Of a stretch of DNA of 64,000 nucleotides, positions 1 to 64,000 are shown piece by piece. The translations under genes and the position numbers were made by a program. This DNA comes from Minisyncoccota bacterium (GTDB taxonomy: Bacteria > Patescibacteriota > Minisyncoccia > Phycocordibacterales > BOKC01). The stretch is taken from assembly GCA_030583745.1 (NCBI GenBank), contig CP129473.1, forward strand, positions 76,551 through 140,550, read 5' to 3'. The notes under the pieces are model-generated. The model had not been told where the DNA came from, did no database searches, and saw only the letters and a list, made by a program, of their open reading frames with translations. Numbering within the stretch: position 1 is the stretch's first letter; each line of letters starts with the position of its first letter.

Positions 1-1
1 A

Positions 2-1273
2 ATTGGTTATGCCAAAGACAGGTGGCAGGACTTAATAGATTTTTTAAAGAACAAAGGTTTTAAAGAGTCTGAATTGCAGAAAACAGGTCTTGCTAAGAAA
101 ACTGAAGATGGCAAGTTATATGATGTCTTCAGAAATCGAATCATCTTTCCGATTTTTGATAGCGCCGGACGAATAATCGCTTTTTCAGGCAGATTGTTTC
201 CGGAAAAAGAAAATGCGCCAAAATATTTGAATAGTCCGGAGACCGAGTTTTTCAACAAGTCGGAAATTCTCTACGGCTTTGATCGGGCAAAAAACGAAAT
301 TAGGACAAAGAATTATTCAATTTTGGTTGAGGGCCAAATGGATTTGATTTTGTCGCATCAGGCGGGATTTTGTAACACTGTCGCTACCTCCGGAACTGCT
401 TTGACAGAAAAACAACTTCAAAGATTGAAAAGACTTTCGGAAAGAATAATTTTCGCTTATGATGGAGACGCGGCCGGATTCAAGGCAATAGAGCGGGCGG
501 CTAAACTGGCGATTCCTTTTCATATGAATGTCAGAGTTGCCGCTTTGCCGAACGGTGAGGACCCGGCTTCATTTATTGCCAAAGATAAAAACGAATATCT
601 AAAAATCTTGAAAGACTCGCGTCACATAATTGATTTCTATCTTGATAAAATTTTGGAAGCTAAAATGGACAGACGTCGACAAGACCAAGAGATTATGAAA
701 AAAGTTCTGCCATTTTTAAAGCTTTTGCCCTCAAGCATTGAGCAGGCGCGTTTTGTTGCCTCGGTTTCCGAGAGAGTAAACATCCCGGAGGCAGCTGTTT
801 GGAGCGATTTACAAAAGGTTGATCTTGAGCTTGATTCGGTTGAGTCTGAAATCTCGGTTCCGGATAAGTCGTTGACAGATAGAAAATCAAGTATAATGTT
901 GAGACTGGCTGGCATCGCTTTCTGGCTTGATGGCAAAGGACAGAAACCAACCATTTCTGATATTAAAGGCAAGATAGAAGAATTTTCAGATCTGGATTTC
1001 GAGCTTTTTTTAAAGCAGAACGATTCTAAAAAAGACGAGCTTACTTTTGAAGCTGAAGCGTATTTTTCTGATAGAGACGACATTGGAGACATTGTTGAGG
1101 ATTTAATTTTTAATTTGCATGAAGAGGTTTTAAAAAACGCCTTGACCGAGGTCTTTAAAGAAATTCAGCAAGCTGAGAATGGTCGAGATAGAGATAAGGT
1201 TGAGACACTGCTTCTCAAGAGTCAGGATTTGAGCAAAAAAATAAATCAGTTGAAACTGGAAAGACAAAAATAA
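2..1273 (+). CDS. dnaG: DNA primase DnaG (5'-truncated by window edge)
   Basis: The reading frame is open from position 2. The TOPRIM motifs 'EGQMDLI' and 'YDGDAAG' are present, the N-terminal region resembles DnaG ('[22 protein letters not shown]'), and rpoD follows directly in the classic MMS operon order. Confidence 0.9.
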
Positions 1274-1280
1274 AATTTTT

Positions 1281-2528
1281 ATGAAAAGAAAAAAACCCAA
1301 AGCTATTAAAAAGAAAAACCTTCGGAACAAATCTCTGAAAAAGGGCCGAAAGTCGACGAAGGTTAAAAATAAAAAAAAGGTTGCTGTAAAAGCCAAGAAA
1401 TCTTCTATCAGAAAGACACGGGGTGCCCGGGCTCTTTCTCCTAAGACGCAGAAAACCAAGGAGAGTATTGAATCGGCAGTAGAGAAGATTTTGAACAAAG
1501 GCAAAGAAAGAGGTTTTGTTACTTATGATGAAATCTTAAAAGAATTTCCAAATATCGAAAGCGATATAATGCTACTTGACGACCTTTATTCCAAAATTGA
1601 GGTCGCTGGCATTGACCTTTTGGAAGGTGGAAATCTCTTAGAATCCAGCGATGAATTGATGAAGGAGAAGGACATATACAAATCTTCTTTGTCCGCAGAT
1701 TCAATTCAGATGTATTTGAAAGAAATCGGACAATACCCTCTGATCTCCGGTGCTCAAGAAAAAGAATTGGCCCAAAGAATCGTAAAGGGGGACATGGAGG
1801 CAAAAAATATTTTGGCTAGGTCAAACTTGCGTCTTGTAGTCTCAATTGCCAAGAAATATGTTGGCCGAAGTCCTGATTTGACACTTTTGGACTTGATTCA
1901 GGAAGGCAATCTTGGCCTCTTTAAGGCAGTTGATAAATTTGATTGGGAAAAAGGATTTAAGTTTTCAACTTATGCTACTTGGTGGATTAGGCAAGCTATT
2001 ACAAGAGCGCTTGCCGACCAATCACGCACCATTCGTGTTCCGGTTCACATGGTTGAGACAATCGCGAAATATAAGCAAATCGTCCGACGACTGTCGCAGG
2101 ATTTGGGGCGCGACCCGATGCCAGAAGAAGTGGCGATTGAAATGGGAATGGACGTTGACAAAATTCACAACATTACCAAAATTGACCAAGCAACAGTGTC
2201 TTTGGAAAGTCCGGCTGGCCCTGACGATGACGATGGCAAATCCACTCTCGGGGACTTTATCGCTGATGATAAAATTCTTTCTCCGGCTGAAGAAACATCA
2301 AGAAGAATTGTAGCGGATCAAGTCAAAGAAATTCTTTCTGACTTACCACCGAAAGAAAGGCGGATTCTGGAAATGCGCCACGGTTTACTTGACGGTATTA
2401 CCCACACTCTTGAAGAGGTTGGTAGGGAATTTGGTGTGACTCGCGAGAGAATAAGACAAATTGAAGCTAAGGCGCTTGAAAAATTAAGGAATCACCAAAA
2501 GATAGAACGTCTCAAAAATTACCTTTAA
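1281..2528 (+). CDS. rpoD: RNA polymerase sigma-70 factor RpoD
   Basis: Region 2 '[40 protein letters not shown]' and region 4 '[27 protein letters not shown]' are both present. The N-terminus is lysine-rich. Confidence 0.95.
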
Positions 2529-2571
2529 AAAGGAAAAGCCGACTCAAATGCCGGCTTGTTGATGTTTCGGA

Positions 2572-2883
2572 TCACCCAACCTCTTCTTTAAAGATTTCCC
2601 GTAGTTGTGACTGGATTTTTTTCCGGTCAAGCGACTTAGGGAAAATGATATAGAATTCCTGCCTGCCGCTACTTATGGCCGCGACAATTTTAAACCCGGT
2701 TTCCGTATCAGTTACTTTCATGGAGGGTTGACCTGACCTGTTCCCCTTTCCTGTTAACTCTCCAGTTCTGACACTTACCCCGCCAATCTTTGAGATAGCT
2801 CTCAAAAAGGATTCTAGCCCCCTTAGGATTGTTGAATGTCCGCCGGAATTTACTCCCTTCAGTAATCTTGGTCTAGTTGACAC
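2572..2883 (-). CDS. hypothetical protein (103 aa)
   Basis: A 103-codon ORF in AT-rich DNA lies between the convergent rpoD and the helicase gene. No family was recognised. Confidence 0.35.
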   Translation of the reverse strand: MSTRPRLLKGVNSGGHSTILRGLESFLRAISKIGGVSVRTGELTGKGNRSGQPSMKVTDTETGFKIVAAISSGRQEFYIIFPKSLDRKKIQSQLREIFKEEVG

Positions 2884-2992
2884 TTTAACCTCTCTTTTCT
2901 TTTTACAAGATGGATTATCCTGCAGTCTTTTTTCATAATATCATTTTTCTAAAAAAAGCCAAGAATTGTTTTGTGTTAAAATCTATCAGAAT

Positions 2993-5900
2993 ATGTTTTC
3001 TAAATTCAAGACTTATTATGACAAATTAAATCCTGAACAGAGAAGGGCGGTTGATGCGATTGAGGGGCCGGTTATGGTTATTGCCGGTCCGGGTACTGGC
3101 AAGACCCAGGTTCTAGGATTAAGGATTGCCAATATCTTGCGCAAAACCGATACTCCACCTGATGGTATTTTGGCGCTAACTTTTACCGAATCCGGGGTCT
3201 ATTCAATGCGTGGACGTTTGGTAGAGATAATCGGTGCCGACGCCTATCGAGTCAATATTTTTACTTTTCACAGTTTTTGTAATGAGGTGATAAGAAGTTA
3301 TCCGGATTTTTTTCCAAGGGTTGTCGGTGGCAACACCGCTTCGGAGGTTGAGCAGATTCAGATTTTGGAAGAGATAATTGATAATTCAAATTTTGATAAA
3401 ATCAAACCCTTCGGAAATCCTATTTTTTACATAAAACCAATTCTTTCGGTAATCAGGGAATTGAAAAGAGAAAACATCGGGGTTTCTGATTTTAAAAAAT
3501 CTATTCTTGATTATGAAAAAAGAAACAGGCCAGAGACCCCATCCTCATTAAAAAGAAAGTCAATCGAAGACGAAGATTCAGAACACCTTAGAAAAAACCG
3601 AGAGCTTTGCGAGGTTTATGAGCGTTATGAAAAAGCTCTTCACGAACGCTCGCTTTACGATTATGAAGATATGATACTTGAGGTGGTTCGGGCCTTGGGA
3701 AAAAACAAAAAGCTTTTAGCAGAGCTTCAAGAGCAATATTTGTATATTTTGGCCGATGAACATCAAGATGCTAACCGCGCCCAAAATCGAATTCTGGAAC
3801 TGCTTTTAGGTTTTCATAAATCACCGAATATTTTTATTGTTGGCGATGAGAAGCAGGCGATTTTTCGGTTCCAAGGCGCCTCTTTGGAGAATTTTCTCTA
3901 CTTTAAAGAAATTTATCCTGATGCTTTAATTTTAACTTTGGAAAAAAATTATCGCTCGCCGCAAGGGATTTTGGACGCCTCACATTCTTTGATAGAAAAA
4001 AATTCAGTAAATGATCCAATGTTGCGTCGACGCCTTGTTTCTGTTTCCGACCCGCTTTCAAATAATCCAAAAATTTTTCTGCGAGAGTTTAGCAAGCCAA
4101 TTTTTGAAGAATCGTTTATTGCTGAAGATATATCAAAAAAAATTAAAAGTGGGATTAAACCTTCCTCAATTGGAGTTTTTTACCGAGACAATAATGATGT
4201 TTTTTCGATTGCAAACTCTTTGCAAAAAAAAGGTGTTCCGTTTGAAATATATTCCGGTCAACGTTTGTTTCTAGATGAAAACATTAGAAAAATACTTTCT
4301 TTGCTTCGTGCGATTGACCGTTTTGGTGACGACGAACTTTTGGCCGAAACTCTTTTTATAGATTTTCTAAATATTGATATTTTGGATGTTTTTAAGGTTT
4401 TGGAATATTGCCGGCGAAAAAAAATTAGCTTGCACGACTGTCTCCGTTCTCCAAAAATTTTAGAAAAAATAAATCTGGAAGATCAAAAAAATATTCTGTC
4501 TTTTTATGAATTACTGAAAGACTTGTCCAGAAAGGCTGATAACCAAAATCTAATGGATTTTCTGGAGAACTTGATTGAGCGTTCTGGATATATTAAATTT
4601 GCTTTATCCAACAAAAATTCGTGGGAGGAATTAAATAAGCTCGAAGCTTTCTTTGGGCAGGCCAGAAAATTAGCGCAAAATCATAAAGATGCGAAGTTGT
4701 CCGATCTTGTAAGTTTTTTAAATTTACTAAAACGTTATGATGTCTTTTTAAAGGTCCCAGACTCTTATGGACCGAAAAAGGAAGCTGTAAATTTAATGAC
4801 GGCCCACAGCGCTAAGGGGTTGGAATTTGATTACGTTTATATTACCGGACTTTTTGACGGTCATTGGGGGCATCGTAAAAGGAGGAAGAATTTTAATCTT
4901 CCAATCGATGTCTTTTTAGAAGTCGGACTTGAGGATGAACGCCGGCTTTTCTATGTGGCTTTGACTCGGGCCAAGAGAGAGATCTTTTTGAGCTTTTCCC
5001 GTGAAGACCAAAATCAAAAACTTCGTTTGCCTTCCCAGTTTATTTCGGAAATTAATCCAAAACTAGTCAAGGAAATTAAGACCGCCTCACTTGAATCCGA
5101 ATTCTTGAAAAAAGTTGTTTTGAAAAAGCCGGTGAAAAAGCCCGCAGAGAACGATATTTTTAAAGACGAAGTCTTTTTGGCAAATATGTTTTTTGATCAA
5201 GGGCTTTCGGTCAGTGCTTTGAATAATTATCTAGAATGTCCGTGGAAATATTTTTTTGAAAATCTCCTGCGACTTCCTAAGGCGCCGAACAAAAATCAGA
5301 TGTATGGCACCGCGGTCCATTTGGCTTTTGAAGAATTTTTTAAACGATATCGCAACAATGAAAAACCAAACTCCAAAGACTTAATAGTTTTTTTTGAAAA
5401 TGCCTTAAGAAGACAACCTTTAGATAAAAATGATTACGAAGATGCTTTGAAAAAAGGTAGAAAATCACTTTCAGCTTATTATGATTTTTATAAAAACAGT
5501 TGGCCAAAAAATATCAAGACCGAGTTTACTATAAATGGTGTGATTTTGGGTGAGGTAAAAATTGGTAGTAAAAAAAGGGAATTAGTCCTGCGCGGCAAGC
5601 TTGATAAGCTAGAATTTATTGGGGTGTCTGATAGGGAAGTTAATGTCGTTGATTACAAGACTTCTAAACCAAAGAGTCGTAATGATATACTCGGAAAAAC
5701 CAAACATTCTTCGGGCAATCTTTACCGTCAGCTCGTATTCTACAAACTACTTTTAAATCAATTTGCCGATGGGCGATACAAAATGGTGTCTGGCGAGATT
5801 GACTTTATTGAGCCGAATCAAACCGGTCGTTTCAAGAAAGAGAAGTTTTTTATTGGAGATAATGAAGTCGAAGATTTAGTATCGCTTGCAAAAGAAAAAG

Positions 5901-5998
5901 CGACGGAAATCGCCACTCTTTCTTTTTGGGATAAGACTTGCTCTGACTCACACTGTAAATATTGTCTCTTGAAGAAGTCTGTTGTATCAAGACGCTAG
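2993..5998 (+). CDS. UvrD/PcrA-family DNA helicase fused to a C-terminal RecB-like PD-(D/E)xK nuclease domain with a Cys cluster
   Basis: Walker A 'AGPGTGKTQVL' and helicase motifs 'FTFHSFC', 'ILADEHQD', 'KNYRS' are present. The C-terminus carries 'VVDYKTSKPK' (DxK) and terminal 'CSDSHCKYC'. The likely start is the ATG at 2993; the track offers TTG at 2966. Confidence 0.85.
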   Translation: MFSKFKTYYDKLNPEQRRAVDAIEGPVMVIAGPGTGKTQVLGLRIANILRKTDTPPDGILALTFTESGVYSMRGRLVEIIGADAYRVNIFTFHSFCNEVIRSYPDFFPRVVGGNTASEVEQIQILEEIIDNSNFDKIKPFGNPIFYIKPILSVIRELKRENIGVSDFKKSILDYEKRNRPETPSSLKRKSIEDEDSEHLRKNRELCEVYERYEKALHERSLYDYEDMILEVVRALGKNKKLLAELQEQYLYILADEHQDANRAQNRILELLLGFHKSPNIFIVGDEKQAIFRFQGASLENFLYFKEIYPDALILTLEKNYRSPQGILDASHSLIEKNSVNDPMLRRRLVSVSDPLSNNPKIFLREFSKPIFEESFIAEDISKKIKSGIKPSSIGVFYRDNNDVFSIANSLQKKGVPFEIYSGQRLFLDENIRKILSLLRAIDRFGDDELLAETLFIDFLNIDILDVFKVLEYCRRKKISLHDCLRSPKILEKINLEDQKNILSFYELLKDLSRKADNQNLMDFLENLIERSGYIKFALSNKNSWEELNKLEAFFGQARKLAQNHKDAKLSDLVSFLNLLKRYDVFLKVPDSYGPKKEAVNLMTAHSAKGLEFDYVYITGLFDGHWGHRKRRKNFNLPIDVFLEVGLEDERRLFYVALTRAKREIFLSFSREDQNQKLRLPSQFISEINPKLVKEIKTASLESEFLKKVVLKKPVKKPAENDIFKDEVFLANMFFDQGLSVSALNNYLECPWKYFFENLLRLPKAPNKNQMYGTAVHLAFEEFFKRYRNNEKPNSKDLIVFFENALRRQPLDKNDYEDALKKGRKSLSAYYDFYKNSWPKNIKTEFTINGVILGEVKIGSKKRELVLRGKLDKLEFIGVSDREVNVVDYKTSKPKSRNDILGKTKHSSGNLYRQLVFYKLLLNQFADGRYKMVSGEIDFIEPNQTGRFKKEKFFIGDNEVEDLVSLAKEKATEIATLSFWDKTCSDSHCKYCLLKKSVVSRR

Positions 5999-6682
5999 TT
6001 AGATATTTTTTAGCGCTTCCTCCACGACTTGTTTGGCGCTTTCATAAGGTAGGGCACCCGGAATAACTGCCATCGGTTCATTTTTAGCGTTTACAATCAA
6101 AGTGTAAGGTGTGCCTTGCGCACCGGCATTTGCGGCATTTTGTCTTTCAGCCAAAATCTTTTCTTCAAATTTTCTGCTTTCTTGGCATGTTCTAAATTTT
6201 TCCATATCTAGCCCTACTCCTTTTGCAACAGTTTCTATAGAAGCACTGACAGGAAATCTGGCGTTGTCGTTTTTAGCGGTAAACATAGCATCAATAAATT
6301 TCCAGAACATTTCATTTCCTCCTTGGTCGGCGGCGCATTCCGTAGCATGGGCTTCAGTGACTGATTCGGGTCCCAATATTGCAAAGTGACGATAGACCCA
6401 AGCTACTTTGCCTTCCGGCGCGAAATCAGCCATCAACATTTTCATTGTTTGGTGGAAGGCTCGGCAATAAGGGCATTGGGTATCAGAATACTCGACAAGT
6501 TTTATTGGAGCACTCGGGTTACCAAATATGTGATCACCCTCACTAACGGGGCTCATCTTTTCGAAAGAGGGCTCTTCAGCGTCATTACTTACTCTGTCAC
6601 CATTTCCTCCAAAATATAAAGCTCCGGCTATCAATCCTCCGGCAATGATTATTGCCAAAGGCAGAAAAATTTTATTTTGCAT
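5999..6682 (-). CDS. DsbA-like thiol:disulfide oxidoreductase (thioredoxin fold, membrane-anchored)
   Basis: It has an N-terminal TM segment and a 'CPYC' active site in a DsbA-like context ('LVEYSDTQCPYCRAFH'). Confidence 0.8.
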   Translation of the reverse strand: MQNKIFLPLAIIIAGGLIAGALYFGGNGDRVSNDAEEPSFEKMSPVSEGDHIFGNPSAPIKLVEYSDTQCPYCRAFHQTMKMLMADFAPEGKVAWVYRHFAILGPESVTEAHATECAADQGGNEMFWKFIDAMFTAKNDNARFPVSASIETVAKGVGLDMEKFRTCQESRKFEEKILAERQNAANAGAQGTPYTLIVNAKNEPMAVIPGALPYESAKQVVEEALKNI

Positions 6683-6725
6683 AGTTTTATCTATTTAAAT
6701 TTTAAAAGGTAAACGAATCTTATCA

Positions 6726-6762
6726 TACAAAAAAATAAAGTCCATTTTGGCGTTTTAGCCGT
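6726..6762 (-). terminator. intrinsic terminator after the exonuclease gene
   Basis: On the minus strand a hairpin 'ccattttaaacggctaaaacgccaaaatgg' is followed by a U-run. Confidence 0.5.
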
Positions 6763-7338
6763 TTAAAATGGCAGTGCCCCGGTTGTTCCGTTTTGTTCAG
6801 ATTCTTGCCAGCTTTTAACATCTAGCTTAATTTCCATAATTTTGCCACCCTCGGCAAATTTGAGCTCGCTGTTTTTTAATGCATATTCGTAGATTTCTTT
6901 GGTAATTTTTACATCATCAAGGCAATATTTTTTGACTTTTTCAACCTCACCTTTTTTCCACCACTCGGTAGCTTGCAGTCCAAAACCTGATTTTCTAATT
7001 CCCAACGTACCTTCGGCAATTTGATCAAGCTTCATACGTCTTCCGAAACTTTCTTTTATCTCTTTCAGAATATCCAAACTTTTGATTTTAGTCAGGTCTC
7101 CCGGATAATATTTGTTTAAGAGCGGGATATCAAAGTGGTCGCTGTTAAAGCCGATTAACAGATTGGCACGGCTTAAAATTGGCCACAGTTTGTTAAATTC
7201 TTCTTCTAAAAAAGTTTTATATTCTCCGCTTCGGTAATCGTATATTCCGACGACCGAAATATCCAGCGCCGCCGGGTTTCTTTCGCCGACATCAGAAAAT
7301 ATATTTTTGGTTTCAATATCAAAAACAATCTTGGACAT
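6763..7338 (-). CDS. DnaQ-like (DEDDy) 3'-5' exonuclease
   Basis: Exo motif I 'FDIETKN', motif II 'FNSDHFDIP' and motif III 'YCLDDV' (Y-x3-D) are present. Confidence 0.7.
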   Translation of the reverse strand: MSKIVFDIETKNIFSDVGERNPAALDISVVGIYDYRSGEYKTFLEEEFNKLWPILSRANLLIGFNSDHFDIPLLNKYYPGDLTKIKSLDILKEIKESFGRRMKLDQIAEGTLGIRKSGFGLQATEWWKKGEVEKVKKYCLDDVKITKEIYEYALKNSELKFAEGGKIMEIKLDVKSWQESEQNGTTGALPF

Positions 7339-7353
7339 AAGAATTCGGATTTT

Positions 7354-8646
7354 TTAGCTCAAATTTTTCTTTACAAAATCTGCTATTTCTCCCACGCTTA
7401 AATCTGTTTCCTCTCCGCTTTCAAGATTTTTAACCTTAAATCTGTTTGATTTTATCTCATTTTCTCCGAGGCAGACAATGAAAGGTATTTTCTTTTTAGC
7501 TGCAGTTTTTATCTGGTCACCGGTTTTTTTGGTGGTTAAATCTACTGCTGAATTTATTCCTTGTTTTCTTAAATCTTGGGCAAGTCTATTTGCTTCATCA
7601 GTAAATTTCTGATCAAGTCGGCAAATATAGATTTGAGTCTGACTTCTGTAATCAGGAAGCAGGTTGTGGGTTTCTAGAAAATCAAGCAGGGTTACATCTC
7701 CGGCGCCAAAGCCCACTGCCGGTATGCTTGCCTCACCAAAAATTTGCAGAAGTTCGTCAAATCGTCCGCCACCAAATAGCGATCGGCTGTTTTTAGGATT
7801 GGTATCAAATATTTCAAAAATCGTGCCGGTGTAATAATCAAAACCTCGCATCAGATTTTGATTGAACTCAATGTTTTTGATTCCGAACTTGTATAGTCCG
7901 TCGATTAGTGCGGTCAATTCTTTGATTTCCGGACTTTGTTCCCCGAGTAGATCAATCATTTTTTTATTTGAATCCATGATCTCTATAAATCTTTCAGCTT
8001 TTTCTTGTAGTAGAGTTTCTGCTGCGGTTTTAAATTCGTTTTCCGAAATTTTGTCTCTTTTGTCTATAACTTTTGAGATTTTATATTTTTGTTCAGAATT
8101 AAGGCCGAGTTTTTCAAAAGTCATTTCGGCGACTTTTCTGTTATTGATGATTATTTTGAAATCCTCATCTTTGGCGCCAAGGTTTTTTAGAAGTGAGTAG
8201 GCCAGTATTAAAATTTCCAAATCGGCCTCTCTCGGCTCTCCACCAAAAATATCGACATTTAGTTGGAAGTGTTCTCTCAGGCGACCTCTTTGAGTATTTT
8301 CGTATCGGAAGAGGTTGGGGATTGAGTACCAGCGTAAGGGGAAAGCCAAATCCCTTTTTCTTTTTGCGACCATTCTGGCCAAAGTCGGCGTCATCTCTGG
8401 GCGCAGTGTTACCTCTCTTTCTCCACGGTCTAAAAAAGTATAGGTTTGCTCATTAACTATTTCTTCACCACTTTTGGCGCGATAGAGTTCGGCCGGCTCA
8501 AGAATCGAAGCCCCGTATTCTTCGTAGCCAAAACTTTCTACCGTTTCTCTCATTTTTTGGAAGAGGTATTTCTGAATAAATAAGTCCTCGGGATAAAAAT
8601 CCCGGACCCCTTTGTATGGTTCGGTGTTAACCATTTTTTTGCTCAT
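7354..8646 (-). CDS. hisS: histidyl-tRNA synthetase
   Basis: The protein aligns with HisRS throughout, including 'VRDFYPED' and the class II motifs 'TLRPEMTPTLARMVA' and 'GGGRFD'. Confidence 0.95.
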   Translation of the reverse strand: MSKKMVNTEPYKGVRDFYPEDLFIQKYLFQKMRETVESFGYEEYGASILEPAELYRAKSGEEIVNEQTYTFLDRGEREVTLRPEMTPTLARMVAKRKRDLAFPLRWYSIPNLFRYENTQRGRLREHFQLNVDIFGGEPREADLEILILAYSLLKNLGAKDEDFKIIINNRKVAEMTFEKLGLNSEQKYKISKVIDKRDKISENEFKTAAETLLQEKAERFIEIMDSNKKMIDLLGEQSPEIKELTALIDGLYKFGIKNIEFNQNLMRGFDYYTGTIFEIFDTNPKNSRSLFGGGRFDELLQIFGEASIPAVGFGAGDVTLLDFLETHNLLPDYRSQTQIYICRLDQKFTDEANRLAQDLRKQGINSAVDLTTKKTGDQIKTAAKKKIPFIVCLGENEIKSNRFKVKNLESGEETDLSVGEIADFVKKNLS

Positions 8647-8765
8647 TTGTCGTCTATAATATCACTTTGCCTATTTCCGGCAAATCGTTGATTATTGATT
8701 TATGGTATATAATTGTAGAATGTTTTAGTCATAGTTTTCGTTTTTTATTAGTTTTAATTTTTAAT

Positions 8766-9146
8766 ATGAGTATTATGAACATTGTTTTAAATTGGTTGAT
8801 TTCTGCCGTAATTATTCTGGCAATTGCTTATATTTTGCCGGGTGTTACAGTCGCCACTTTTTGGGTAGCTTTAGTCGTAGCTTTAGTTCTGGGCTTGATA
8901 AATGCTTTTATTAGGCCGATTGTTATTTTATTGACTCTGCCGATTAACATTCTGACTCTTGGGCTCTTTACTTTAGTCATAGACACCATTCTTGTTATCT
9001 TGGCAGCTTGGATTGTTGAGGGCTTTAGTATTGATAGTTTTTGGTGGGCGCTTGTCTTTGCGCTCGTGCTTTGGTTGGTTAATTCTTTTGTTAAAAAGAC
9101 CGCTAAAAATAAAGCCATAAGTTTTAACGACAATTCAGCTAAATAA
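8766..9146 (+). CDS. YvlD/phage-holin-4-like 4-TM membrane protein (DUF360-type)
   Basis: The hydrophobic 4-TM pattern 'WLISAVIILAIAYILPGVTV…FIRPIVILLTLPINILTLGLFTLVID' is present. An internal ATG at 8766 is preferred over the track start at 8667. Confidence 0.65.
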   Translation: MSIMNIVLNWLISAVIILAIAYILPGVTVATFWVALVVALVLGLINAFIRPIVILLTLPINILTLGLFTLVIDTILVILAAWIVEGFSIDSFWWALVFALVLWLVNSFVKKTAKNKAISFNDNSAK

Positions 9147-9555
9147 ATCTTCCCGCCTTAAGGTTTCGGTGGTAAGTATCTCTGTCATTAAATTTGAGTT
9201 TTGAAAGAGCCCCGCTGACGTGTTTACACGCCAGCGGGGCTCGAAGAAAGAGCTTGACAGCTACAGGCCGGCCGAAATTGTCCGGTCGTGCGGATCAATC
9301 CGCACTGTTCTAGACCTGTCTGGTCTTTTCGTTTTCTCTCCACCCCTGTTCTTAAGTCCCCCTTTCTTTTCCTCTCTCTTGCGGTCATTGGGCGGTTTGG
9401 ACTTTGTGCCGTCTTTTGCCTGGTCCACGAGTCGCTCCTTTCTTTTGTCGTCTTGTTTCCATCCTTGAATTTATAATTTAATTTTGGTTGTGTCCAGGAA
9501 AATTTCCACAGTTTTTTTCAACCTCCTATAAATTTTTTGTGATATTATTCATAAT

Positions 9556-9813
9556 ATGGAAGAGGGGACTTTAGAAAATTCTCTGAATTTTAACTTGGGT
9601 TTCCCGAGCTCGAGCTTTGTTGTAAACAGTGATTTCTTGTGGCTCATTTTGTCTGTAGTCTTTTTAGTTTTTCTAGTTTTAAGCTTAATTCTTATTTTCC
9701 ACTGGAATAAATTTGGTTTGCACGCTACTGCCGTTGGTACAGCTGAGATAGTTTATTTTTCTGTTTCTGCTTTTCTTATTCTCGGCGCTGTCGCTTCTAT
9801 CTTGTTGTTTTAG
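9556..9813 (+). CDS. small membrane protein
   Basis: The 85-aa product has two predicted TM segments. It lies directly upstream of the bPH_2 membrane protein. Confidence 0.35.
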   Translation: MEEGTLENSLNFNLGFPSSSFVVNSDFLWLILSVVFLVFLVLSLILIFHWNKFGLHATAVGTAEIVYFSVSAFLILGAVASILLF

Positions 9814-9827
9814 AAAAATGATTAAAT

Positions 9828-10382
9828 ATGTTTAAACTTGATTCAGACGAGAAGGTGGTTTTGGAGCTTCGCAAGCACTGGTTTGTAATTTTTGTCCAGG
9901 GTTTTATCTTGTCTATAATTGCTTTATTGCCCGGCATTTTGGCGTTTGTGGTTTTGAAATTTTTCCCAACTATCAAACAAATTGATTTTGGCGGAAGTCT
10001 GGTCTATCTTTTTTCTTTCGGATATTTTATTTGGCTTCTTATTTTGTGGCTAATATTTTTTCTTGAATGGACCGACTATTATCTAGATGTTTGGTATGTA
10101 ACTCCAACCAGAATTATTGCTATTGAACAAAAAGGCCTTTTTCGGCGAGAAACTATAAACTTGCGCTTTGAAAAAGTTCAAGATGCGACAGTGGAAATCA
10201 GCGGTATCATCCCGACCTTTTTGGGATTTGGTGAAATTCATGTTCAAACTGCCGGCGCTGGACGAGAAATTATACTGAAAGACGCAAAAAATCCTCACGA
10301 GGCGAAGAAGATTATTCTTGACCTCCATTCAAAAATTCTTGAGAAAGAAAGCGGTCATGACCACTTGGTCCGTCATGAATAG
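9828..10382 (+). CDS. bacterial PH-domain (bPH_2/YdbT-like) membrane protein
   Basis: A 2-TM N-terminus is followed by 'YYLDVWYVTPTRIIAIEQKGLFRRETINLRFEKVQD…EIHVQTAG', which matches the bPH_2 pattern. Confidence 0.7.
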   Translation: MFKLDSDEKVVLELRKHWFVIFVQGFILSIIALLPGILAFVVLKFFPTIKQIDFGGSLVYLFSFGYFIWLLILWLIFFLEWTDYYLDVWYVTPTRIIAIEQKGLFRRETINLRFEKVQDATVEISGIIPTFLGFGEIHVQTAGAGREIILKDAKNPHEAKKIILDLHSKILEKESGHDHLVRHE

Positions 10383-10402
10383 TTCCGTTTAGGACTTGAT
10401 TT

Positions 10403-11023
10403 TTGTCCGACTTTTGCCATTCTTTAGTAATGGAATTTGAATTTAAAGGTAAAACTCTGTCGTTTGATCCCAATAAGCCGAGAAACCGACCGGATTATTT
10501 GAAATGGATGTCTGACGAAGAGGTAAAAAAGTATCTGGATGGTCGTAAGTTGAATTTTGGCGTCTTAATAGCCAACCTTCTTTATGATAATAATGCTGGC
10601 AATATAATTCGTACCGCCAACGCTTTTGGGGCGAAAGAAATTATTCTCTACGGCCGGAAAAAATTTGATCGGCGGGCAAGTGTTGGCACCGAGTTTTATA
10701 TGAAGTTTAAGCACGTCAAATTTATTGAAGACTTGGATGAAATTTTTTCCGGCTACGACTTGGCGGTGGCGGCCGAAAACACGGAAGATTCAACGACGCT
10801 TAATGAATTTGAATGGGACGTTTCAAAAAAGACCTTACTTGTCTTTGGCCAAGAGAGCGATGGTATTCCTAAAGAAGTTTTGGAGAGGTGTGATTATAAA
10901 GTCCAAATTATCCAATTTGGTAGTGTCCGCTCACTTAACGTTTCAGTCGCCGCCGGAATAGTAATGCATGACTATTGCTTGAAAACCGGCGCACTCGATA
11001 AATTTAAAAAACAAACGTTCTAG
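10403..11023 (+). CDS. SpoU/TrmH-family RNA 2'-O-methyltransferase
   Basis: The SpoU motifs 'NAGNIIRTANAFG', 'LVFGQESDGIP' and 'QFGSVRSLNVSVAAGIVM' are present. Confidence 0.85.
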   Translation: MSDFCHSLVMEFEFKGKTLSFDPNKPRNRPDYLKWMSDEEVKKYLDGRKLNFGVLIANLLYDNNAGNIIRTANAFGAKEIILYGRKKFDRRASVGTEFYMKFKHVKFIEDLDEIFSGYDLAVAAENTEDSTTLNEFEWDVSKKTLLVFGQESDGIPKEVLERCDYKVQIIQFGSVRSLNVSVAAGIVMHDYCLKTGALDKFKKQTF

Positions 11024-11814
11024 AGAAAATTTGCGATTAAAAGCAAGATTCCGAAAAAGATAGCAAAATAACCAAAATTTATTTTTCTCGCTAGTCTAAG
11101 GAGTATGTCAATTGTCAGTATGCCGGCGAGAAAGGAGACGATGAGTGCAACAATGAGTTCTAAAGATACACTGAATGATCTAAAGTTTAAGAAAAGGTTG
11201 CCTAAAAAAACTATAGGTAAACTCAAAAGGAAACTCAAACGCAAAGCGGTTGTGTCATTAAATTTTTTCAAAAGCAGGGCGGAGACTGTCAATCCGGAGC
11301 GCGAAAGTCCCGGAACTACTGATAATCCTTGCATTATTCCCAAGGCAAGACCGTCCCAGATATTAAGATTTTTTTCTTCTTTCAGTCCGGTTTTTTTCGA
11401 GCTTAATTGTAAAGTTGCGGTTATAAAAAGCATCAGAGCGATTAGGGTATTTGCAAAGACACTGCCGAGCTTTAATTTTTCTTCAAACCTACCAATAAAT
11501 TGAAGTAGTAAAAATCCAAAAAGCCCGCTAACCAAGGTGGCTATAAAAATAAATCTAAAAATTTTACGGTCTTCTTCTGAAGATTCTTTCGGACGAAAGG
11601 CGGTTTTGGTCAGATTGAAAACATCTTTTCTGAAATAAACCAAGGCCGAAAGAAAAGTCCCGAAGTGTAAAAAGAGCGCCAACCTGATTAAGTCAACAAT
11701 AGTTTTATCTCCAGAAAAAAAATTGCTTTTTATAGCAACAATCAATCCTTCTGAGCTGATTGGGATCCATTCAGCTAGTCCTTGAGCTAGACCTAAAATA
11801 ACCGCTTCAAGCAT
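11020..11814 (-). CDS. uppP: undecaprenyl-diphosphatase UppP/BacA
   Basis: 'GLAQGLAEWIPISSEG' and 'PGLSRSGLTVSALLL' match the BacA signature. Confidence 0.9.
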   Translation of the reverse strand: MLEAVILGLAQGLAEWIPISSEGLIVAIKSNFFSGDKTIVDLIRLALFLHFGTFLSALVYFRKDVFNLTKTAFRPKESSEEDRKIFRFIFIATLVSGLFGFLLLQFIGRFEEKLKLGSVFANTLIALMLFITATLQLSSKKTGLKEEKNLNIWDGLALGIMQGLSVVPGLSRSGLTVSALLLKKFNDTTALRLSFLLSLPIVFLGNLFLNFRSFSVSLELIVALIVSFLAGILTIDILLRLARKINFGYFAIFFGILLLIANFL

Positions 11815-11903
11815 ACTTAAATTTTATCATAACTTTTTGCTGACTTTGCTTTAAATTACTCGTTTTGTTATAAATATGACAGACAAAGCACAAGGAGAAG
11901 AAG

Positions 11904-12404
11904 ATGCCGAATAGCGAAAATCTGATGGAAATCTTCGAAAGGCAGATAGGGGCTGGTTTCAGGTTTGTGGATAAGGTGGTTAAGATTGATAAGGATGAAG
12001 GAACTATAATCACAACATTCGACTACTCGCTTGAAGACGAATCCAAACACTTCCTGCGCGACCATTTTTTGGGTAGACCGGCCATGCCGCTTTCTCTCAT
12101 CATTGAGATGATGGCACAGACCTGCGGTTTGTTTGTTGCAGGTGTTCTCGGAAACGGCAAGTGTTTCGTTGTCCGTTATGACAAGTGTCAGTCCGGTAGC
12201 GAGCTCGTTACTCCGCCGGTTCAGCTAGTTATCACAGCGAATTTGTTGAAAAGGAGGGGGCGGGGCACTAGAAGCTTATGGATATTTGCCGTCAAGGTGG
12301 AAACTGATCAGGCGAAGAGTGTCGGCCAGGGCGAGATCACACTTTTCGCCGGAGTTGGTTCCTCGAGATCTTCGGAAGAGCTTCAAGACGAGATTCGAGA
12401 CTGA
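11904..12404 (+). CDS. FabZ/FabA-like hotdog-fold dehydratase
   Basis: 'FRFVDKVVKID…DHFLGRPAMPLSLIIEMMAQTCG' matches the FabZ active-site region 'HFPGxPVMPGVLxIEAMAQ'. Confidence 0.7.
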   Translation: MPNSENLMEIFERQIGAGFRFVDKVVKIDKDEGTIITTFDYSLEDESKHFLRDHFLGRPAMPLSLIIEMMAQTCGLFVAGVLGNGKCFVVRYDKCQSGSELVTPPVQLVITANLLKRRGRGTRSLWIFAVKVETDQAKSVGQGEITLFAGVGSSRSSEELQDEIRD

Positions 12405-12410
12405 AATCCC

Positions 12411-12445
12411 TCCCCGCGCCCACAAGGCGCGGGGATTTTGATTTT
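12411..12445 (+). terminator. intrinsic terminator after the FabZ-like gene
   Basis: The hairpin 'tccccgcgcc-cacaa-ggcgcgggga' is followed by 'ttttgatttt'. Confidence 0.7.
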
Positions 12446-12517
12446 ATATAGTCCCTCGGGGCAGAGCCACGAGGTAATGTCGGAATCCTCCGCCAGCTGG
12501 CGAACTACGTCACTTAT

Positions 12518-12760
12518 AAAAAGAAAAAGGCCCCACGCGCGACAGGATGACACGCGGGGGCCGGAGGGCTGGGCGGAAAGAAGGTAGAGGTTGGTTTGCG
12601 ATTCAGGAATCGCTCTAGAACGACTCAACCGTTTCGCTTTACCGCTACACCCGATCAATTTTTTTCATCGGGTGCCGGATTAACCGGAGGCGGCTCCTAT
12701 GGGGGACCGACCGCGACCTTTTTCCGCCCAAGCCCTAGGGAGGGTCTCTAATCTAATATT
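12518..12760 (-). ncRNA. candidate ~240-nt ncRNA (promoter to intrinsic terminator, no ORF)
   Basis: On the minus strand an extended -10 'TGTATAAT' lies at ~12768-12775 with 'TTGCTT' upstream. A GC-rich body follows with local hairpins (CCGGUUAAUCCGG, CCGAUGAAAAAAAUUGAUCGG, GAGCGAUUCCUGAAUCGC). It ends at a strong hairpin 'ggccccacgcgcgacagg…cgcgggggcc' plus a U-tract at 12518-12562. No family was recognised. Confidence 0.35.
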
Positions 12761-12828
12761 ATACATATCCTGTAAAAAAAGCAACTCCAGACTCTTTTTA
12801 AACCTCAATTAGTATCGATAGTAGGATT

Positions 12829-12936
12829 TCAGAAGAGCTGGAAAATCAACCATGCCAAGGAGTAAACAGTGGCACCTATGGCAAATCCGGTGATCTTCCG
12901 CCTGATGATTTCTGATGCACTGTGTGGGGCGTTCAT
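12829..12936 (-). CDS. small hydrophobic peptide (35 aa) with strong RBS
   Basis: 'AAGAGGAGAGAGAA-ATG' gives MNAPHSASEIIRRKITGFAIGATVYSLAWLIFQLF, which has one predicted TM segment. It is below the 60-aa ORF-track cutoff. Confidence 0.4.
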   Translation of the reverse strand: MNAPHSASEIIRRKITGFAIGATVYSLAWLIFQLF

Positions 12937-13010
12937 TTCTCTCTCCTCTTTTATTTAAGGATGTCTTTTGAAGAACACTTGCGATATTGTATTTGAAATA
13001 TTAAAAATTT

Positions 13011-13062
13011 CAAGAGAAAAACCCGCCATCGTGTGCGCCTACAAGTCGCGAGCGATGGCGGG
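13011..13062 (-). terminator. intrinsic terminator (minus strand)
   Basis: The stem 'cccgccatcg…cgatggcggg' is followed on the minus strand by 'tttttctcttg'. Confidence 0.55.
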
Positions 13063-13192
13063 TTAAAGGGACGGGCCGAAGAATTACACTGGCGGAAAGG
13101 GGGATAGACTGGGGTGTTTTTGTCTTCCCCCGCCGTATCGTAGTGGGGGTGGAACGATATTCCGCCAGATTCTTTCGGCCCCTGGTTCCTCT

Positions 13193-13531
13193 TTAGTCTT
13201 CGACGACCCTCCTGACGACTCCATCACAGACCAGCCACTGTTTCGGCAGGTTTCGGTCGTCGTATAGTTCATCAATCCGAACCACCAAGAGGCGGCTTTC
13301 ATCTGCTTTGAATTTGAAAACCGCTACACTGTTTGGTTCAGACGGGAAGTCTCGGCCGTGTTTTTTCTCGTATTCCGAGACGGCCGAAAATGCTGCAGTA
13401 GCACTGTTTTTGACTGTCGGACTCTTTTCGATGAGGTTGATACTTTGCCAGATGACGTGGCCCATTGCCAGTATCAAAATAACGACAATGACGATGTTTA
13501 TCACGATCGTCGGGTTAGATTTTCTTCGCAT
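13193..13531 (-). CDS. membrane-anchored hypothetical protein (112 aa)
   Basis: A strong RBS 'GGGAGGCAAAAATG' precedes the start. An N-terminal TM segment 'IVINIVIVVILILAMGHVIW' is followed by a soluble domain. Confidence 0.55.
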   Translation of the reverse strand: MRRKSNPTIVINIVIVVILILAMGHVIWQSINLIEKSPTVKNSATAAFSAVSEYEKKHGRDFPSEPNSVAVFKFKADESRLLVVRIDELYDDRNLPKQWLVCDGVVRRVVED

Positions 13532-13600
13532 TTTTGCCTCCCGTTCGTGTGTGTTTGTGTACAGAAATCTACACTCTTTATATCATTTTCTAGAAAAAAG

Positions 13601-13658
13601 AAAAACCCGTCCTGGCGGGTGGGCTGGGGGAGATGGGCAAGTGCCCGACCAGGACGGG
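13601..13658 (-). terminator. intrinsic terminator after the DUF167 gene
   Basis: A 10-bp stem 'cccgtcctgg/ccaggacggg' is followed on the minus strand by 'tttttcttttttc'. Confidence 0.55.
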
Positions 13659-13787
13659 TTGAAATGGGGGGCTACGAACCGGGGAGTTGGAATGGGCGAC
13701 ACAGTCGAATTAGTGTGTCGTTTTCCCACGGCGCCCCCTTTCTAAAGTGATAATAACAAATTATGTTTTAAAGACAAGTGGGGTGTG

Positions 13788-14066
13788 TCAGAAACTGATC
13801 AAGACAATTTTGTTTGGTTGGCGCTGACCTTTTGTAATTTTTAGCTTTCTTATAGGTAGGTTTAGATGTTCAGCAAGGAGAGCTAGCATTTTTTTGTTGG
13901 CCAAATTATTTTCCGGTTTTTCTCTGACAAAACACTGAAATCTGCCTTCTGAAATTTTTTCCAACTTGTCTTTTTTTGCGTTGGTGAAAACCTTTACTTT
14001 AAGATGCATATGTTCACATTTTAACTCAATTTTGATATTATCTTTTGGTTCTTTGATATAAAACAT
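13788..14066 (-). CDS. DUF167/YggU-family protein
   Basis: 'KVKVFTNAKKDKLE…NNLANKKMLALLAEHLNLPIRKLKITKGQRQPNKIVLI' matches the YggU pattern (…GKAN.ali.fla…v.iv.G…K.v.i). Confidence 0.75.
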   Translation of the reverse strand: MFYIKEPKDNIKIELKCEHMHLKVKVFTNAKKDKLEKISEGRFQCFVREKPENNLANKKMLALLAEHLNLPIRKLKITKGQRQPNKIVLISF

Positions 14067-14141
14067 TCCGGCGTAGCTCAGTGGTAGAGCAAGCGACTGT
14101 TAATCGCTGGGTCGTAGGTTCGAATCCTACCGCCGGAGCCA
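14066..14141 (+). tRNA. tRNA-Asn (GUU)
   Basis: It folds as a cloverleaf with acceptor UCCGGCG/CGCCGGA, D-arm GCUC…GAGC, anticodon stem AGCGA/UCGCU with loop CUGUUAA (GUU), T-arm GUAGG-UUCGAAU-CCUAC, discriminator G and an encoded CCA. Confidence 0.9.
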
Positions 14142-14180
14142 ATAATAAAATCCTTCCCTTTTTGGGAGGGATTTTATTAT
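14141..14180 (+). terminator. long hairpin immediately 3' of tRNA-Asn
   Basis: 'aataataaaatccttccc-ttttt-gggagggattttattatt' forms an ~18-bp stem. Confidence 0.6.
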
Positions 14181-14390
14181 TGGCTCCCGAATTAAAACCT
14201 TCGCAAACTTTTGAAATTATTTTGCCAAATTTGATACACAAATCCAAAAAGCGAAATCTGAAATGATGCGCCCCGCCACTATTTTTCTGGGGTAAAGGAG
14301 GCGGGGCGATGGACTCGCCCGCGCGGAGGAGGGGTCTGGGGAGGAATCCGCGCGGGCTTCGGCTTTCTTTTTCGAAAGAATTGGCGGCTA
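14180..14390 (+). repeat. inverted repeat copy A (211 bp)
   Basis: It is ~97% identical (7 mismatches) to the reverse complement of 16305-16514. The internal hairpin 'gcgccccgccac…ggcggggcg' is present. Confidence 0.9.
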
Positions 14391-14468
14391 CAAATTGAAG
14401 AAAGAAGAAATTCATGTTAGTATAGTTGTGAGGGTTAAGTTCAACGCTCATACTTATACTATCATACT

Positions 14469-14681
14469 ATGGAAAGTAAGAACAACAGACAAATTGGGGA
14501 TAAAATAAAAGCCATGCGCACAAAGCAAGGATTGACGCAAGACGCTCTTGCGAGAAAATGCGATATTCCCTATACAACACTGACAAAGATTGAATCAAAT
14601 GTGATAAAAAAACCCTCAATTCAAACAGTTACCAAGATTGCCGAGGGGTTAGGAATAAGTATTGACGATTTAATTAAATAA
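14469..14681 (+). CDS. XRE-family HTH transcriptional regulator
   Basis: 'IGDKIKAMRTKQGLTQDALARKCDIPYTTLTKIESN' is an HTH_3 helix-turn-helix. Confidence 0.85.
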   Translation: MESKNNRQIGDKIKAMRTKQGLTQDALARKCDIPYTTLTKIESNVIKKPSIQTVTKIAEGLGISIDDLIK

Positions 14682-14682
14682 C

Positions 14683-15282
14683 ATGAATTCAATTTGTATT
14701 TTTGGAGACAGTACCGCTTGGGGTGCTTGGGATATGAAGAAAGGTGGTTGGGCAAATCGTCTATGGCTTTACGCTGGTAAGAAAACTGATGGTGAATGCG
14801 AAATTTACAATTTAAGTATTTCTGGTGGCACAACAGAAACGATACTTGAAAGGTTTGAGTCCGAAGCGAAAATCCGCGAAGCGGACGCCCTCATTTTCCA
14901 GTCCGGCGGCAATGATTCCTATCTAAAAGGCAAGAATGGCCCCAATCAAATTCCAGTTGATCAATTTAGGAAAAATCTGCAGGAAATAATCAGGAAAGCC
15001 AAAAATATCACACCAAACATAATTTTCATCGGCTTCAAAAATGTTGACGAGACAAAAACAATGCCGGTCTCATGGAAAGATATTTACTACGTCAACGCCG
15101 AAATCAAAAAGTACGACGAGATTATGAAAGATGTTTGCAAAGAAAACAACATTCCGTACTTGGATATTTTTGGCCTTCTCAAAAATGAGGATTTTGAGGA
15201 TGGTCTTCACCCCAATACTTTAGGGCATAAGAAAATTTTTGAGAAAGTGAAAAACTTTCTTGAAGAAAATAAATGGATATGA
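14683..15282 (+). CDS. SGNH/GDSL hydrolase
   Basis: Block I 'ICIFGDSTAWG', block III 'SGGND' and block V 'DGLHPN' are present. Confidence 0.85.
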   Translation: MNSICIFGDSTAWGAWDMKKGGWANRLWLYAGKKTDGECEIYNLSISGGTTETILERFESEAKIREADALIFQSGGNDSYLKGKNGPNQIPVDQFRKNLQEIIRKAKNITPNIIFIGFKNVDETKTMPVSWKDIYYVNAEIKKYDEIMKDVCKENNIPYLDIFGLLKNEDFEDGLHPNTLGHKKIFEKVKNFLEENKWI

Positions 15283-15602
15283 ATACGAAGAATGTAAAAT
15301 TTGTAGTTTTTGTTCCGCTTTCGCACGCTGATATCGTACGACAAGCGCTCGGCAAAGCCGGAGCAGGCAAAATCGGCAACTATGACTTCTGCTCATTTTC
15401 TTCTCGCGGAATCGGCCGCTTTCGCGGAAACAAAAAGACAAACCCCGCTATCGGCGAGGCAGGAAAATATGAGGTGGTAGAGGAAGAACGAATTGAGGCA
15501 GTCGTGCCACGAGAGATTTTGGGGGGAGTCATTGAGAAAGTGAAAAGCGTCCACCCATACGAAGAAGTCGCTTTTGATATTTACCCGCTAGAAAACTACT
15601 AG
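15273..15602 (+). CDS. NIF3-like small protein (C-terminal 'HPYEEVAFDIYPLEN' motif)
   Basis: The 'VHPYEEVAFDIYPLEN' terminus is typical of NIF3/YqfO-family C-termini. The protein is only 109 aa. Confidence 0.5.
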   Translation: MDMNTKNVKFVVFVPLSHADIVRQALGKAGAGKIGNYDFCSFSSRGIGRFRGNKKTNPAIGEAGKYEVVEEERIEAVVPREILGGVIEKVKSVHPYEEVAFDIYPLENY

Positions 15603-15605
15603 ATT

Positions 15606-16307
15606 ATGGCAACAATTCACAAAAAAGTTTGGCGAGAATACTTTGAGAAAATTATTTCCGGCAAGAAAAAGCTGGAGTTGCGCCTTGCCGATTTTGAGAT
15701 AAACGAGGGTGATACTTTGATTTTGGAGGAATGGGACAAAGATAAAAAAGAATATACTGGCAGAAAATTTGAAGCTGTTGCTACCTATATTCTCAAAACC
15801 AAAGACCAAACTTTTTGGTCGCAGGAGGAAGTAGAAAAGCATGGTTTTCAGATTATCCAATTTGAGCCGAAAGACAGCCTTGCTCAACGTCCGAAAGTTG
15901 GTGTTGGCGTGATGATTTTGAAGGAAAATAAAATTTTGCTAGGAAAGCGAAAAGGTTCGCATGGCGAGGGCGAGTATGCCTTCCCCGGCGGCCATTTGGA
16001 ATACATGGAATCTTTTGCGGATTGTGCTCGGCGCGAAGTGAATGAGGAATGTGGAATTGAGATTGAAAATATCCATTTCCAATATTTGGCGAATATCATA
16101 AAGTACGCGCCGAAGCACTATACGCATATCGGTCTTGTGGCAGATTGGAAAAGCGGTGAGCCAAAAGTTTTAGAACCGGAAAAATCAGAATCGTGGGGTT
16201 GGTATGAAATAGACAACTTGCCTCTACCGATTTTTGAGATGTGCAAGTTGGCTGTTCAATGCCACAAGACCGGAAAGAATTATTTGGATGTTTCCGATTT
16301 GAAATAG
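15606..16307 (+). CDS. ASCH-domain / NUDIX hydrolase fusion protein
   Basis: The N-terminal ASCH-like part is 'KVWREYFEKIISGKKKLELR'. The C-terminal Nudix box is 'GGHLEYMESFADCARREVNEECGIE'. Confidence 0.8.
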   Translation: MATIHKKVWREYFEKIISGKKKLELRLADFEINEGDTLILEEWDKDKKEYTGRKFEAVATYILKTKDQTFWSQEEVEKHGFQIIQFEPKDSLAQRPKVGVGVMILKENKILLGKRKGSHGEGEYAFPGGHLEYMESFADCARREVNEECGIEIENIHFQYLANIIKYAPKHYTHIGLVADWKSGEPKVLEPEKSESWGWYEIDNLPLPIFEMCKLAVQCHKTGKNYLDVSDLK

Positions 16308-16514
16308 CCGCCAATTCTTTCGAAAAAGAAAGCCGAAGCCCGCGCGGATTCCTCCCCAGACCCCTCCTCCGCGCGGACAAGTCCGTCGCCCCGCCTCCTT
16401 TGCCCCAGAAAAATAGTGGCGGGGCGCATCATTTCAGATTTCGCTTTTTAGATTTGTGTATCAGATTTGGCAAAATGATTTCAAAAGTTTGCGAAGGTTT
16501 TAATTCGGGAGCCA
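16305..16514 (-). repeat. inverted repeat copy B (210 bp)
   Basis: It is the reverse complement of copy A. Its outer end 'aattcgggagccaa' mimics the tRNA-Asn 3' end. Confidence 0.9.
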
Positions 16515-16618
16515 AGAAACTAGATACGAACTCATTTTTTGAATATGAGAGTGTTCGCTCCGCCTTCGCTAAAGCTATGACGGACACGCCGTCTAGCCCC
16601 GAGAGTGGCGGGGCTGTT

Positions 16619-16645
16619 GAGGCACAGCAAGGAAATTCCTTGATA
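16619..16645 (+). promoter_or_regulatory. 27-bp motif copy 1 with palindrome CAAGGA-AAT-TCCTTG
   Basis: 'gaggcacagcaaggaaattccttgata' repeats exactly at 17306-17332. Each copy sits ~50-80 bp upstream of a consensus promoter. Confidence 0.6.
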
Positions 16646-16696
16646 TTATGTCATACGACAGGTTGTTTGAGTTTCGAGATTCACGGTAACCCATAC

Positions 16697-16725
16697 TTGA
16701 CATAATCCATGTAATGGTGTATACT
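16697..16725 (+). promoter_or_regulatory. sigma-70 promoter (TTGACA-17-TATACT)
   Basis: This is a perfect -35 with 17-nt spacing and a near-consensus -10, upstream of the 16837 gene. An RBS 'AAAGGAG' precedes the ATG. Confidence 0.7.
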
Positions 16726-16836
16726 GGTATCAGATTCTTAGTCGTATGACTAAGTCGTCTCTTGCACCGAAAGGTGGGAGGTAAGGGAGTATGTGGGTTC
16801 TCCATTTAACCCATAGTTCAATGAAAGGAGTGTCGT

Positions 16837-17241
16837 ATGACACGCAATAGAATCATCAACGCCCCGTCCAAGTTCGACCTCAGCATCGCCTTCTTCGATC
16901 GGCCAAATCCCGAGCAGCTCGGTGGCCGTCGGTCGGTGACCTTCACCATCGAGGGTCCCAGCTGTCCGAACGGCCAGCGCCAGATCGAAGTCGTCATCAA
17001 CCACATCTCGTGGGAAGACGGCTCCGGTGAGAGCTGGTGCTTCGAGGGATACTGTAAGACCGATGTCGGCCAGCCTCAAAACTCGACTGCCGAGGTCAAG
17101 GGTTGGTTCCGGACTTCGGACCGCAAGGGTTGGATCAACATCGACGCGTCTGCTCAAAGCAATACGAGCGGGACTGCTGGTCAGGGTGACTCTGGCCTTC
17201 GCAACGTGATCGATCAGATCGCCACGCAGCGGAATCAGTAA
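16837..17241 (+). CDS. GC-rich hypothetical protein (134 aa)
   Basis: The gene is ~58% GC with its own promoter, RBS and terminator. No family was recognised. Confidence 0.6.
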   Translation: MTRNRIINAPSKFDLSIAFFDRPNPEQLGGRRSVTFTIEGPSCPNGQRQIEVVINHISWEDGSGESWCFEGYCKTDVGQPQNSTAEVKGWFRTSDRKGWINIDASAQSNTSGTAGQGDSGLRNVIDQIATQRNQ

Positions 17242-17256
17242 GCGTTGAGAAATTCA

Positions 17257-17296
17257 GGGCGACCAAGGCAATAGCCAAGGTCGCCCTTTCTCTTTA
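17257..17296 (+). terminator. intrinsic terminator
   Basis: The stem 'agggcgacc…ggtcgccct' is followed by 'ttctcttt'. Confidence 0.65.
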
Positions 17297-17305
17297 TTTA
17301 TACTC

Positions 17306-17332
17306 GAGGCACAGCAAGGAAATTCCTTGATA
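17306..17332 (+). promoter_or_regulatory. 27-bp motif copy 2
   Basis: It is identical to 16619-16645. Confidence 0.6.
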
Positions 17333-17359
17333 CGCTGTTATTGGGATATTACGCATTAC

Positions 17360-17388
17360 TTGACAGTATTCGTATAGTATGCTAGCAT
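17360..17388 (+). promoter_or_regulatory. sigma-70 promoter (TTGACA-17-TAGCAT)
   Basis: It lies upstream of the 17432 gene. An RBS 'AAGGAAAGGAG' precedes the ATG. Confidence 0.55.
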
Positions 17389-17431
17389 CTATATTAGACA
17401 CAAACACTGCAACCAAGGAAAGGAGTGATAA

Positions 17432-17671
17432 ATGCGTAAGTTCACACTTCACTGTCTCGGCGGAAAGACCGAGGGAGTCGAAGGGACAGACATCGCCGAC
17501 GCTTGCCGTAGGGCTGGCATCGGTGCGGGAGACCTTCCTGCTCTCGACTACTTCGAGGAGAAGGGTGAGAAGACCCAGGTCGCTGGTGCATCCAGTTCCT
17601 GTGGGTGCTGGTATCACGCAGAAGAAGGAACTGCGTGCCAGCACGACCTCGAGGTGGTTGGGCTCAAGTAG
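17432..17671 (+). CDS. GC-rich Cys-containing small protein (79 aa)
   Basis: The gene is ~60% GC. The product has 6 Cys, including 'SSSCGCWYH'. It has its own promoter, RBS and terminator. Confidence 0.55.
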   Translation: MRKFTLHCLGGKTEGVEGTDIADACRRAGIGAGDLPALDYFEEKGEKTQVAGASSSCGCWYHAEEGTACQHDLEVVGLK

Positions 17672-17678
17672 CTCTCTC

Positions 17679-17728
17679 CGCCCCGACAAAGAGATTCGTC
17701 TCTGCGTCAGGGGCGGATTTCTTTTTAT
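17679..17728 (+). terminator. intrinsic terminator
   Basis: The stem 'ccgccccgac…gtcaggggcgg' is followed by 'atttctttttat'. Confidence 0.65.
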
Positions 17729-17898
17729 GGAATTAGTTCTGAAGAATAGCACTTAGAACCATCTCTAAAATCCCACTAAACTGCAATTCACTCTTTATCT
17801 TCCTCCAATTTGCAGTTCTGAACTTGTCCAGCAAGGGGAGCCATTACAAATCGAAGTAAAATGTCTTTTTATTTTCATTTTTGCTAATATAGATCAGT

Positions 17899-18759
17899 AT
17901 GAAAAAAACTATAATTATATTAATTTTAATTTTTATTATCGGCGGGATTTGGTGGCTCTTATCGAAAGAACAAAATCCATTACCAAGTTCATCTCAGACT
18001 TACTCATCGGAAGAATTTGTATTATCTTTTGAATATCCAAACGAGTATTTTATTAACGAGGTAAACATGGATACCGGCGAAAGAGAGAGGTATGCAATTG
18101 TGATATTTGAGGATAATCAATTTAATCGTGATTTGGTTGCTGGAAAAATCAAAGAAACTGATTCCCCGCCAACTATTACAATCAGTATTTTCCAGAATAA
18201 TCTGGACAACTACACCGCCAGGAGCTTTGTTGAAGGAACTAATTTCTCAAACTTTAAACTCTCTGACGGAAATATAGAAGAGATTAAAATCGCTGACGAA
18301 ACGGCATTAAAATATAAAGCTGACGGACTTTGGCAAAGTTATAATGCCGTAGTTGCCAGACCAGATTATGTCTATATGTTTACCGTCTTCTTTAACTCGC
18401 CTGAAGATAAACTGGTTTCAGTCTTTGAAGATCTCTTAAAGACAGTGGAATTTAGAACTGAAACTCCGACTTCGGCTGATAACGCCCCTCCGGGAAGCAT
18501 TCACAACTTACCACTACCAGAAGCTGTCTCTAAGGTAAAGAAGCTTGTTGCCGAAACTTATAATGTGGAGGAAGGGAAAGTCATTGTTATGACTGCATTT
18601 GAAAAAGAATGGACAGATTCCTGTCTCGGCCTTGGTGAAGCTCATGAAAGCTGTGCTCTAGTAATAACTCCGGGATATGAAGTGGCAGTCCAAGCTGGAG
18701 GAAAAAGTTACACCTATCGAACTGATATAAACGGAAGTCAGATAAGATTAGAGAAATAA
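17899..18759 (+). CDS. secreted/membrane-anchored protein with conserved 2-Cys C-terminal domain
   Basis: An N-terminal signal anchor is present. The C-terminal 'WTDSCLGLGEAHESCALVITPGYEVAVQAGGKSYTYRTDINGSQIR' is paralogous to the C-terminus of the 26293..26688 protein. Confidence 0.7.
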   Translation: MKKTIIILILIFIIGGIWWLLSKEQNPLPSSSQTYSSEEFVLSFEYPNEYFINEVNMDTGERERYAIVIFEDNQFNRDLVAGKIKETDSPPTITISIFQNNLDNYTARSFVEGTNFSNFKLSDGNIEEIKIADETALKYKADGLWQSYNAVVARPDYVYMFTVFFNSPEDKLVSVFEDLLKTVEFRTETPTSADNAPPGSIHNLPLPEAVSKVKKLVAETYNVEEGKVIVMTAFEKEWTDSCLGLGEAHESCALVITPGYEVAVQAGGKSYTYRTDINGSQIRLEK

Positions 18760-19126
18760 AGTTTTGTCTCGTCCTATCCCAGCGCTAATCCGCCAGCTGG
18801 CGGAACGGGCATAGGACGAGACATCAGGGAAAACTTTGTTGCAGAAGTGTCGGCTCCGCCGACTCTTTGCACGACTCGCCTCCTCATCCCCGTGCTTTTA
18901 GCACGGGGATGAGGAGGCGAACTACAATAAAAAACTTGCTTAATTTTTCAAATAATTTTAAAAATCTTAAACTTCTCAATCTCTCTTTTGATCTTCCTCT
19001 AGGTTGCAGTTTTCCTTCAATAAATTCAGGATAAAATAACTCATCTAAGCACAGGATCAAGCCAAAACAAAAGCGCCTTTCCAGCGCTTTTGTTTTGGCA
19101 GAATTGTAATTTATTTTAAGTTTTTT

Positions 19127-19375
19127 CTACCTTCGTATTGCTTTAACAATCCAAATAAGGACGACTGCGCCGAGAAGCGCTACGAGAAAACTGTAGATAT
19201 TGAAGCCACCTACGCCAGTTTCTCCAAAAAGACTCATAAGCCAACCGCCGATAACTGCACCAACAATACCAACAACCACGTTGAGGATGATGCCTTGTTG
19301 AGCATCGGTTTTCATAATAAGAGATGCGATCCAGCCGACAAGCCCGCCAAATACAATCCAGAGAATAATTCCCAT
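19127..19375 (-). CDS. GlsB/YeaQ/YmgE-family transglycosylase-associated membrane protein
   Basis: '[20 protein letters not shown]…[11 protein letters not shown]' is the typical repeat of this family. Confidence 0.8.
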
Positions 19376-19568
19376 ATATTTATTTCATTAAATTACTATT
19401 AATAGTTGTGCTGTGAACACAAAATATATGCCGAACAATCTATATGAATATTACAAATGAATATTACAGAAAGTTGAGATGATTGTAATTGTTTGTGTAA
19501 TACAACCTTAGTCGAGTCGGCTCCATTTGTAGGTCACATTTATTAAAAGTTAATGTTTGTAAAATATT

Positions 19569-19799
19569 ATGACAACAGTAATTAATACTCCTCCAAACAG
19601 AGAACGTGCTGATGGTGGTGGTTGGGCTTTATCCGTTATTATGCTAATTGTGGTTATCGGAATTGGTGTGTTTTTCTGGCTAAATTTTCGCGACACTTCA
19701 ACAGCGCAAACCCCAGAAACAATGGACACCTCGACCAACATAAGCGTCACACTCCCGAGTGCAAATACTCTAGCGCCGGAGACCGCCCAGTTAGAATAG
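19569..19799 (+). CDS. small membrane protein
   Basis: It has one TM segment 'WALSVIMLIVVIGIGVFFWL'. Confidence 0.3.
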   Translation: MTTVINTPPNRERADGGGWALSVIMLIVVIGIGVFFWLNFRDTSTAQTPETMDTSTNISVTLPSANTLAPETAQLE

Positions 19800-19811
19800 T
19801 TACTAAATTAA

Positions 19812-20093
19812 GTGGAAACATTAGTAAAAGCAGATATTTTTTTCTTCATTGCCTCTATTGCGACTATAGTATTAACAATACTGATTTCTTTCCTTCTATT
19901 TTATCTAATAAAAGCTGGAAAAAATTTGTATAGGTTATCTGAAGTCTTGAAAAGTGGGTTTAAAGAATCGGAAGAATTTGTCGAGGATTTGAAAGATCGA
20001 CTCGAGAACAATGTTGTCTTTCGATTCTTTTTTCCCCCAATTCGCAAAAATAAAAAATTAATGAAAAAAGATTCTGCAAGAGATACGGATTAA
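19812..20093 (+). CDS. small membrane protein
   Basis: It has an N-terminal TM hairpin. Confidence 0.35.
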   Translation: METLVKADIFFFIASIATIVLTILISFLLFYLIKAGKNLYRLSEVLKSGFKESEEFVEDLKDRLENNVVFRFFFPPIRKNKKLMKKDSARDTD

Positions 20094-20135
20094 AAAGATA
20101 CTTAACGGTTCTTTACTAAATTAAAACAAAAAGAT

Positions 20136-20519
20136 ATGGCAAATAAAAAGACAGAAGAGACGTCTAATACATTAAAATACACCGCAATTGGAATAAGTTT
20201 GGCCAGTCTTGCTGCTGGAGCTTATTTTTTCTTTGGACCAAAAGGAAAAAAACATCAAAAGCACGCCAAAGCTTGGGTAATTAAAATGAAAGGTGACATT
20301 ATAGAAAAATTAGAATCAGCAAAAGAAGTTACAGAACCAATTTATCACGCCATCATCGACACGGTTGCTTTAGACTACAAGAAAAAAATAAAAGATAGCC
20401 AAGGAGACATAGCCGAAATTGTAGATGATTTAAAGAAACAATGGAAAAATCTTCAAAAATCAGTTAAATCAAAAACAAAAAATTCTACTAAAAAGAAAGC
20501 TGTGGTAAAAGAAGCTTAA
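20136..20519 (+). CDS. hypothetical lysine-rich protein with one TM segment
   Basis: The ORF has a plausible start. No family was recognised. Confidence 0.45.
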   Translation: MANKKTEETSNTLKYTAIGISLASLAAGAYFFFGPKGKKHQKHAKAWVIKMKGDIIEKLESAKEVTEPIYHAIIDTVALDYKKKIKDSQGDIAEIVDDLKKQWKNLQKSVKSKTKNSTKKKAVVKEA

Positions 20520-20625
20520 CCTCAAATGTTATCAACTTAATCAACGATGAAAGCCGGCTCTCAATTAACAACAAGTGAGAGACGGTTTATCTAAACAGAA
20601 AATTATTAAATAATATGAAAAATCT

Positions 20626-23532
20626 ATGAGAAAATTTTTTTCGTTTCTAAGAGATTTACCGGCGCCATTTATTGGCACCAGAACTCTTTTTGGAAAATTA
20701 GTTCTATTGGTCGCAATTTTTTCTTTACTGGCTGTTGCTTCTATTTTCGGAATTTTTAGTTTACAGAACGTGACTGCGCAAGGGTCTATAAATTCAGAAA
20801 ATCAAATAGAGAGGGATGGAAGTAGTAACTTAGACGTAGAATGCAAGGACCATGGCTTTGATTTTGGTATAGCAAAATGGGAGTGGGAGGATGAATCTTG
20901 GCAGGTTGAAAACAACCCCCCCTTTCCTCTAGCCGATTACAATACATTTGTGTCCGGAGACGATCAAGTGTCTGATTGGACATCTGATCCTATCGCTGCC
21001 GGTGTTGTTGCCAAAACTGCAACAGATTCTTATGTTTTTGACGGTGGAATATCAGGCCAGATAAATAATACAGACACAGGAAACCATGATATTAGTCATA
21101 TAACTTTCTGCGGTAATGAATCTGAATCAGAAACTCAAACTGCAACCATCATTGCCCATAAGGTCGTCTGCGATTCAGAAGAGCTTCTACCAAATTTAGA
21201 AGAGCGTTCGCCAAATATAACAATTAATAATATAACCTCTACTACTGCAAGTACTTTCGCTTCTGGTACCGATGGCTGTGAACTTGTAGAAGACTGGGAC
21301 TTTGAATATAAAATTACTGATGATCAAAGCAATCCGGGTGGCAACACTGTTGGCCCTAAAGGTGGCGACTGGACTACTTTCACTAACACGACTGAAATTC
21401 CCATTGACGACTTATCTCTTATTCAACTAAGAGAAGTTTTGCCGTCTGGTTATATTCCTTTCTCTGATAGTGATGATGGTGTTTCTGCTGAATTTTACTG
21501 TCGCGTAGATGTCTCTGTCTATGACAGTTGGAACTATGACAATTGGGAGTTTATAAAAAATCCGCAAGACAAGGAGACATATTATTGTGTCGGTTTCAAT
21601 GTGCCTAAACCAAGCACAGATAACGACCTCACGATAGTTGGTACTAAAATAATGTGTGATTCTGAAACTTATTTACCAAACTGGGGCGATGGAAGCTCCG
21701 GTCCGATTACTGCAACTACCGCGACAGACTGGCTTTCTGAAGGAGATAATAGCGAGCACTGTCAGATAGTGCCTTGGGACTTTGAATGGTCTCCAGCTGA
21801 CATTACTAACCCAGGTGATAATCAAGGATTGGTTGGGGGCGACTGGACTCAATTTAGCGGTTCAACTACAATTTCTTCTCTGGAAGACATTGGCGATAAG
21901 ATCTGGGTTAGAGAAGACTGGAATAACACTCTAGTGCCGTTCACCGGCTTGAACACTGATCAAGACGAAAGCGCTGAAATCTACTGCCACACCGATGTCT
22001 TGCACTACGATAATTATGACTTTATTGTTAATCCTGAATTAGGGGAGACCTATTACTGTGTTGCTTGGAACGCACCAGCTGAAGTAAAAGAACCTTTGAT
22101 TTGCGAACCGGGCGTTAATCTTCTGATTAATTCTGGTTTTGAAGAACCGGTGGTCAATAACAGCGCTGGTTGGGATATCTTTGATTCAGGCACTCTTGGA
22201 CTTGGTTGGATAGTAAAGTGGGTTTCTGATTTTGCTGGTGCTCCAGAAATAGCCAAACTAGAGCTTCACCGCGGATTAAACGGATGGCTCCCTTCGGCCG
22301 GCAATCAATACGCCGAGCTTGATACTGACTGGGACGGTCCCGACGGTAGTATAAACGGTGAAGAAGCTTCTGTATCTATCTATCAGAATATTCCTACTGT
22401 TAGTGGCAAAACCTACAATCTCTCTTATGATTTCTCTCCTAGACCAGACACCCCGACCACCACCCAGAATGTGCTGGAAGTTTTGATTGATGACTCACTC
22501 TTAGACACTCATACAGCTGTAGGTCTGTCGCAAACTTCATGGACTTCACATTCCCTAAATTTTACCGGAACCGGAGAGCCAACTAAGATTGAATTCAGAG
22601 ATGGGGGCACGCCAGATTCGCTAGGTACATTTCTTGATAATACAAGTTTAATCTGCGAAGAAGATTGTAAAGAAACTATCGGGACTATCTCAAGTAATAG
22701 TCAGACAGAAGTTACTAATATAGTCTTTGCTTTAGATGACCCCGATGCTACTCCTGATTATTCAGCACTCCCTGTCTCTGTTGTTACGGAAATTCAAACT
22801 CTTGGAGACGGTGTCTGGGCGGCTGATGTTGGTGATCTTGAAGCAGAATGGATATGGTCTAACGACCCTTACGACCCTGACTGGGAAGTAGATAAATGGG
22901 TAACTTTTAAAAGAGTATTTGAAGTTTCTGGCATTCCTCAAGTTGGCACTTTAGAGATTGCTGCTGATAATTCTTATGAAGTCTGGATTAACGGAAATCC
23001 GGCCGGCTCCGATTCTTCTGAAAATAACCATTCAGTAGCTGACTCTTGGGACATTACGGGTCTTCTAGTTGACGGCTCAAACACTCTTGAAGTTCGCGTC
23101 AAAAACTGGGCTCTACCCGGATCTGCCCAAGAAAGTAATCCGGGAGGTCTCCTCTACTCATTGTCTTGGGGGGCCGAAAATTGCGATAATAGTGACGACG
23201 AAGAAATTGATCCTCCTAATAGTGGCGGAGGAAGTGGTGATGGTAATTCTGGTGGTGGTTCTTCTTCCAGCAGTCGCTCCGGTGATTTTAATCGGGGTGG
23301 CGGAGGTGGCAGCTTCTTACCGTCCGTAGCCGGAGCATTTACGGAAGGAGCATTTACACAGTTCCCAGAATCACAAATCTTGGGGGCAACAATTGGTCTT
23401 CCTAACACCGGCCGGGCAGAAGAAAATTTCAAAAACTTAGTATTCGTTTTTACTCTCATCTTAGGAACACTGATCTTGCTTACTCTGAATTATCAAGTTC
23501 TTAGAAAAATTAAAACTAAGAAAAGTATTTAA
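20626..23532 (+). CDS. large LPXTG-anchored surface protein with tandem ~150-aa repeats and Gly/Ser-rich stalk
   Basis: An N-terminal signal/TM segment is present. Two repeats share 'CDSE..LPN…WDFE(Y/W)…GGDWT.F…YC..DV..YD…ETYYCV'. The C-terminus is 'LPNTGRAEE' plus a hydrophobic segment and a basic tail. Confidence 0.85.
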   Translation: MRKFFSFLRDLPAPFIGTRTLFGKLVLLVAIFSLLAVASIFGIFSLQNVTAQGSINSENQIERDGSSNLDVECKDHGFDFGIAKWEWEDESWQVENNPPFPLADYNTFVSGDDQVSDWTSDPIAAGVVAKTATDSYVFDGGISGQINNTDTGNHDISHITFCGNESESETQTATIIAHKVVCDSEELLPNLEERSPNITINNITSTTASTFASGTDGCELVEDWDFEYKITDDQSNPGGNTVGPKGGDWTTFTNTTEIPIDDLSLIQLREVLPSGYIPFSDSDDGVSAEFYCRVDVSVYDSWNYDNWEFIKNPQDKETYYCVGFNVPKPSTDNDLTIVGTKIMCDSETYLPNWGDGSSGPITATTATDWLSEGDNSEHCQIVPWDFEWSPADITNPGDNQGLVGGDWTQFSGSTTISSLEDIGDKIWVREDWNNTLVPFTGLNTDQDESAEIYCHTDVLHYDNYDFIVNPELGETYYCVAWNAPAEVKEPLICEPGVNLLINSGFEEPVVNNSAGWDIFDSGTLGLGWIVKWVSDFAGAPEIAKLELHRGLNGWLPSAGNQYAELDTDWDGPDGSINGEEASVSIYQNIPTVSGKTYNLSYDFSPRPDTPTTTQNVLEVLIDDSLLDTHTAVGLSQTSWTSHSLNFTGTGEPTKIEFRDGGTPDSLGTFLDNTSLICEEDCKETIGTISSNSQTEVTNIVFALDDPDATPDYSALPVSVVTEIQTLGDGVWAADVGDLEAEWIWSNDPYDPDWEVDKWVTFKRVFEVSGIPQVGTLEIAADNSYEVWINGNPAGSDSSENNHSVADSWDITGLLVDGSNTLEVRVKNWALPGSAQESNPGGLLYSLSWGAENCDNSDDEEIDPPNSGGGSGDGNSGGGSSSSSRSGDFNRGGGGGSFLPSVAGAFTEGAFTQFPESQILGATIGLPNTGRAEENFKNLVFVFTLILGTLILLTLNYQVLRKIKTKKSI

Positions 23533-23594
23533 AAGGTAACATAAAACAAAAACTCCGCTCCATGGAGTTTTTGTTTTATACTTAATTATCTTTA

Positions 23595-24212
23595 ATGAAA
23601 AGAAAAATTATCTTTAAAAATATTGTTCTTTTGGTAATGGTCTTTGTTATTGTTCTAATTTTTATCTTTCAAAGTAATAAAGACAAGCGATCGCCTGTTG
23701 TTGTTCTGCCAGCGCCACCTACAACAGAATCTCTTTCAGAATCAGAGTTTGGCACCGGATATCCCAAAACTATAATTATTCCTTCTGTAGAAGTTAGGGC
23801 TAGGGTTGAAAATGTGGGTGTTACAGAAAGTGGTAATATGGATGTACCAGAAGATTATGACGATGTCGGTTGGTTTCGCCATGGTGCAAGACCAGGATCA
23901 CCGGGTTCGGCTGTAATTGCCGGACATTTGGATACCGGACGAGGACAGCCGGCGGTATTCTACAATCTGTCGGGAATAAAAATAGGAGACGAGGTTTTTA
24001 TTGAAGATGACACAGGAGAAGTTTTGAGATTTGTTGTAAGTGGATATAGGTTGGTAGATTATGAAAATCCGCCCGATGATCTTCTTAGAGAAATTTTTTC
24101 AGCAGAAGGAGAGAGGTCTCGGTTGGTTTTGATAACTTGCGATGGGGACTGGGTGCCGGAAGAAAAAACTTACACTTCCAGATTTATTGTTTTTGCGGAT
24201 CTTGTTGTTTAA
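23595..24212 (+). CDS. sortase (transpeptidase)
   Basis: An N-terminal TM segment is present, with active-site His 'VIAGHLDT' and catalytic 'LVLITCDG'. Confidence 0.85.
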   Translation: MKRKIIFKNIVLLVMVFVIVLIFIFQSNKDKRSPVVVLPAPPTTESLSESEFGTGYPKTIIIPSVEVRARVENVGVTESGNMDVPEDYDDVGWFRHGARPGSPGSAVIAGHLDTGRGQPAVFYNLSGIKIGDEVFIEDDTGEVLRFVVSGYRLVDYENPPDDLLREIFSAEGERSRLVLITCDGDWVPEEKTYTSRFIVFADLVV

Positions 24213-24244
24213 TTTCTGCCAACTCAAAAACCTAGGCGCATTCA

Positions 24245-24278
24245 AAAACACGCTCCGCCACTGCGGGTCGTGTTTTTG
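24245..24278 (+). terminator. intrinsic terminator after sortase
   Basis: 'aaaacacg-ctccgccactgcgggt-cgtgtttt' is followed by 'tgg'. Confidence 0.6.
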
Positions 24279-24711
24279 GTTGGAAAAACCCGTAAAAATA
24301 TAAAGTGGCAATAATGCTATGTGACGTAGACCAAACTTACCTAAAGAATTAGAGAAAAAACTTTAACTTGAGGTTTGGAAATGTTAAAATCTACTCGTAG
24401 ATATGAAGGTTAAGAAAAACCAAAAGTTGATTTTGGCGGAAATTGCTCTGATCGTCGCATCTGTTTTTATATTCCGAGGCCTCTGACTTTTTTAGGACAG
24501 CATTGAATTTATGAACAGTTCTCAAGCCCTCTTGGTTTCGATCGTCGCGGGTATTGTTGTCTCTATTCCGGCCCTGCGATATATCATAAGAAATTCATAA
24601 TACCTACACAGATTTTTTGCGAAGAGAAGTCTTAGAAACAGTAATTGATTTTTTAGATCCAAAACATTGATCATTTAAAGTCGGTGCATTAAATTTAAAA
24701 ATTAAAATCAT

Positions 24712-25752
24712 ATGGACAAAAAACATCAATCTCACTATTTCCTTTTTATCGCGCTTTCGGTGTCAATTGTCGTCGTGTATTTTATAATCAAGCCGTTCTT
24801 GGGCCCGCTTATTTTAGCGGCCGTATTTGCGTTTCTCTTTCAGCCGATTTATAAAAAGTTTTTGAATTATCTAAAGAAACGAGAAAGTGTGGCGGCGTTT
24901 TCTACAACCATCGTCGCTATTTTTTTAATCTTATTACCAATTTCGATTCTGGGAACTCAAATTTTTAAGGAATCCAGTCAACTGTATCAAACGTTAACAA
25001 GCGAAAACAATAACTTTGTCAGCTCGATGGAAGAAATACTAAACCGAACCCGCACTGTCCTTCCGATCCCAGCAGATTTTAAACTTGACTTTGGTCAATA
25101 CGCCAAGCAGGGGCTTGAGGTTTTGATTCAAAACTTTGGCGCCGTGTTCTCGAGTTTTGCCAAAATAATAATCAATGCATTTGTGTTCCTTACGGCCTTT
25201 TATTTTTTCATCAAAGATGGCAATAGGTTAAAAAATTATTTTGTTGATTTAAGTCCACTAGATGATACAGATGATGAGTTTATCGTGTCACGGTTAAAAT
25301 CAGCGGTGTCGGCGGCTATGAAGGGCAATCTTGCTATTGGGATTATTCAGGGCGCTTTGACAGGTATCGGTTTTGCGATTTTTGGCGTGCCGAATCCTGT
25401 TCTTTGGGGAGGTGTTGCTGCTATTGCCGCTTTTCTTCCAGGTATTGGCACGTCGCTTGTCATTATTCCGGCGATTATCTTTCTGTTTCTTACCGGCAAT
25501 ACATTTGGCGGAGTCGGGCTTTTGGTGTGGGGAGTGACCGCTGTAGGTCTTGTTGATAATTTCCTAGGTCCAAAGCTTGTTGGTCGCGGCATGCAGTTGC
25601 ACCCCCTTGCTGTGTTTATTGCTGTTTTGGGCGGTTTAGTCTTTTTTGGTCCGTTAGGATTTCTCTTGGGACCGCTTGCCATGAGTGTTTGTCTTGCTCT
25701 ATTTGATATCTATTCTTCACTTAAATTAAAGGAAAGTCAGATATCACATTGA
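24712..25752 (+). CDS. AI-2E family transporter (PerM/YhhT-like)
   Basis: Eight TM segments and 'VDNFLGPKLVGRGMQLHPLAVFIAVLGG' match the UPF0118 pattern. Confidence 0.85.
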   Translation: MDKKHQSHYFLFIALSVSIVVVYFIIKPFLGPLILAAVFAFLFQPIYKKFLNYLKKRESVAAFSTTIVAIFLILLPISILGTQIFKESSQLYQTLTSENNNFVSSMEEILNRTRTVLPIPADFKLDFGQYAKQGLEVLIQNFGAVFSSFAKIIINAFVFLTAFYFFIKDGNRLKNYFVDLSPLDDTDDEFIVSRLKSAVSAAMKGNLAIGIIQGALTGIGFAIFGVPNPVLWGGVAAIAAFLPGIGTSLVIIPAIIFLFLTGNTFGGVGLLVWGVTAVGLVDNFLGPKLVGRGMQLHPLAVFIAVLGGLVFFGPLGFLLGPLAMSVCLALFDIYSSLKLKESQISH

Positions 25753-25828
25753 CATTGTGAGTAAATTTTTATAACTTTATTTTTGGAACATTTTAAATAA
25801 TAACTGGCTGTGATAGAAAGGGGAATGT

Positions 25829-26230
25829 ATGCTGGAAGCCATCCTGCTTCTTGAGGTCATTGCGATTCTTGTCATTGTCATCTCTTACTCTCTGAAGATC
25901 GTTGAGGACACGGCAAAGAAAAAAAGAAATTACAGAGAACACAGATTCAGGGCGTGGCTTCTTTTCTTCTTGCTGACAGGGGTTGTTGCGTCTCTTGAGA
26001 CGCTGATTCGTTTTGGTCTTGTGGAATTCTTCTCCCCCAGCCCTCTCTACTGGACCCACCTGATTTCGGCCATGCTTTTCTACATTACCTTTGTCGCCAA
26101 GGGATTGACGGCTTCCACAGGGCTTCAGAAGCTTCACATCGCTCTCTCCAAGCCCCTGTGGTTCTTGTGGTCTATGACGGGGGTGACTGCGCTCTGTATT
26201 GGTCTCTGGAATCTCTTAATACAAAGGTGA
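25829..26230 (+). CDS. 4-TM membrane protein (GC-richer than its neighbours)
   Basis: The gene is ~50% GC and is followed by a terminator 'acccgggg-cttca-accccgg ttttcttttt'. Confidence 0.5.
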   Translation: MLEAILLLEVIAILVIVISYSLKIVEDTAKKKRNYREHRFRAWLLFFLLTGVVASLETLIRFGLVEFFSPSPLYWTHLISAMLFYITFVAKGLTASTGLQKLHIALSKPLWFLWSMTGVTALCIGLWNLLIQR

Positions 26231-26292
26231 CCGACCTTCTCCACCCGGGGCTTCAACCCCGGTTTTCTTTTTATTTAGAAAACTAAATTTTA

Positions 26293-26688
26293 TTAGTATG
26301 CTTCTCTAATTTGACTGCCGTCGGAGTTAGTTCGGTAGGTATAGTTTTGTCCGCCAATTTCAAAAACCACTTCATAGCCAGAAGTTATGACTTGGGCACA
26401 CATTTCTTCTGCTTCGGGCAAACCAAGACAGCTGTCCGGCCAACTTTTTTCTTGAGCACTTGTGACGATAATATTTTCCTCTCCAATCTCACGAGCTTCG
26501 GCAATTGATTTTCTAGCCACCAAGACTGCTTCCGGTAAGGATTCATCGTCTGTGCCGTTCATGTCACCCGTTGAGGAACCGTTGGGAGAAACCGGCTCTA
26601 TTTCCTGTCCTTGTGGAGCAAACCACCAGATAGCGCCAAGAACAATCACAATCGCCAAAACAATCAGAAAATTTTTCATATTTTTCAA
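26293..26688 (-). CDS. secreted protein carrying the paralogous 2-Cys C-terminal domain
   Basis: A signal anchor is present. 'WPDSCLGLPEAEEMCAQVITSGYEVVFEIGGQNYTYRTNSDGSQIR' aligns with the C-terminus of 17899..18759. Confidence 0.7.
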   Translation of the reverse strand: MKNMKNFLIVLAIVIVLGAIWWFAPQGQEIEPVSPNGSSTGDMNGTDDESLPEAVLVARKSIAEAREIGEENIIVTSAQEKSWPDSCLGLPEAEEMCAQVITSGYEVVFEIGGQNYTYRTNSDGSQIREAY

Positions 26689-26780
26689 AACTTTATTTTC
26701 TTAACTTTTAAATAATAGATTAGCAGTGATTATATATCAAAGATATTTTTTGCAAAGTCTTTTTAGTGTATAATTATTTT

Positions 26781-27230
26781 ATGAAGGGACTTTTCTTACT
26801 CATATTTGTTTTTTTGGTGGTTGCCGCAGGTGGTTTATTTTTAGATATGCTTAAACAAGGCGGGGGCGGGGGACCAAGAGTCGCTTGCACCCTTGAGGCG
26901 CTTTTGTGTCCGGACGGTTCATCTGTCGGACGAGTCGGCCCGCTTTGCGAATTCAGCCCTTGTCAAAATCAAGAATATTTTTCCGGCAGACTCTCCAGTC
27001 AAGGTGGAGAATTTAGCTTGATTACCCCTATACCTTTCGGAGACAGTCTTTATGGGACATCCTATTTTTTGCCACTTAAGTTTTCGCATATTAGCAGTAC
27101 CTTGTCAGATTTTATTGGAAAAGAAGTTTTAGTTAGAGGAGATTTTTCATTTGGAAATACTTTACAAGTTTCCGAGATTGAATTATTGCAGACTATTGAA
27201 AGTGAAGAAGTCGAGTCGGTTCAACCATAA
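26781..27230 (+). CDS. secreted Cys-containing protein
   Basis: A signal anchor 'MKGLFLLIFVFLVVAAGG' is present, with four Cys in 'RVACTLEALLCPDG…PLCEFSPCQ'. Confidence 0.55.
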   Translation: MKGLFLLIFVFLVVAAGGLFLDMLKQGGGGGPRVACTLEALLCPDGSSVGRVGPLCEFSPCQNQEYFSGRLSSQGGEFSLITPIPFGDSLYGTSYFLPLKFSHISSTLSDFIGKEVLVRGDFSFGNTLQVSEIELLQTIESEEVESVQP

Positions 27231-27248
27231 TCTTTGTGTCTAGAAGCT

Positions 27249-27728
27249 ATGGGAAAAATAAATTTCAAAAAACTTCTTATTTCTTTTCTTTTGCCTTTTG
27301 TCGCTGGTTTTATCGGTTCATTTTTTACTGTATCAGCAATTTCCGTTTGGTATGAAAATTTATTAAAACCCTCGCTTAATCCGCCAAGCTGGGTCTTTGC
27401 TCCGGTTTGGACAATTCTCTATTTCTTGATGGGTCTTTCTTTGTATCTCGCTTGGAGTAAGGTTGGTACTAAAATGAGATTGACTCGTCGGCCGATTTTT
27501 GTTTTTTTTATTCAGATTTTTCTGAATACCAGTTGGTCTCTATTTTTCTTCGGTTTACAAAATCCGCTTTTAGCCCTCATAAATATTGCCTTGCTCTGGC
27601 TTTCTATCATCTGGATGATTTCGGTGTTTAGTAAATTTTCAAAAACAGCTTCTTGGCTTATTATCCCTTATTTCTTTTGGGTCAGTTTTGCTTTCTATCT
27701 GAACTTCGCGATTTGGTTTTTGAATTAG
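27249..27728 (+). CDS. TspO/MBR family tryptophan-rich sensory protein
   Basis: 'PPSWVFAPVWTILYFLMGLS' and five TM segments are present. Confidence 0.85.
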   Translation: MGKINFKKLLISFLLPFVAGFIGSFFTVSAISVWYENLLKPSLNPPSWVFAPVWTILYFLMGLSLYLAWSKVGTKMRLTRRPIFVFFIQIFLNTSWSLFFFGLQNPLLALINIALLWLSIIWMISVFSKFSKTASWLIIPYFFWVSFAFYLNFAIWFLN

Positions 27729-27824
27729 TAAAATTATTTTTTTTGTCTATTTTTTGTTGGCAAACACGGATAGTCCGTGATAGTCTTTGCTTTAGATAGA
27801 ACACCAAAAAGAAAGGAGCGAAAC

Positions 27825-28691
27825 ATGGAGATGAAGACTGACGGGACTCTTGATGCTTTCGCTCAAATCCCGGAGTTTCTCAAAGCAAACCGGAGAATCG
27901 TTGACGGCTGGATTTCTCAAATAACCTCCAGAATCACAAGAGTACTTTTTGTGGCCCATGGAGACTGGACTACGATTCGTCTCTTCCTTGAGGCTCGAAA
28001 GGAGAAATTTTTGCCGCCCCCGACCCTGTATTGTCTTGACAGCTCTAGCTTGACCCTTCAACTGGCGCAAAAGAACTTGGCTGATGTTTTGCCGGAAGAG
28101 AAGCTCAAGATGGTTCATGCCGACGTCCGGCAACTTGACTGCAGTCAGATTGGCGGGTGCGTTGACCTCGTCATTTGGGGCAACGGTATCCATTGCCTCT
28201 CTTCGAAAGATCAAGATGAGGCGTTTCGTCGGATTGCCGAAGCACTTCGACAGAGTGGTCTCTTTGGATTTTCTACTGCTTTTCACGAAGAAGCTCGGCC
28301 GGAAAATACCTTGCCTTTCTACAGAAGGCACGTTGCTCTTTCGATGAGAACTCTCAAAGAAAAGGGCATCACTCCAGATTCTAGAGTGGGGGTAACGAAA
28401 ACAGCAAGCTTCCTGCCTCCAAGCCACTACCTTGCGCTTCTGGAATCGCATCGTTTCCGTCCCGTTCTAACCGAGACTCTTCCGGTCGATACAACTCTGG
28501 GTTTCTGGGAGGCCGTTAGCAGTTACTATCAGTACGTATCTAGCACCCTCCCTGGCTATCCGACGGATGAAGCCGTCCGAGCACTCGTCAAGAATGCTGA
28601 TCCGGCTCTTGAAAAGTGTGGAAAGCGGTACGAAAACAAAAACCCCTTCATTCGCTTGGACTGGTTCTCTGTCCTTGCAGTGAAGATCTGA
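27825..28691 (+). CDS. class I SAM-dependent methyltransferase-like protein
   Basis: 'LYCLDSSSLTLQLAQ…DLVIWGNGIHCL…FRRIAEALRQSGLF' matches a methyltransferase fold pattern. The RBS 'AAAGGAG' is 7 nt before the ATG at 27825. The gene is ~50% GC. Confidence 0.6.
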   Translation: MEMKTDGTLDAFAQIPEFLKANRRIVDGWISQITSRITRVLFVAHGDWTTIRLFLEARKEKFLPPPTLYCLDSSSLTLQLAQKNLADVLPEEKLKMVHADVRQLDCSQIGGCVDLVIWGNGIHCLSSKDQDEAFRRIAEALRQSGLFGFSTAFHEEARPENTLPFYRRHVALSMRTLKEKGITPDSRVGVTKTASFLPPSHYLALLESHRFRPVLTETLPVDTTLGFWEAVSSYYQYVSSTLPGYPTDEAVRALVKNADPALEKCGKRYENKNPFIRLDWFSVLAVKI

Positions 28692-28698
28692 ATCATGA

Positions 28699-28740
28699 TC
28701 CCGCGATGGCGCCAAACGCCGACGCGGGATTTTTCTTTTC
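28699..28740 (+). terminator. intrinsic terminator
   Basis: 'atcccgcg…cgcgggat' is followed by 'ttttctttt'. Confidence 0.65.
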
Positions 28741-28771
28741 TGAATTCTCTATTTTTTGGTATAATTAAAAA

Positions 28772-29323
28772 ATGTTTTTAAATCTCTTGCCGCAAATTTT
28801 TGAAAAAGCAGAAAAAATTATTCTCAACGCTCTAATTTTTCTCCTGATTTTTGTCTTGGCTTATTTTATCGCGCAAATTGCAAGGACAATAACCAGAAAC
28901 CGGGTTTTTAACTACTTACCGCAAAAAGAAGTTGCGACGTTTTCTTCAGACCTGCTTTTTTATTTGATAATGGTCGTCGGTGTGGGTATCGGGTTGACGG
29001 CGGTTGGCGCCAACATTAATGCGGTTATTGCTGGCTTGGGGCTTGGCGGTTTTGCTTTAGGTTTTGCTCTACGGGATATAATTGGCAATTTTGTCAGCGG
29101 GCTTTTGATAATTTTAACTAAGACTGTTAAAGCCGGCGATTCTTTGAAAATTATGAATTTTGAAGGCACTGTTCGCTCGGTTAATTTGAGGCACACTATT
29201 CTTTCAAGAGATTCCGAAGATGGTGCCCCTGAAAGTGTCTTGGTGCCGAACAATAGCATTTTTTCTTCGGTAGTGATTGTTAAAAAGAAAAAAAATTCAA
29301 AGAAAGCCGAAAAGAAAAATTAA
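28772..29323 (+). CDS. small-conductance mechanosensitive channel (MscS-like)
   Basis: TM helices are followed by 'DIIGNFVSGLLIILTKTVKAGDSLKI…GTVRSVNLRHTIL'. Confidence 0.75.
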   Translation: MFLNLLPQIFEKAEKIILNALIFLLIFVLAYFIAQIARTITRNRVFNYLPQKEVATFSSDLLFYLIMVVGVGIGLTAVGANINAVIAGLGLGGFALGFALRDIIGNFVSGLLIILTKTVKAGDSLKIMNFEGTVRSVNLRHTILSRDSEDGAPESVLVPNNSIFSSVVIVKKKKNSKKAEKKN

Positions 29324-29353
29324 TTTTTATCAATCTTTTTTAAAATTAAAAAT

Positions 29354-29575
29354 ATGTCTTGGTCATCAAAAAGAATTCAAGAGTACAAAGAGGGTGGGGA
29401 AGCCAGTTGGCTGGAGAAACGCGCTTTAGAGCATGCCGAACCAATTCACTTGATTTTAATAATTTTAAGTTTACCACTTTTGGTCTATGGTCTTTGGGAG
29501 CACAGCTGGTTTTTTATTGGAATTGGGATTGCCTTGAATTTTGTCGGCCACATAAACACTTGGATTAGGAAATAG
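29354..29575 (+). CDS. small membrane protein
   Basis: It is 73 aa with two TM segments. Confidence 0.35.
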   Translation: MSWSSKRIQEYKEGGEASWLEKRALEHAEPIHLILIILSLPLLVYGLWEHSWFFIGIGIALNFVGHINTWIRK

Positions 29576-29576
29576 T

Positions 29577-30029
29577 ATGGGAAAACTGATTGGTGAAATA
29601 GACAGATGGATTATCGGCAAATTTAAGAAATTGGAATCATTTATCGCCAGACTGGCGATTTTTGTAGTTTATTTCTGGTTTGGGCTTTTGAAATTTCTTG
29701 GTTTAAGTCCGGCTGAACCACTAGTCTACGGCTTGTTTGATAAAACTTTGGGTTTTTTGAATTTCCCTGTGTTTTTTAGTTTCTTCGCACTTTTTGAAAT
29801 GGCAATAGGAATCTTGTTTTTGGCTAAGGGGTTTGAACGGTTGGCAATTTTATTTATCGGCGTGCATGTTTTTACAACTATTTTGCCACTCGTTCTTCTT
29901 CCGGAAATAGCGTGGCAGGCGGCTTTTGTGCCGACTTTGGCTGGTCAGTACATTATTAAGAACATCCTGATTGCTGCACTTGCGATTGTAATTGGCTCAA
30001 GACTTGCGCCGATAAAAAGCCGAAACTGA
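29577..30029 (+). CDS. 4-TM membrane protein
   Basis: The profile is hydrophobic. No family was confidently recognised. Confidence 0.5.
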   Translation: MGKLIGEIDRWIIGKFKKLESFIARLAIFVVYFWFGLLKFLGLSPAEPLVYGLFDKTLGFLNFPVFFSFFALFEMAIGILFLAKGFERLAILFIGVHVFTTILPLVLLPEIAWQAAFVPTLAGQYIIKNILIAALAIVIGSRLAPIKSRN

Positions 30030-30067
30030 TTATTTTAGGATAAAAATTTGTGTGATAAAATACAGGA

Positions 30068-30964
30068 ATGCTCGGCCGGTTTAAAAACAAAAGTTTGCCT
30101 CTTGTCTGGGCGCTTTCTGCCTCGATAATTCTTTCTCTTATTTTAAGTTATAGCTATTTTGTCTTGGATAATAAATTTTCTGCTTCCAAGAAAGAGCTGT
30201 CGCTTGAGATTTTGGATTTACAAAAAAAGGTTGTTGGTTTGGAAGAGGTATTAAGAAATAAGGAAGAAGAAAATCGTTATCTTTCTGAAGCACTTTATTC
30301 AGAAAGAAGTAAAAATCAGATGTTCGAACAACAGATAGGTGATATTGCTAGCACGGTTGGGATTTTGGACAAATTACGAAAGATCGACCCAGAACTTCTC
30401 CAGAAATATTCAAAAGTTTATTTTTTGAATGAACACTATGTGCCAAGCGAGCTTGATAGTATAAAATCGGAATTTATTTACGAGACAAATCGGCCAATGC
30501 TTATCCATTCGGGTGTTAATCCTTTTCTAGAGAGAATGATGAGGGAGGCGTTTGGTCGCGGTATTAATTTGCGAATTCTTTCGGCCTTCCGTTCTTTTGA
30601 TGACCAAGAATTTTTGAAATCAAATTACAAAACTATATATGGCAGTGGTGCTAATCAGTTTAGCGCTGACCAAGGATATTCTGAACATCAGCTCGGCGCG
30701 GCGGTTGATTTTACAACTCTTGAGCGGGGCGCGACTTTTTCTGATTTTGAAAAAACCGAAGCTTTTAAATGGCTTTCTCAAAATGCCCACCGCTTTGGCT
30801 TCACATTGTCTTACCCAGAAAACAACAGCTATTATCAATTTGAGCCTTGGCACTGGCGGTTTGTTGGGGTGGGCTTGGCGACAAAACTTTATTCGGAAGG
30901 TAAATACTTTTATGATTTAGACCAGCGGGAAATTGATAAATATCTTGTTCATATTTTTGACTAG
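30068..30964 (+). CDS. VanY-like D-Ala-D-Ala carboxypeptidase (peptidase M15) with N-terminal TM and coiled coil
   Basis: 'SAFRSFDDQ' and 'SEHQLGAAVDF' match the M15 Zn-binding motifs (SxHxxGxAxD). Confidence 0.8.
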   Translation: MLGRFKNKSLPLVWALSASIILSLILSYSYFVLDNKFSASKKELSLEILDLQKKVVGLEEVLRNKEEENRYLSEALYSERSKNQMFEQQIGDIASTVGILDKLRKIDPELLQKYSKVYFLNEHYVPSELDSIKSEFIYETNRPMLIHSGVNPFLERMMREAFGRGINLRILSAFRSFDDQEFLKSNYKTIYGSGANQFSADQGYSEHQLGAAVDFTTLERGATFSDFEKTEAFKWLSQNAHRFGFTLSYPENNSYYQFEPWHWRFVGVGLATKLYSEGKYFYDLDQREIDKYLVHIFD

Positions 30965-30989
30965 TTGTAGCAAGTATAGGCAAAAAACC

Positions 30990-31268
30990 ATGACAAGAGA
31001 AGAAGAGGTGTCTAGTAAGAGAAAGCCGTTTTGTGACAAAGATAGGTGCCAAGAGGGTGGTGACTTAAGATTACCCTCGAATAAAAAAAATCGTCTTTCA
31101 AAAAAAATTATCGGTTTATTTCTTATTCTTATCGGCTTTTTTGCTCTTATTACCCCCTTTACTCCCGGCTCTTGGTTGATTTTTATTGGGCTTGGAATGC
31201 TTGGTCTTAATATTGTTTTTTGGAATAAAATAAAAATCTTTTTGAATAAGTCGAAAGACAAGTTATAA
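30990..31268 (+). CDS. small 2-TM membrane protein
   Basis: 'IIGLFLILIGFFALITPFTPGSWLIFIGLGMLGL' is hydrophobic. Confidence 0.4.
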   Translation: MTREEEVSSKRKPFCDKDRCQEGGDLRLPSNKKNRLSKKIIGLFLILIGFFALITPFTPGSWLIFIGLGMLGLNIVFWNKIKIFLNKSKDKL

Positions 31269-31302
31269 TAGTAAAAGTTTAAAATCTTTTAAAAAAATAA
31301 AA

Positions 31303-31677
31303 ATGCAAGTAAATATAAAAACTTCAGGCATTGGTTTAACTCCAGAGATTTCGACTTATGTTGATAAGAAGCTTGATGCGGTCAGAAAGCTTATAAACAA
31401 AGAAGATTCCGGTGCACTCTGTGAATTTGAAGTCGGGCGAACCACTCGTCATCACAAAAGCGGAGACATCTTCAGGGCGGAAATTAATTTGACTACAGAA
31501 GGTAAGAGCTTTTACGCCGCTTCGGAAAAAGAAGATTTATACGCGGCGATTGACGAGGTCAAAGATGAAATAAGAAGTCGTTTATTGAGTCATAAGACCA
31601 AAAAAGAAACCCTCTTTAAAAGGGGTGGTCGGCAAATGAAATCGTTGATTAAAAATCTCCGTTGGCCGAAACGTTAA
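31303..31677 (+). CDS. hpf: ribosome hibernation promoting factor (HPF/RaiA family)
   Basis: 'MQVNIKTSGIGLTPEISTYVDKKLDAVRKL' and 'LYAAIDEVKDEIRSRL' are present. Confidence 0.85.
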   Translation: MQVNIKTSGIGLTPEISTYVDKKLDAVRKLINKEDSGALCEFEVGRTTRHHKSGDIFRAEINLTTEGKSFYAASEKEDLYAAIDEVKDEIRSRLLSHKTKKETLFKRGGRQMKSLIKNLRWPKR

Positions 31678-32504
31678 TTAGATTTTAAAAATTGTTCATA
31701 TTCCACCTCCTTTTTGCCCTCCGGCACAACCTTGTTTATTGTGAATTTTCCATCTCGCAAAGAGGCGTCCGTTATTTTTATTCTTTTATCTTTTTCAAAA
31801 AAATAAATTCCCGGGGAAGGGTGGTAGGCCAAAAACTTTCGATAGTTTAATTCCGGATCATCGTCAAAATTGATCAAGCCGTCCTCCTTTTTAATTTTTT
31901 CGGTGTAGGTGGCGTTTTGATGGTTTTGTTCTTGCGGTTTAATTTTGTCTGCCAGCCAATCTTTCATTGCTTCTGCTAAAAGCTGGCCGCCGATTTCATT
32001 TAGTTTTTTGAAAACTTTTTCCTTGGACAAAGGCCAGTTTTCAAAATAAATTTCTTTTTGTGCCAGAATCGGCCCGTGATCCATTTTTTCATCCATTAGC
32101 ATTACTGATACTCCGGTCGGGTTGATGTTTTCCAAAATGGCGGTTTCAACCGGCGAAGCCCCGCGCAAGTGAGGTAGTAGGGAATAGTGGAGATTTAAAA
32201 CGCCTTTCTTGGGAATTTGAAGAATCTCTTTCGGTAAAATTTTTCCATAAGCGACAACGGCAAATAGGGTATAGCCACTAGGGTCTAGGGTTTTAATAAA
32301 TTCGGAATCAAGTTTTTCGGGTTGTAAAACCGAAATGTTGTTGTTTTTTGCCCAGATTTTTACCGGCGGGGGAGCAAGCTTCAGACCTCGACCCTGCGGT
32401 CTGTCTGGGGAAGTTATGATAAGAGACGGTAATAAACCTTCTGATTTTAGAATTTCCAGAATTTCAACTGACACCTGCGGAGTGCCGAAAAATATAAAGT
32501 TCAT
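31674..32504 (-). CDS. fmt: methionyl-tRNA formyltransferase
   Basis: 'IFFGTPQVSVEILE', 'VLNLHYSLLPHLRGASPV' and a C-terminal domain are present. It forms an operon with def. Confidence 0.9.
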   Translation of the reverse strand: MNFIFFGTPQVSVEILEILKSEGLLPSLIITSPDRPQGRGLKLAPPPVKIWAKNNNISVLQPEKLDSEFIKTLDPSGYTLFAVVAYGKILPKEILQIPKKGVLNLHYSLLPHLRGASPVETAILENINPTGVSVMLMDEKMDHGPILAQKEIYFENWPLSKEKVFKKLNEIGGQLLAEAMKDWLADKIKPQEQNHQNATYTEKIKKEDGLINFDDDPELNYRKFLAYHPSPGIYFFEKDKRIKITDASLRDGKFTINKVVPEGKKEVEYEQFLKSN

Positions 32505-32522
32505 ATTTAAATTAACTTAATT

Positions 32523-33074
32523 TTAAGTATTTTGTTCAGGTAAGATTTCTTCAATACTCTGGGCTTTATCTATAAAAAGAATTCCATCAAGATGGTCAAT
32601 TTCGTGCTGGAAAATCTGGGCTAAAAGTCCGGAAGCGCCGCGTTTGATTTTTTCACCTTTTTCGTTGTAGGCCTCTATACTGACTTTTTCAGCTCTTTTA
32701 ACTTCGCCGTAAAGCCAGCGAACAGAAAGACACCCCTCTTCCATCATTTCTGTTTTTCTGGATTTTTTAATTATGACCGGATTTATATAAATTTCATCCG
32801 GTTTTTCTTTTTTTATTTTTGTAAAATCGGTTTCCAAATCCGGATTGTTTTTTGAGAGTTCCAAAATTTGCTTAACTTTTCCGGAGACGATAAAAATCCG
32901 CCAAAGTTCACCGATCTGCGGGGCGGCGATAGCAACGCCGTCATCTTGAGAATCAAGAGCGTCTTGCATTTTTTTTAAAACCTTCTTTATTTTTTCGGAT
33001 GAGATTTCGGAAGTCGGAACCTCTTTTGATTTTTGCCTCAAGACGGGGCTTTCTTTCTGTAAAATTTTGATCAT
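32523..33074 (-). CDS. def: peptide deformylase
   Basis: Motifs 'GVAIAAPQIG', 'EGCLSV' and 'QHEIDHLDG' are present. Confidence 0.9.
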   Translation of the reverse strand: MIKILQKESPVLRQKSKEVPTSEISSEKIKKVLKKMQDALDSQDDGVAIAAPQIGELWRIFIVSGKVKQILELSKNNPDLETDFTKIKKEKPDEIYINPVIIKKSRKTEMMEEGCLSVRWLYGEVKRAEKVSIEAYNEKGEKIKRGASGLLAQIFQHEIDHLDGILFIDKAQSIEEILPEQNT

Positions 33075-33184
33075 AAGATAAATATATCACAAACAAATAT
33101 CATCTAAATTTAATAAGGGATGTCAGACGTCCCTTATAATATTAAGGACTTGCGATGTCCTTAATATTAAAAAAGAAAAAACCC

Positions 33185-33225
33185 GCGCTGGCCGGCTCTT
33201 GCGAGCGGCTAGCGCGGGGGTATGG
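33185..33225 (-). terminator. intrinsic terminator after the GC-rich membrane-protein gene
   Basis: On the minus strand 'cccgcgctagccgctcgcaagagccggccagcgcggg' is followed by 'ttttttc'. Confidence 0.6.
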
Positions 33226-33226
33226 C

Positions 33227-33700
33227 TTAAGCCGAGATCCCTCGGTTCTGTCCTCGGATCAGACCCAGAAGGAATCGGGTTGAGAATAACCCGATTCCCC
33301 AGACCGTGCCGACGACCGGCAATGCCGTAAGCCACATAACCCAGAACGGCTCCTTAGCTCCTTCGTCCTTGGCGGTGCTGGAGGCGACAGCAGTCATGAG
33401 GGCAACGAGGACGAGGAGGGAGACGGTGGAGACCACACTGGAGGTTGCGGTGCGGAGGGCGAGAACGGCGATTGCGGTGGCACAGGCGGCGAAGGCGGCG
33501 GGGATGATGAGGGCGAAGACGCGAGAAGTGAAGGCGCAGGAGACGAAGGCGGCGGCGAAGAGGGCGAAGGCGGCGGCGAGGGCGGCGAGGGCGGCGGAGG
33601 TAGAGGCAGTTCTGAAATCGCCGGTAATGGCGTATACGCCGCCTCCTACGATACACTGAAGGCCGAGTACGAACGTCGTATAGATCCACAGCTTCTTCAT
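33227..33700 (-). CDS. GC-rich (~65%) Ala-rich multi-TM membrane protein
   Basis: The RBS 'GGGAGAACGAA-ATG' gives MKKLWIYTTFVLGL… Its composition is atypical for this genome. Confidence 0.5.
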   Translation of the reverse strand: MKKLWIYTTFVLGLQCIVGGGVYAITGDFRTASTSAALAALAAAFALFAAAFVSCAFTSRVFALIIPAAFAACATAIAVLALRTATSSVVSTVSLLVLVALMTAVASSTAKDEGAKEPFWVMWLTALPVVGTVWGIGLFSTRFLLGLIRGQNRGISA

Positions 33701-33859
33701 TTCGTTCTCCCTTTCTTTTTTTATCATTGCCGAAATCACATGATTTCGGAAAATTTTCCACTTAAGATTCTAATAGATGTTATCCATGTTGTCAAATTTA
33801 ATTTTGTAAAAATTTATGACCCGAAGTTTGAAATTTGAAATCAAAAATCTCAAACAAAA

Positions 33860-35755
33860 TCACAGAATGTTCTCCGGATCTACCTTGACCAAAAAATTAG
33901 GTGGTAACTCGCGCAGTTTTTCCACAAGTTCGCCAACAGGCCACTTTTTCGGATCTATCTTTAGGAGCACATTAATTAAGTGTTTGCCTTTAATTTTTGA
34001 AGTAAAGGCCGGATAGGAAACTGATTGATATTCAGCCATTTTTTCTTTTATTTTTTCCGCTTCTTTTTCTGCCACCGATTTTTGCGCGCTTTGAATGGTT
34101 ATTTTTATAAAAAGTGAGAAGGGTGGGTAATTGAATTCTCGACGTGCCTCAAGTTCACTTCTGTAAAAATCAATTAAATTTCCGGAAAGCAAATATTGCC
34201 AGAGTGGTAAATCCGGAAGTCTGGTCTGGATCAAAAATTTCTTTGCTGATAAATTTTTCAAGCGCAAGAGTAGTGAAAAAATTCTTTCATTAATGCGAAA
34301 ATCAGGTATGGAAAATAGGGAATCAGTTGAAGCACAAATTACATTATCAATTTTTTTATTGAGATAAAATACCGCCATTTCATTACTAACAAGAATACTA
34401 CCTGGAGTTTTCAAGAAATCAGATATTATTTTTACCGCTTGTTTGCCAGTTCTAGCTTTTTCTTTGTCTAGTCGGAAAACCGAAGCTTTGGGGTAGGTTT
34501 TTTTTATTTCTTTCTCCAAAGCTTCCAGCCCGACACCAAAGCCCTGGATTCTCCACCCTCCGCAATTTTTGCATTTGTCCACCGCTTTCTTTTTTAGCCC
34601 GCATTTGTGGCAAGAAATCTTTCTTTCATTATTTTCTTCGTGAAGAACAATTGGAGCCGAGCAGTTGGAGCACTCCATTATTTGACCGCAGTCAAGACAG
34701 GACAAAAGCGGAGACAGACCCTTGCGCGCGCCGAAGACGAAAGTTGTTTCTTTGTTTTTTTGTGATTCTTCAAGGATATCTTTAGCCGTATTAGACAAAA
34801 GAGAAAACTCTTTCTCTTTTGTCTCTTTTTCTCTATCTCTTAAATCCACAAGGTTTTGATTGGCATTGGTTAAAATTCTAAATTTAAGCGGTATCAATTC
34901 TGAAAAATCCAAATTTTCTTGTCGCCAGAGAGTTTCAGTTCTTAAGAAAAAATCGCCGAACAAAAGCCGTATTCCAAGCTTTTTTGAAAAAATCTCGGCA
35001 AAAGTTCTGATATCAAGATACGGCCGACGCAGGTCTTTGTATGCCGAAGAGTTCTCCCTCTCAACAATCATGGTTCCAAAATCACTTCTCGGTAGATACA
35101 TAAATTGCGCAGTGGTTATGATTAGAACCGGGTGTTTCAAAGACACTGCTGTGTTCCAATTCTTTTCAATTTCTTTGCCTGTCATTGAGCCGTTGAAACA
35201 AAAAACAAAGTTCTCTATGCCTTTTTCAAGAATTTTTTTAGAGCGATTCAACTCTTCTATGGTGGGGACGATAAAAATTACAGAAAGATTTTTGGCAAAC
35301 TCTTCTCGTATCAAATTTCTGTAAGTTGAAAATCTTTCATCTTCGCCGGCTTGCAGTAGCAGTTTTTCATGACGGTCTCTCGGGCTGTCTTTGTTGGTGT
35401 TTAAAATTCTTAACTTATCGGCTCTCTCTAATGTTTGTTTTGAGACAAGGTTGTTTAAAATCGCGCCGGTTGAAGATGCGAAATAATTACCGGCTTCTTC
35501 CACGCTTTCTACAAAAGCCGTCGGTAAAAATTTCTTTACTTTTACCGATTTTATTTTTTTTACCGCAAAATCAGCTTTTTTAAGTTGGCTTTTTATTTCA
35601 ATTACCTTCGTTTTGCCGGAAACCAAAGCTTTCACTGTTTTCCTTCTTAAGGGAACTTCAACGATTGCTCCAAGTGGAATATCTTTGTTGCTAAAGTAGG
35701 TTAATTTCTCTTTTAAGATGCCTTTGGCGATGGGAATGACTTCGATCGTATACAT
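33860..35755 (-). CDS. priA: PriA-like primosomal protein N' with degenerate ATPase motifs
   Basis: The N-terminal 3'-DNA-binding region, the Cys4 zinc region 'CLDCGQIMECSNCSAPIVLH…CHKCG…CKNCGG' and the C-terminal domain are all present. Walker A is replaced ('LLLQAGEDERFS' for 'GVTGSGKT'). The DEEH box is replaced ('MIVERENSSAYK' for 'IVDEEHDSSYKQ'). Confidence 0.75.
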   Translation of the reverse strand: MYTIEVIPIAKGILKEKLTYFSNKDIPLGAIVEVPLRRKTVKALVSGKTKVIEIKSQLKKADFAVKKIKSVKVKKFLPTAFVESVEEAGNYFASSTGAILNNLVSKQTLERADKLRILNTNKDSPRDRHEKLLLQAGEDERFSTYRNLIREEFAKNLSVIFIVPTIEELNRSKKILEKGIENFVFCFNGSMTGKEIEKNWNTAVSLKHPVLIITTAQFMYLPRSDFGTMIVERENSSAYKDLRRPYLDIRTFAEIFSKKLGIRLLFGDFFLRTETLWRQENLDFSELIPLKFRILTNANQNLVDLRDREKETKEKEFSLLSNTAKDILEESQKNKETTFVFGARKGLSPLLSCLDCGQIMECSNCSAPIVLHEENNERKISCHKCGLKKKAVDKCKNCGGWRIQGFGVGLEALEKEIKKTYPKASVFRLDKEKARTGKQAVKIISDFLKTPGSILVSNEMAVFYLNKKIDNVICASTDSLFSIPDFRINERIFSLLLRLKNLSAKKFLIQTRLPDLPLWQYLLSGNLIDFYRSELEARREFNYPPFSLFIKITIQSAQKSVAEKEAEKIKEKMAEYQSVSYPAFTSKIKGKHLINVLLKIDPKKWPVGELVEKLRELPPNFLVKVDPENIL

Positions 35756-35853
35756 TAGTTAATATTATCATCAAGCTCGTCTTTAAGACCAATTCTTACT
35801 TCTGCTGATTTTCAATTTGTAAAAAAACGGCTGTACCCTTAATATGAGTATAA

Positions 35854-37146
35854 ATGAAGAAAGAAAGTTTTTTCATAAAAGGCCTGGCTGGGAAAAGAAA
35901 ATTGAGTGGCGAAATTGTGGTCAATGGCGCAAAAAATGCTTGCTTGCCCGTCATGGCGTCATCCTTGCTTTTTGAGGGTGGAATTTCTATTTCTAATGTT
36001 CCAAAAATTGAAGATGTGTCCAGGATGTCTGAACTTTTAGAAAATCTCGGCGCTAAGATTAATTCTAGCGAAAACCAGATGAATATTAGCTTTAGTAAGG
36101 AAATATCCGGAGACTTGGACGAGGAAATATCAAAAAGAATGCGCGCCTCTATTTTTTTAATCGGGCCTTTGCTCTCCAGAGTAGGAGCGGTATCTTTTCC
36201 ACATCCGGGAGGATGTGTTATCGGTGAGAGGCCAATCGATCTTTTTCTCTTTGGTTTTGAGAAAATGGGCGCAAGTGTTGAAGAAAAAAACGGCAAATAT
36301 TTTTTGAAAGCCGGCAGAGGAGGTCTTAAGGGGGCAGAAATCTTTTTCCCTTTTCAGAGCGTTGGGGCAACTGAAACTCTTATGATGGCAGCTGTTTTAG
36401 CCAAAGGAAAGACTATTTTGAAAAATGTGGCTTTGGAGCCGGAAGTTGTATCACTTGGCAAATTTCTTTCTTCTTGTGGTGCAAAAATAAAGGGTCTTGG
36501 GACAACAACTCTTGAAATAGAAGGCGGGGGACTTTTAAAAAGTAACAAGCGCGAGCATAAAATTATTCCGGACCGGATTGAGGCCGGCTGTTTCTTGATT
36601 CTTGGTGCTCTTTCTGCCACTGATCTTTTAATCAAAAATTGTGAACCGAATCATCTTGAAGCCCTGATCGCGCTTCTGGGTTCTTCTGGAGTAAATATTG
36701 AAATTGGAGAAAATTGGATTCGTGTTAAAAATGACATTTTGTCAAAAAGTTTTTCAGGTTTTAATATTAAGACTCATGAATATCCGGGTTTTCCAACCGA
36801 CTTGCAGGCGCCGATTACCGTATTTTTGACACAAGCAAACGGCTCATCTGTTGTTTTTGAAACACTTTTTGATAGCCGTTTAAACTACACCGCCGATTTA
36901 ATTAAAATGGGCGCGGACATTACTCTCTGGGATGCTCATCGGGCAATGGTAAAAGGGCCGACTCCGCTAAAGGGGCGCGAGCTTGATGGGCCCGACATCA
37001 GGGCTGGTCTGGCATTTGTCATTGCGGCAATTATTGGAAGAGGTAATTCGACTATAAACAACATATACTATATTGACCGTGGATATGAGAAAATAGAGGA
37101 AAGATTAAGAAAAATAAAAGTAAATATTGAAAGAGTTGGTTCGTAA
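35854..37146 (+). CDS. murA: UDP-N-acetylglucosamine 1-carboxyvinyltransferase
   Basis: 'KLSGEIVVNGAKNACLPVMASSLL' matches MurA and the architecture is MurA throughout. Confidence 0.9.
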   Translation: MKKESFFIKGLAGKRKLSGEIVVNGAKNACLPVMASSLLFEGGISISNVPKIEDVSRMSELLENLGAKINSSENQMNISFSKEISGDLDEEISKRMRASIFLIGPLLSRVGAVSFPHPGGCVIGERPIDLFLFGFEKMGASVEEKNGKYFLKAGRGGLKGAEIFFPFQSVGATETLMMAAVLAKGKTILKNVALEPEVVSLGKFLSSCGAKIKGLGTTTLEIEGGGLLKSNKREHKIIPDRIEAGCFLILGALSATDLLIKNCEPNHLEALIALLGSSGVNIEIGENWIRVKNDILSKSFSGFNIKTHEYPGFPTDLQAPITVFLTQANGSSVVFETLFDSRLNYTADLIKMGADITLWDAHRAMVKGPTPLKGRELDGPDIRAGLAFVIAAIIGRGNSTINNIYYIDRGYEKIEERLRKIKVNIERVGS

Positions 37147-37158
37147 GATTACAAAAAA

Positions 37159-38172
37159 ATGAGTATTTTTACAAAAAAACTTGGAATTGACCTTGGGACG
37201 ACAAGCGTTCTCGTTTATGTTCCGGGGAAAGGAGTGGTTTTGAATGAGCCTTCTGTGGTCGCGGTGTCAGAAGATGACAATAAAATTTTGGCGATCGGTG
37301 TTGAGGCCAAGAAGATGATAGGTAAGACGCCGGAAAATATTATTGCTTACCGGCCGATGAAAGATGGAGTAATTGCCGACTATCGAGTTACAGAAGCTAT
37401 GTTGCGCTACTACATCAGGAAAGCTCTTGGTCGTTTTAATATCGCAAAGCCGGATGTTTTGGTTTCAGTTCCGGCTGGCGTTACTTCTACCGAAAGGCGA
37501 GCGGTGGTGGAGGCAGCACTTAAGGCCGGCGCCAAAAACGCCTACATTGTCAAAGAGCCGATTTTGGCGGCGATTGGTGCTGGTATTCCGATTTATGAAT
37601 CAATGGGGCATATGATTGTGGACATTGGTGGAGGCACAACTGACGTAGCGGTTATTTCTTTAGGTGGAATCGTTGCCGCAACTTCCGTAAAATGCGCCGG
37701 TAACAAAATTGATACCGCGATTGCGGACTATGTCAAAAAGACTTTTAATTTGGCGATTGGCGATAAGACCGCCGAGGATATAAAAATTACAATCGGATCG
37801 GCTATTCCGCTAGACGAAGAACTTTCAATGAATATAAAAGGCCGAGATTTTATAACCGGTCTCCCGCGTTCTATTGAAATCAAAACTAATGAAATAGTTA
37901 AAGCTATTCATCGTGAATTAAAAGAAATAGTTAAAGCCATTAAAGATGTTTTTCAAGAAACTCCGCCCGAACTTGCTTCGGACATTATTGACCAAGGAAT
38001 AATTATGACTGGCGGAACCTCTCAACTACGAAATTTGCCAGAATTGATATATCGTCGAACGGGAGTCAAAGCGATTCTGGCTGACAATCCGGTCTATTGC
38101 GTGGCGCGTGGCACTGGCATTGCTCTGGATCATTTGAATGTCTATAAAAAATCAATAATTTCTAAAAAGTAG
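37159..38172 (+). CDS. mreB: rod-shape protein MreB (actin-like), paralog 1
   Basis: 'LGIDLGTTSVLVY…EPSVVAV' and 'DIGGGTTDVAVISLGG' are present. Confidence 0.9.
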   Translation: MSIFTKKLGIDLGTTSVLVYVPGKGVVLNEPSVVAVSEDDNKILAIGVEAKKMIGKTPENIIAYRPMKDGVIADYRVTEAMLRYYIRKALGRFNIAKPDVLVSVPAGVTSTERRAVVEAALKAGAKNAYIVKEPILAAIGAGIPIYESMGHMIVDIGGGTTDVAVISLGGIVAATSVKCAGNKIDTAIADYVKKTFNLAIGDKTAEDIKITIGSAIPLDEELSMNIKGRDFITGLPRSIEIKTNEIVKAIHRELKEIVKAIKDVFQETPPELASDIIDQGIIMTGGTSQLRNLPELIYRRTGVKAILADNPVYCVARGTGIALDHLNVYKKSIISKK

Positions 38173-38177
38173 AAATA

Positions 38178-38861
38178 ATGTCTTCGGTTTTAAACTTGAA
38201 AAAACACCATGCTTATTTGGTTTTGTCGGCAAACGGCAATGGTTTGGAATTGTTGAAAAAAATTGTTCAGTCTGGTTTGGATATTGAGACTACTGGTAAT
38301 CCTGACTATTGGGAAAAACAAATTGAAACTTTTGGTATAGATGATAGCCGAGATTTGAAAAGGATATATTTAAGTCGGGCTTTAAAAGAAAACAACCCTA
38401 AGGTTATTTTGGTAAAGACTTCTTTTATAACTACCGAAGCTCAAAATGCGCTTTTGAAAATTCTTGAGGATCCCAGTCCGCAGACCTTTTTCTTTTTTTT
38501 GATGCCCTCAAAAGAAGGTCTTATCCCGACTTTGTTGTCGCGTTTTATGGTTTTGGAAAAAGCGATAGTGGGAGAAGAAGAAAAACCCCCACTCGAGCCA
38601 GAGATTTTTTTGAGTTTAAGTGTTCCGGCTAGATTAAAATCAGTAGCTAAAATTATTGCAGTTAAAGACAGGGCGGTGGCCGAAAAAGCAATTGATGCCT
38701 TGGAAACCTGTCTTTATAGAAAAGTTGATTGGCTGTCTTTAGATTTAAAACAAGCCGAAATATTTAAAATATTTGCTGAAAGTCGGAATTATTTGCGAAG
38801 CCGTGGTGGTTCAATAAAGCTCGTTCTAGAAAATCTATGCTTGGTTTTGCCGAAAGTCTGA
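38178..38861 (+). CDS. DNA polymerase III delta'-like subunit (HolB-like, no Walker A)
   Basis: 'HAYLVLSANG…' and 'NALLKILEDPSPQTFFFFLMPSKEGLIPTLLSRF' match the delta' pattern 'NALLKTLEEPP…SRC'. Confidence 0.65.
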   Translation: MSSVLNLKKHHAYLVLSANGNGLELLKKIVQSGLDIETTGNPDYWEKQIETFGIDDSRDLKRIYLSRALKENNPKVILVKTSFITTEAQNALLKILEDPSPQTFFFFLMPSKEGLIPTLLSRFMVLEKAIVGEEEKPPLEPEIFLSLSVPARLKSVAKIIAVKDRAVAEKAIDALETCLYRKVDWLSLDLKQAEIFKIFAESRNYLRSRGGSIKLVLENLCLVLPKV

Positions 38862-38907
38862 ATTAAAGCTTGGAATTTTAGGGTTCGTAGTTTATGATGT
38901 TTAACAA

Positions 38908-39456
38908 ATGTATAATTTTTCAAATTTAAAAATCAAAACTCAAGAAGTCGTAGATTGGTTAAAAAAAGAATTTCAACTAATTCGTACCAGTCGGGCAACT
39001 CCAGCGATCTTAGATGGTGTGCGAGTGGAGGCCTATGGCTCGCGGATGCCGATAAGCCAGATGTCAACGATAACCGGCGAAGATCCGAAGACGCTTAGAG
39101 TTTCGCCTTGGGATATGAGCCAGAGTAAGGCGATAGAGAAGGCCATTCAAGATTCTGGTTTGGGATTGTCGGTGACTTCTGACGATCGTGGGGTGCGAGT
39201 TCATTTTCCGGAATTATCAGACGAACGACGAGCTACTCTCATAAAACTTTGCAAACAAAAGCTTGAGGAGGCCAGAATTAGTGTAAAAGCGGAGAGGGAA
39301 AAAATTTGGGAAGAAATACAAAAAAAGGAAAAAGATGGGGTGATTAGTGAAGACGATAAGTTTCGATTGAAAAATGACATGCAAAAGATTATTGACGAGA
39401 CAAATAAAAGGCTTGAAGAAATGGCAGAATCCAAAGAAAAAGAAATTTCTAATTAG
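38908..39456 (+). CDS. frr: ribosome recycling factor
   Basis: 'IRTSRATPAILDGVRVEAYGSRMPISQ' matches RRF. Confidence 0.9.
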   Translation: MYNFSNLKIKTQEVVDWLKKEFQLIRTSRATPAILDGVRVEAYGSRMPISQMSTITGEDPKTLRVSPWDMSQSKAIEKAIQDSGLGLSVTSDDRGVRVHFPELSDERRATLIKLCKQKLEEARISVKAEREKIWEEIQKKEKDGVISEDDKFRLKNDMQKIIDETNKRLEEMAESKEKEISN

Positions 39457-39462
39457 ACTACT

Positions 39463-40548
39463 ATGACTATTCTTATTTTTGTAATAGTTTTGGCCGTTTT
39501 AATTCTCGTTCATGAATTTGGGCATTTTATCTCTGCCAAGAAATCAGGAATTCGGGTTGATGAATTTGGCATCGGTTTTCCACCACGCTTATTGACTCTT
39601 TTTAATTGGCAAGGGACAAAATTTTCGCTTAATGCTTTGCCGTTTGGCGGATTTGTAAAAATTTTTGGAGAAAATCCACTGGAAACTCCGACTTCAGAAG
39701 AAGAAAAACAGAAACATTTTTCTCACAAGCCGAAAATTGTGCAGGCCTGGGTTTTAAGCGCCGGCGTAGTCTTCAATATTTTATTTGCTTGGATTTTAAT
39801 TTCTCTTGGTTTTATGCACGGTCTGCCAACGCCAATAGACCACAGTGATAATGTCTCTGATGCGCGTCTTGTTATAACTTCTATCTTGCCTAACTCTCCA
39901 GCCCAAGAAGCTGATTTGAAAGTCGGAGATACAGTCTCCGGAGTTTCTTTTTCCGGAGAAGAGTTGTTAGAAATCAGCCCAGAGAGTTTTTCAGATTTTT
40001 TAAGTGATAAGGATGGGGTGGTGGTATTAAAAATTTCAAGAGGGCAAGAAATTTTGGAAAAAGAAATTGAGCCAGCCGTCGGTATTTTAGAAGACCGGCG
40101 GGCGATTGGGATTTCTATGGGTATGATAGGCACTTTACGTCTGCCCGTCCACTTGGCTTTTTGGGAAGGAGGGAAGACAACACTAAATCTTCTTGGCGCT
40201 ATTGTTGTCGGCTTGTTTTCTTTTTTAAGTCAGGCGATTGTCGGACAAGCTGATTTGTCGCAGGTTGCCGGTCCGGTTGGCATTGTTGGTCTTGTTGGTG
40301 ATGCCACGAGTCTTGGCTTTATATATCTTTTGCAATTTACGGCCTTTATTTCTTTGAATTTGGCGGTGATAAATCTTTTACCGTTTCCAGCGCTTGATGG
40401 TGGACGTCTACTGTTTTTGGCAATTGAAGCAATTACAAGAAGAAGTATCAATCCGAAAGTTGCCGGCGCGCTGAATGCTATCGGCTTTCTTCTCTTGATT
40501 CTGCTCATGGTTGTAATAACTATTAGCGACATTTCTCGATTTTTCTAA
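39463..40548 (+). CDS. rseP: RIP metalloprotease RseP (site-2 protease, M50 with PDZ)
   Basis: 'HEFGHF' (HExxH) sits in TM1. A PDZ domain lies mid-protein and 'LNLAVINLLPFPALDGG' near the C-terminus. Confidence 0.85.
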   Translation: MTILIFVIVLAVLILVHEFGHFISAKKSGIRVDEFGIGFPPRLLTLFNWQGTKFSLNALPFGGFVKIFGENPLETPTSEEEKQKHFSHKPKIVQAWVLSAGVVFNILFAWILISLGFMHGLPTPIDHSDNVSDARLVITSILPNSPAQEADLKVGDTVSGVSFSGEELLEISPESFSDFLSDKDGVVVLKISRGQEILEKEIEPAVGILEDRRAIGISMGMIGTLRLPVHLAFWEGGKTTLNLLGAIVVGLFSFLSQAIVGQADLSQVAGPVGIVGLVGDATSLGFIYLLQFTAFISLNLAVINLLPFPALDGGRLLFLAIEAITRRSINPKVAGALNAIGFLLLILLMVVITISDISRFF

Positions 40549-40550
40549 GG

Positions 40551-40579
40551 GTTGCCGGAGTTTGAGATTTATGTATAAT
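40551..40579 (+). promoter_or_regulatory. promoter (TTGCCG-17-TATAAT with upstream TG) for the proS leader
   Basis: The -35 is 'ttgccg' and the extended -10 is 'tgtataat'. Confidence 0.5.
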
Positions 40580-40626
40580 CATATTAGAGTTTTGTACTGT
40601 CTCCATATCTTGGGAAAGGGACGATT

Positions 40627-40654
40627 CCTGACAAAGATCTCCTGACAAAGATCT
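40627..40654 (+). repeat. tandem direct repeat 2 x 14 bp (cctgacaaagatct)
   Basis: Two exact copies are adjacent within the proS upstream leader. Confidence 0.85.
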
Positions 40655-40750
40655 AGAGAAGGACAGAATGTTCCAACCCTCGAAACAGGACAAAGATGTT
40701 CAGACTTGATGTTCGGCAGGGTCTTTCCCCGGGACTCTGTCGACCCATCG

Positions 40751-40790
40751 CCCCGTCGTGTGTTGCATTTGTAGCGCCGGCGGGGTTTTT
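40751..40790 (+). terminator. attenuator-like hairpin plus U-tract in the proS leader
   Basis: 'ccccgtcg…cggcgggg' is followed by 'tttttc'. It lies 40 nt upstream of the proS ATG. Confidence 0.45.
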
Positions 40791-40828
40791 CATTTGTTTT
40801 AGAATTCTTGTTGATATAATATTGTTCT

Positions 40829-42070
40829 ATGCGCCAATCAGCTATATTTTCTAAAACCAGAAAGGAAGCACCCAAGGACGAGGTTTCTCAAAACGCCGCT
40901 CTTTTAATCAGAGCTGGTTTTGTCCACAAAGAGATGGCCGGAGTTTATTCTCTTCTACCTTTTGGCTTGAGAGTCTTAAACAAAATTGCCGGAATTATAA
41001 GAGAGGAAATGAACACGCTCGGAGGACAGGAAATATCTTTGACCTCTCTTCAAGAGCCATCAATTTGGAACAGCACCGGACGTTGGGAAGAGATTGATGT
41101 TTGGTTTAAGACTAAATTTAAAAATGGTGCGGATGTTGGTCTTGCGACGACTCATGAAGAGCCTTTGACCAATCTTCTCAAAGAACACTTATCTTCTTAC
41201 AAAGATCTACCATTTTCAGTCTTTCAAATTCAGACAAAATTTAGAAACGAAATTCGTGCGAAAAGCGGTCTTATGAGGGGAAGAGAGTTTTTAATGAAAG
41301 ATCTATATTCTTTTTCTAGAGATGAAGCCGAGCATCAGAAATTTTACGAAAAGGTTAAGAAGGGTTATTTGAAAATTTTTAAAAAAGTCGGGCTGAAAGA
41401 ATTCTATCTAACTTTTGCTTCTGGTGGTAGTTTTTCAAAATTCAGTCATGAATTTCAGGCGCTCTCGGAAGCTGGCGAAGATACGATTTATCTTCACTCA
41501 AAAAAGAAAATCGCCGTAAATAAGGAGGTTATGGAGGATTCAGTTTTGGCCGAACTTGGTTTGGAAAGAGAATCTCTTGAAGAACGTCGGTCCATAGAAA
41601 TCGGTAACATTTTTTCTCTCGGTACTAAATTTTCTGAGCCACTTGGCCTTTTGTATCTTGATGAAAAAGGCGAAAAGAAACCGGTAATTATGGGAAGCTA
41701 TGGGATTGGTTTGGGACGGCTTATGGCAACTGTTGCAGAAACTCTTTCTAACAGTCGGGGTCTAGTTTGGCCCGAGACAATCGCACCTTTTAAAATCCAC
41801 CTTTTGGTTTTAGGTACAAATAAAAAAACACGCAAAAAAGCTGAAGTGATTTACAATCAATTTGTTAAAAAGAACATTGAAGTTCTTTTTGACGATCGAG
41901 AGGCAACGGCTGGAGAGAAGTTTGCAGATGCAGATTTAATAGGTATTCCTTGGCGAATTATTATTAGCGAAAAAACTGAAGCGACAGGAAAGTTGGAGGT
42001 CAAAGAAAGAAAAAGTGGCAAAATAAGTTTTCTAACCGAGAGTCAATTATTTAAAAAATTCGATGAATAA
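40829..42070 (+). CDS. proS: prolyl-tRNA synthetase (short form without large editing insertion)
   Basis: Class II motifs are present, together with 'FQIQTKFRNEIRAKSGLMRGREFLMKD' and the C-terminal anticodon-binding domain. Confidence 0.9.
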   Translation: MRQSAIFSKTRKEAPKDEVSQNAALLIRAGFVHKEMAGVYSLLPFGLRVLNKIAGIIREEMNTLGGQEISLTSLQEPSIWNSTGRWEEIDVWFKTKFKNGADVGLATTHEEPLTNLLKEHLSSYKDLPFSVFQIQTKFRNEIRAKSGLMRGREFLMKDLYSFSRDEAEHQKFYEKVKKGYLKIFKKVGLKEFYLTFASGGSFSKFSHEFQALSEAGEDTIYLHSKKKIAVNKEVMEDSVLAELGLERESLEERRSIEIGNIFSLGTKFSEPLGLLYLDEKGEKKPVIMGSYGIGLGRLMATVAETLSNSRGLVWPETIAPFKIHLLVLGTNKKTRKKAEVIYNQFVKKNIEVLFDDREATAGEKFADADLIGIPWRIIISEKTEATGKLEVKERKSGKISFLTESQLFKKFDE

Positions 42071-43121
42071 TCTTTTTAAAAAGATTAGTGGGACTTTTTC
42101 AAACGATATTGGTATTGATCTTGGGACAGCCAATACTTTGGTCTATTTGCGTGGTAAGGGAATTGTCATAAACGAGCCATCCGTTGTTGCTCTCAATCAA
42201 AAGACTGGAAGGGTGGTCGCGGTTGGTGAACAAGCCAAGCAAATGCTCGGCCGGACACCGGCTCATATTACTGCCGTCCGACCACTTGTAGATGGAGTTA
42301 TCTCTGATTTTGAAGTGACCGAAGAAATGATTTCTTATCTTGTTAATAAAGCGCAGAAGGGTGCACAGAAATTTTTTGGTCCACGAGTGGTTGTTGGTGT
42401 ACCGTCTGGAATCACCTCGGTTGAAATTCGGGCGGTAAGAGATGCCACTAAAAACGCTGGCGCTAGAGAAGTTCACATTGTTGAGGAACCGGTGGCAGCC
42501 GCCATTGGAATTCATCTACCGGTAATGGATCCGGTTGGCTCAATGGTTATTGATATCGGAGGAGGAACAACCGACATCGCTGTGATTTCTCTTGGCGGTG
42601 TTGTTCGTTCAAAAAATCTAAGGATTGCCGGAGACAAATTAAATTCAGACATAATTTCTTATATCAGGAGCGAATTTAAAATTTTAATTGGTGAGAAAAC
42701 GGCTGAAGCTGTGAAAATTGCAGTCGGGTCAGTTGCCGATGGCGAGACGATTGAATCTGTCATAAAGGGCCGAGATTTGGTGACGGGTCTGCCGAAAGAA
42801 GTGATAATTACCAGTTCAGACATAAGAGAGGCAATCTCATCTTCAATCGCCGCTCTTCTTGACGCAATTAAGGAAGTCTTGGAGACAACTCCGCCAGAAA
42901 TCTTGTCGGATGTTATGCAACGCGGTGTTTACCTGGTCGGTGGTGGCTCTCTTATACGAGGATGGTCAGAGCTTCTGAAAAGCCAGCTAAAAATTCCGGT
43001 CTTTATTGCTGATGAGCCGATGACGGCGGTAGCTCGGGGCGCCGGAATAATTTTGGAGAACTTGGATTATTATAAAGAGGTCTTGATTGTAAATGACAAT
43101 GAATTACCTCCGGCCCGCTGA
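42063..43121 (+). CDS. mreB: MreB/Mbl actin-like protein, paralog 2
   Basis: 'IGIDLGTANTLVY…EPSVVAL' and 'DIGGGTTDIAVISLGG' are present. It is followed by mreC. Confidence 0.9.
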   Translation: MNNLFKKISGTFSNDIGIDLGTANTLVYLRGKGIVINEPSVVALNQKTGRVVAVGEQAKQMLGRTPAHITAVRPLVDGVISDFEVTEEMISYLVNKAQKGAQKFFGPRVVVGVPSGITSVEIRAVRDATKNAGAREVHIVEEPVAAAIGIHLPVMDPVGSMVIDIGGGTTDIAVISLGGVVRSKNLRIAGDKLNSDIISYIRSEFKILIGEKTAEAVKIAVGSVADGETIESVIKGRDLVTGLPKEVIITSSDIREAISSSIAALLDAIKEVLETTPPEILSDVMQRGVYLVGGGSLIRGWSELLKSQLKIPVFIADEPMTAVARGAGIILENLDYYKEVLIVNDNELPPAR

Positions 43122-43896
43122 CAAAAGACCGAAGAGAGCCACGAAGTTTGTGATTGTGGTGGTTTTTCTTGTACTTATCGCTTTCTTTTTTTCCGGCGCA
43201 ATCGGGAGCTTAGGCAAAAACTTTTTAAACTCACTTGGTTTTCCTGTTTGGAAAGCCGGACTTGCATCGTCGGAAAAATTTTATTTTCTCGGTTCGTTCT
43301 TCAATTCTAGGATTAAGCAAGCCGAAGAGATTAGAATTTTAAAAGACGAACTTCTGCTTGCAAATTTAAACTTGAAAGAGTTTGAATCAATGGTAGAGGA
43401 AAACAGGAATCTGAAAGCCCTCTTGAATCGTGAGGATAATCAAGAGGCGATTTCAGCTTCTGTTCTGGTCAGACCCCCACAGTCGCTTTATGATGTATTT
43501 ATAATTGATATTGGCAGAAGGCACGGGCTTGTCGGTGGGGAAAAAGTTTTTTTTGAAAATGTTTTACTCGGGTTTGTTGACGAGGTTTTTAACAAAACTT
43601 CAAAAGTTAAAATTGTTTCTTCTCCCGGTTTTGAAATCTCTGCTTTCATTGAGAGAGTTAATCTGCCGGTTGTAGTTGTTGGTCGAGGTGGCGGAAATTT
43701 TCAGGCAAGTCTACCACAAGAGGTAGAAGTGGAAGTTGGTGATTTTTTGGTTGTGCCCGGATTGCCACAAAAACTTTTGGGTCAGATTGAGGAAGTTGAA
43801 CAGACCGAAACTGGTTCTTTTAAGAAAATACTTTTCAGGTTGCCGGTCAATCTTTCAGAAATAAGGTGGGTAGCGGTTGAAATAGGGGCGGACTAA
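43093..43896 (+). CDS. mreC: rod shape-determining protein MreC
   Basis: An N-terminal TM segment and a coiled coil 'LKDELLLANLNLKEFESMVEENRNLK' precede a beta-rich C-terminus. Confidence 0.75.
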   Translation: MTMNYLRPADKRPKRATKFVIVVVFLVLIAFFFSGAIGSLGKNFLNSLGFPVWKAGLASSEKFYFLGSFFNSRIKQAEEIRILKDELLLANLNLKEFESMVEENRNLKALLNREDNQEAISASVLVRPPQSLYDVFIIDIGRRHGLVGGEKVFFENVLLGFVDEVFNKTSKVKIVSSPGFEISAFIERVNLPVVVVGRGGGNFQASLPQEVEVEVGDFLVVPGLPQKLLGQIEEVEQTETGSFKKILFRLPVNLSEIRWVAVEIGAD

Positions 43897-43922
43897 ATCA
43901 TTGTTATTTTGTATTTAAAGAT

Positions 43923-44204
43923 ATGAGTTTTTTACTCAACAAACATTTTTTAAGAATTCTAGCCAATTTGCTAGTTTTGGCATCCGTCTTTATTCTGCCT
44001 TGGTGGACACTTTTTTTGCTTTCCATTTTTTTTCTATTTTATTTTCATCTTTATCTAGAAGCAGTTTTAGTCGCTTGGTTTTTTGATATTTTGTATTCAA
44101 CTGAAAGTTGGTTTTTAGGTATGTATTGGGTAACTTTTGTTATGTTCCTAATTTTTTTATTATCAGAATTCTTGAAACGTAAAATAATATTTATCAATGA
44201 TTAG
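43923..44204 (+). CDS. MreD-like small membrane protein
   Basis: It is a 93-aa polytopic membrane protein lying between mreC and PBP2. Confidence 0.4.
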   Translation: MSFLLNKHFLRILANLLVLASVFILPWWTLFLLSIFFLFYFHLYLEAVLVAWFFDILYSTESWFLGMYWVTFVMFLIFLLSEFLKRKIIFIND

Positions 44205-45888
44205 CTGGTGGAGTAAAAAAATAAAATACTGGTTTAAGAGAAGGCACAATATTGAAATTACTCCGGATGAGATACTTTTGGATGCGAGTAATCTGCCGAA
44301 TTTTGACACTGATCAATTCGAAGGTCGGCTTGAAAAACCAATTTCTAAAAAATCTTTGAAGCTGGTGTTTGTGTTTTTTGTTACCATAAGTGTTTTACTT
44401 TTTGCTCGAACTTGGTTTTTACAGGTCCAACAGGGCGAAGCTTTTCTTGAAAGGAGCGAGAATAATCGTCTTCGTTACACTTTTATATTTTCTAATCGCG
44501 GAATAATTTATGACCGTAACGGTCAGGAGTTGGTCTTTAATGTCAGGGATGACACTGAAGATTTTTCAAAAAGAAAGTATCTTGAAATCCCGGGTTTCTC
44601 TCACCTTTTAGGTTATGTTAAATACCCAAGTAAAGACAAGCACGGTTTTTACTGGGAAACCAATTATGTTGGTAAGAGCGGTGTTGAACTTGCTTTTAAC
44701 GAAATCTTACTTGGAGAAAATGGTTTGAAGATTGTTGAAACCGATGCTTTTAATGAAATTCATTCTCAAGCTGTTACCAAACCGCCGAAAGATGGCAATA
44801 ATGTTTATTTATCTATTGATGCTGGAATCCAAGCTAAATTATTTGAAATAATTTCTAAAACCGCTGGGACCTTCAACTATCAAGGTGGGTCCGGTGCAAT
44901 TATGAATGTCAAAACCGGCGAGCTTATCGCCGCGACAAGTTTTCCAGAATATAGTTCAGAGATTCTAAGTAACGGTAAACAGGAGGAGATTGAGAGTTAT
45001 TTGAACGACAAGAATAACCCTTTTCTTTATCGACTAATTGGCGGTCTTTATGCTCCGGGTTCAGTGGTCAAGCCCTTCCTCTCGGTCGCTGCTTTGAATG
45101 AAGGAGTCATAGATCCAAAAAAACAGATTTTAAGCACTGACCGAATGGCAGTACCGAACCCATATGTCCCCGGACAATTCTCATATTTTACTGATTGGAA
45201 AGCACATGGCTGGGTGGATATGATTGATGCCCTAGCTTTTTCTTCAAATATTTATTTCTACCACATTGGCGGTGGGTTTGGTGAACAGAGAGGTCTTGGA
45301 ATCAGTAAAATTAATAAATATCTTTCGGACTTTGGGATTGGCGAAATAACCAAAATTAAATTGTCAGGCGAAGTTTCCGGCACTATTCCGAATCCAGAGT
45401 GGAAGAAATCTCGTTTTGACGATGACTGGAGACTTGGTGATACCTATAATACCTCAATCGGACAATACGGTTTTCAGGTTACTCCAATTCAAATTTTAAG
45501 AGCCGTTTCGGCTTTGGCTAATGGTGGCAATCTTTTAACACCATCTTTACTGAAGGGAGGGGAAGGGAATAAAGACTCTTATAGTCTGTCACTGACAAGG
45601 GAATCTTTTGAAATTACAAGATTGGGAATGAGGCGGGCTGTTGAAAAAGGAACAGCGTCTGGGTTAAATGTTCCTTACGTTTCAGTGGCAGCAAAAACAG
45701 GAACAGCTGAAATAGGCAGGTCCTTTATCCACTCTTGGATTGTTGGATTTTTTCCGTTTGAAAATCCGAAATATGCTTTTGTTGTAGTTATGGAAAGGGG
45801 TCCGTATAGTAATACCACCGGTGGGGTTTATGTGATGAGGCAGTTGTTGGATTGGATGAATCAGAATACACCGGAGTATTTTAAATAA
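44197..45888 (+). CDS. mrdA: penicillin-binding protein 2 (transpeptidase, MrdA-like)
   Basis: An N-terminal TM segment is present. The SxxK motif is 'APGSVVKPF', SxN is 'SSNIYFY' and K(T/S)G is 'KTGTAE'. Confidence 0.85.
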   Translation: MISWWSKKIKYWFKRRHNIEITPDEILLDASNLPNFDTDQFEGRLEKPISKKSLKLVFVFFVTISVLLFARTWFLQVQQGEAFLERSENNRLRYTFIFSNRGIIYDRNGQELVFNVRDDTEDFSKRKYLEIPGFSHLLGYVKYPSKDKHGFYWETNYVGKSGVELAFNEILLGENGLKIVETDAFNEIHSQAVTKPPKDGNNVYLSIDAGIQAKLFEIISKTAGTFNYQGGSGAIMNVKTGELIAATSFPEYSSEILSNGKQEEIESYLNDKNNPFLYRLIGGLYAPGSVVKPFLSVAALNEGVIDPKKQILSTDRMAVPNPYVPGQFSYFTDWKAHGWVDMIDALAFSSNIYFYHIGGGFGEQRGLGISKINKYLSDFGIGEITKIKLSGEVSGTIPNPEWKKSRFDDDWRLGDTYNTSIGQYGFQVTPIQILRAVSALANGGNLLTPSLLKGGEGNKDSYSLSLTRESFEITRLGMRRAVEKGTASGLNVPYVSVAAKTGTAEIGRSFIHSWIVGFFPFENPKYAFVVVMERGPYSNTTGGVYVMRQLLDWMNQNTPEYFK

Positions 45889-46101
45889 AAAAACACTCCG
45901 ACTACGTGTCGGAGTGTTGCGGGCTGTCGTGAACCAGAACTCTCGTTCTTGTGCTGTTCTCTTTTCCCTCCGTGTTATTTGGATCTGGAAGGGCAGCGGC
46001 TATTTGCTCGGCACTGTTGCCTCACGATGTACCTCCGACAGTTGCGGAGAAGTGCTTTGATTGGAAAGCCAACCATGGTGCCTATACCCCAAACCCCAAT
46101 T

Positions 46102-46135
46102 TTAGTTGACTTTTTTGACCCTGTTGATACAATTC
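46102..46135 (+). promoter_or_regulatory. promoter for greA (TTGACT-17-TACAAT)
   Basis: 'ttgacttttttgaccctgttgatacaat' lies ~30 nt before the greA ATG. Confidence 0.5.
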
Positions 46136-46162
46136 ATCTCACTAAAATTAAGCAAAAATAAG

Positions 46163-46627
46163 ATGGAAGTTACAGAATATTTAACTCAAGAAAAGTTTGA
46201 TGAGCTTCAAAAAGAGTTGGAGTATCTCAAAAAAGATAAAAGGAAAGAGATAGCCGAACAGCTTGAGTATGCTCGATCTCTTGGCGATTTGTCCGAAAAC
46301 GCGGAATACCACGAAGCTCGAGAAGAACAGGCAAATTTGGAAGACAGGATCGTGAAGATAGAAAATCTCTTGAAGAACGCGAGCATAGTATCTTCGTCTG
46401 GTGGAAAGGAAGTTTCGATAGGTTCTACAGTCGTTGTTCAAAGAGATAAAGAAAATGAATCTAAGACTTTTACTATAGTTGGTTCTGAAGAAGCCGACAT
46501 GTCGGTTGGCAAGATTTCTGTTAGGTCTCCATTCGGAGAATCTGTTTTAGGAAGAAAGAAAGGGGACGAATTTTCTTTTAAAACTCCGACCGGGGCCGCT
46601 AAATACAAGATTATCTCGGTGAAGTAG
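46163..46627 (+). CDS. greA: transcription elongation factor GreA
   Basis: 'LTQEKFDELQKELEYL…DLSENAEYHEAREEQ' matches GreA. The ATG at 46163 is preferred over the track's TTG at 46106. Confidence 0.9.
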   Translation: MEVTEYLTQEKFDELQKELEYLKKDKRKEIAEQLEYARSLGDLSENAEYHEAREEQANLEDRIVKIENLLKNASIVSSSGGKEVSIGSTVVVQRDKENESKTFTIVGSEEADMSVGKISVRSPFGESVLGRKKGDEFSFKTPTGAAKYKIISVK

Positions 46628-46637
46628 TTATTCCATA

Positions 46638-46668
46638 AAAGCCCCCGCCCTTTGGGCGGGGGCTTTAG
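46638..46668 (+). terminator. intrinsic terminator after greA
   Basis: The hairpin is 'aaagcccccgccc-tttg-ggcgggggcttt'. Confidence 0.7.
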
Positions 46669-46709
46669 GTATGCTAAAATAATCAGCGTAATTAAAATTT
46701 TTAAAGGCA

Positions 46710-48167
46710 ATGTCTACTCTAGAAAACATTAGATCAGAGCGTCTTAAAAAAATAGAAATTTTAAAAGAAAACGGTCTTAATCCTTATCCGGCCAAAACAG
46801 AGCGAGATCTTGAAATCTCTCAATTTATAGAAAATTTTGATCAATATCTTTCTTCGGCAGAGGAGCATGTTTTAGCAGGCAGAATTATGTCAATCCGTAG
46901 CCACGGGGGCTCAACCTTTTTAGATATTTTTGATGGTACGGAAAAGGTTCAAATATTTCTTTCAGAAGCCGAAGTTGGAGAAAAATCTTACGAGCTTTTC
47001 AAACACACAACAGACCTTGGAGATTTCGTCGAAGTAAAAGGCAAAGCTTTTCAAACTCAGCGCGGCGCCAAGAGTTTAGCCGCCAATTTCTGGACAATGC
47101 TTTCCAAGAGCTTGCTACCAATTCCGGATGAATGGTATGGCCTCAAAGACGAAGATGAAAGGTATCGAAAGCGATTTCTTGATTTGCTTTTGAATAAAGA
47201 TCTTCGAAGTTTATTTGAGAAAAAAGCTAAGTTTTGGAATGAGACTCGAAATTTTCTTATTGAAAGAGGTTTTCTTGAAGTTGAAACCCCAACACTTGAA
47301 TTAACAACGGGTGGCGCTGAAGCCAGACCATTTCAAACCCATCATAATGACTTTGACTTGGATGTTTATCTCCGAATTTCTGTTGGTGAATTGTGGCAGA
47401 AGCGCTTGATGGCCGCCGGTTTTCCAAAAACTTTTGAAATCGGCCGAGTTTACAGAAATGAAGGTACGAGTCCAGAACATCTGCAAGAGTTTACCAACGT
47501 GGAATTTTATGCCGCTTACATGGATTATGAAGAAGGTATGAATTTAACTGAAGAAATGATAAAAACAGTTGTCTATAAAGTTTTTGGAACTTACAAGTTT
47601 TCCGCCAAAGGTCATGAATTTGATTTGGAAAGTAAGTGGCCGAGAATAGATTATGTTGAGACGGTAAAGAAAATGGCGGGGATTGATATTTTGAATGCTT
47701 CTGAAAAAGAAATGAAAGATAAACTCGATGAATTAGAAGTTAAATATGATGGTGATAATAGAGAAAGGTTAACAGATACTTTATGGAAATATTGTCGCAA
47801 ACAAATTAGCGGTCCGGCCTGGCTTATCAATCATCCTAAAATAGTCTCGCCACTGTCAAAAGCTAAAAAAGATAATCCAAAGTTAACTGAAAGAGTCCAG
47901 CTTCTTTTAGCCGGAGCGGAAATGACAAATGGATTTTCGGAGTTAAATGATCCGCTTGACCAAAGAGAGAGATTTGAAATTCAACAAAAACTTCTTGAAG
48001 AAGGGGATGAAGAGGCGATGATGGCTGATTGGGAATTCGTAGAAATGCTTGAATACGGTATGCCACCAACTTTTGGTTTTGCATATGGAGAAAGACTTTT
48101 TGCAACATTAGCTGGACTTCCAGTTAGAGAAACCCAACTATTTCCTCTGATGAGGCCGAGAGAATAA
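46710..48167 (+). CDS. lysS: lysyl-tRNA synthetase (class II)
   Basis: An OB-fold N-terminus is followed by 'RYRKRFLDLLLN', 'FLEVETPTL' and class II motifs 2 and 3. Confidence 0.95.
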   Translation: MSTLENIRSERLKKIEILKENGLNPYPAKTERDLEISQFIENFDQYLSSAEEHVLAGRIMSIRSHGGSTFLDIFDGTEKVQIFLSEAEVGEKSYELFKHTTDLGDFVEVKGKAFQTQRGAKSLAANFWTMLSKSLLPIPDEWYGLKDEDERYRKRFLDLLLNKDLRSLFEKKAKFWNETRNFLIERGFLEVETPTLELTTGGAEARPFQTHHNDFDLDVYLRISVGELWQKRLMAAGFPKTFEIGRVYRNEGTSPEHLQEFTNVEFYAAYMDYEEGMNLTEEMIKTVVYKVFGTYKFSAKGHEFDLESKWPRIDYVETVKKMAGIDILNASEKEMKDKLDELEVKYDGDNRERLTDTLWKYCRKQISGPAWLINHPKIVSPLSKAKKDNPKLTERVQLLLAGAEMTNGFSELNDPLDQRERFEIQQKLLEEGDEEAMMADWEFVEMLEYGMPPTFGFAYGERLFATLAGLPVRETQLFPLMRPRE

Positions 48168-48187
48168 GAAACCTATAAATCTACACC

Positions 48188-48214
48188 AAAAAACCGCCTT
48201 CTGGCGGTTTTTTG
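48188..48214 (+). terminator. intrinsic terminator after lysS
   Basis: The hairpin is 'aaaaaaccgcc-ttct-ggcggtttttt'. Confidence 0.75.
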
Positions 48215-48421
48215 GTGTTAGGCACAGTTGTGGATAACTTTCTTTTCAGTATTTTGGAATTTTGTGGTATATTTTCCCTTGAAGTGGGATAAAGTGGGAA
48301 ATATGAAAATAGTTAAGAGAACTTACACTGTCCATTTTAAAAACAACAAGCTCCCGCTTGAATTCCTGGTTCTTTGTAATAAGAAAATTGGTCGGAGGGT
48401 CAAAGTTAAACGAGCTTAAAT

Positions 48422-48859
48422 ATGTTACTTATCGGCGAATACATCCACACCCTGGACGATAAAAAGCGGGTCTCTTTACCTTCCAAATTCAGGAAGGCGG
48501 TTGGTCGGAAAATAATCGCGACAAGAGGTCTTGATAATTGTCTATTTATCTACGAATTGTCTGAATGGCAAAAAATCGCACAGAAACTTTCTGATTCAGG
48601 GATGGGACGAGCTGACAAAAGAAGCTTTGACCGATTTTTCCTGTCTTCGGCTGTTGAAATGGAAGTTGATAACGCTGGGCGATTTCTTATCCCAGAGCAT
48701 TTGAGAGATTTCGCTGATCTGAAAGGAAAAATTGTTTTTGCCGGTGTAGGAAACAGAATAGAAGTCTGGAACGAAAACCGTTGGACTGAATACAAAAACA
48801 GGATAGACAAAGAAGCCGATATTTTAGCTGAAAAATTGGGAGAAATCGGAGCGTTTTAA
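48422..48859 (+). CDS. mraZ: transcriptional regulator MraZ
   Basis: It has duplicated 'DxxxR' MraZ repeats: 'LDDKKRVSLPSKFRK' and 'DNAGRFLIPEHLR'. Confidence 0.9.
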   Translation: MLLIGEYIHTLDDKKRVSLPSKFRKAVGRKIIATRGLDNCLFIYELSEWQKIAQKLSDSGMGRADKRSFDRFFLSSAVEMEVDNAGRFLIPEHLRDFADLKGKIVFAGVGNRIEVWNENRWTEYKNRIDKEADILAEKLGEIGAF

Positions 48860-48941
48860 TTAGGCGTTAGGGAATTAGGCTTTAGGCGTTAGACAATTTC
48901 TAATTTCTAGAGCCTAGGACCTAGAGCCTAGAGACTAATAT

Positions 48942-49829
48942 ATGCACGTTCCCGTTCTTTTAAAAGAAACAATAGACTGCTTAGGATTTACTGATAAAGA
49001 CAAGATTTTTCTAGATGCGACTGTTGGAGCAGGCGGGCATAGTTTGGAAATTTGCAAACGGTTCCCTTGGCTTCAGATAATTGCTATTGATGCGGATGAA
49101 GAAGCTCTAAGTTTGGCGGAAGAAAATCTGAAAATCGGCGGTTGTCAGTTTGAAGTTAAGATTGAAAATTTCCGAAATCTTGCCAAGACCATGGATGAAT
49201 TGGGTATTCAGAAAGTTGACAAGATTTTGTTTGATATCGGAATGTCCTCCATGCACATTGATATTTCGGGCAGGGGATTTAGTTTCCAAAAAGACGAGCC
49301 GCTTCTCATGACGATGAAAAAAGAGTTGGAAGGATCATTGACTGCCTATGAAATAGTAAACAGCTGGCCGAAAGATGAAATTGAAAAAATTCTTAGAGAT
49401 TACGGCGAAGAGTCTTTTGCCAGAAAAATTGCCGAGCAGATTGTGAAAGAAAGAAAGAAGGGGCCTATAAAAACCACCCTTGATTTGGTCAAAGTGATTG
49501 AAGATGCGACCCCGAAATTTTACCGACACAAAAGAATTCATCCGGCGACTAAAACTTTCCAAGCGATTCGGATAGCTGTAAACGACGAACTTGAATCGCT
49601 GAAAGAGGGGATAGGTCAGGCGTTTGAGAGGTTGAGAGTTGGTGGTCGGCTGGCAGTCATATCATTTCATAGTTTGGAAGACAGGATAGTAAAGAAAAAT
49701 TTTAAAGAACTTGAAAAAAACGGTAAGGGCAAATTGATAACAAAAAAACCTCTAACTGCAAGTTTTGAAGAAATAAAAATCAATTCAAGAAGTAGGAGCG
49801 CAAAATTAAGAGTAATAGAAAAAATTTAA
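48942..49829 (+). CDS. rsmH: 16S rRNA (cytosine1402-N4)-methyltransferase RsmH
   Basis: 'MHVPVLLKETID…DATVGAGGHS…FDIGMSS' matches RsmH. Confidence 0.9.
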   Translation: MHVPVLLKETIDCLGFTDKDKIFLDATVGAGGHSLEICKRFPWLQIIAIDADEEALSLAEENLKIGGCQFEVKIENFRNLAKTMDELGIQKVDKILFDIGMSSMHIDISGRGFSFQKDEPLLMTMKKELEGSLTAYEIVNSWPKDEIEKILRDYGEESFARKIAEQIVKERKKGPIKTTLDLVKVIEDATPKFYRHKRIHPATKTFQAIRIAVNDELESLKEGIGQAFERLRVGGRLAVISFHSLEDRIVKKNFKELEKNGKGKLITKKPLTASFEEIKINSRSRSAKLRVIEKI

Positions 49830-49833
49830 AAAA

Positions 49834-50163
49834 ATGAACACTTTGTCAAAAACCATAACAGTTTTCAAAAGAAGGCAGAAACCCGTGTCTTGGTTTTTAT
49901 TTTTTTTGGCTTCTGTTCTTGTTTTATCTTATTTATTGAGCGTAAATTTGACTGTATTCAGTACTGCCAAACGAGTGAAGATTAATAAAGAAATAAATCT
50001 CTTGAATTTTCAGGTTGGGCAATTAGAATTTGAGCTTCTCTCAAAGAAAAATGAAATAAATATGAATTTGGCTCGTTCGTTGGGTTTTGACGAAGCTCGT
50101 GACGTCAGGTTTATTTCTAGAAAATCAGTTGCTACAATACTTGGGACGGCTAATATTCAATGA
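49834..50163 (+). CDS. FtsL-like cell-division membrane protein
   Basis: This small single-TM protein carries a coiled coil and sits in the dcw cluster between rsmH and ftsI. Confidence 0.5.
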   Translation: MNTLSKTITVFKRRQKPVSWFLFFLASVLVLSYLLSVNLTVFSTAKRVKINKEINLLNFQVGQLEFELLSKKNEINMNLARSLGFDEARDVRFISRKSVATILGTANIQ

Positions 50164-50184
50164 GAATTGAGTTAAATCAGGTCT

Positions 50185-51903
50185 ATGAAAAATAAAAAAT
50201 CGCCAGCCTTCAGAATCTGGCTTTTGTTTTTTGGTATTTCGGCTTTTGCCCTGATTTTGGTTTTTCGACTTTATCATTTGCAAATTCTACAAGGTGAAGT
50301 CTACAAAGAAAGAGCCGAGAAACAGTATTATTTTCCTCAAACTAATATTTTTAATCGCGGTTCAATTTTCTTTACCAATAAGGATGGAACATCATTTCCA
50401 GCCGCCTTGCAAAAGAACAGTTTTTCGGTCGTGGTCAATCCTTCTGTAATAAGAAGCCATGATTTCTTGTTTTACCAAATTTCTTCAATTATCGATTTGG
50501 ACGAGGAAGATTTTATTGGAAAGCTTAGCAAGGGTGGGGATTATCAAAAAATTGCTTCTAATCTTGATGTTGCAACCGCTGAAAAAATAAAAAAATTGAA
50601 TTTGATTGGTGTTAGTGTTGAACATCAAAAAGAGCGGGTTTATCCAGCTGGCAACTTAGCTTCCCATGCTTTGGGTTTTGTTGGTTTTGTGGAGCATAGT
50701 CGAGTTGGCCAATATGGCATCGAAAGATATTATGAAAATACTTTAAAGAGAGAAAACCAATCAGTTTTTGTAAATTTCTTTGCAGAGGTTTTTGCTGGTA
50801 TAAAAGACAGCGTTTCCATTGCGGAAGTTCAGGAGAAGGAGGGAGATGTTTTAGTCTCAATAGAACCACAAGTTCAGGCTTTTGTTGAAGAAGAGTTAAG
50901 AGATTTAAACAAAAATTTTAATTCACGTTATTCTGGGGCGATTGTGATAAATCCCAAAGACGGAGCGATTGTTGCAATGGCTTCCCATCCGGATTTTGAC
51001 CCAAACAATTATGGAAAAGAGTCTTCAAATTCAATCTTTATTAATCCGTTGGTCGAGAATGTCTATGAGATGGGTTCAATTATCAAAGCTCTGACTTTAG
51101 CCGCGGGTTTGGATTTTGGCACAATTAAACCGGAATCTACTTATTTTGATCCAGGGGTTATAACTTTGAACAATCGCCAGATTTCAAATCACGATGGTCG
51201 TGGGCGCGGACTTGTTGATATGCAGACAGTCTTAAACGAATCTTTAAACACCGGCGCATCTTTTATTGTCCAGCAAATGGGTAATCAAAATTTTGCCAGA
51301 TACATGTTTGATTTTGGTCTGGGAGAAGCATCTGGAATTGATTTGCCAAACGAAGCCGTTAATATTGTTTCCAACTTGAGCAGTAGTCGAGATTTGGAAT
51401 ATGCCACCGCTTCTTTCGGACAAGGCATTGCTTTAACTCCGGTTTCAACAGCCCGCGCTTTGTCGGTTTTGGCTAACGGCGGTTATCTAATCAATCCTCA
51501 TTTAACAAAAAAGGTTCAGTACAAAAATGGTTTTTCGCGCCAGATTTCTTATCAATCTGGTAAAAGAGTCTTAAAACCGGAAACTTCAGAAGAGATAAGC
51601 AGAATGCTGGTTAAAACTTTTGATGAAGCGCTTTTAGGGGGCAGTTTGAAGATGGAAAATTATAGTATCGCGGCAAAAACCGGTACCGCCCAAGTAGCGA
51701 AGGAAGGCGGGCGAGGTTATTATGACGACAGGTTTTTGCATACTTTTTTTGGTTATTTCCCCGCTTTCGACGCTAAATTTTTGGTCTTTCTGTTTACTTA
51801 CGATCCGAAAGGCGTAAGATATGCTTCCGAATCTTTATCTGTGCCGTTTATGGATATTGCCAAATATCTCATCAATTATTATGAAATAACGCCGGACAGA
51901 TAA
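50185..51903 (+). CDS. ftsI: penicillin-binding protein FtsI-like (PBP3 transpeptidase)
   Basis: An N-terminal TM segment is present, with SxxK 'MGSIIKAL' and KTG 'AAKTGTAQ'. It sits in dcw cluster context. Confidence 0.85.
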   Translation: MKNKKSPAFRIWLLFFGISAFALILVFRLYHLQILQGEVYKERAEKQYYFPQTNIFNRGSIFFTNKDGTSFPAALQKNSFSVVVNPSVIRSHDFLFYQISSIIDLDEEDFIGKLSKGGDYQKIASNLDVATAEKIKKLNLIGVSVEHQKERVYPAGNLASHALGFVGFVEHSRVGQYGIERYYENTLKRENQSVFVNFFAEVFAGIKDSVSIAEVQEKEGDVLVSIEPQVQAFVEEELRDLNKNFNSRYSGAIVINPKDGAIVAMASHPDFDPNNYGKESSNSIFINPLVENVYEMGSIIKALTLAAGLDFGTIKPESTYFDPGVITLNNRQISNHDGRGRGLVDMQTVLNESLNTGASFIVQQMGNQNFARYMFDFGLGEASGIDLPNEAVNIVSNLSSSRDLEYATASFGQGIALTPVSTARALSVLANGGYLINPHLTKKVQYKNGFSRQISYQSGKRVLKPETSEEISRMLVKTFDEALLGGSLKMENYSIAAKTGTAQVAKEGGRGYYDDRFLHTFFGYFPAFDAKFLVFLFTYDPKGVRYASESLSVPFMDIAKYLINYYEITPDR

Positions 51904-51919
51904 TGACGGCCTGCAAGAT

Positions 51920-53221
51920 ATGAAAGATTTTCTTAAAAAAACCATTGTTCATCTTATTACTTTTGAATCTAAGCTGATAATCAAAAAATATCAGCCGAAG
52001 ATTGTTGCTATCACCGGCAGTGTCGGCAAAACCGGCACCAAAGATGCAGTTCACGCTCTTTTTTCTAAATTGTTCTATGCCGAAAAAAGTCCAAAAAGTT
52101 TTAACAGCGAAGTTGGGATTCCACTTTCAATTATCGGTGGCCAAAAAAGTGGGTGGAGAAATCCGCTATCTTGGCTTAAGGTTGTTTTGGACGGCTTATT
52201 TTTAATTATTTTACCAAATCATTATCCGAGGTGGCTAATTCTCGAGGTTGGGGCTGACAGGCCGGGAGACATAGAGGAAATTTCAAATTGGCTGAAAACT
52301 GACGTTGCGATCTTCACCAGAATGAGCGAAGTGCCGGTTCACGTTGAGTTTTTTGATTCACCGCAATCAGTCTTAAAAGAAAAAATGTTTTTGTTAAAAT
52401 CTCTTAGGTCGGAGCAGGGCGTTGCAGTTTACAATTACGATGATGAAATTATAAGAAGGGAGATTGAGGACAGAAAAGAATTGACCAAGTTGTCTTATGG
52501 TTTTGACAAAAAAGCCAGAGTCTCTGCTTCAAACTATGCAATTATTTATGATAGAAAAACTGGTTTTCCTTCGGGTATAAATTTCAAAATTAATTTTGAT
52601 GGTTCAAGTGTACCAGCCACGATTTACGACACAGTTGGCCGTCAGCAAGTTTATGCTGTCTTGGCCGGGGTTACGGCCATTTTGTCTCAAGGTGGTAATC
52701 CAGTAAAAGCAATTGAAGGTCTTCTTGATTATAGAAGTCAGCCGGGCCGAATGAAGATTTTAGAAGGTGTAAAAAATTCTCTTATTATTGACGATAGCTA
52801 CAATTCTTCTCCGGTTGCCCTGTTTGAATCGCTTGATACTTTGAAATCTATCAAGTGCGCTGGAAGAAAAATTGTAATTTTGGGCGATATGATGGAGATA
52901 GGACGCTATTCAATTGACGAACATAAAAAAGCCGGAGCTTTAGTGGCCGAGTTTGCCGATTTTATTTTTACTGTTGGTGTTCGAGCAAAATGCATCAATG
53001 ATGGCGCTTTAGAAAGGGGGTTTTCGCCTGAAAAAATTTTTAATTTTGGCGATTCCAGAGAAGCCGGAAAACAAGTGGAAATTATGGTTCAGCCAGGCGA
53101 CATCGTCTTAGTAAAAGGTTCACAATCAGCTAGAATGGAGCGGGCAGTTGAAGAAATCATGAATGATCCGATGAAAAAAGAAGAACTTTTGGTAAGGCAA
53201 GAACAAAGCTGGCGTTTCTGA
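51920..53221 (+). CDS. murF: Mur ligase, probably UDP-MurNAc-pentapeptide synthetase MurF
   Basis: The P-loop 'ITGSVGKTGTKD' and Mur ligase middle and C-terminal domains are present. The 433-aa size and its position after ftsI also fit. Confidence 0.7.
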   Translation: MKDFLKKTIVHLITFESKLIIKKYQPKIVAITGSVGKTGTKDAVHALFSKLFYAEKSPKSFNSEVGIPLSIIGGQKSGWRNPLSWLKVVLDGLFLIILPNHYPRWLILEVGADRPGDIEEISNWLKTDVAIFTRMSEVPVHVEFFDSPQSVLKEKMFLLKSLRSEQGVAVYNYDDEIIRREIEDRKELTKLSYGFDKKARVSASNYAIIYDRKTGFPSGINFKINFDGSSVPATIYDTVGRQQVYAVLAGVTAILSQGGNPVKAIEGLLDYRSQPGRMKILEGVKNSLIIDDSYNSSPVALFESLDTLKSIKCAGRKIVILGDMMEIGRYSIDEHKKAGALVAEFADFIFTVGVRAKCINDGALERGFSPEKIFNFGDSREAGKQVEIMVQPGDIVLVKGSQSARMERAVEEIMNDPMKKEELLVRQEQSWRF

Positions 53222-53359
53222 TAAAAATTTTTGTTTAAGATGTGGTTTGCTAGTTGGCAAAGAGAGAAAAAGAGAAGGTTACTTTTTCATTCCCTCGCCA
53301 TACAGCGCGCCTTCGGCGCGCCCAGATTTTGCGCTTACTTCCGACCAAGTTTCTGAATG

Positions 53360-53603
53360 TGACGATATTATAGCCTTTGCTCGAACCTATTTCGAGTCAA
53401 AGACCGACTGACTTCGCACGCGCGGAGCGCGTGGTGGCTTGGAACTACATCGTACGCTCCGATCGCGTGGTGATGCCAACTCATGCTGCCAGCGCCTCGA
53501 CAAGCTCGGCGCTCCGCCCTCGCCCCGTTTCCGCTCTCCATGCTTTTTCTTTTTTCGCGGGGGGATTTTTTTAAAAATTGAATGGGCGGAAAACGGGGCT
53601 CGG
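53360..53603 (+). repeat. inverted repeat IR244 left copy
   Basis: It is 100% identical to the reverse complement of 59256-59498. The track ORFs 53377..53574 (+) and 59284..59481 (-) give identical 65-aa translations. Confidence 0.9.
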
Positions 53604-53604
53604 T

Positions 53605-54260
53605 CGGGCTTCACCTAAAAGGGTGAAGCGTGGCGTCATTCGTTCAGTGGTGCCTCGGATCTATTCTATCAATTTTGCGTTCATGGCTAAAGGGACGGCA
53701 CCCTCGGCATCCACCTCGGGCTATTTCCGCTAGGGCTACGAGCGCCTAGATGCCTAGGAGTGTCGCTTTTCCTCGCAAGTGCGCCTTGCTAGGCGCTTGC
53801 TCGGGCGACACGCAGTTTGGGGGAAGGAAGGAATCCTTCCCCCAGCTTCGGGCTCCTCCTCGCAGTGGTCGTTCGGAGTGTACGGTGCCGTACAGATAAC
53901 AAGGTACGTCGTGAGTTTCTCTCTCGCTTTGACGTGCCTTCGGAGTCCGCCTTCGCACAACCCCCATCCTCGTTTTCAATATTTCTTTCGTGGTGTCGCT
54001 TCCGCTACGATACTTTGTTTTGCAATATAACGTCGGCGCTCGTCCTTTAGCCCTGGACGCTCCTAGCGGAAATAGCCCGAGGGCTCTGCCTTATGTGCTT
54101 GCCCCAGGCCGTGTTAGTACACGGCTCCCACCCGTGCGCGCACAAACCCCGCCCGCAAGCGGGCGGGACTCCCTGCAAAATGCAAGTGCCCTCGGGAGGA
54201 TTCGAACCTCCAAGATCGGGGTAGAGGCCCGACAGTTTATCCATTAGCTTACGAGGGCAA
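53605..54260. ncRNA. candidate large structured RNA (GC-rich, ORF-free, extensive self-complementarity); identity unknown
   Basis: The region is ~58% GC. The long-range pair 'cctcgggctatttccgctagg' (53722-53742) faces its reverse complement at 54061-54081. Many local hairpins are present (gggggaagg…ccttccccc, gtacggtgccgtac, cccgcccgcaagcgggcggg). The strand of transcription is uncertain. Confidence 0.35.
54185..54256 (-). other. tRNA-like element (T-arm GGAGG-UUCGAAU-CCUCC and 7-bp acceptor GCCCUCG/CGAGGGC; irregular D/anticodon arms; no CCA)
   Basis: On the minus strand it reads 'gccctcgtaagctaatggataaactgtcgggcctctaccccgatcttggaggttcgaatcctcccgagggca'. The anticodon stem 'ucggg/cccga' has loop 'ccucuac' (C at position 33). 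The D-arm is poorly paired, so it is likely a pseudo-tRNA or a structural mimic. Confidence 0.4.
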
Positions 54261-54345
54261 AGAGAAAGAAGCGCATAAATGCGCTGGGGGAATTCTTTAT
54301 CTTCTGTGCCTCGTATTAAACATTACTGTTTACATTAACATTTTT

Positions 54346-54373
54346 TTGAAAAAATAAAAACAAGAGTTATAAT
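54346..54373 (+). promoter_or_regulatory. sigma-70 promoter (TTGAAA-16-TATAAT)
   Basis: It lies upstream of a ~170-nt GC-rich leader that precedes the YjzC-like ORF. Confidence 0.5.
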
Positions 54374-54544
54374 TCAACAATTGAAGTCCTTTGAAATGCT
54401 GGCGGGATAGTCGGAGCGCCCTTTTCTGCATCTTAGGGGATCATCTCACCTCCTCCCCCCTGGTCAGTGCTTTTTCGAGCATTGACTCGGGGGCGCGTAG
54501 CAGGTCGAGCCCCTGGATTACCAGAATTAAGCGAAACGATTGTT

Positions 54545-54706
54545 ATGACTAAAGTCAAAACAGGCGGTACTGCTAAAAAATCTGGACAGTATAGAGTCGA
54601 GGGTACAAAAACCCTCGAGATTACATTGTCTAGAGGCGATCGCGTTCCACCTCATGGAGGAAAGGCGAGAACCTTTGTGCTCGTTGATAAGACGAAACAC
54701 AAATAG
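54545..54706 (+). CDS. YjzC-like small protein (53 aa)
   Basis: 'VKTGGTAKKSGQYRVEGTKTLEITLSRGDRVPPHGGKARTFVLVDK' follows the YjzC pattern (K.G..AP..G.Y.e.G…i.L..GD.fP…..W). The start is at the internal ATG and the RBS is weak. Confidence 0.4.
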   Translation: MTKVKTGGTAKKSGQYRVEGTKTLEITLSRGDRVPPHGGKARTFVLVDKTKHK

Positions 54707-54750
54707 TAAGTAACCGCTAAACTTTTCCTGCCAGCATTTCAGAGGATTTT

Positions 54751-56238
54751 CTATTTTATTCTCAAAAATGGTTTGCTAAGGGTTAAGCGATAATCTCCAA
54801 AAAACTCTTTTATCGTCTTTCTGGTCCTGTGTTTTTCAATGTATTGATCTAAATAAGTGAGTAGTTCTTTTTCAACCTCGACGAAGCTGTCTGGGCAAAT
54901 AGATTTGTAATGATTGACCCAACCGCCAGCAAAAGATTTGTATGCCTTAATTACTTCTCCAAAATCAAATTTTTTGACGATACCAACATTTACAATTTCG
55001 CGCTCAAAAGTGTTTTTAAATTCCTGGATTGCCTCCTTGGGAATGAAAAGACTATTTTTCGAAATACCAACCCCAAGGAATTCGAAACTATTTCCATCAA
55101 TATTTAATAACTGTGTTTTACTACCAACCTCAAGTGGGTGTAATTTCAATTTAAGTTTCTCGCTTCCTGATTTAATTAACTCATATACATTATTTGCTTG
55201 ACCTTCACTTTTTGAAAGAACGATCATGTCATCAAGGTATCTGAAACCCTTGCACCCTTTTACTTTGTTAGGAATTTTATCAAGTGGTAAGGCGTAATAA
55301 CTTGAGAGAAATGGTGAGTATGAAAGACCCTGCGGAATGCCAGTGGTCTTTAGTTTAAGGTGTCCAAATGTTCCATGAAAATCTGAATCTGCCTCAATTT
55401 TATTTTCTATGGATACCTTTATTAATCGAAATAATCTGCGTTGATCTTTGCCTCTGAATTTTTTACTCAGTTGCTTTAATAAAATACTTCTATCAATGGA
55501 TGAGAAAAAATCTTTAAAATCTAATTTTAAAATATAGCGAGCCTCGCCATTTTTTAAAGCTCTCTGTATTTCATTGAGTATTCGCTTACATTCACTGGTG
55601 TCTTTTTCTTTCTTAATACCAAGTCCAAGTGCACCGTATTCCTCTAAGGCTGGTTTTAGAATATTACAAACTTTTGGAAATACGGCTGATAAAACGATCC
55701 GGTCTTTTGAAGAAGGGATAAGAAGGGGTCTATATTTTCCGTTAGATTTTCTTATTTTCAAACCAGAATATGGTAAGAAAGAAAATCGCCGTAATTCTTT
55801 CGAGTAGAATTCGGCTACACTTATCTTCTTTATGTATTTCCCTAGATCATTTAGCTCCCGCTCCTCTATTCCTGAAAATCTTTTTAAATCTGAAAAGTTT
55901 TTGCGAAATACTTTACGTCTCAAACTCTTAAATGCACTTGCGATTTGTTCTTGAGTTAAAAGCAGTTGCAGGTTCACATAATTTTCTATGATAGACGACC
56001 TCACTGGACTCGAACCAGTGCATGTTCCGAAAGATCGTGCTCCCTTAAGGGTAGAGGCTACTGCCGAAGCGATAGCCTCACCATTAAGGGTACTACTTTT
56101 CAGTCCGTTCGTCAACCGAAGTTGATAGACTTTCCTAATCGGTAGGTGGCGACCTGCAAGAGTAAAGTTTATGGCGTGCATAATTCTTTTCCCTCGCAGG
56201 AAGTCGTGAGCCGAAGCCCACTGTAAAATATTATACAT
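54751..56238 (-). CDS. group-II-intron-like reverse transcriptase with maturase/X (thumb) domain, not embedded in an intron ribozyme (G2L-type)
   Basis: RT motifs 1-7 are present: 'NGKYRPLLIPSSKDRIV', 'LKLDFKDFFSSI', 'GIPQGLSYSPFL', 'FRYLDDMIVL' and 'LHPLEV…'. The X-domain 'AGGWVNHYKS' is also present. No D1-D3 or D5/D6 intron RNA is found; flanks are occupied by other genes. The first ~85 codons of the track ORF overlap structured RNA (see findings). Confidence 0.8.
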   Translation of the reverse strand: MYNILQWASAHDFLRGKRIMHAINFTLAGRHLPIRKVYQLRLTNGLKSSTLNGEAIASAVASTLKGARSFGTCTGSSPVRSSIIENYVNLQLLLTQEQIASAFKSLRRKVFRKNFSDLKRFSGIEERELNDLGKYIKKISVAEFYSKELRRFSFLPYSGLKIRKSNGKYRPLLIPSSKDRIVLSAVFPKVCNILKPALEEYGALGLGIKKEKDTSECKRILNEIQRALKNGEARYILKLDFKDFFSSIDRSILLKQLSKKFRGKDQRRLFRLIKVSIENKIEADSDFHGTFGHLKLKTTGIPQGLSYSPFLSSYYALPLDKIPNKVKGCKGFRYLDDMIVLSKSEGQANNVYELIKSGSEKLKLKLHPLEVGSKTQLLNIDGNSFEFLGVGISKNSLFIPKEAIQEFKNTFEREIVNVGIVKKFDFGEVIKAYKSFAGGWVNHYKSICPDSFVEVEKELLTYLDQYIEKHRTRKTIKEFFGDYRLTLSKPFLRIK

Positions 56239-56303
56239 TAACCGGCTTATTCAGCAATAGAAAATCTGTGGATAACTCGCTGTAGTTTTCGGTATTCTTT
56301 CGG

Positions 56304-56325
56304 TTATAATATGCTTATATTATAA
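56304..56325. promoter_or_regulatory. palindrome TTATAATAT-gctt-ATATTATAA in the divergent RT / LexA-MTase promoter region
   Basis: It has 9-bp inverted arms and lies 20 bp upstream of the LexA-MTase ATG. It is a candidate operator. Confidence 0.4.
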
Positions 56326-56345
56326 CATATAACTTTTTATAAATT

Positions 56346-57914
56346 ATGAGATCTCTTACCATAAGACAAAAGCAAATATTCGATTTCATTGACTCCTATA
56401 TAGCGAAGAAAGGCATTTCTCCCACAATAGACGAGATAAGGAAAAAGTTTAAATTAAAATCAGTTTCTACTATTCATCAGCATATAAACGCTTTAGTTGA
56501 AAAAGGTTATTTAGAAAAAGATGAAAAATCCGTCCGAGGTCTTAAAATAAAAGGAGAAACTGACTCTATAAGAATTCCCGTTGTTGGAATGATTGCCGCC
56601 GGACAGCCGATTGAAGCAATAGAGAATATTGAGAGACATATCGGTGTAAGCCGAAGCGTAGTGAAAAATAGCGATGATCATTATGCCTTGCGAGTAACTG
56701 GAGAGAGTATGATTGATGAAGGTATTTTTGATGGAGATATTGTTATCATAAAAAAGCAGTCAGTGGCTGAAAACGGACAAACTGTAGTAGCAATAATCGA
56801 TGACAATGAGGCTACGTTGAAAAAAATATATAGGGAGAAAAACAGATTTAAACTTGAACCGGCAAATCAGAGCATGCTCCCTTTTTATCGCAAAGAGGTG
56901 GAAGTGCGAGGTGTCGTTGTGCAGGTTATCAGAAATATTGATAATCGTCCCGAGGATAAAAAAATTCAGAAAAATGGCTATAAGACCGTTGACTTGTTTG
57001 CTGGTGTAGGAGGAATACGTCTCGGATTTGAAAAAGTCGGTTTTGAAACTGTGTTTGCAAATGATTTTGAACCGCAATGCAAGGACACTTATGATCTTAA
57101 TTTTGACACCTCAAAGCTCGTCGTAGAAGACATAAGAAAAATTGGCATCGAAGATTTGCCTGAATTTGATTTTCTCCTCGGGGGTTTCCCGTGCCAGGCG
57201 TTCTCTATTGCCGGATATAGGCAGGGATTTGGAGATGAGAAAGGTCGCGGAAATTTATTTTTTGACATAGCAAGAATGTTAGAAGCAAGAAAGCCGACAG
57301 GATTTCTTTTAGAGAATGTAAAAAATCTAATGGGCCATGACAAAGGCAGGACTTTCAAAATTATTAAAGAAACTCTTGAGGGTCTAGGTTATCATGTCCA
57401 TGCAAAGGTTCTCAACACTATGGAGTACGGAAACATTCCGCAAAATCGCGAGAGAATTTATATTGTTGGATTTAGGGACAAAAAGCATTTTGAAAGGTTT
57501 GAATATCCTAAGCCCGTTAAACTAGCTGTAAGCGTTACCGACATGCTAGAGGACGAGGTGGATAAAAAATATTATTACAATGGAAAACCCCTATTCCCAA
57601 GGTTAAAAGACGATGTTAAAAAAGAAGGAACGGTTTATCAGTGGAGGAGGAAATATGTCCGGGAAAACAAAAGCGGAGTATGCCCAACGCTTACCGCAAA
57701 TATGGGAACCGGCGGGCATAATGTTCCGATTATCAAAGATAAAAAAGGAATAAGAAAACTAACCCCTTTAGAGTGTTTTAGAATTCAGGGATTTCCAAAA
57801 CACTACAAGCTTCCAGAATTGGCTGACTCTGCACTGTACAAGCAGGCAGGAAATTCGGTTTCTGTGCCAGTAATAGAAGCCGTGGCAAAAGAGATGCTGA
57901 ACGCCGTTAGTTAG
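56346..57914 (+). CDS. LexA repressor (HTH + S24 peptidase) fused in-frame to DNA (cytosine-5)-methyltransferase
   Basis: Residues 1-~200 align with E. coli LexA. This includes the cleavage-site 'IAAGQP', catalytic Ser 'TGESM' and Lys 'TLKKIY', and 'GVVVQVIRNI'. Residues ~205-522 carry C5-MTase motif I 'FAGVGGIRLGF', motif IV 'GGFPCQAFS' and motif VI 'LLENVKNL'. Confidence 0.85.
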   Translation: MRSLTIRQKQIFDFIDSYIAKKGISPTIDEIRKKFKLKSVSTIHQHINALVEKGYLEKDEKSVRGLKIKGETDSIRIPVVGMIAAGQPIEAIENIERHIGVSRSVVKNSDDHYALRVTGESMIDEGIFDGDIVIIKKQSVAENGQTVVAIIDDNEATLKKIYREKNRFKLEPANQSMLPFYRKEVEVRGVVVQVIRNIDNRPEDKKIQKNGYKTVDLFAGVGGIRLGFEKVGFETVFANDFEPQCKDTYDLNFDTSKLVVEDIRKIGIEDLPEFDFLLGGFPCQAFSIAGYRQGFGDEKGRGNLFFDIARMLEARKPTGFLLENVKNLMGHDKGRTFKIIKETLEGLGYHVHAKVLNTMEYGNIPQNRERIYIVGFRDKKHFERFEYPKPVKLAVSVTDMLEDEVDKKYYYNGKPLFPRLKDDVKKEGTVYQWRRKYVRENKSGVCPTLTANMGTGGHNVPIIKDKKGIRKLTPLECFRIQGFPKHYKLPELADSALYKQAGNSVSVPVIEAVAKEMLNAVS

Positions 57915-58956
57915 TTGATATCTTATCAAACAGATCCACAAGATCTTGCGTGGAGTCATTGCCAAATTTCTCAAGCGTGTATTTTAGCGCAATGTTCTCA
58001 TTCCATTTAGAGCTCCGGTCAAATTTATTGAGGTTGATGACAATGTTACCTTTTTGAACAGGAATTCCACTAATTCTAATATCATCTGTAGAATGTATAT
58101 ACAAAGAGCCTTTGTTTTTCTTTAGAATTGTTATCTCTGTTTTGTTTTCACTTTCAATAGCGAACGGAAGACAAACATATCCTTTATCGTATGTATAGGT
58201 AAACCTATTGTTTCCGTCCAAAACCATTTTCTCTTTAAGATTTGCCCCGCGAGGATCTTTATTTTCAGCGCCGGCAAAATAGTACGGGCTCACATCCTTT
58301 TTGCAAAGCGTGAAATTATTTTGAACCTCGCCTTTTGTGTAAATGCCAATTAAGCGCATTGTGCCAACTTTTGCGGTTTTAGAAACAGTAGAATGAGGAA
58401 TAATTTGTTTGTCTTTGTCGCTTTCAATAAATTCGTCGCTCATTTTAAGCTCCTCAAAATATTTGTCAGCAAATGTTTCTTCTTCAAACAGCGATGTCAA
58501 ATAATCTCCCTCCAGATCGGACTCAATAAATGCATAATAATCATCAATCATTTGCGGTTCCCGTACCCCAAGTAACGCCTGATCTTTCCGCACAACTTTA
58601 ACCTCGATCCTCGGCATGCCATCAATATTTGTCCAGGTTCCGTTATTGTATTTTACAAAAGGAATAGTCTTTCCGTCGGAAGTTTGAAGTCCGAGAATAT
58701 CAGGCGCGTTCTTATCAGAGTCGTTAGCATATATAAAATAATCTGAAATAACTTTATATTTGTTATCCTCCAGCAATTTTTCAAAGATAACTGTTTCTGC
58801 GATTTTATTGAACCACCTTTCAATATAACCGCCGATTAAATCTCTTTTAGCAGAAGTGCCCTGGCGATGAAGCGGGTCGCCTTTAAACTTCATTAGAATG
58901 AAGTAAACAATTTTTCTAAGATCATCTTTTGTTATTTCTATTTCCGGGTATTTCAT
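57907..58956 (-). CDS. putative type II restriction endonuclease (PD-(D/E)xK)
   Basis: It converges on and overlaps the MTase by 8 bp. It lies directly downstream of a C-protein gene. A candidate 'PD…(E)VK' motif is 'APDILGL…RIEVKVV'. Confidence 0.55.
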   Translation of the reverse strand: MKYPEIEITKDDLRKIVYFILMKFKGDPLHRQGTSAKRDLIGGYIERWFNKIAETVIFEKLLEDNKYKVISDYFIYANDSDKNAPDILGLQTSDGKTIPFVKYNNGTWTNIDGMPRIEVKVVRKDQALLGVREPQMIDDYYAFIESDLEGDYLTSLFEEETFADKYFEELKMSDEFIESDKDKQIIPHSTVSKTAKVGTMRLIGIYTKGEVQNNFTLCKKDVSPYYFAGAENKDPRGANLKEKMVLDGNNRFTYTYDKGYVCLPFAIESENKTEITILKKNKGSLYIHSTDDIRISGIPVQKGNIVINLNKFDRSSKWNENIALKYTLEKFGNDSTQDLVDLFDKISTN

Positions 58957-58958
58957 AA

Positions 58959-59171
58959 TTATTTGAATCGCAAAAGCTCATCAGGATCCACATCCAGAGC
59001 GTCTGATATCTTTTTTATATTCTCAACAGAAACATTGCGCTCGCCTCGTTCAATATCGCTCATGTATGTTCTGTGCAGTTTCGCTTTTGTAGCGAGTTTT
59101 TCCTGCGAAATACCCGCCTCCAAGCGAAGTTCTTTAATTTTCTGTCCTAATTGTTTCTTAATATTTGACAT
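58959..59171 (-). CDS. controller (C) protein, XRE-family HTH
   Basis: The 70-aa product contains 'LGQKIKELRLEAGISQEKLATKAKLHRTYMSDIERGERNVS'. The stop abuts the downstream REase start. A C-box lies upstream. Confidence 0.75.
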   Translation of the reverse strand: MSNIKKQLGQKIKELRLEAGISQEKLATKAKLHRTYMSDIERGERNVSVENIKKISDALDVDPDELLRFK

Positions 59172-59228
59172 GCAAAGTCTGGTAACTTATTGACTACATC
59201 ATATCTTTTTGAGTAAAATAGGGCTACA

Positions 59229-59249
59229 GACTATAAGTGACGTATAGTC
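59229..59249. promoter_or_regulatory. C-box-like palindrome GACTATA-N7-TATAGTC
   Basis: It lies ~58 bp upstream of the C-protein start and matches the GACT…AGTC C-box consensus. Confidence 0.55.
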
Positions 59250-59255
59250 TAAGCC

Positions 59256-59498
59256 CGAGCCCCGTTTTCCGCCCATTCAATTTTTAAAAAAATCCCCCCG
59301 CGAAAAAAGAAAAAGCATGGAGAGCGGAAACGGGGCGAGGGCGGAGCGCCGAGCTTGTCGAGGCGCTGGCAGCATGAGTTGGCATCACCACGCGATCGGA
59401 GCGTACGATGTAGTTCCAAGCCACCACGCGCTCCGCGCGTGCGAAGTCAGTCGGTCTTTGACTCGAAATAGGTTCGAGCAAAGGCTATAATATCGTCA
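59256..59498 (-). repeat. inverted repeat IR244 right copy
   Basis: It is the perfect reverse complement of 53360-53603. Confidence 0.9.
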
Positions 59499-59578
59499 CA
59501 ATTTAGAACTTTTCCCAATGCGCGTCGCTCCGCGACGAATTCGGACGGAACTGGCGCGCCGAAGCGCGCGGATTTGTC
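59496..59578 (+). repeat. inverted repeat IR83 left copy
   Basis: It is the perfect reverse complement of 60994-61076. It contains the GCGCGC-UUCG-GCGCGC hairpin and lies in the recombinase promoter region. Confidence 0.9.
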
Positions 59579-59604
59579 TCTTGTTTCGTATCTAAAAAAA
59601 ATCT

Positions 59605-61092
59605 ATGTCCAAACCAAAATATTTTCTTTACGCTCGCAAATCGACGGAAGATGATGACAAGCAGGTCATGTCTATCGAGGCTCAACTTTTTGAATTGCGA
59701 GAGTTTGCACGTAAAGAAAATCTTGAAATTGTTGAGACATTTCAAGAGTCGAAAAGCGCAAAGACTCCGGGCAGGCCTCTGTTCAACAAGATGATGGCGA
59801 AGATAGAGGAAATGGAGAATGTCGGCATTCTTGCGTGGCATCCGGATCGTCTCGCGAGAAATAGCGTGGACGGCGGTCGCATCATCTATCTTGTTGACCA
59901 GAAGAAAATCACGTCTTTGCGCTTTCCGACATTTTGGTTTGAACCCACCCCGCAGGGGCTCTTTATGTTGCAAGTGGCGTTCGGTCAATCGAAGTATTAC
60001 TCCGACAACTTGGTGGAGAACACCAAGCGCGGGATGCGCCAAAAAGTGCGGCGAGGCGAGTGGCTCACAAAAGCGCCGTTCGGGTACGTGAACAATCCGA
60101 AGACGAGGAATATCGAACCGCACCCGACTCATTCCAAAATCATCGTCCGCGCTTTTGAGGAGTATGCGAAAAAATCGCACACGCTGAAATCACTCGCCGA
60201 TTTTTTGGCGCTTCACGGAGTAAGTACTTCCAAAGGTACGCCACTTGGCAAAGCTTCCATCAAACGAATGCTGACCAACAGGGCATATTTGGGATTTGTG
60301 AAGCATAAGGAGGAATGGTTTGACGGAAGCTTTGCGCCAATTCTTTCCCCGAAATTGTTTGAAGCCGTGCAAAAGGTATTAGCGACAAGAGAACGCCCGC
60401 GCAAAACAAAGACCGGCCACAATTTTCCTTTCGTTGGACTTTTTCGTTGCGGAGAGTGCGGGAGCATGATCACTGCGCAGTGGGCGACGGGGAAATCAGG
60501 AGGACGGTATCGGTACTATCGGTGCACGAAAAAGAAAGGAAATTGTGACCAAGGGTATATGCGCGAGGAATCTCTTGTCGCAGACGTAAAGGAACGGCTC
60601 CAAACAATTTCGCTTTGCGATGAGGATACTGATTATATGCTCAAGTGCGTTCTGCAATTCGAGCAAGAGGAAAACCGCTCATCGCAAAGCCGCGTTCAAA
60701 ATCTTTCTTTCAAACTCAAAGCAAGCGAGGAGAAGCTTGACCGTCTTGTCTCGGCCTTTATTGATGGTGACATTCCAAAGGAAATTTATCTCGCCAAGAA
60801 GGACAAGCTGATGCGGGAATCACTTGCTTTGCGGGAACAGCGGAAAGATTTTGAACGCGAGGGAAAGAATTGGGTCGAACCCCTACGGGAGTGGATTTTA
60901 GATACGAAACAAGCCAATTTTTTGAGCTCATCCGCTGATTTTCACAAAATCAGCTCCTTCGTCAAAAAAGTTGGAACGAACCCTACGGTTCGTGACAAAT
61001 CCGCGCGCTTCGGCGCGCCAGTTCCGTCCGAATTCGTCGCGGAGCGACGCGCATTGGGAAAAGTTCTAAATTGTGACCCTATCGGGATTTGA
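59605..61092 (+). CDS. large serine recombinase (resolvase/integrase)
   Basis: The N-terminal resolvase domain 'YARKSTEDDDKQVMSIEAQ' carries the catalytic Ser. A recombinase domain and zinc ribbon 'CGECGSM…YYRCTKKKGNC' follow, with a C-terminal coiled coil. Confidence 0.9.
   Translation: MSKPKYFLYARKSTEDDDKQVMSIEAQLFELREFARKENLEIVETFQESKSAKTPGRPLFNKMMAKIEEMENVGILAWHPDRLARNSVDGGRIIYLVDQKKITSLRFPTFWFEPTPQGLFMLQVAFGQSKYYSDNLVENTKRGMRQKVRRGEWLTKAPFGYVNNPKTRNIEPHPTHSKIIVRAFEEYAKKSHTLKSLADFLALHGVSTSKGTPLGKASIKRMLTNRAYLGFVKHKEEWFDGSFAPILSPKLFEAVQKVLATRERPRKTKTGHNFPFVGLFRCGECGSMITAQWATGKSGGRYRYYRCTKKKGNCDQGYMREESLVADVKERLQTISLCDEDTDYMLKCVLQFEQEENRSSQSRVQNLSFKLKASEEKLDRLVSAFIDGDIPKEIYLAKKDKLMRESLALREQRKDFEREGKNWVEPLREWILDTKQANFLSSSADFHKISSFVKKVGTNPTVRDKSARFGAPVPSEFVAERRALGKVLNCDPIGI
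60994..61076 (-). repeat. inverted repeat IR83 right copy
   Basis: It overlaps the last ~30 codons of the recombinase and ends 3 nt inside the tRNA-Glu 3' end. Confidence 0.9.
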
Positions 61093-61148
61093 ACCCGAGT
61101 TTTCGCCTTGAGAAGGCGACGTCCTAGACCAGACTAGACGATAGGGCC
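61074..61148 (-). tRNA. tRNA-Glu (CUC)
   Basis: On the minus strand it reads GGCCCUA-UC-GUC…GAC-G-UCGCC-UUCUCAA-GGCGA-AAAC-UCGGG-UUCAAAU-CCCGA-UAGGGUC-A. Acceptor stem is 7 bp (one G·U), D-stem 3 bp. Anticodon loop is UUCUCAA, giving anticodon CUC. No CCA is encoded. Confidence 0.75.
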
Positions 61149-61189
61149 GCGCCTATAATTTTCCACAAAAATCAGGTTGTCGCAAGATT

Positions 61190-61645
61190 TTAAGAAAAAT
61201 ATCCTTCAACAATTTTTTTAACCTCTCCACCGTCGGCTTGACCTTTCAATTCTTTCATCACCACGCCGATCAGGATTCCAATTTTGCTTTTGTCAGTGAT
61301 TCCTAACTCTTCTTTTTTAGCTAGAGCAACTTTTCTTATTTCATCCAAACCAATTTCTGCCGGCAAGTATTGCTTCAAAATTTCCAATTCTTTTTCTTCC
61401 TGCAGAGCCAAATCAGCACGCCCACCTTTTTGGAATTGTTCTATGGAATCTTTTCTTTGCTTAACAGCCCTTTTAATGACTGCGAAACAATCATTTTCGT
61501 CCAATACTTCCTGTGGTTTACGTCCTTTGGCAACAAGCTCGTTGGTAAAAGCGGCGAGCAACCCCTTCAGAGTATCGGATTTAAGCTGATCTCTTTCTAT
61601 CATAGACTTTTTTAAATCCCCCCTTATTTTGTCGTTTATCTTCAT
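61190..61645 (-). CDS. GatB/YqeY-domain protein
   Basis: 'KDSIEQFQKGGRADLALQEEKELEILKQYLP' matches the YqeY family pattern. Confidence 0.8.
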   Translation of the reverse strand: MKINDKIRGDLKKSMIERDQLKSDTLKGLLAAFTNELVAKGRKPQEVLDENDCFAVIKRAVKQRKDSIEQFQKGGRADLALQEEKELEILKQYLPAEIGLDEIRKVALAKKEELGITDKSKIGILIGVVMKELKGQADGGEVKKIVEGYFS

Positions 61646-61665
61646 TTGTTTGTTATAATTAAATT

Positions 61666-62715
61666 ATGGAAACTTTTCTTATAATTTTGACGATAGTTTT
61701 GGTTTTATCAAATGGTTTTTTGGTTTGGTTTTTTTTGAAATCAAAAAATAGCTCAAAAGCAGGCGATTCCGGACTTAATCTGATTTTACAGCAAATGAAT
61801 GAGCTTGCCAAAGTGGTAGACTCAAAAATGGGCGAGACTTCGCGTCAAGTCAATGAAGCTATCCGCTTTCATTATGGTGATTCGCAAAAGCTTATAAAGG
61901 AAATTACCAGAGAATTGACCGAAGTCAAAGAGACCGGAAAACAAGTAATTTTTTTTGCCGACCAGCTTCAAAGCTTGCAGGATATTTTAAAAAATCCAAA
62001 ACAGAGAGGAGTTCTTGGCGAATATTATCTGGAAACGCTTTTAAAAAATGTTTTACCTCCGGGATCTTTTCAAATGCAATATTCTTTTCCCGATGGAACA
62101 ATTGTTGATGCCGTGGTTTTTGTCAAAGACAGGATAATTCCGATTGACTCTAAATTCTCCTTGGAAAATTACAATAGATTGGCCGAAGAAAGAGACCAGC
62201 CGGAGCGCAAAAGATTGGAAAAGGTTTTTGAAAACGATTTGAAAAACCGTATTGTTGAAACCTCAAAATATATTCAGCCGGATAAGGGGACCATGGAATT
62301 TGCGTTTATGTTCATTCCTCATGAAGCTATTTATTACGATCTGCTTATTGGGAAGGTCGGTTTGATTTCAGAAGAAAATCTTATTCAACGAGCGGCTTCT
62401 AAATATAAAGTCATTATTGTTTCCCCGACCTCGTTTTTAGCTTACCTTCAGACAGTCTTGCAAGGTTTAAATGCTCTCCAAATTGAGGAAAAAGCCCAAG
62501 ATATTGTTAAAAGAGTTGGAGAACTAGGGAAGCATATAAAGGCCTTTGAAGACTACAATTTAAAGCTTGGAAATTCTCTAAAAACCACGGTTAATCAATA
62601 TAATTTGGGCTCAAAAGAGCTTAATAAAATTGACAAAGACGTTCTGCGAATTACTGGTTCAGCCCCGGGAATTGTGACTGAATTTATAGATAAGCCGGCT
62701 GACGAAGATAGCTAA
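61666..62715 (+). CDS. rmuC: DNA recombination protein RmuC
   Basis: An N-terminal TM segment and coiled coils are present, with 'YKVIIVSPTSFLAYLQTVLQGL' in the C-terminal RmuC domain. Confidence 0.85.
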   Translation: METFLIILTIVLVLSNGFLVWFFLKSKNSSKAGDSGLNLILQQMNELAKVVDSKMGETSRQVNEAIRFHYGDSQKLIKEITRELTEVKETGKQVIFFADQLQSLQDILKNPKQRGVLGEYYLETLLKNVLPPGSFQMQYSFPDGTIVDAVVFVKDRIIPIDSKFSLENYNRLAEERDQPERKRLEKVFENDLKNRIVETSKYIQPDKGTMEFAFMFIPHEAIYYDLLIGKVGLISEENLIQRAASKYKVIIVSPTSFLAYLQTVLQGLNALQIEEKAQDIVKRVGELGKHIKAFEDYNLKLGNSLKTTVNQYNLGSKELNKIDKDVLRITGSAPGIVTEFIDKPADEDS

Positions 62716-62756
62716 AAGTTGCAATCGGCGGCTAATTGTGTAGAATTAACAACAAT

Positions 62757-63131
62757 ATGCCCGCCGAAAACAAAAAAACAAAAACAGCTAAAAAAACCGT
62801 AAAGGCAAGTAAGGACGAATTTGCCGTGATTTTGACTGGTGGCAAGCAATATCAGGTTTCGGTTGGCGACACTCTTAAAATTGAGAAAATAAAGGGCGAT
62901 TTCAAAAAAGGCGACAAAGTTGTCTTTGATAGAGTTCTTTTAGTTGATGATGGAAAAGATACTACTATTGGCGCGCCTTACATAGATGGCGCTAAAGTTG
63001 AAGCGGTTTTTGAAGAAGCTGGAAAAAACAAAAAAATTGAAGTTGTAAAATACAAAGCTAAGAGCCGATATTATAAAAGGCGTGGCCACCGACAACCTTT
63101 CTTTAAAGTTAAAATTCAAGCGATTAAGTAG
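62757..63131 (+). CDS. rplU: 50S ribosomal protein L21 with Lys-rich N-terminal extension
   Basis: 'FAVILTGGKQYQVSVGDTLKIEKI…EVVKYKAKSRYYKRRGHRQPFFKVKI' matches bL21. The track offers an alternative upstream start at 62736. Confidence 0.85.
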   Translation: MPAENKKTKTAKKTVKASKDEFAVILTGGKQYQVSVGDTLKIEKIKGDFKKGDKVVFDRVLLVDDGKDTTIGAPYIDGAKVEAVFEEAGKNKKIEVVKYKAKSRYYKRRGHRQPFFKVKIQAIK

Positions 63132-63267
63132 GCGCTAGGAGATTAGGCGCTAGGCGCTAGGAGAAATAGGAGAAAAAATTCTTGTAGTTTGCAAGTTTTT
63201 TTTGTTTCTGTTGATTTATTAAATAAAGAATGTCAGCTGTTTCTTGAAAGTTTATTTAATAAAAATC

Positions 63268-63298
63268 CACCTCGCGGTCGAGGTGGATGGTGCGGCGG
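63268..63298 (-). terminator. intrinsic terminator after the Clp_N gene
   Basis: On the minus strand 'ccatccacctcgaccgcgaggtggattttt' forms the hairpin and U-tract. Confidence 0.6.
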
Positions 63299-63318
63299 CG
63301 GGGGCTATGAGGTCAGTA

Positions 63319-63873
63319 TCAATGTTCGCCCATGATACGAACAATCTCTGCAAGATCCAGAAGTCGTCTGGCATCTCTCTTGAGTTTAGCCACGATCTGC
63401 TCCGTACTCTCGTCTTCGGGGTCAGAACTGTCGTTTCCCCTCAAAAGCGCGTGGACTTCATCGATATCCAGATTGAGGTCCGTGAGGAACTGTGCGTCAC
63501 AACCATAGGTCTCGCGGAGCAGGCCGAAGAGCAGATGATCGGTGCCGACACGTTTGTGGTTGAGTATGCGCGCCATTTCTCTGGCGTACTCAACGACTCT
63601 TTCGGCACTCTGTGTTCGGGGAAGAAAGTTACCCAAGATAGTGGGCATCTCTAGGGTGGCGCTCTCGATGACGAGTGCGTCTTTCAACTTAAGAAGCGCC
63701 TCGCTCGGTCTCACACCAAGGTGTTGGAGTATATCCGTGCTGGCGCTTGGGTTCTCTTCCATTAATCCCAACAGGAGGTATTCGGGTCGAATGCTGTCAC
63801 GGCCTTGATGCAATGACCACCAATTGGCTCGAATCATCGCTTTGGTGGCCGTAGTGGAAAGCCCCTGAAACAT
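63319..63873 (-). CDS. stand-alone double Clp-N (ClpA/B/C N-terminal) domain protein, GC-rich
   Basis: Two Clp_N repeats are 'PEYLLLGLMEE…' and 'TDHLLFGLLRE…'. The RBS 'AAGGAG' is 7 nt before the ATG at 63873. The gene is ~55% GC. Confidence 0.6.
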   Translation of the reverse strand: MFQGLSTTATKAMIRANWWSLHQGRDSIRPEYLLLGLMEENPSASTDILQHLGVRPSEALLKLKDALVIESATLEMPTILGNFLPRTQSAERVVEYAREMARILNHKRVGTDHLLFGLLRETYGCDAQFLTDLNLDIDEVHALLRGNDSSDPEDESTEQIVAKLKRDARRLLDLAEIVRIMGEH

Positions 63874-64000
63874 ATACCATCTCCTTTCTTGTTTTCTACA
63901 AAAAGCAACGAGCTTTTTGTTTGCGCTCTGTCCTCTTTCTTTATAACAAACCAAACCCCGCCTGACAACCACTTGAAAGCAAAGCTCCCAAGCTTTTTTA

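Follow-up and report, generated by a model that had tools for sequence, protein, structure and literature searches.

What is encoded by the 1.4-kb GC-rich stretch that lies beside the FabA-like gene in this Paceibacteria genome? Over positions 12300-13800 of the window (the whole stretch of 64,000 nucleotides that was analysed) GC content runs at 0.45-0.58, compared with a window mean of 0.406. The original prediction had described the stretch as GC-rich and poor in open reading frames, and had read it as one promoter-to-terminator non-coding RNA accompanied by two small genes. The composition is as described, but the 112-aa gene by itself makes up a quarter of the stretch; similarly, the core of the reading stands, but the RNA then proposed (here unit A) is not the only one. 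Three RNA modules are present, the best conserved being not A but C, and the two that had been missed, B and C, account for the rest of the GC-rich sequence. The stretch is best described as an alternation of three structured non-coding RNAs with two genes for very small membrane proteins, a picture that we consider largely real. All five elements lie on the minus strand in the order C–[112 aa]–B–[35 aa]–A, forming a compact row of small transcription units, whose features are as follows.

12405-12515, no strand assigned: spacer between the convergent terminators of the FabA-like gene and unit A
12411-12435, plus: terminator hairpin of the FabA-like gene, convergent with unit A
12516-12749, minus: unit A, predicted structured non-coding RNA of about 230 nt, running from about 12749 to 12516
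12516-12562, minus: intrinsic terminator of unit A, GC-rich hairpin 12562-12529 plus U-tract 12528-12516
12756-12784, minus: unit A promoter, -35 TTGCTT (12784-12779), 17-nt spacer, -10 TAATAT (12761-12756)
12829-12936, minus: 35-aa peptide gene (MNAPHSASEIIRRKITGFAIGATVYSLAWLIFQLF), polar N-terminus and C-terminal hydrophobic helix
12986-13013, minus: promoter of the 35-aa gene, TTGAAA-16-TACAAT, scoring 10/12 in the consensus scan
13012-13189, minus: unit B, in the 3'UTR of the 112-aa gene and beginning 4 nt past its stop; fold z -6.4
13193-13531, minus: 112-aa gene, N-terminal transmembrane helix plus small helix/β-strand domain
13593-13742, minus: unit C, predicted small RNA of about 150 nt, running from 13742 to 13593; fold z -5.5
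13747-13777, minus: unit C promoter, -35 TTGTCT (13777-13772), 16-nt spacer, extended -10 TGtTATTAT; found by scan

The spacer contains the palindrome CGCCAGCTGGCG at 12491-12502, and some 77 nt of it are missing in the related loci L003, L004, L006 and L008. Two copies of the palindrome do occur in the window, as originally claimed, and shuffled sequences yield none; the second copy is at 18791 rather than 18813. Further GC-rich repeats are present elsewhere in the window.

The unit of about 240 nt with multiple hairpins that had been proposed on the minus strand was borne out by folding. Its predicted free energy is -110 kcal/mol (z -6.2 against 200 dinucleotide shuffles), the background being given by a 12-kb scan with a median z of -0.75, and both a promoter and the strong intrinsic terminator (hairpin 12529-12562, U-tract 12516-12528) were located. 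In minimum free energy and consensus folds alike unit A is multi-branched, P1 and P2 enclosing three hairpin domains: a 5' tail carrying CCCUCCC (12744-12738) precedes the long closing helix P1 (12735-12716 paired with 12585-12566), within which lie the inner helix P2 and two branched domains, and the terminator is reached via a CCCUCCGG linker. The promoter motif TGTATAAT reported previously is indeed on the minus strand, at 12765-12758 instead of around 12768, and is overlapped by the -10 element TAATAT. This TAATAT and the -35 are kept in all close relatives; the alternative TATAAT is not, reading TCTAAT in L004, L006 and L008. With only 3/6 matches in its -35, the promoter falls below the cut of the consensus scan.

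Close relatives of unit A are 95-99% identical, a figure that we do not take as a sign of constraint, the flanking genes of the same relatives being just as similar at 95-99%, a figure given also as 98-99%. The pattern of change is more informative. RNAalifold, applied to eight unit A sequences, gave 75 pairs, one of them compensatory and three with C→U substitutions that become G·U. The roughly 16 substitution or indel events among these sequences include eight at unpaired positions, four that keep pairing (the compensatory pair and the three wobbles) and three that disrupt it. A further six G·U pairs are constant and would be A·C on the opposite strand; together with the C→U substitutions they fit the minus strand only, pointing to a strand-specific RNA fold. 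The terminator is 100% identical in all relatives save for one C→U giving G·U. Hidden coding was considered in the form of an overlapping 91-aa ORF and rejected, since the ORF is broken in relatives by indels of 1-4 nt; these fall in loops and uphold the earlier statement that unit A contains no ORF. With its TTGCTT-17-TAATAT promoter, its terminator and indels in lengths other than multiples of three, unit A is likely to be a real RNA gene. In this lineage the transcript of the 35-aa gene, for which no convincing terminator is seen, should run into unit A, making read-through a probable second source of the RNA.

The case for unit C is stronger still. Its transcript would start at GAAAGGGGG and form helices P1 and P2 and hairpin P3, with an internal loop CCAUUCCAAC and a CGUA junction, before ending in a terminator (13660-13604) with the C-rich loop CAUCUCCCCCAGCCCACC. 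A covariance model recovers orthologues in two distant lineages, L024 (E 3e-6) and L010 (E 7.5e-6). Covariance-model E-values are rough throughout, and alignments A9 and A10 were fitted to the model. Comparison across genomes for covariation, a check proposed with the original prediction, gave for unit A the one compensatory pair, three wobbles and three disruptions already described, and for unit C double changes in 14/41 pairs, with 96% of cells paired as against 40-51% in slid controls. Outside the terminator, in helices P1-P3, 9/24 pairs covary. The promoter tells a similar story: CTTG…TTTGnTATnAT is invariant in three lineages and stands at a fixed distance from GAAAGGGG, and the form TTGnnT-16-TGnTATnAT is retained across lineages in which BacA is only 64-65% identical. 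A 48-aa ORF lying over unit C was ruled out, being interrupted by indels of 1-4 nt in close relatives, where the unit measures 140-148 nt. On this comparative evidence unit C is very probably a real RNA gene.

Unit B is a diverged paralogue of unit C. It resembles C with two extra hairpins, one bearing the loop UCCACCCCCACU, and ends in a terminator (hairpin 13064-13020, U-tract to 13012); it has no promoter of its own. A covariance model built from unit C only matches unit B over its full length in the window (E 1.2e-4, 29.9 bits) and in four relatives (E 1e-4 to 4e-3), the L010 and L004 copies being marginal at 0.06-0.08; the same model has zero matches in 700 kb of unrelated DNA. Local alignment of B with C gives p=0.008. 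Loop and junction sequences are not common to the two. The 64 kb contain just two copies of the C family, and 13 other loci of Patescibacteria type have no member. In scans of viral contigs, 76 matches to a unit C motif were at the level of chance (0 covariance-model hits), and the unit A motif had 0 matches.

Comparative data speak for both small genes. The 35-aa gene had been put forward as encoding a hydrophobic peptide behind a good ribosome-binding site, and the site AGAGGAGAGAG (12939-12949) is accompanied by an ORF that is kept among close relatives, with N-terminal indels in frame and synonymous differences at least as many as non-synonymous ones: over the last 28 codons the synonymous to non-synonymous counts in five relatives are 4:1, 3:1, 2:1, 1:1 and 0:0, and in L034 there are no codon differences in the transmembrane part. 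Its promoter is invariant in close relatives, the -35 abutting the U-tract of unit B, and L024 has TTGTAT-17-TACAAT at the same position. The 112-aa gene, likewise predicted as membrane-anchored with a GGGAGG ribosome-binding site, has that site within 13529-13542 and an extended -10, TGATATAAA, at 13585-13577; its homologues are 82-93% identical, and one of the same architecture but 37% identical is found in the distant lineage L010. Judged by these sequence patterns, both are real genes under purifying selection. An AlphaFold2 model of the 112-aa protein (helices 7-36 and 43-58, four short strands) is poor, its pLDDT of 57 being too low for a structure search. No family was found for this protein in Pfam, NCBIfam, PHROGs or PADLOC, nor for the 35-aa peptide in Pfam, NCBIfam or PHROGs. 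The further claim of a separate terminator for each gene does not hold for the 35-aa gene, where none convincing is seen in this lineage (z +0.9); that of the 112-aa gene exists, but belongs to a 175-nt structured element paralogous to C.

The arrangement is conserved in three lineages. Relatives of the FabA-like and 112-aa proteins comprised only homologues at least 82% identical, and a metagenome scan added two more near-identical loci. Two distant syntenic loci came from BacA, 64-65% identical in both: L010 from a genome scan with BacA, and L024 from among BacA homologues. Where BacA identity is 62% or less, synteny is lost. Both L010 and L024 have the same gene order and, in the place occupied here by A, an RNA unit equipped with a promoter of the unit A type and a terminator, both its own. 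The 3' end of unit A is homologous to these units (p<0.002 for L010, p=0.006 for L024); its interior is not kept between lineages, measuring 77 nt in L010 and folding into another three-way junction in L024. At the position of the 35-aa gene there are peptides of 34 aa (L024) and 39 aa (L010), each with a hydrophobic helix. Sequence divergence is locally higher here than in the flanks, and gene content varies. In particular, the 112-aa gene is absent from L024, where the single C-family element is flanked upstream as C is and downstream as B is.

Units A, B and C lie outside every Rfam family. The search for 6S, SRP, RNase P, tmRNA and riboswitches that had been suggested was run and matched no family: at the gathering threshold Rfam 15 finds only 3 tRNAs in the whole window, and even at E≤10 with relaxed filters the interval 12300-14500 yields no 6S, SRP, RNase P, tmRNA or riboswitch. 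Likewise, the L010 and L024 loci give nothing at E≤1, a search of 53200-54700 returned nothing except tRNAs, and ARAGORN found no tmRNA. The sole trace is an insignificant one, the terminator of unit C scoring 15 bits, against the 50 required, with the toxic-sRNA model (E 8).

We favour, with a probability of roughly 0.45, a reading in which A and C would be stand-alone regulatory small RNAs, and B a copy of C carried in the 3'UTR of the 112-aa gene. Small RNAs that act through C-rich loops on the Shine-Dalgarno sequence are known as RsaE/RoxS in Firmicutes, 6C RNA in Actinobacteria and the 'toxic small RNA' of Burkholderia. As in those, genes of about 100-230 nt have their own promoter and an intrinsic terminator, and GC-rich hairpins present unpaired runs of C (CCUCC, CUCCCC, CCCCC). 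By sequence or covariance model, on the other hand, A, B and C belong to none of these classes, and unit A greatly exceeds all of them in size and branching. Unit B recalls small RNAs embedded in 3'UTRs that have a stand-alone sibling, sharing the terminator of the 112-aa gene and having in C a free-standing paralogue, but it carries two extra hairpins and loops unlike those of C, and its processing from the mRNA is putative.

As to mechanism, unpaired segments that are rich in C and poor in G would mimic the anti-Shine-Dalgarno sequence, and could pair with ribosome-binding sites of the GGAGG type and so repress translation. In A the candidates for such pairing are the CCCUCCC of the 5' tail and a loop reading CCCCCAUA; B contributes UCCACCCCCACU, and C has both CCAUUCCAAC and CUCCCCC. 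Among unpaired positions C outnumbers G by 20 to 5 in both A and B and by 23 to 2 in C, with CCUCC, CUCCC and CCCCC at positions predicted to be single-stranded; in part this is what any GC-rich fold would show, and the L024 counterpart of A (A'') has no excess of C. In longest complementary run and in duplex energy, A, B and C matched the translation-initiation regions of the two adjacent genes no better than shuffles did. The anti-Shine-Dalgarno mechanism itself is offered tentatively, as possible but doubtful.

Several other explanations deserve to be set against this one. That unit A should be a housekeeping RNA (6S, SRP, RNase P or tmRNA) so diverged in this phylum as to escape the Rfam models is extremely improbable. 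Its core of about 190 nt, its long closing helix and its GC-richness are in the range of 6S RNA, but 6S folds as a rod, in which a closing stem, a large central bubble and an internal stem follow one another, and unit A is multi-branched. A by-eye resemblance to conserved region I of RNase P (GGAAA…CAUAG), present in the window and in L024, was dropped as lacking model support; no housekeeping RNA was matched here even at E≤10, nor in L010 or L024, ARAGORN offers no tmRNA, and an interior that shrinks to 77 nt in L010 and is replaced in L024 fits an essential conserved RNA poorly. The modules might instead be cis-acting 5' leaders, whether attenuators or riboswitch-like elements, that govern read-through into the small gene 45-80 nt downstream, the pairs considered being C→112-aa and B→35-aa in the window, with C→34-aa as the L024 case. 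Each C-family module does lie directly upstream of a same-strand gene for a small membrane protein; B lacks a promoter of its own, and in L010 there is no good promoter between B and the 39-aa gene; and in L024 the unit at the position of A precedes BacA in the same orientation. In the pairs C→112-aa and B→35-aa the succession of promoter, structured domain, intrinsic terminator, ribosome-binding site and ORF is that of attenuating riboswitches. The likeness does not extend to the switch, however: when C, B and the L024 C element were folded as truncated nascent chains (minimum free energy only), no alternative antiterminator appeared, the upstream domain being unchanged with the 5' strand of the terminator free. 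No loop or junction sequence is common to B and C, and no known aptamer class was matched. Conserved promoters also follow the terminators, TGnTATAAA/TGnTATACT for the 112/113-aa genes and TACAAT for the peptide genes, and such promoters 3' of the module terminators support separate transcription units; unit A, for its part, has no same-strand gene downstream but the convergent FabA-like gene, and so cannot be a leader. We hold leaders of this kind to be unlikely.

A type I toxin–antitoxin-like module, with the 35-aa peptide as membrane toxin and a flanking small RNA as antitoxin, is suggested by the 34-39-aa peptides with a hydrophobic helix that accompany small RNA genes in three lineages, as in Fst/RNAII, TisB/IstR-1 and Zor/Orz, and by a locus that is more divergent than its flanks and gains or loses genes, as is often so in such loci. 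Alone among the peptides, that of L024 faintly resembles the Fst toxin model, at a non-significant E of 0.22 and 11.4 bits where 26 are required. In type I systems, though, one looks for antisense or trans complementarity, and here all units are co-directional, no antisense promoter or terminator crosses the peptide gene, and the complementarity and duplex energies of A, B and C with the peptide mRNA are no better than those of shuffles in any lineage; nor does any toxin family reach threshold, and PADLOC, which covered the 112-aa and FabA-like proteins, gave no match. We regard such a module as very unlikely. Slightly more weight, within the unlikely, goes to modules with no RNA function at all, namely locally duplicated terminators, mRNA-stabilising hairpins or REP-like repeats that now serve as substrates for recombination. 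B and C are direct repeats on the same strand, and what lies between them is precisely the gene that L024 lacks; the lone L024 element combines the flank upstream of C with the one downstream of B, the interior of A varies greatly from lineage to lineage, and other GC-rich repeats occur in the window. Against this, unit C has an invariant extended -10 promoter that a mere terminator would not need, its helices P1-P3 covary (9/24 pairs), and there are only two C-family copies in the 64 kb. The same geometry could be seen as A, B and C being diverged copies of one undescribed cis-acting structured-RNA module that brackets small membrane-protein genes in Paceibacteria, every copy being built of a closing helix, an interior that varies, a linker or loop rich in C, and a terminator. 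The 112-aa gene does lie exactly between two module copies and is missing where one copy remains; if true, this would define a new class of leader, or boundaries at which mini-gene cassettes are gained and lost, but we hold it to be distinctly unlikely. A parallel with the attC sites of integrons was considered and rejected. Like attC sites, the modules are structured, divergent elements in one orientation that bracket small ORFs, one of which is variably present; unlike them, they have perfect GC stems (AACCCGUCCUGG/CCAGGACGGGUU and AACCCGCCAUCG/CGAUGGCGGGUU, on inspection) followed by U-tracts, no RYYYAAC/GTTRRRY boxes and no extrahelical bases, that is, no attC anatomy. No integron integrase, a tyrosine recombinase, was seen among the ten ORFs scanned in 10403-16307 or among the genes called within 6 kb in relatives.

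Stand-alone small RNAs A and C, with B as a 3'UTR copy of C, remain our preferred account. As candidate regulatory RNAs they are new, but their type is a familiar one and they do not amount to a novel kind of system. The payoff is limited to the extent that the family occurs in only three narrow lineages and has an inferred function. Bacteria of the candidate phyla radiation have small genomes and few classical regulators, and to our knowledge their non-coding RNAs are almost uncharacterised. For these organisms the locus yields a new RNA family (C/B), supported by covariation and equipped with a conserved promoter, as well as a larger structured RNA (A), both with defined ends and suited as they stand to transcript mapping and the building of family models. 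Should the C-rich loops indeed act on ribosome-binding sites, Patescibacteria would join the Firmicutes and Actinobacteria as a group with this mechanism.

The candidate RNA of the original prediction is real and belongs to a set of three RNA modules (A, B and C) which, together with two small protein genes, occupy a stretch whose GC content is elevated, as had been claimed; it reaches 0.45-0.58 (12300-13800) against 40.6% for the window. In minus-strand order these are:

13593-13742, minus: unit C, small RNA of about 150 nt
13193-13531, minus: 112-aa protein gene
13012-13189, minus: unit B, element in the 3'UTR of the 112-aa gene
12829-12936, minus: 35-aa hydrophobic peptide gene
12516-12749, minus: unit A, RNA candidate of about 230 nt

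Around the cluster lie HisRS, a holin-like protein, bPH_2, a SpoU methylase, BacA (undecaprenyl-diphosphatase), a weak FabA/FabZ-like protein, DUF167 and tRNA-Asn. BacA has its closest named relatives in 'Candidatus Paceibacter sp.' and in Patescibacteria/Parcubacteria metagenome-assembled genomes, which places the source organism in the candidate phyla radiation (CPR). Searched with Rfam 15 at gathering thresholds, the whole 64 kb yields three tRNAs and no other match; with relaxed filters (E≤10, 12300-14500) nothing credible overlies A, B or C. The identities first proposed for checking, 6S, SRP, RNase P, tmRNA and riboswitches, are all without a match in that search, and ARAGORN finds no tmRNA.

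Unit A proves to be the minus-strand promoter-to-terminator unit that was predicted, with the motif TGTATAAT at 12765->12758 and a terminator of textbook form, its GC-rich hairpin (12562->12529) being followed by a U-tract to 12516. The 261-nt region folds at -110 kcal/mol, giving a z of -6.2 relative to dinucleotide shuffles; for comparison, 150 windows scanned across 8-20 kb have a median z of -0.75. The contigs of close relatives (L001, L003-L008, L022/23, L033 and L034) are collinear with the window, and all retain the promoter element TTGCTT-17-TAATAT of A, with TATAAT reading TCTAAT in three contigs. Unit A is 95-99% identical among them, a figure that is nothing special given that the flanking genes of those genomes are likewise 95-99% identical. 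The nature of the changes in eight close sequences is more telling: on a consensus fold of 75 pairs there are one compensated pair (G-C->A-U), three C->U changes yielding G·U, six invariant G·U pairs that would be A·C if read on the plus strand, and some eight changes or indels in loops and junctions, while the closing helix P1 is disrupted by three events (at the terminal pair, by one G·A mismatch and by a 4-nt insertion). This pattern fixes the minus strand and lends the predicted fold moderate support.

The terminators of the FabA-like gene and of unit A converge, and the spacer of about 77 nt that separates them (12436-12517) holds the palindrome CGCCAGCTGGCG and another hairpin. The window and L001 have this spacer, L003, L004, L006 and L008 lack it and, judged from aligned 3' tails, L023, L033 and L034 probably have it too. 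The palindrome does recur, two copies being found where shuffles expect none, although the second lies at 18791 and not, as first given, at 18813 (the other is at 12491); a long hairpin at 18766-18824 is capped by a similar palindrome context, AATCCGCCAGCTGGCGGAAC.

Both small ORFs and their ribosome-binding sites are present as originally described, but the terminator assigned to each could not be upheld for the 35-aa gene, which has none that is convincing. Judged from its sequence the 35-aa gene is real: N-terminal indels among close relatives are in frame and, in the hydrophobic part, synonymous codon differences at least equal non-synonymous ones in every comparison (4:1 to 1:1). Neither protein has a match in Pfam, NCBIfam or PHROGs, nor the 112-aa protein in PADLOC. 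The latter combines a transmembrane helix at its N-terminus with a small helix/strand domain; its AlphaFold2 model (pLDDT 57) is too weak as a search query.

The folds of B (13010-13195, minus, z -6.4) and C (13590-13750, minus, z -5.5) are as strong as that of A, and both units end in a terminator AACCCG…CGGGUUUUUCU. A covariance model, R1, built from the six close C sequences only, recovers C at two distant loci, L024 (E 3e-6) and L010 (E 7.5e-6), and B at full length in the window (13017-13188, E 1.2e-4) and in four relatives, all these E-values being rough; there is no other match in the 64-kb window or 13 other loci, and none in 700 kb of unrelated viral DNA. In an alignment of eight C orthologues fitted to the model, 96% of cells are paired and 14/41 pairs show double changes, compared to 40-51% and 0-3 pairs in slid controls; on adding the B copies, likewise model-fitted, double changes rise to 23/41 pairs. 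Plain local alignment of B with C gives p=0.008. With the alignments fitted to the model and the E-values rough, we hold B to be a probable, not a proven, paralogue of C. On this comparative evidence unit C itself is a conserved RNA, and its promoter string CTTG…TTTGnTATnAT (extended -10) is invariant in three lineages. A 48-aa ORF overlapping C was rejected, being broken by C lengths of 140-148 nt among close copies.

Among homologues, BacA identity falls from 99% directly to 65%, and the FabA-like and 112-aa proteins have near-identical homologues only. The neighbourhood is kept at the two loci with BacA identity of 64-65%, L010 and L024, and the cluster arrangement is lost where it is ≤62%. 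L010 (Ca. Paceibacter) has the order C, 113-aa homologue (37% identity), B-like element, hydrophobic peptide of 39 aa that has a terminator to itself, hairpin RNA of 77 nt equipped with both promoter and terminator, FabA-like gene and BacA. That of L024, which is without the 112-aa gene and the B element, is tRNA-Asn, DUF167, unit C, 34-aa peptide with terminator, a GC-rich unit of about 230 nt (z -5.6) and BacA. In Rfam both loci are as blank as the cluster. Some 7 nt ahead of the start of each RNA unit lies a TTGnnT-16/17-TATnAT promoter.

The 3' 85 nt of A (3' strands of inner helix P2 and of P1, CCCUCCGG linker, terminator) align to the entire 77-nt RNA of L010 (p<0.002), and the P1-linker-terminator block aligns with the 3' block of the L024 unit (p=0.006), the interior of A being lineage-specific. 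R2, a covariance model of A, matches the L010 unit (E 2e-3) and, weakly, via closing helix and terminator, unit C (E 1.5e-3 in L024, 0.64 in the window). These are hints that A may be a distant relative of the same module as C. Its plasticity between lineages is not what a housekeeping RNA would show and fits a fast-evolving regulatory one.

The anatomy, strand, structure and conservation of the units are established, as is that they do not code for protein; their function is what we infer. Unpaired positions are C-rich and G-poor (C/G 20/5 in A, 20/5 in B, 23/2 in C), with CCUCC, CUCCC and CCCCC sites in A (5' tail and one loop), B (a hairpin loop) and C (internal and terminator loops), and local ribosome-binding sites are of GGAGG type. 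In RsaE/RoxS, 6C RNA and the Burkholderia toxic small RNA, C-rich unpaired segments pair with Shine-Dalgarno regions, and A, B and C carry unpaired C-rich motifs as these do. Motifs, sites and analogy together lead us to favour, tentatively (probability about 0.3), trans-acting small RNAs that would pair with Shine-Dalgarno regions through their C-rich unpaired segments. Control in cis of the downstream small membrane-protein genes, before which C and B always lie at 45-80 nt, seems unlikely given the conserved promoters beyond the terminators, the lack of any predicted antiterminator fold and the convergent gene after A.

That the modules are repeat or recombination relics without RNA function of their own is distinctly doubtful. 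B and C flank precisely the gene absent from L024, and the single L024 element joins the upstream flank of C to the downstream flank of B, as expected from deletion between direct repeats or insertion with duplication; recombination explains this gene-content difference, but leaves the conserved C promoter and the covarying non-terminator helices unexplained. A cis-acting module bracketing mini-gene cassettes is the most novel of the readings that survive, and an improbable one. We think it improbable that any of A, B and C acts as an antitoxin RNA on a neighbouring peptide mRNA: no antisense signals were found, duplex energies and longest complementary runs with neighbouring mRNAs do not exceed shuffles in any lineage, and an Fst match is insignificant.

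Directly after tRNA-Asn begins a 214-nt inverted repeat (14177-14390 and 16305-16518, 96% identical) enclosing about 1.9 kb with an HTH_3 regulator, a GDSL lipase, a 109-aa ORF and a NUDIX/ASCH protein; L001 has other genes there. Each arm (minus strand; right-hand copy plus) bears two GC-clamped hairpins with C-rich loops CCUCCCC, CCCCUCCUCC and CCUCCUUUACCCC. In L010 a GC-rich inverted repeat of about 80 nt (30-110 and 1015-1110) surrounds about 900 bp that hold two small ORFs, immediately upstream of unit C, and in L003 a serine recombinase and other inserted genes (8129-9370) adjoin DUF167. The cluster neighbourhood is an insertion hotspot in several lineages.

Elsewhere, a 257-nt inverted repeat (53347-53603 and 59255-59511) surrounds 5.65 kb including tRNA-Arg, a 495-aa reverse transcriptase (54751-56238, minus; Pfam RVT_1 E 8e-22; top PADLOC match the defence-associated class RT_UG17, E 3.9e-39), its neighbours being a LexA-S24/C5-methylase fusion (56346-57914) and a 349-aa protein without family (57907-58956). 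The inner 246 nt of the repeat are perfectly identical and mismatches are confined to the outer edge, so that the repeat is not the TR/VR pair of a diversity-generating retroelement. On the strand of the reverse transcriptase, downstream of it and adjoining tRNA-Arg, lies a GC-rich tract (0.62-0.67) of about 600 nt that has no ORFs (53600-54186 and 54400-54520), with a long-range stem pairing 53716 with 54056 and no Rfam match at E≤0.1; this could be a reverse-transcriptase-associated or other large structured RNA. An 89-nt inverted repeat (59490-59578 and 60994-61082, 98% identical) around a large serine recombinase gene (59605-61092), its right arm overlapping tRNA-Glu (61073-61148), may mark an invertible or integrative element.

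A GC-rich, strongly folding segment with a terminator (9121-9360, minus, z about -5), downstream of the tiny basic ORF METRRQKKGATRGPGKRRHKVQTAQ, falls outside the C/B family, and R2 gives E 0.33 only. Further intergenic or ambiguous-ORF segments (17200-17760 and 18720-19200) have minus-strand z of -4.7 to -8.6. The most GC-rich spot of the window (74%; 33227-33739, minus) was rejected as RNA, being an ORF for an Ala/Gly-rich membrane protein of 170 aa, with GCG/GCC repeats inside it and a ribosome-binding site and terminator of its own. In general, this AT-rich genome appears to be dotted with GC-rich islands of strong structure.

The known distribution of the RNAs of the cluster is narrow, in a phylum that is poorly explored. 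In kind the modules are already familiar, as bacterial small RNA genes plus one 3'UTR-embedded copy, and C/B is the best-supported new RNA family among them.

Follow-up and report, generated by a model that had tools for sequence, protein, structure and literature searches.

The two inverted repeats that follow a tRNA-Asn gene in the window, i.e. the whole 64,000-nt stretch of DNA analysed here, delimit a genuine element that is non-autonomous and belongs to an undescribed variant of the integrative elements moved by large serine recombinases (LSR). The cassette enclosed by these repeats is probably the cargo module of an LSR-moved element family that targets tRNA 3' ends in Patescibacteria. 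The repeats themselves, called arms below, are apparently the conserved flanks of the cargo in a widespread, undescribed family of serine-recombinase mobile islands in the ultra-small bacteria of the CPR/Patescibacteria. Integrase-type mobility of this family is suggested by the anatomy of its junctions and by the polymorphism observed between strains.

A repeat search of the window placed the arms at 14177-14390 and 16305-16518, with a length of 214 nt each, 96% complementarity and 1914 nt between them. The BLAST E-value of this pair is 6.5e-103, which is far beyond chance, and the ~210-bp inverted repeats first noticed by the sequence-only reading are thus confirmed. A base-by-base comparison reveals 8 mismatches, of which 7 are C<->T exchanges on one strand. 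The eighth (14179/16516) falls outside the true repeat, which begins at TTGGCTCC (14180). On the basis of the repeat search, this comparison and alignments, arm A extends from 14180 to 14390 on the + strand, and arm B, its inverted copy, from 16305 to 16515 on the - strand. An assembly artefact was ruled out by the 7-8 positions at which the arms differ and by the presence of every junction of the cassette in independent Logan assemblies from other samples (L001, L002, L011, L014, L017, L018).

The tRNA-Asn(GTT) gene (14067..14141, + strand), detected by ARAGORN and Rfam, carries at its 3' end the sequence GGAGCCAA (14135-14142), which is the att core of the family. This core opens a palindromic terminator-like hairpin (14135..14187, + strand) whose own 24-nt arms (14135-14158 and 14164-14187) run from the tRNA core to its complement TTGGCTCC, the first 8 nt of arm A. 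The same core-hairpin-core' layout, with another hairpin sequence, is also present in L078, L045 and L047. The pairing of the tRNA 3' end with the start of arm A had been proposed from the letters alone, as had the imitation of this 3' end by the outer end of arm B; both stand, and the latter end (16508-16515) is the att core GGAGCCAA. The core is therefore found at three places of the locus (tRNA-Asn end, arm A and arm B), and these fit the family plan. The first belongs to an intact tRNA-Asn gene that still has its trailer, the second lies in an attR-like junction, on the opposite strand, and the third in an attP-like junction. When read on the minus strand, the outer junction of arm A has the order arm, GGAGCCAA, tRNA trailer, and it reads as an almost perfect attR when compared with the trailer of this tRNA. 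Arm B is followed by a remnant (16516..16615, + strand; GAAACTAGATACGAACTCATTTTTTGAATATGAGAG...) of the repeat named Z, which lies on the recombinase side in complete elements, and forms with it an attP-type junction, arm-core-Z. The homology to complete elements stops after ~55-100 nt, and no recombinase gene lies beyond. The attL sequences of complete elements (tRNA-Asn...GGAGCCA/AGAAACTAGATACGAACTC...) match the DNA right of arm B, and the same core and Z sequence is observed at the attL of at least 21 of them. A short core that att junctions share with the target gene, as expected of an LSR integrative element, is present at the window locus. The second inverted-repeat pair of the family, Z/Z', is absent from this locus, where a single ~100-nt copy of Z lies right of arm B. 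The comparison of the tRNA-Asn locus with sister strains (~98% identical) shows a sequence that differs right after the tRNA 3' end, over the 51 nt visible, with an attL-like junction directly at tRNA-Asn instead. No excised circle junction or empty site was recovered.

The repeat is not unique to this locus. A 24-nt arm core was found in 86 stretches from diverse CPR/Patescibacteria genomes (species-representative, GTDB), and about 20 of these stretches contain +/- pairs 1.5-3.7 kb apart, usually one inverted pair. At least 191 relatives of the recombinase were counted in one metagenome scan. The LSR of the family, a protein of 490-540 aa with Resolvase, Recombinase and Zn_ribbon domains, is encoded 33-311 nt outside the arm adjoining the XRE gene and reads away from that arm. 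In at least 21 loci, the LSR gene and tRNA-Asn overlap at the 3' end of the former. In the complete members (L105, L135, L043 and a second island of the window, 53347-61148), the tRNA 3' end is followed by a core and Z, then by the LSR gene, Z', a second core and an arm; XRE and the cargo come next, before the other arm, a third core and host DNA with the displaced tRNA trailer. The cargo, which begins with the XRE gene, is variable. Both inverted-repeat pairs are present in ~24 of the 26 metagenome loci with enough flank, meeting at the core either end to end or with an overlap of 5-9 nt, also where the arm sequence belongs to another family. Three-junction alignments of L043 and of the second island of the window resolve an attL, an attR and a hybrid internal site. 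The two pairs of inverted repeats, Z/Z' around the LSR gene and the arms around the cargo, arise because an integrated element has, besides attL and attR, an inverted attP-like junction in its interior. The identity of the repeats is higher within an element (median ~99-100%) than between elements (90-97%). L135 has a copy of the window cassette that is 88-92% identical, with an intact LSR gene, and forms a tandem array with an arm-core-Z junction between its elements. No description of this double inverted-repeat LSR architecture was found in a literature search.

Adjacency to a tRNA is not a defining feature of the arms, since it concerns only ~10 of 115 arms, at various tRNAs; this low number is explained by the end of the element, the tRNA end or the other, that happens to be visible. 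A viral origin was rejected, the arm being absent from IMG/VR, where one LSR, 60% identical, was found. A palindromic central dinucleotide (GC) is not the general cause of the inverted design, as the tRNA-Glu-type cores (TGGTGA, GTCAC) have no such dinucleotide.

One of these cores belongs to the second island of the window (53347..61148, without assigned strand), a complete element of the family design recognized by its arms, Z'/Z repeat, LSR, tRNA-Glu and shared core. Its arms (53347-53603 and 59255-59511) are 257 nt long, its Z'/Z repeat occupies 59490-59578 and 60994-61082, its large serine recombinase gene is at 59605-61092 and its tRNA-Glu gene at 61073-61148 (- strand). The core GTCAC is common to its three junctions. 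The junction alignments thus substantiate the earlier idea that both tRNA-linked islands of the window follow one design. No similarity was found among the three inverted-repeat families of the window.

These data support the proposal that the repeats mark a non-autonomous mobile element, and go against its MITE-like version, in which the 214-bp repeats would be the terminal inverted repeats (TIR) of a unit mobilized by a DDE transposase whose gene lies elsewhere. The cassette does share with MITEs and TIR-bounded transposons long, terminal-looking inverted repeats around a unit devoid of transposase or other mobility enzyme of its own, as well as a genomic context that differs between genomes. 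Such an origin is nevertheless extremely improbable. The GTDB genomes contain essentially one arm pair, with at most ~2 arms each, and a single pair exists in the 64-kb window, instead of many copies. No target-site duplication was found around the arms: they border on the tRNA trailer at one end and on Z or host DNA at the other, without direct duplication beyond the inverted core. The unit carries a four-gene cargo, its outer boundaries are tRNA-derived recombinase cores common to the attL of LSR elements, and the enzyme with which it is consistently associated is an LSR. A single DDE gene was seen, of the IS630 type in L036, and it is a nested insertion in the cargo.

The sequence-only reading had also stated that no transposase or integrase is present inside the cassette. 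This is true between the arms, where no recombinase gene was detected, and incomplete for the family, whose LSR sits just outside one arm and is missing at the window locus. Indeed, no LSR gene or remnant was found within 11-20 kb of the window cassette, neither right of arm B nor left of the tRNA, whereas L105, L135 and the second island of the window all encode one. The window copy is non-autonomous because this recombinase has been lost. In the favoured history, the element would have integrated into a mirror-image attB offered on the other strand by the palindromic terminator; the LSR module would have been deleted later, and the cargo may then have been inverted by recombination between the arms. 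Arms of 200 nt could allow RecA-type inversion as well as gene conversion, by which they would be kept alike. Integration into the reverse strand is one of at least two histories that fit, as tandem arrays such as L135 also yield an arm-core-Z junction. For the same reason, the side on which Z lies is no clear sign that the window cargo is flipped against its relatives, a tandem array also placing Z beside the distal arm. The cassette could then be the remnant of such an array, in which the cargo still has its first orientation towards tRNA-Asn, the recombinase module that once separated the tRNA from arm A has collapsed to the 38-nt hairpin, and the Z right of arm B derives from an older neighbour element. 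The array of L135 has exactly this junction, short palindromes of recognizable Z/Z' sequence separate core and arm in L061 and L056, and canonical elements, like the window copy, have XRE towards the tRNA. This second history is considered rather unlikely: the window hairpin (TAATAAAATCCTTCCC...) has no similarity to the Z starts, in which GATACGAAC is always present, and resembles instead an ordinary A/T-flanked terminator, like the different hairpin of L078, while the arm A junction matches attR against the tRNA's own trailer.

A point against the main reading is the double inverted-repeat design of the complete elements itself, as LSR integrases are not known to require or retain an inverted attP within the element. 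It is possible, if doubtful, that this layout is functional, a 'flip-flop' design similar to that of the yeast 2-micron plasmid, in which the internal inverted attP and the conserved arm hairpins, a new structured motif, would serve replication, transfer or recombination control, and the duplication would be more than passive. If excised, an element of the family would be, like this plasmid with its FLP/FRT system in 599-bp inverted repeats, a circle of two unique segments (recombinase and cargo) between two inverted repeats, each holding a recombination site and much longer than it, with four or two possible isomers. The 2-micron plasmid differs by its tyrosine recombinase and its eukaryotic host, in which it replicates and partitions by functions of its own; the present family showed neither a free circle nor replication genes.

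The arms had further been suggested to drive inversion. This is plausible, as flipped cargo or recombinase modules occur in some short-read assemblies (L012; L119 compared with L110 and L123), and unproven, since orientation across perfect repeats longer than k is ambiguous in such assemblies. In L012, the cassette stands in the opposite orientation beside tRNA-Asn, and a mis-traversal of the graph may explain it, because the stretches over which the two arms are identical (38, 47 and 72 nt) all reach at least k-1 of the Logan assemblies. Arm variants do not locate the crossover point of this flip, L014 suggesting that both arms are alike in that population. A programmed switch is not suggested by the data. 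It would imply that the arms are recombination sites of the Gin/Cin/Pin type and that each flip connects the XRE operon to promoters outside or cuts it off from them. The resemblance to the invertible segments of Mu (G/gin) and P1 (C/cin, with 0.6-kb inverted repeats) is real: a serine recombinase gene lies just outside a few-kb segment flanked by inverted repeats that are kept near-identical, flipped isomers exist in some assemblies, and the core is placed at the outer repeat ends, as is the crossover core of the long repeats in the P1 C segment. A switch of this kind is quite unlikely here, however. The XRE promoter is inside the unique segment and the arms are identical, so that a flip leaves coding and promoter junctions unchanged, with no obvious effect on the regulatory context. 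The orientation is strongly biased rather than close to 50:50: XRE is next to the LSR in all 7 genome loci that could be scored, and the LSR and tRNA genes converge in most loci. The enzyme of the family is a large integrase-type serine recombinase of 490-540 aa with repeats joined to tRNA att junctions, and not a small (~190-aa) Fis/enhancer-dependent invertase like Gin, Cin or Hin; the window copy has no recombinase at all, and the evidence for flipping is itself open to assembly ambiguity.

A second property of the arms is their internal structure. The outer, att-proximal module of arm A (~14180-14262) may represent the att half-site region of the recombinase. It is followed by hairpin 1 (14269-14308), hairpin 2 (14317-14357, with the loop GGAGGGGTCTGGGGAGGAA at 14328-14346) and a T-rich tract (14358-14372); in arm B, the hairpins are at 16387-16426 and 16338-16378, respectively. 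Both have covarying stems and conserved loops across the family. Hairpin 1 shows compensatory changes at 7 pairs, and the loop of hairpin 2 is closed by at least six unrelated stems in 140 of 142 instances, although part of hairpin 2 was the search key, which makes its invariance within the main family partly a matter of ascertainment. Both window arms contain the family loop GGAGGGG-N-GGGGAGGAA. The inner part of the arm is at least 90% conserved, while the XRE and LSR proteins of the family drop to 30-40% identity. A conserved small ORF (SD-like AAGGAGG and ATG at 14309) in the arm was rejected, most copies having ACG and the conservation being nucleotide-level, not codon-like. Together with the T-rich tract, the two hairpins and this contrast in conservation could mean that each arm is first of all the gene of a small structured RNA, or of an RNA that regulates the cassette, and that its inverted duplication is secondary. 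This is unlikely. The arms have no Rfam match at the gathering threshold or at E<=1, the search returning only tRNAs, no promoter-like site was found in them, and they are always tied to the att core and the LSR architecture. Moreover, the hairpins have no consistent orientation relative to the genes, the loop of hairpin 2 occurring in either orientation to the arm axis across arm families, and their wobble pairs are without strand bias (17 G.U versus 14 A.C); on these two grounds, an RNA role is not supported over a DNA role. The inner part of the arm is better viewed as a putative cis element, which may act as a transcription insulator or terminator, or as an RNA or single-stranded-DNA signal.

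Among the closest known systems are the LSR integrative elements and prophages (phiC31, Bxb1, A118, TP901-1, SCCmec with Ccr, and the excision elements of XisF and SpoIVCA). They have in common with the present family a recombinase with Resolvase, Recombinase and zinc-ribbon domains (the best NCBIfam similarities of the family LSR are CcrB and XisF, below their cut-offs), a short core common to attL, attR and attP-type junctions, and a recombinase gene adjoining one end of the element. The present elements differ in that they are tiny (~4-8 kb), without phage or conjugation genes, keep an internal inverted attP-like junction, and bracket the LSR gene and the cargo each by inverted repeats of 100-370 nt. 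They also target tRNA 3' ends, a common choice of tyrosine integrases but an unusual one among serine integrases. In this they resemble the islands of tyrosine integrases (P4-like islands, Prochlorococcus tycheposons), which are likewise small cargo islands at tRNA 3' ends, with tandem arrays at one tRNA, as in L135, strain-variable content, and cargo enriched in defence-like functions and accessory enzymes. The present family is distinguished from these by its serine recombinase, its long repeats, which are inverted and not direct, and its core of 5-8 nt.

The CPR/Patescibacteria have tiny genomes, and gene exchange among them is little understood. The present finding points to a compact, abundant vehicle that brings variable accessory and defence-like cargo into tRNA genes, and to the use of a serine integrase in a layout that has not been described for enzymes of this type, combining three cores and two near-identical pairs of inverted repeats. 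It explains both tRNA-linked islands of the window, the tRNA-Asn cassette being a decaying, recombinase-less copy. The family could supply new, natural tRNA-directed serine integrases with defined att sites, a test case for the tolerance and homogenization of long inverted repeats in minimal genomes, and a new conserved hairpin motif whose function is testable.

The four genes attributed earlier to the cassette are all supported by domain and structure-database matches. The XRE-family HTH regulator (14469..14681, + strand; Pfam HTH_3) starts 78 nt inside arm A and reads inward, into the cargo. It is the one cargo gene conserved across the family: its homologues adjoin an arm in 29 loci, in the same arrangement, and the window gene shares 91-93% identity with its counterparts in L123 and L135. 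The other three genes, all on the + strand, are variable cargo. An SGNH/GDSL hydrolase (14683..15282), recognized by a domain match, precedes a 109-aa protein (15273..15602) that matches only the inserted domain of NIF3 (PDB 2gx8, residues 163-262, E=3e-32) and is thus a stand-alone NIF3 cap-domain protein; this cargo recurs in L036, L082, L085 and L076. The last gene encodes an ASCH(DUF3850)-NUDIX fusion (15606..16307), the stop codon of which overlaps the inner end of arm B, and its copy in L135 is 88-90% identical at the nucleotide level.

The long inverted repeats that the sequence-only reading had placed beside tRNA-Asn are real. A repeat search of the window delimits two arms of 214 nt at 14177-14390 (arm A) and 16305-16518 (arm B), which are 96% complementary, 1914 nt apart and matched by BLAST with E=6.5e-103. 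Each junction of the cassette recurs in Logan contigs of several independent samples (L001, L002, L011, L014, L017, L018), and these contigs end at the points at which a genuine repeat forces a k=31 graph to split (L001 spans 14361-16334 and L002 starts at 16486). Such independent junctions and break points rule out an assembly artefact. The tRNA-Asn(GTT) gene (14067-14141) is followed by a palindromic hairpin (14135-14158/14164-14187), whose 5' arm opens with the tRNA 3' end, GGAGCCAA, and whose 3' arm closes with the 8 nt that begin arm A, TTGGCTCC; the start of arm A does pair with the tRNA 3' end, as had been proposed. The outer end of arm B, said to imitate the tRNA 3' end, terminates in the same GGAGCCAA. 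All four cargo genes previously listed were identified between the arms: an XRE/HTH_3 gene, a GDSL/SGNH hydrolase, a 109-aa protein equivalent to the inserted domain of NIF3 (2gx8 residues 163-262, E=3e-32) and a DUF3850(ASCH)-Nudix fusion. Seven of the eight mismatches between the arms (14218-14318 versus 16377-16477) are C<->T on the same strand and none is G<->A, a bias with a chance probability of about 1/64 that could reflect strand-biased deamination or the history of gene conversion.

The arms belong to a widespread family. A 24-nt piece, GGAGGAATCCGCGCGGGCTTCGGC, has exact matches in at least 86 stretches of species-representative genomes and, among the matches listed, all are from Patescibacteria/CPR and cover many classes. 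About 20 of these listed stretches carry two copies, always in the order + then - and 1.5-3.7 kb apart; diverged partner arms were added by profile search. The edge of the arm is sharp, falling between ...TTGGCTC and CCGAATTAAAACC..., and the DNA enclosed is highly variable, encoding ADP-ribosyltransferase-like proteins, a LexA-methyltransferase fusion, an Mrr-like nuclease, an OLD/AAA-type ATPase, dehydrogenases, HIT, Nudix and SGNH proteins, and others. An XRE gene of 65-73 aa lies about 85 nt inside one arm at 29 loci among the matches listed. The suggestion of a MITE-like repeat was not borne out, because the species-representative genomes matched have essentially one pair of arms each. 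Only about 10 of 115 arms among the matches listed adjoin a tRNA, and the arm sequence is absent from the IMG/VR viral genomes. These scans of genomes and metagenomes were single searches that started from one 24-mer and one recombinase subfamily, with the ascertainment bias that this entails, and genome loci were taken as 8-kb chunks that split some elements. At one locus (L036, 1916-2941), an IS630-type DDE transposase is nested within the cargo. Another (L076, 890-2650) is a further decayed copy, with a single arm and Nudix, NIF3-cap and CYTH cargo nearly identical to that of the window, then host genes.

Clustering of ORFs revealed a serine recombinase with the full large-serine-recombinase (LSR) domain set, located just outside the XRE-side arm and directed away from it. 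A metagenome scan with the recombinase linked to the arm class of the window provided 80 loci from at least 191 relatives; at least 21 of them have the recombinase 3' end overlapping the 3' end of tRNA-Asn, and tRNA-Gln is overlapped in a more distant subgroup. Two pairs of inverted repeats are present in about 24 of the approximately 26 loci with sufficient upstream sequence. One pair (190-370 nt, 90-100% identical) flanks 1.8-3.5 kb of cargo, the other (100-170 nt, mostly 99-100% identical) flanks the recombinase, and the two abut or share 5-9 nt. The layout extends to loci whose arm sequence bears no relation to that of the window arm. Alignments of the junctions within a relative's locus (L043) and within the second island of the window (53347-61148; tRNA-Glu, core GTCAC, recombinase 59605-61092) each yield tRNA-core-Z (attL), where Z is a repeat bracketing the recombinase, arm-core-host (attR), and an internal inverted arm-core-Z hybrid resembling attP. 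The second island is a complete member of this two-pair family with the same junction logic, and the common design attributed to both tRNA-linked islands is thereby upheld. Its arm is homologous (79%) to that of the second of two elements that stand in tandem at a single tRNA-Asn in L135 (7641-20562). In this array, the tRNA-proximal element has arms of the second-island type (241 nt) and 6.1 kb of cargo. The distal element has an intact recombinase and is near-identical to the cassette of the window. Recombinase ORFs (L105, 10001-11470) extend beyond the att core into tRNA sequence read antisense, making the last ~25 residues dependent on the junction partner of the core. The L105 C-terminus reads ...FLAPRAGFEPATYRL..., and a remnant ORF of the window (16429-16587, minus strand) reads ...FLAPELKPSQTF... 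and runs into arm B. At about 14 metagenome loci (including L116, L118, L134, L137, L139-L141, L145, L156 and L160), a tRNA-like 3' half (...GGATTCGAACC...TTACAC...) without ARAGORN call replaces the intact tRNA after the recombinase; such loci may represent junctions within tandem arrays or another class of target.

The window cassette retains three cores. At tRNA-Asn, B-GGAGCCAA-TAATAAAATCCTTCCC... is an intact target with its own trailer. Outward from arm A, arm-GGAGCCAA-TAATAAAATCCCTCCC... is an attR-type junction on the opposite strand, an arrangement that the palindromic terminator makes possible. At arm B, arm-GGAGCCAA-GAAACTAGATACGAACTC... is of attP type, and the DNA that follows is the same Z found after tRNA-Asn in complete elements, its homology ending after ~55-100 nt. 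No recombinase remnant was found at this locus, and the L135 cassette, 88-92% identical in XRE, Nudix and arms, has its recombinase intact; the window copy would be a non-autonomous derivative. In the proposed comparison with relatives, sister strains with ~98% identical flanks show, over the 51 nt visible, an attL-like junction right after tRNA-Asn in place of the hairpin and arm, and the locus is therefore polymorphic between strains. No excision product was seen, and each mechanistic step beyond this junction anatomy is one that we infer. The element may have integrated into the mirror image of attB that the palindromic terminator offers on its opposite strand and then lost its recombinase, which predicts that XRE originally stood beside arm B, as in contig L012. 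A tandem array like that of L135 would also fit, the hairpin then being what is left of the collapsed recombinase module of the element itself. We favour the mirror-image integration because the hairpin, lacking any Z motif, resembles a native terminator, and a related locus (L078) shows the same core-hairpin design with a different hairpin.

Flipped states are suggestive of inversion, even if orientation is formally ambiguous in assemblies, the repeats being longer than the assembler's k. Contig L012 joins the Nudix end via an arm to tRNA-Asn, the opposite cargo state; a cargo segment common to L110 and L119 differs between them in both orientation and position, which are opposite; in L123 the recombinase points at the arm, beyond which come XRE and then a distal arm flanked by host DNA; and the recombinase 3' end abuts an arm at at least five loci. 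A programmed on/off switch is argued against by the strong skew of cargo and recombinase orientation to one state and by the fact that a flip leaves every junction sequence unchanged. The same two points favour occasional homologous recombination and gene conversion. The latter would explain why repeats are ~99-100% identical within an element versus 90-97% between elements, and the 96% identity of the window arms fits a copy no longer homogenised.

This family shares its enzyme and junction logic with serine-integrase elements, and a recombinase beside an inverted-repeat-flanked segment with Gin/Cin systems; its predicted circle resembles the yeast 2-micron plasmid, and its tRNA targeting and tandem arrays are like those of tyrosine-integrase islands and tycheposons. 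None of these systems, however, unites an LSR and the targeting of tRNA 3' ends with both an internal inverted attP and two pairs of long homogenised repeats, and a full-text literature search retrieved no description of the two-pair LSR architecture. We rate the tRNA-Asn cassette as a decayed member of a serine-integrase family with an apparently unreported combination of features.

The arms also hold what appears, from covariation, to be a new structured motif. They are modular: an outer module (~80 nt) tracks the recombinase and its att specificity, and an inner one (~130 nt) is at least 90% conserved, against 30-40% identity in the XRE and recombinase proteins of the element. Hairpin 1 (14269-14308 in arm A) shows compensatory changes at seven pairs, among them replacement of the entire stem around a retained loop, and 97.8% of its cells are paired versus 33-53% in slid controls. 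Hairpin 2 (14317-14357) has as its loop a purine-rich mirror repeat, GGAGGGG-N-GGGGAGGAA. Over all loci, a stem closes 140 of the 142 instances of this loop, with at least six unrelated stem sequences and both orientations relative to the arm axis. An Rfam search of the arms gave no match, no promoter-like site was found in them and their hairpins show no wobble-pair strand bias, so that the motif may act as RNA or as DNA, our first guesses being an insulator/terminator role or a single-strand signal. Several arm families (window 14233-14241; arms of L159, L164, L175 and L181) conserve a DnaA-box-like 9-mer (TGATACACA / TAATCCACA; one mismatch to the consensus TTATNCACA) in their outer module; single in each arm, it may be a chance occurrence.

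Several GC-rich blocks lie elsewhere in the window. The second-island cargo starts with an ORF-poor block (53604-54180, 51-56% GC) containing a 21-nt inverted repeat (53714-53734/54062-54082) and followed by tRNA-Arg(TCT) (54186-54258); the block and the adjoining arm are 79% conserved in the second L135 element (11404-12133). The block has no Rfam match at the gathering threshold and is a candidate non-coding RNA. A ~1.3-kb region (12400-13750), at ~50% GC versus ~39% for the genome, has only overlapping short ORFs on both strands and no Rfam match; it is ~98% conserved in L004-L013 from sister strains and may represent either a foreign insert in decay or an RNA gene. To the right of arm B (16519-17880, ~50% GC), there are two tandem modules; in each, the perfect palindrome CAAGGAAATTCCTTG and a strong sigma-70-like promoter (16697-16725, TTGACA-17-TATACT; 17360-17388) accompany a small ORF (16837-17241, 134 aa; 17432-17671, 79 aa) that matches nothing in Pfam or NCBIfam.

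Follow-up and report, generated by a model that had tools for sequence, protein, structure and literature searches.

A large part of bacterial diversity belongs to the CPR/Patescibacteria. To our knowledge almost nothing is known of their gene regulation, and among their many lineage-specific protein families we know of very few with a functional handle. The locus described here lies in a 64-kb stretch of DNA, hereafter the window, from Candidatus Paceibacterota (candidate phyla radiation). It raises the question of what unites, or fails to unite, two neighboring small GC-rich genes that are each preceded by the same 27-nt palindromic sequence. An initial annotation read them as an imported, co-regulated two-gene module under a shared operator. 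We propose that the interval carries two monocistronic cassettes that are unrelated to one another and complete in themselves, with a promoter at one end and a terminator at the other, and that both were horizontally acquired and lie in a strain-variable island. Together with the roles suggested below for a structured leader and for the palindromic repeat, this reading has in our estimation a probability of about one half.

Two expression units in a strain-variable island

Gene A (16837–17241, 134 aa) and gene B (17432–17671, 79 aa) are both encoded on the forward strand, as first annotated. Their GC contents of 0.585 and 0.592 agree with the earlier estimate, but the whole window has a value of 0.406 and not the 38% that had been given for the background. 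Each gene has its own expression signals, and all those originally described are present. Promoter A (16697–16725, TTGACA-17-TATACT) and promoter B (17360–17388, TTGACA-17-TAGCAT with a TG extension), both on the forward strand, match the consensus at 11 and 10 of 12 positions, respectively, and ranked first and joint second in a 5-kb scan. A GGAG sequence stands 6 nt ahead of each ATG. Downstream of the genes, also on the forward strand, are two hairpins, each with a T-tract (17256–17300, −23.9 kcal/mol, z −7.0; 17677–17726, −27.1 kcal/mol, z −5.4). Consensus hexamers, a 17-nt spacer, and a GC-rich hairpin with a U-tract characterize these elements as predicted sigma-70 promoters and intrinsic terminators.

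Judged by their substitution patterns, both genes are protein-coding. Substitutions in gene A are dominated by third codon positions (12/4/25, 8/5/20, and 12/5/30 by position), and the clearest comparison for gene B gave 5/7/23. The window copy of gene A has a GC3 of 0.75, and the GC content of the gene A coding sequence exceeds that of its flanks in 47 of 55 loci. If the GC-rich stretches were antisense or structured RNA instead of genes, their long opposite-strand ORFs would fit, although such ORFs are expected in GC-rich DNA. This explanation of the GC richness is refuted by the codon-position bias and by protein homologues that retain invariant motifs down to ~30% identity. The AF2 models of moderate to fair confidence (pLDDT 78 for A and 72 for B) and the lack of an Rfam match point the same way, leaving the antisense reading scarcely tenable.

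Neither gene is the orphan it was taken for. The relatives of gene A form a very large protein family, specific to Patescibacteria and without a name, of which we recovered 46 word-indexed homologues and 1,750 representative clusters at E ≤ 1e-3. Its members share a ~95-aa core with the motifs GPSKFDL, EDGSGESW, and KGWFRTxDRKGWI, the second of which is invariant and acidic. Family members have pI values between 5.2 and 9.9 (median near 8), and the window protein has a pI of 5.8. Gene B has 17 homologues and 17 viral loci; its N-terminal 44-aa domain is common to stand-alone mini-proteins and phage proteins, and its C-terminal CxC..H..CxH motif is restricted to its subfamily. We counted five cysteines in this protein where six had been reported. 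Scans of both proteins against Pfam, PHROGs, PADLOC, and NCBIfam gave no match, and PDB searches with single sequences and profiles returned chance matches only. Foldseek found nothing at E ≤ 1e-3, either for gene A against the PDB and BFVD (best hit CBF-beta, TM ~0.35) or for gene B against the PDB.

Both genes recur elsewhere as whole units. Among the window, L001/L002, L005, and L006, a nucleotide identity of ~85% is confined to the stretch from the −35 box of gene A to the T-tract of its terminator, which forms an end of the unit that is conserved across genomes; the flanks are unrelated. In L098 and L099 gene B likewise occurs as a conserved promoter-to-terminator unit between unrelated flanks, with promoter B kept and homology beginning at its −35 box. 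The suggestion that the genes were imported is borne out by this recurrence at ~85–97% nucleotide identity and by their position in a region that differs between near-identical strains. No recurrent neighbor of gene A was found among 56 loci, and the gene and its leader are absent from IMG/VR viral contigs. A tRNA association of gene A was considered and rejected, a tRNA lying within ~3 kb in 19 of 55 loci, which is close to the estimated expectation from tRNA density.

The same distribution contradicts the proposed two-gene module. The genes have separate promoters and terminators, gene A is found without gene B in 55 other genomes, and the sister strain L066 carries gene B alone. A toxin/immunity or secreted-effector pair, as was also guessed, would account for two small adjoining genes of foreign composition. 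Type II toxin-antitoxin genes are small, co-transcribed, and co-occurring; A and B are distinct transcription units with strong terminators and are never neighbors elsewhere. The absence of matches in the four protein databases, and of an obvious signal peptide in either sequence, further argues against such a pair, which we regard as highly improbable.

The island begins ~100 nt downstream of tRNA-Asn. Its composition differs in the sister strain L066/L070, whose flanks are 96–99% identical to the window: gene A and the XRE cassette are missing, and other cassettes occupy the gene A position. The order in that strain is a copy of the palindromic site, a 1.9-kb cassette, a half-site followed by a variant site and a full site, a 0.8-kb cassette, another site, and gene B. 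There are three independent indels in the island between strains that are 96–99% identical. The 3' end of the tRNA is duplicated by one of the inserted elements. The two indels other than that at the palindromic site are bounded by different short direct repeats. In the window, the neighboring IR cassette contains XRE (14469–14681), GDSL, and ASCH-NUDIX ORFs and an unnamed 109-aa ORF. No recombinase was found in the 10 ORFs scanned (74–10382 and 23595–30964, at most ~17 kb from the island in a 691-kb genome), which were a primase, RpoD, a DsbA-like protein, an exonuclease-like protein, HisRS, a bPH-domain protein, a sortase, an AI-2E transporter, a methyltransferase, and VanY.

A palindromic repeat at the cassette junctions

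The identical 27-mers that drew attention to this locus are found at 16619–16645 and 17306–17332 on the forward strand, with 0 expected in shuffles. The sequence, GAGGCACAGCAAGGAAATTCCTTGATA, has the core palindrome CAAGGAA-A-TTCCTTG, and the similarity between the copies reaches 36 nt at 89% (16619–16654 and 17306–17341). Copy 1 forms the left edge of the gene A cassette and copy 2 lies between cassette A and the gene B unit. At copy 1, homology with L066 stops exactly after ...CCTTGATA; at copy 2, homology with L066 and L063 begins at (A)GGCACAGC. Breakpoints between strain-specific cassettes fall exactly at the site, a half-site stops at the palindrome center, and every junction of the tRNA-Asn-proximal island has the 27-mer. 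In other genomes, A and B homologues retain their promoters but not the 27-mer, which was seen in one species only. This 27–36-nt palindromic repeat is a junction sequence between successive cassettes of the island of this species, and lies outside both cassettes where they occur elsewhere.

There are no further copies in the 64-kb window, the surroundings of the XRE gene included, and none in viral contigs. Ten of 12 metagenome matches to the 20-mer core fall in unrelated coding sequence and are therefore attributed to chance. The 27-mer was also rejected as a promoter, the TTGATA inside it having no usable −10 element at the right spacing, and as a terminator, its stem being weak and without a T-tract.

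In the initial annotation the 27-mer would be a common operator at which a single regulator, possibly the XRE protein encoded in the neighboring cassette, co-regulates A and B. The underlying observation stands: both promoters are preceded by a perfect 7-1-7 palindrome of the kind typical of dimeric HTH operators, and an XRE gene is nearby. The interpretation, however, conflicts with spacing, strain, and homologue evidence. The palindrome lies 51 nt from the −35 box of gene A and 27 nt from that of gene B; there is therefore no promoter overlap and no fixed register, and the two sites are not in helical phase. L066 has three or more copies of the site although the whole XRE cassette is missing, and its copies also occur in tandem as partial sites and ahead of cassettes without a recognizable promoter. 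The promoters of A and B homologues elsewhere are not accompanied by the site, and no additional copy adjoins the XRE gene itself. An XRE repressor and its operator would show promoter overlap and co-occurrence of site and regulator gene; here the site lies upstream of the −35 boxes, and L066 has it without the XRE cassette. Some regulator may bind the palindrome, but we consider a shared operator unlikely and a recombination or junction site more likely.

The repeat may thus be a site at which cassettes are inserted or exchanged. In this respect the island resembles integron arrays, including the Vibrio chromosomal integrons: direct, imperfectly palindromic repeats (attC in integrons) are found at every junction, they are homogeneous within the species as in Vibrio, and the array consists of small strain-variable gene cassettes. 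The differences are considerable. The island site measures 27–36 nt and has no GTTRRRY core, whereas attC spans 57–141 bp with R''/L''/L'/R' elements. Integron cassettes are mostly promoterless, whereas A and B each come with a promoter and a terminator, and only 2–4 sites, known from a single species, occur in the island. Attachment sites of the attC type with promoterless cassettes are absent, and no IntI, the tyrosine recombinase that accompanies attI and Pc beside an integron array, was found in the 10 ORFs scanned within ~17 kb. The island also resembles tRNA-adjacent islets and hypervariable regions, as it lies directly downstream of a tRNA, here tRNA-Asn, contains strain indels (three in this case), and has a tRNA 3'-end duplication in one insert. 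Unlike tRNA-adjacent islands, it has yielded no integrase, and its units are single genes of 0.4–2 kb, not islands of many kb. The lack of a recombinase in the ORFs scanned and the occurrence of the site in one species speak against a dedicated insertion site. Since the two indels away from the palindromic site have different short direct repeats at their ends, recombination at short homologies that needs no dedicated enzyme would also fit.

A conserved structured leader upstream of gene A

Upstream of gene A, and extending through its first four codons, is a conserved structured 5' leader RNA (16731–16848, forward strand). The initial annotation had overlooked this 105-nt structured 5' UTR. 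The leader is the one match to covariance model CM R1 in the window (136 bits) and folds with a z-score of −3.4. The cassette A transcript is predicted to start at the conserved AAUUCC of the leader, and in 35 of 44 homologous loci a promoter of the form TTGACA (≤1 mismatch)-16..18-TANNNT ends 1–19 nt ahead of the leader. Cassette B, in comparison, consists of its promoter, a short leader, the 79-aa protein with its phage-associated N-terminal domain, and the terminator; the gene B 5' UTR is short and unstructured.

The leader comprises the hairpins P1 and P2, an H-type pseudoknot, a Shine-Dalgarno (SD) sequence, and a start-codon hairpin, all on the forward strand. P1 (16737–16754, CUUAGUC-GUAU-GACUAAG) resembles the start-codon hairpin, and the loops of both are of the type GNAU. 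P2 (16758–16781) varies in length and is capped by a GNRA or UUCG-type loop. In the pseudoknot (16786–16815), GGAG at 16786–16789 pairs with CUCC at 16800–16803 in the loop of P3, the stem of which is formed by 16792–16799 with 16808–16815. The SD sequence AAAGGAG is followed by the start-codon hairpin GUGUC-GUAU-GACAC (together 16824–16843), identified by folding and covariation. The A and U of the AUG (16837–16839) lie in the loop of this hairpin and the G closes its stem.

Searching 418 kb with CM R1 returned 49 matches, all on the plus strand, of which 48 stand immediately ahead of gene A homologues. The remaining match (L016, 2508–2616) precedes a different short ORF that adjoins a gene A homologue and has its first six codons in common with it. 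Across the alignment 93.8% of cells are paired compared to 65.9% in shuffled alignments, and 0 of 500 shuffles reached the observed value; slid controls were 35–51% paired. Changes on both sides were found in 31 of 33 pairs, including 9/9 in P2, and 8/8 pairs of P3 covary. The pseudoknot helix is not part of the covariance model, yet 88% of its cells pair and 4/4 of its pairs covary, one of them being GC in 16 cases and AU in 15. Its strands match in 30 of 36 sequences, compared to 11.2 when permuted. RNAalifold recovered P1, P2, P3, and the start hairpin from an independent MAFFT alignment.

Rare variants of the P1 and start-codon loops agree within a leader: GGAU occurs twice in L012, L041, and L044, as do GCAU in L026 and GUUAU in L027. 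This co-variation represents about five events, and five loci are discordant (L011, L029, L030, L045, and L055). Five loci lack the pseudoknot and P3 and retain P1, P2, and the start hairpin. Of 36 sequences, 22 have a pseudoknot 3' strand that is complementary to the SD region, where permutations gave 16.7 ± 2.0 (P ~0.009). Among the unpaired nucleotides, AAUUCC, GUCGU, and AUAAGG are highly conserved.

In the whole window, Rfam 15 at gathering thresholds identified three tRNAs only, and a search of 16550–17780 at E ≤ 10 gave nothing in the leader. For 10 diverse homologous loci searched at E ≤ 1, the sole result was a chance-level sau-53 overlap in L023, which at 26.4 bits (E 0.4) falls short of the gathering score of 100. 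Searches of the literature turned up nothing relevant on a described CPR RNA motif or cassette array. With a covarying structure at a fixed position, from the predicted transcription start to the start codon of one gene family, the element is, as far as comparative sequence analysis can define it, a conserved structured cis-regulatory 5' leader of generic kind. Two further candidate features were rejected. For an upstream ORF that would open with the P1 AUG, the variable length of P2 leaves neither frame nor stop conserved. Loop-loop kissing between P1 and the start hairpin is compatible with GUAU, which is self-complementary with wobbles, and incompatible with the co-varying GGAU and GCAU, which are not.

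Possible modes of gene A control

The leader probably controls translation of gene A. It is most likely a translational cis-regulator, and perhaps an autogenous one. The AUG would be presented in a hairpin loop immediately past the SD sequence, an arrangement that may place translation initiation under the control of the leader. A trans-acting factor would read both GNAU hairpins, P1 and the start-codon hairpin, and stabilize the hairpin that occludes the AUG, and the CUCC anti-SD could switch partners, pairing either with GGAG, the SD mimic in the pseudoknot, or with the SD itself. In our judgment the likeliest factor would be the gene A protein itself, giving an autogenous feedback that moves along with the cassette.

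Several features are shared with known autogenous operators. The leader is confined to the gene A family, is passed on together with it, and overlaps the SD and AUG; such operators are likewise tied to a single protein family and inherited with it. As in the MS2/Qbeta coat-protein operator, the E. coli thrS operator, and ribosomal-protein leaders, a hairpin containing the initiation codon is located by the SD, and the two anticodon-arm mimics of the thrS operator are comparable to the two look-alike hairpins found here. In contrast to the proteins of those systems, the gene A protein is not consistently basic, its fold is unlike theirs, and its binding to RNA is conjectural; the leader itself has no sequence or structure match in Rfam. 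The autogenous version is weakened by the broad pI range of the family, its acidic EDGSGESW motif, and the lack of a match to an RNA-binding fold.

A possible alternative, to which we attach lesser weight, is that the leader is a riboswitch, with P1, P2, and the pseudoknot forming an aptamer for a small molecule or ion tied to gene A function. The ligand would then set whether the CUCC anti-SD stays in the pseudoknot or pairs with the SD/start region. A pseudoknotted architecture, strongly conserved unpaired nucleotides, and heavy covariation are consistent with this, and the three conserved motifs and the pseudoknot are equally typical of a small-molecule aptamer. The complementarity of the pseudoknot 3' strand to the SD exceeds chance, and the gene A protein is not clearly an RNA binder. 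As the leader holds no internal terminator, control would be translational. The preQ1-II and SAM-II/SAM-V riboswitches similarly act on the SD and have an H-type pseudoknot near it with SD-like and anti-SD-like strands. The yjdF motif (PMC4793209) is also a precedent for orphan candidates associated with only one gene of unknown function. However, the pseudoknot is dispensable in the five loci that keep P1, P2, and the start hairpin, and no Rfam family matches the leader. Riboswitches as a rule serve several gene families. Here the motif accompanies one protein family and not several functionally linked ones, as 48 of the 49 matches precede a member and the last adjoins one. An expression-platform loop, moreover, has no obvious reason to co-vary with the P1 loop.

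It is also conceivable, though quite improbable, that the leader acts passively, without a specific ligand, in stability, processing, or temperature sensing, for example as a 5' stabilizer of the mRNA or as an RNA thermometer in which the start-codon hairpin melts. Hairpins at the extreme 5' end protect mRNAs, and P1 lies right at the predicted transcript start. The start hairpin is only 5 bp long, and the minimum-free-energy fold leaves the AUG and SD partly accessible. Three helices with a pseudoknot, conserved single-stranded nucleotides, and twin loops nevertheless exceed what a stabilizer or thermometer needs, and we retain translational control by the leader as the preferred reading.

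Two connected novelties are conceivable here. The leader may represent a novel regulatory RNA class found in CPR/Patescibacteria only, with a logic (a decoy hairpin copying the start-codon hairpin, and an SD-mimic pseudoknot) unlike that of any described riboswitch or operator; such a class would gate a family of ~1,750 protein clusters. The repeat could define a miniature cassette array that, either without an integrase or through an unknown recombinase, collects self-expressing promoter-to-terminator genes downstream of a tRNA, which would amount to integron-like gene capture in ultra-small bacteria. That both hold at once is speculative, and we would not expect it on present evidence. A covariation-rich RNA outside Rfam, ahead of a large unnamed family, nonetheless provides a defined RNA and protein and a testable hypothesis of binding and translational control, and should the leader prove to be a riboswitch, its ligand would indicate what the gene A family does. 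The strain comparison, for its part, reveals single-gene, self-expressing units shuffled in reduced genomes at a short palindromic junction repeat, and bears on how symbiotic ultra-small bacteria gain accessory genes without obvious mobile-element machinery.

Two GC-rich transcription units and their products

The initial annotation described gene A (16837-17241, 134 aa) and gene B (17432-17671, 79 aa) as GC-rich genes with individual expression signals, and this observation is essentially right. GC content is 0.585 and 0.592, respectively, compared to 0.406 for the window, so that the background is about 41% rather than the ~38% quoted for the genome. The promoters TTGACA-17-TATACT (16697-16725) and TTGACA-17-TAGCAT with a TG extension (17360-17388) are the two top-ranked promoter-like sites in a 5-kb scan. 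A GGAG ribosome-binding site lies 6 nt 5' of the ATG in both genes, and each gene is followed by a hairpin and T-tract (-23.9 kcal/mol, z -7.0, and -27.1 kcal/mol, z -5.4). A palindromic 27-mer occurs exactly twice in the window, at 16619 and 17306, where none is expected by chance; the resemblance between the copies reaches out to 36 nt.

Neither gene is an orphan. Gene A has 46 indexed homologues, and a Candidatus Paceibacterota MAG encodes an identical protein, annotated as hypothetical. The gene was found at 55 loci in species-representative genomes, labeled mostly as Patescibacteria lineages (Paceibacterota, Uhr-, Nomura-, Zambryski-, Kaiser-, Doudna- and Yanofskybacteria), with some TPA assemblies bearing other lineage labels. 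Profile searching extended the family to 1,750 representative clusters at E<=1e-3, or 703 at 1e-10. The family core of ~95 aa contains the near-invariant motifs GPSKFDL, EDGSGESW and KGW(F/Y)xTxxRKGWI and has no relative in Pfam, PHROGs, PADLOC, NCBIfam or the PDB. The AlphaFold model (pLDDT 78) has seven strands, an N-terminal helix and a C-terminal helix, and found no significant match among solved or viral folds. Substitutions relative to close relatives fall mainly at third codon positions (12/4/25, 8/5/20 and 12/5/30 for positions one to three), so the GC-rich stretch is coding rather than an antisense RNA.

Gene B has 17 homologues and encodes 5 cysteines, one fewer than first counted. 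The domain formed by its N-terminal 44 residues (KFxLHWLGGKxExVEGxDIADACRRAGIGxGALxALDYxEE) is also found on its own, as proteins of 45-60 aa, and recurs in 17 IMG/VR viral contigs. Gordonia and Mycobacterium phages and prophages and a Xanthomonas jumbo phage likewise encode hypothetical proteins that contain it. The C-terminal Cys/His motif is restricted to the gene B subfamily, and a fold-match search gave none. At one locus from another genome (L060, 3270-4300) a gene B homologue with 74% amino acid identity is second in a GC-rich two-gene unit, after an 88-aa Cys-rich ORF; this unit, located just 3' of a tRNA, combines a consensus promoter with a ~125-nt 5' UTR that includes a long hairpin.

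Comparison of the window with four other loci (L001, L002, L005 and L006) revealed ~85% nucleotide identity in the gene A unit from the -35 box to the terminator T-tract, beyond which the flanks are unrelated. Likewise, the sequence common to gene B in L098 and L099 starts only at its -35 box. Gene A has no recurrent neighbour ORF in 56 loci, and its close relatives are surrounded by housekeeping genes of differing kinds. Gene A has a higher GC content than the adjoining sequence in 47 of 55 loci, with a mean excess of 5.7 points, and its GC3 in the window is 0.75. Since members of the GC-rich subclade diverge by only ~10% at the nucleotide level between genomes that share no neighbouring genes, this subclade has probably spread by recent horizontal transfer. 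Several independent assemblies (L095-L097, L063/L064) end ~145 nt 5' of gene A or ~220 nt 5' of gene B, consistent with strain-level variability or repeats at cassette junctions.

A pseudoknotted leader RNA upstream of gene A

The main new point of this analysis is a broadly conserved, pseudoknotted leader RNA 5' of gene A, in which twin hairpins mimic the start-codon region. Promoter A and the ATG are separated by 105 nt that are conserved above the level of the coding sequence, with visible compensatory changes, and that in the window fold better than shuffled sequences (z -3.4). The leader comprises hairpin P1 (16737-16743 with 16748-16754), which closes a GUAU loop (16744-16747), followed by P2 (16758-16781). 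A GGAG strand (16786-16789) forms a pseudoknot with CUCC (16800-16803) in the loop of P3 (16792-16799 with 16808-16815). The GGAG Shine-Dalgarno (SD) sequence (16827-16830) leads into a start hairpin (16830-16834 with 16839-16843), whose GUAU loop (16835-16838) overlaps the AUG (16837-16839). A TTGACA-type promoter precedes the motif in 35 of 44 loci, ending 1-19 nt (commonly 5-8) 5' of it; the motif therefore makes up the entire 5' UTR.

A covariance model built from nine sequences with a structure drawn by hand gave 49 matches in 418 kb (the window plus the loci), all on the + strand. The sole match within the window spans 16731-16848 (136 bits), and 48 of the 49 lie directly 5' of gene A homologues. 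The remaining match is an extra copy in L016, where leaders stand in tandem at 2508-2616 and 2872-2979; the first precedes an unrelated, coiled-coil-like ORF of ~60 aa, which has its first six codons (MTSNDN) in common with the gene A paralogue downstream. In the leader alignment, which leans towards the structure because it was fitted to the model, 93.8% of cells pair compared to 65.9% after shuffling (0 of 500 shuffles equal it), and 31 of 33 pairs have changes on both sides. Pairing fell to 35-51% when the partners were shifted by 1-3 columns. Two independent checks bear the structure out. RNAalifold, run on a plain MAFFT alignment of 40 sequences, recovered the start hairpin along with P1, P2 and P3, with compensatory change at 20 of 23 pairs. 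The pseudoknot helix, which had been left out of the covariance model, pairs in 88% of cells and covaries at all four pairs, with the variants GGAG/CUCC, GAAG/CUUC, AGGG/CCCU, GGUG/CACC and GAUG/CAUC. Neither the window leader nor ten diverse representatives match any Rfam 15 family, and literature searches found no description of the motif. Sub-threshold Rfam matches near gene A loci comprise a group I intron (L033, 3750-3960; 36.6 bits, gathering score 50) and a hammerhead HH9 (L023, 1809-1879; 30.2 bits, gathering score 52).

Probable regulatory mode of the leader

The leader contains no terminator, and control is therefore most likely exerted at translation. P1 and the start hairpin are alike: both follow YC-GNAU-GR, with ten identical nucleotides in the window. 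Rare loop variants match in both hairpins (GGAU in L012, L041 and L044; GCAU in L026; GUUAU in L027), and the loops are discordant in five loci. The coincidence of the G variant has a P of about 0.01 (hypergeometric test, calculated by hand), to which the two unique coincidences add support. The twin loops keep identity and not complementarity, which argues against loop-loop pairing and for a common trans factor or common receptor. The pseudoknot and P3 are missing in a group of five loci, which still have P1, P2 and the start hairpin. The anti-SD-like 3' strand of the pseudoknot is complementary to the SD region in 22 of 36 cases, a slight excess over the 16.7 +/- 2.0 expected by chance (P about 0.009).

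The leader is tied to one protein family and moves with gene A as a unit. Together with the twin hairpins, this tie and co-transfer lead us to favour an autogenous translational operator bound by the gene A product, with a probability of roughly 40%, over a small-molecule riboswitch, which we regard as somewhat less likely. The protein itself speaks against the operator, as the family is not consistently basic (pI 5.2-9.9; 5.8 for the window protein) and has an invariant acidic loop. That the leader exists and is conserved is shown by the sequences; its mode of regulation and its ligand are what we infer from these patterns.

Junction repeats in a tRNA-proximal island

A metagenome scan with the 20-nt core of the 27-mer matched 12 contigs, ten of them in unrelated coding sequence. 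The remaining pair, L066 and L070, represent a sister strain with flanks 96-99% identical to window 10185-14078 and 18969-23373. In this interval L066 has, first, tRNA-Asn, ~100 nt of common sequence and a copy of the site whose left flank is identical to that in the window. There follow 1.9 kb encoding three other ORFs; a half-site (GAGGCACAGCAAGGAAA) that stops at the palindrome centre, a variant site and a full site; a 0.8-kb segment, cassette Y, with a different, putatively NYN/LabA-like ORF of 143 aa; and a further site preceding the gene B unit. Gene A and the whole XRE-containing segment (window 14146-16507) are absent from L066. The 27-mer had been proposed as a shared operator, possibly for the XRE regulator; the shared repeat stands, and the operator role is weakened, as L066 keeps the sites without the XRE segment. 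Homology between the strains ends exactly at the site edges, and no copy of the site accompanies the homologues of genes A and B in other genomes; the repeat is therefore a property of the island of this species and marks cassette junctions.

The 10 ORFs scanned around the island, none more than ~17 kb away, include no recombinase, and the two other indels of the island are bordered by different short direct repeats; exchange by a dedicated site-specific system and short-homology exchange are thus both possible. The arrangement lacks the hallmarks of an integron: no IntI was found among these ORFs, the site is 27-36 nt long without GTTRRRY, and the cassettes have their own promoters. A 31-nt direct repeat, TTTTTTGATTGGAAAAACCGCGTAAATTGTG, surrounds the putative NYN-like ORF of cassette Y (L066, 6672-6702 and 7347-7377) and is a second repeat family inside the island. 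In L001, AAGGATATTTCCTTGAT (4516-4560) precedes the gene A promoter by ~340 nt and is followed 20 nt on by GGCACAG; it resembles a permuted window junction repeat at a frequency near chance level. Large serine recombinase genes lie on both sides of this locus.

The IR cassette (14135-16518) lies between 214-nt inverted repeats, encodes XRE (14469-14681), GDSL (14683-15282), a 109-aa ORF and ASCH-NUDIX (15606-16307), and is inserted relative to the sister strain. Direct copies of the tRNA-Asn 3' end, GGAGCCAA, border it at 14135 and 16508, and a third, inverted copy lies near 14180; the cassette looks like a small, possibly invertible element integrated at the tRNA 3' end. In L066 (3943-4594, corresponding to window 14100/14101) a group I intron of ~570 nt (Rfam RF00028, 50.8 bits, 4297-4541) splits the anticodon loop of tRNA-Asn and includes an HNH-type ORF (3996-4343); the window copy has no intron. 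At window 17726-18968, a 286-aa ORF (17899-18759) with a hydrophobic N-terminus and no family match is absent from L066 and L063; the segment lies between imperfect ~20-nt direct repeats (TCTTCCTCCAATTTGCAGTT near 17796 and TCTTCCTCTAGGTTGCAGTT near 18996).

The orphan, co-regulated toxin/immunity module under an XRE operator that was initially envisaged is mostly unsupported. Genes A and B are instead two self-expressing cassettes of one gene each, horizontally mobile and located in a hypervariable tRNA-proximal island, with a palindromic junction repeat between them.
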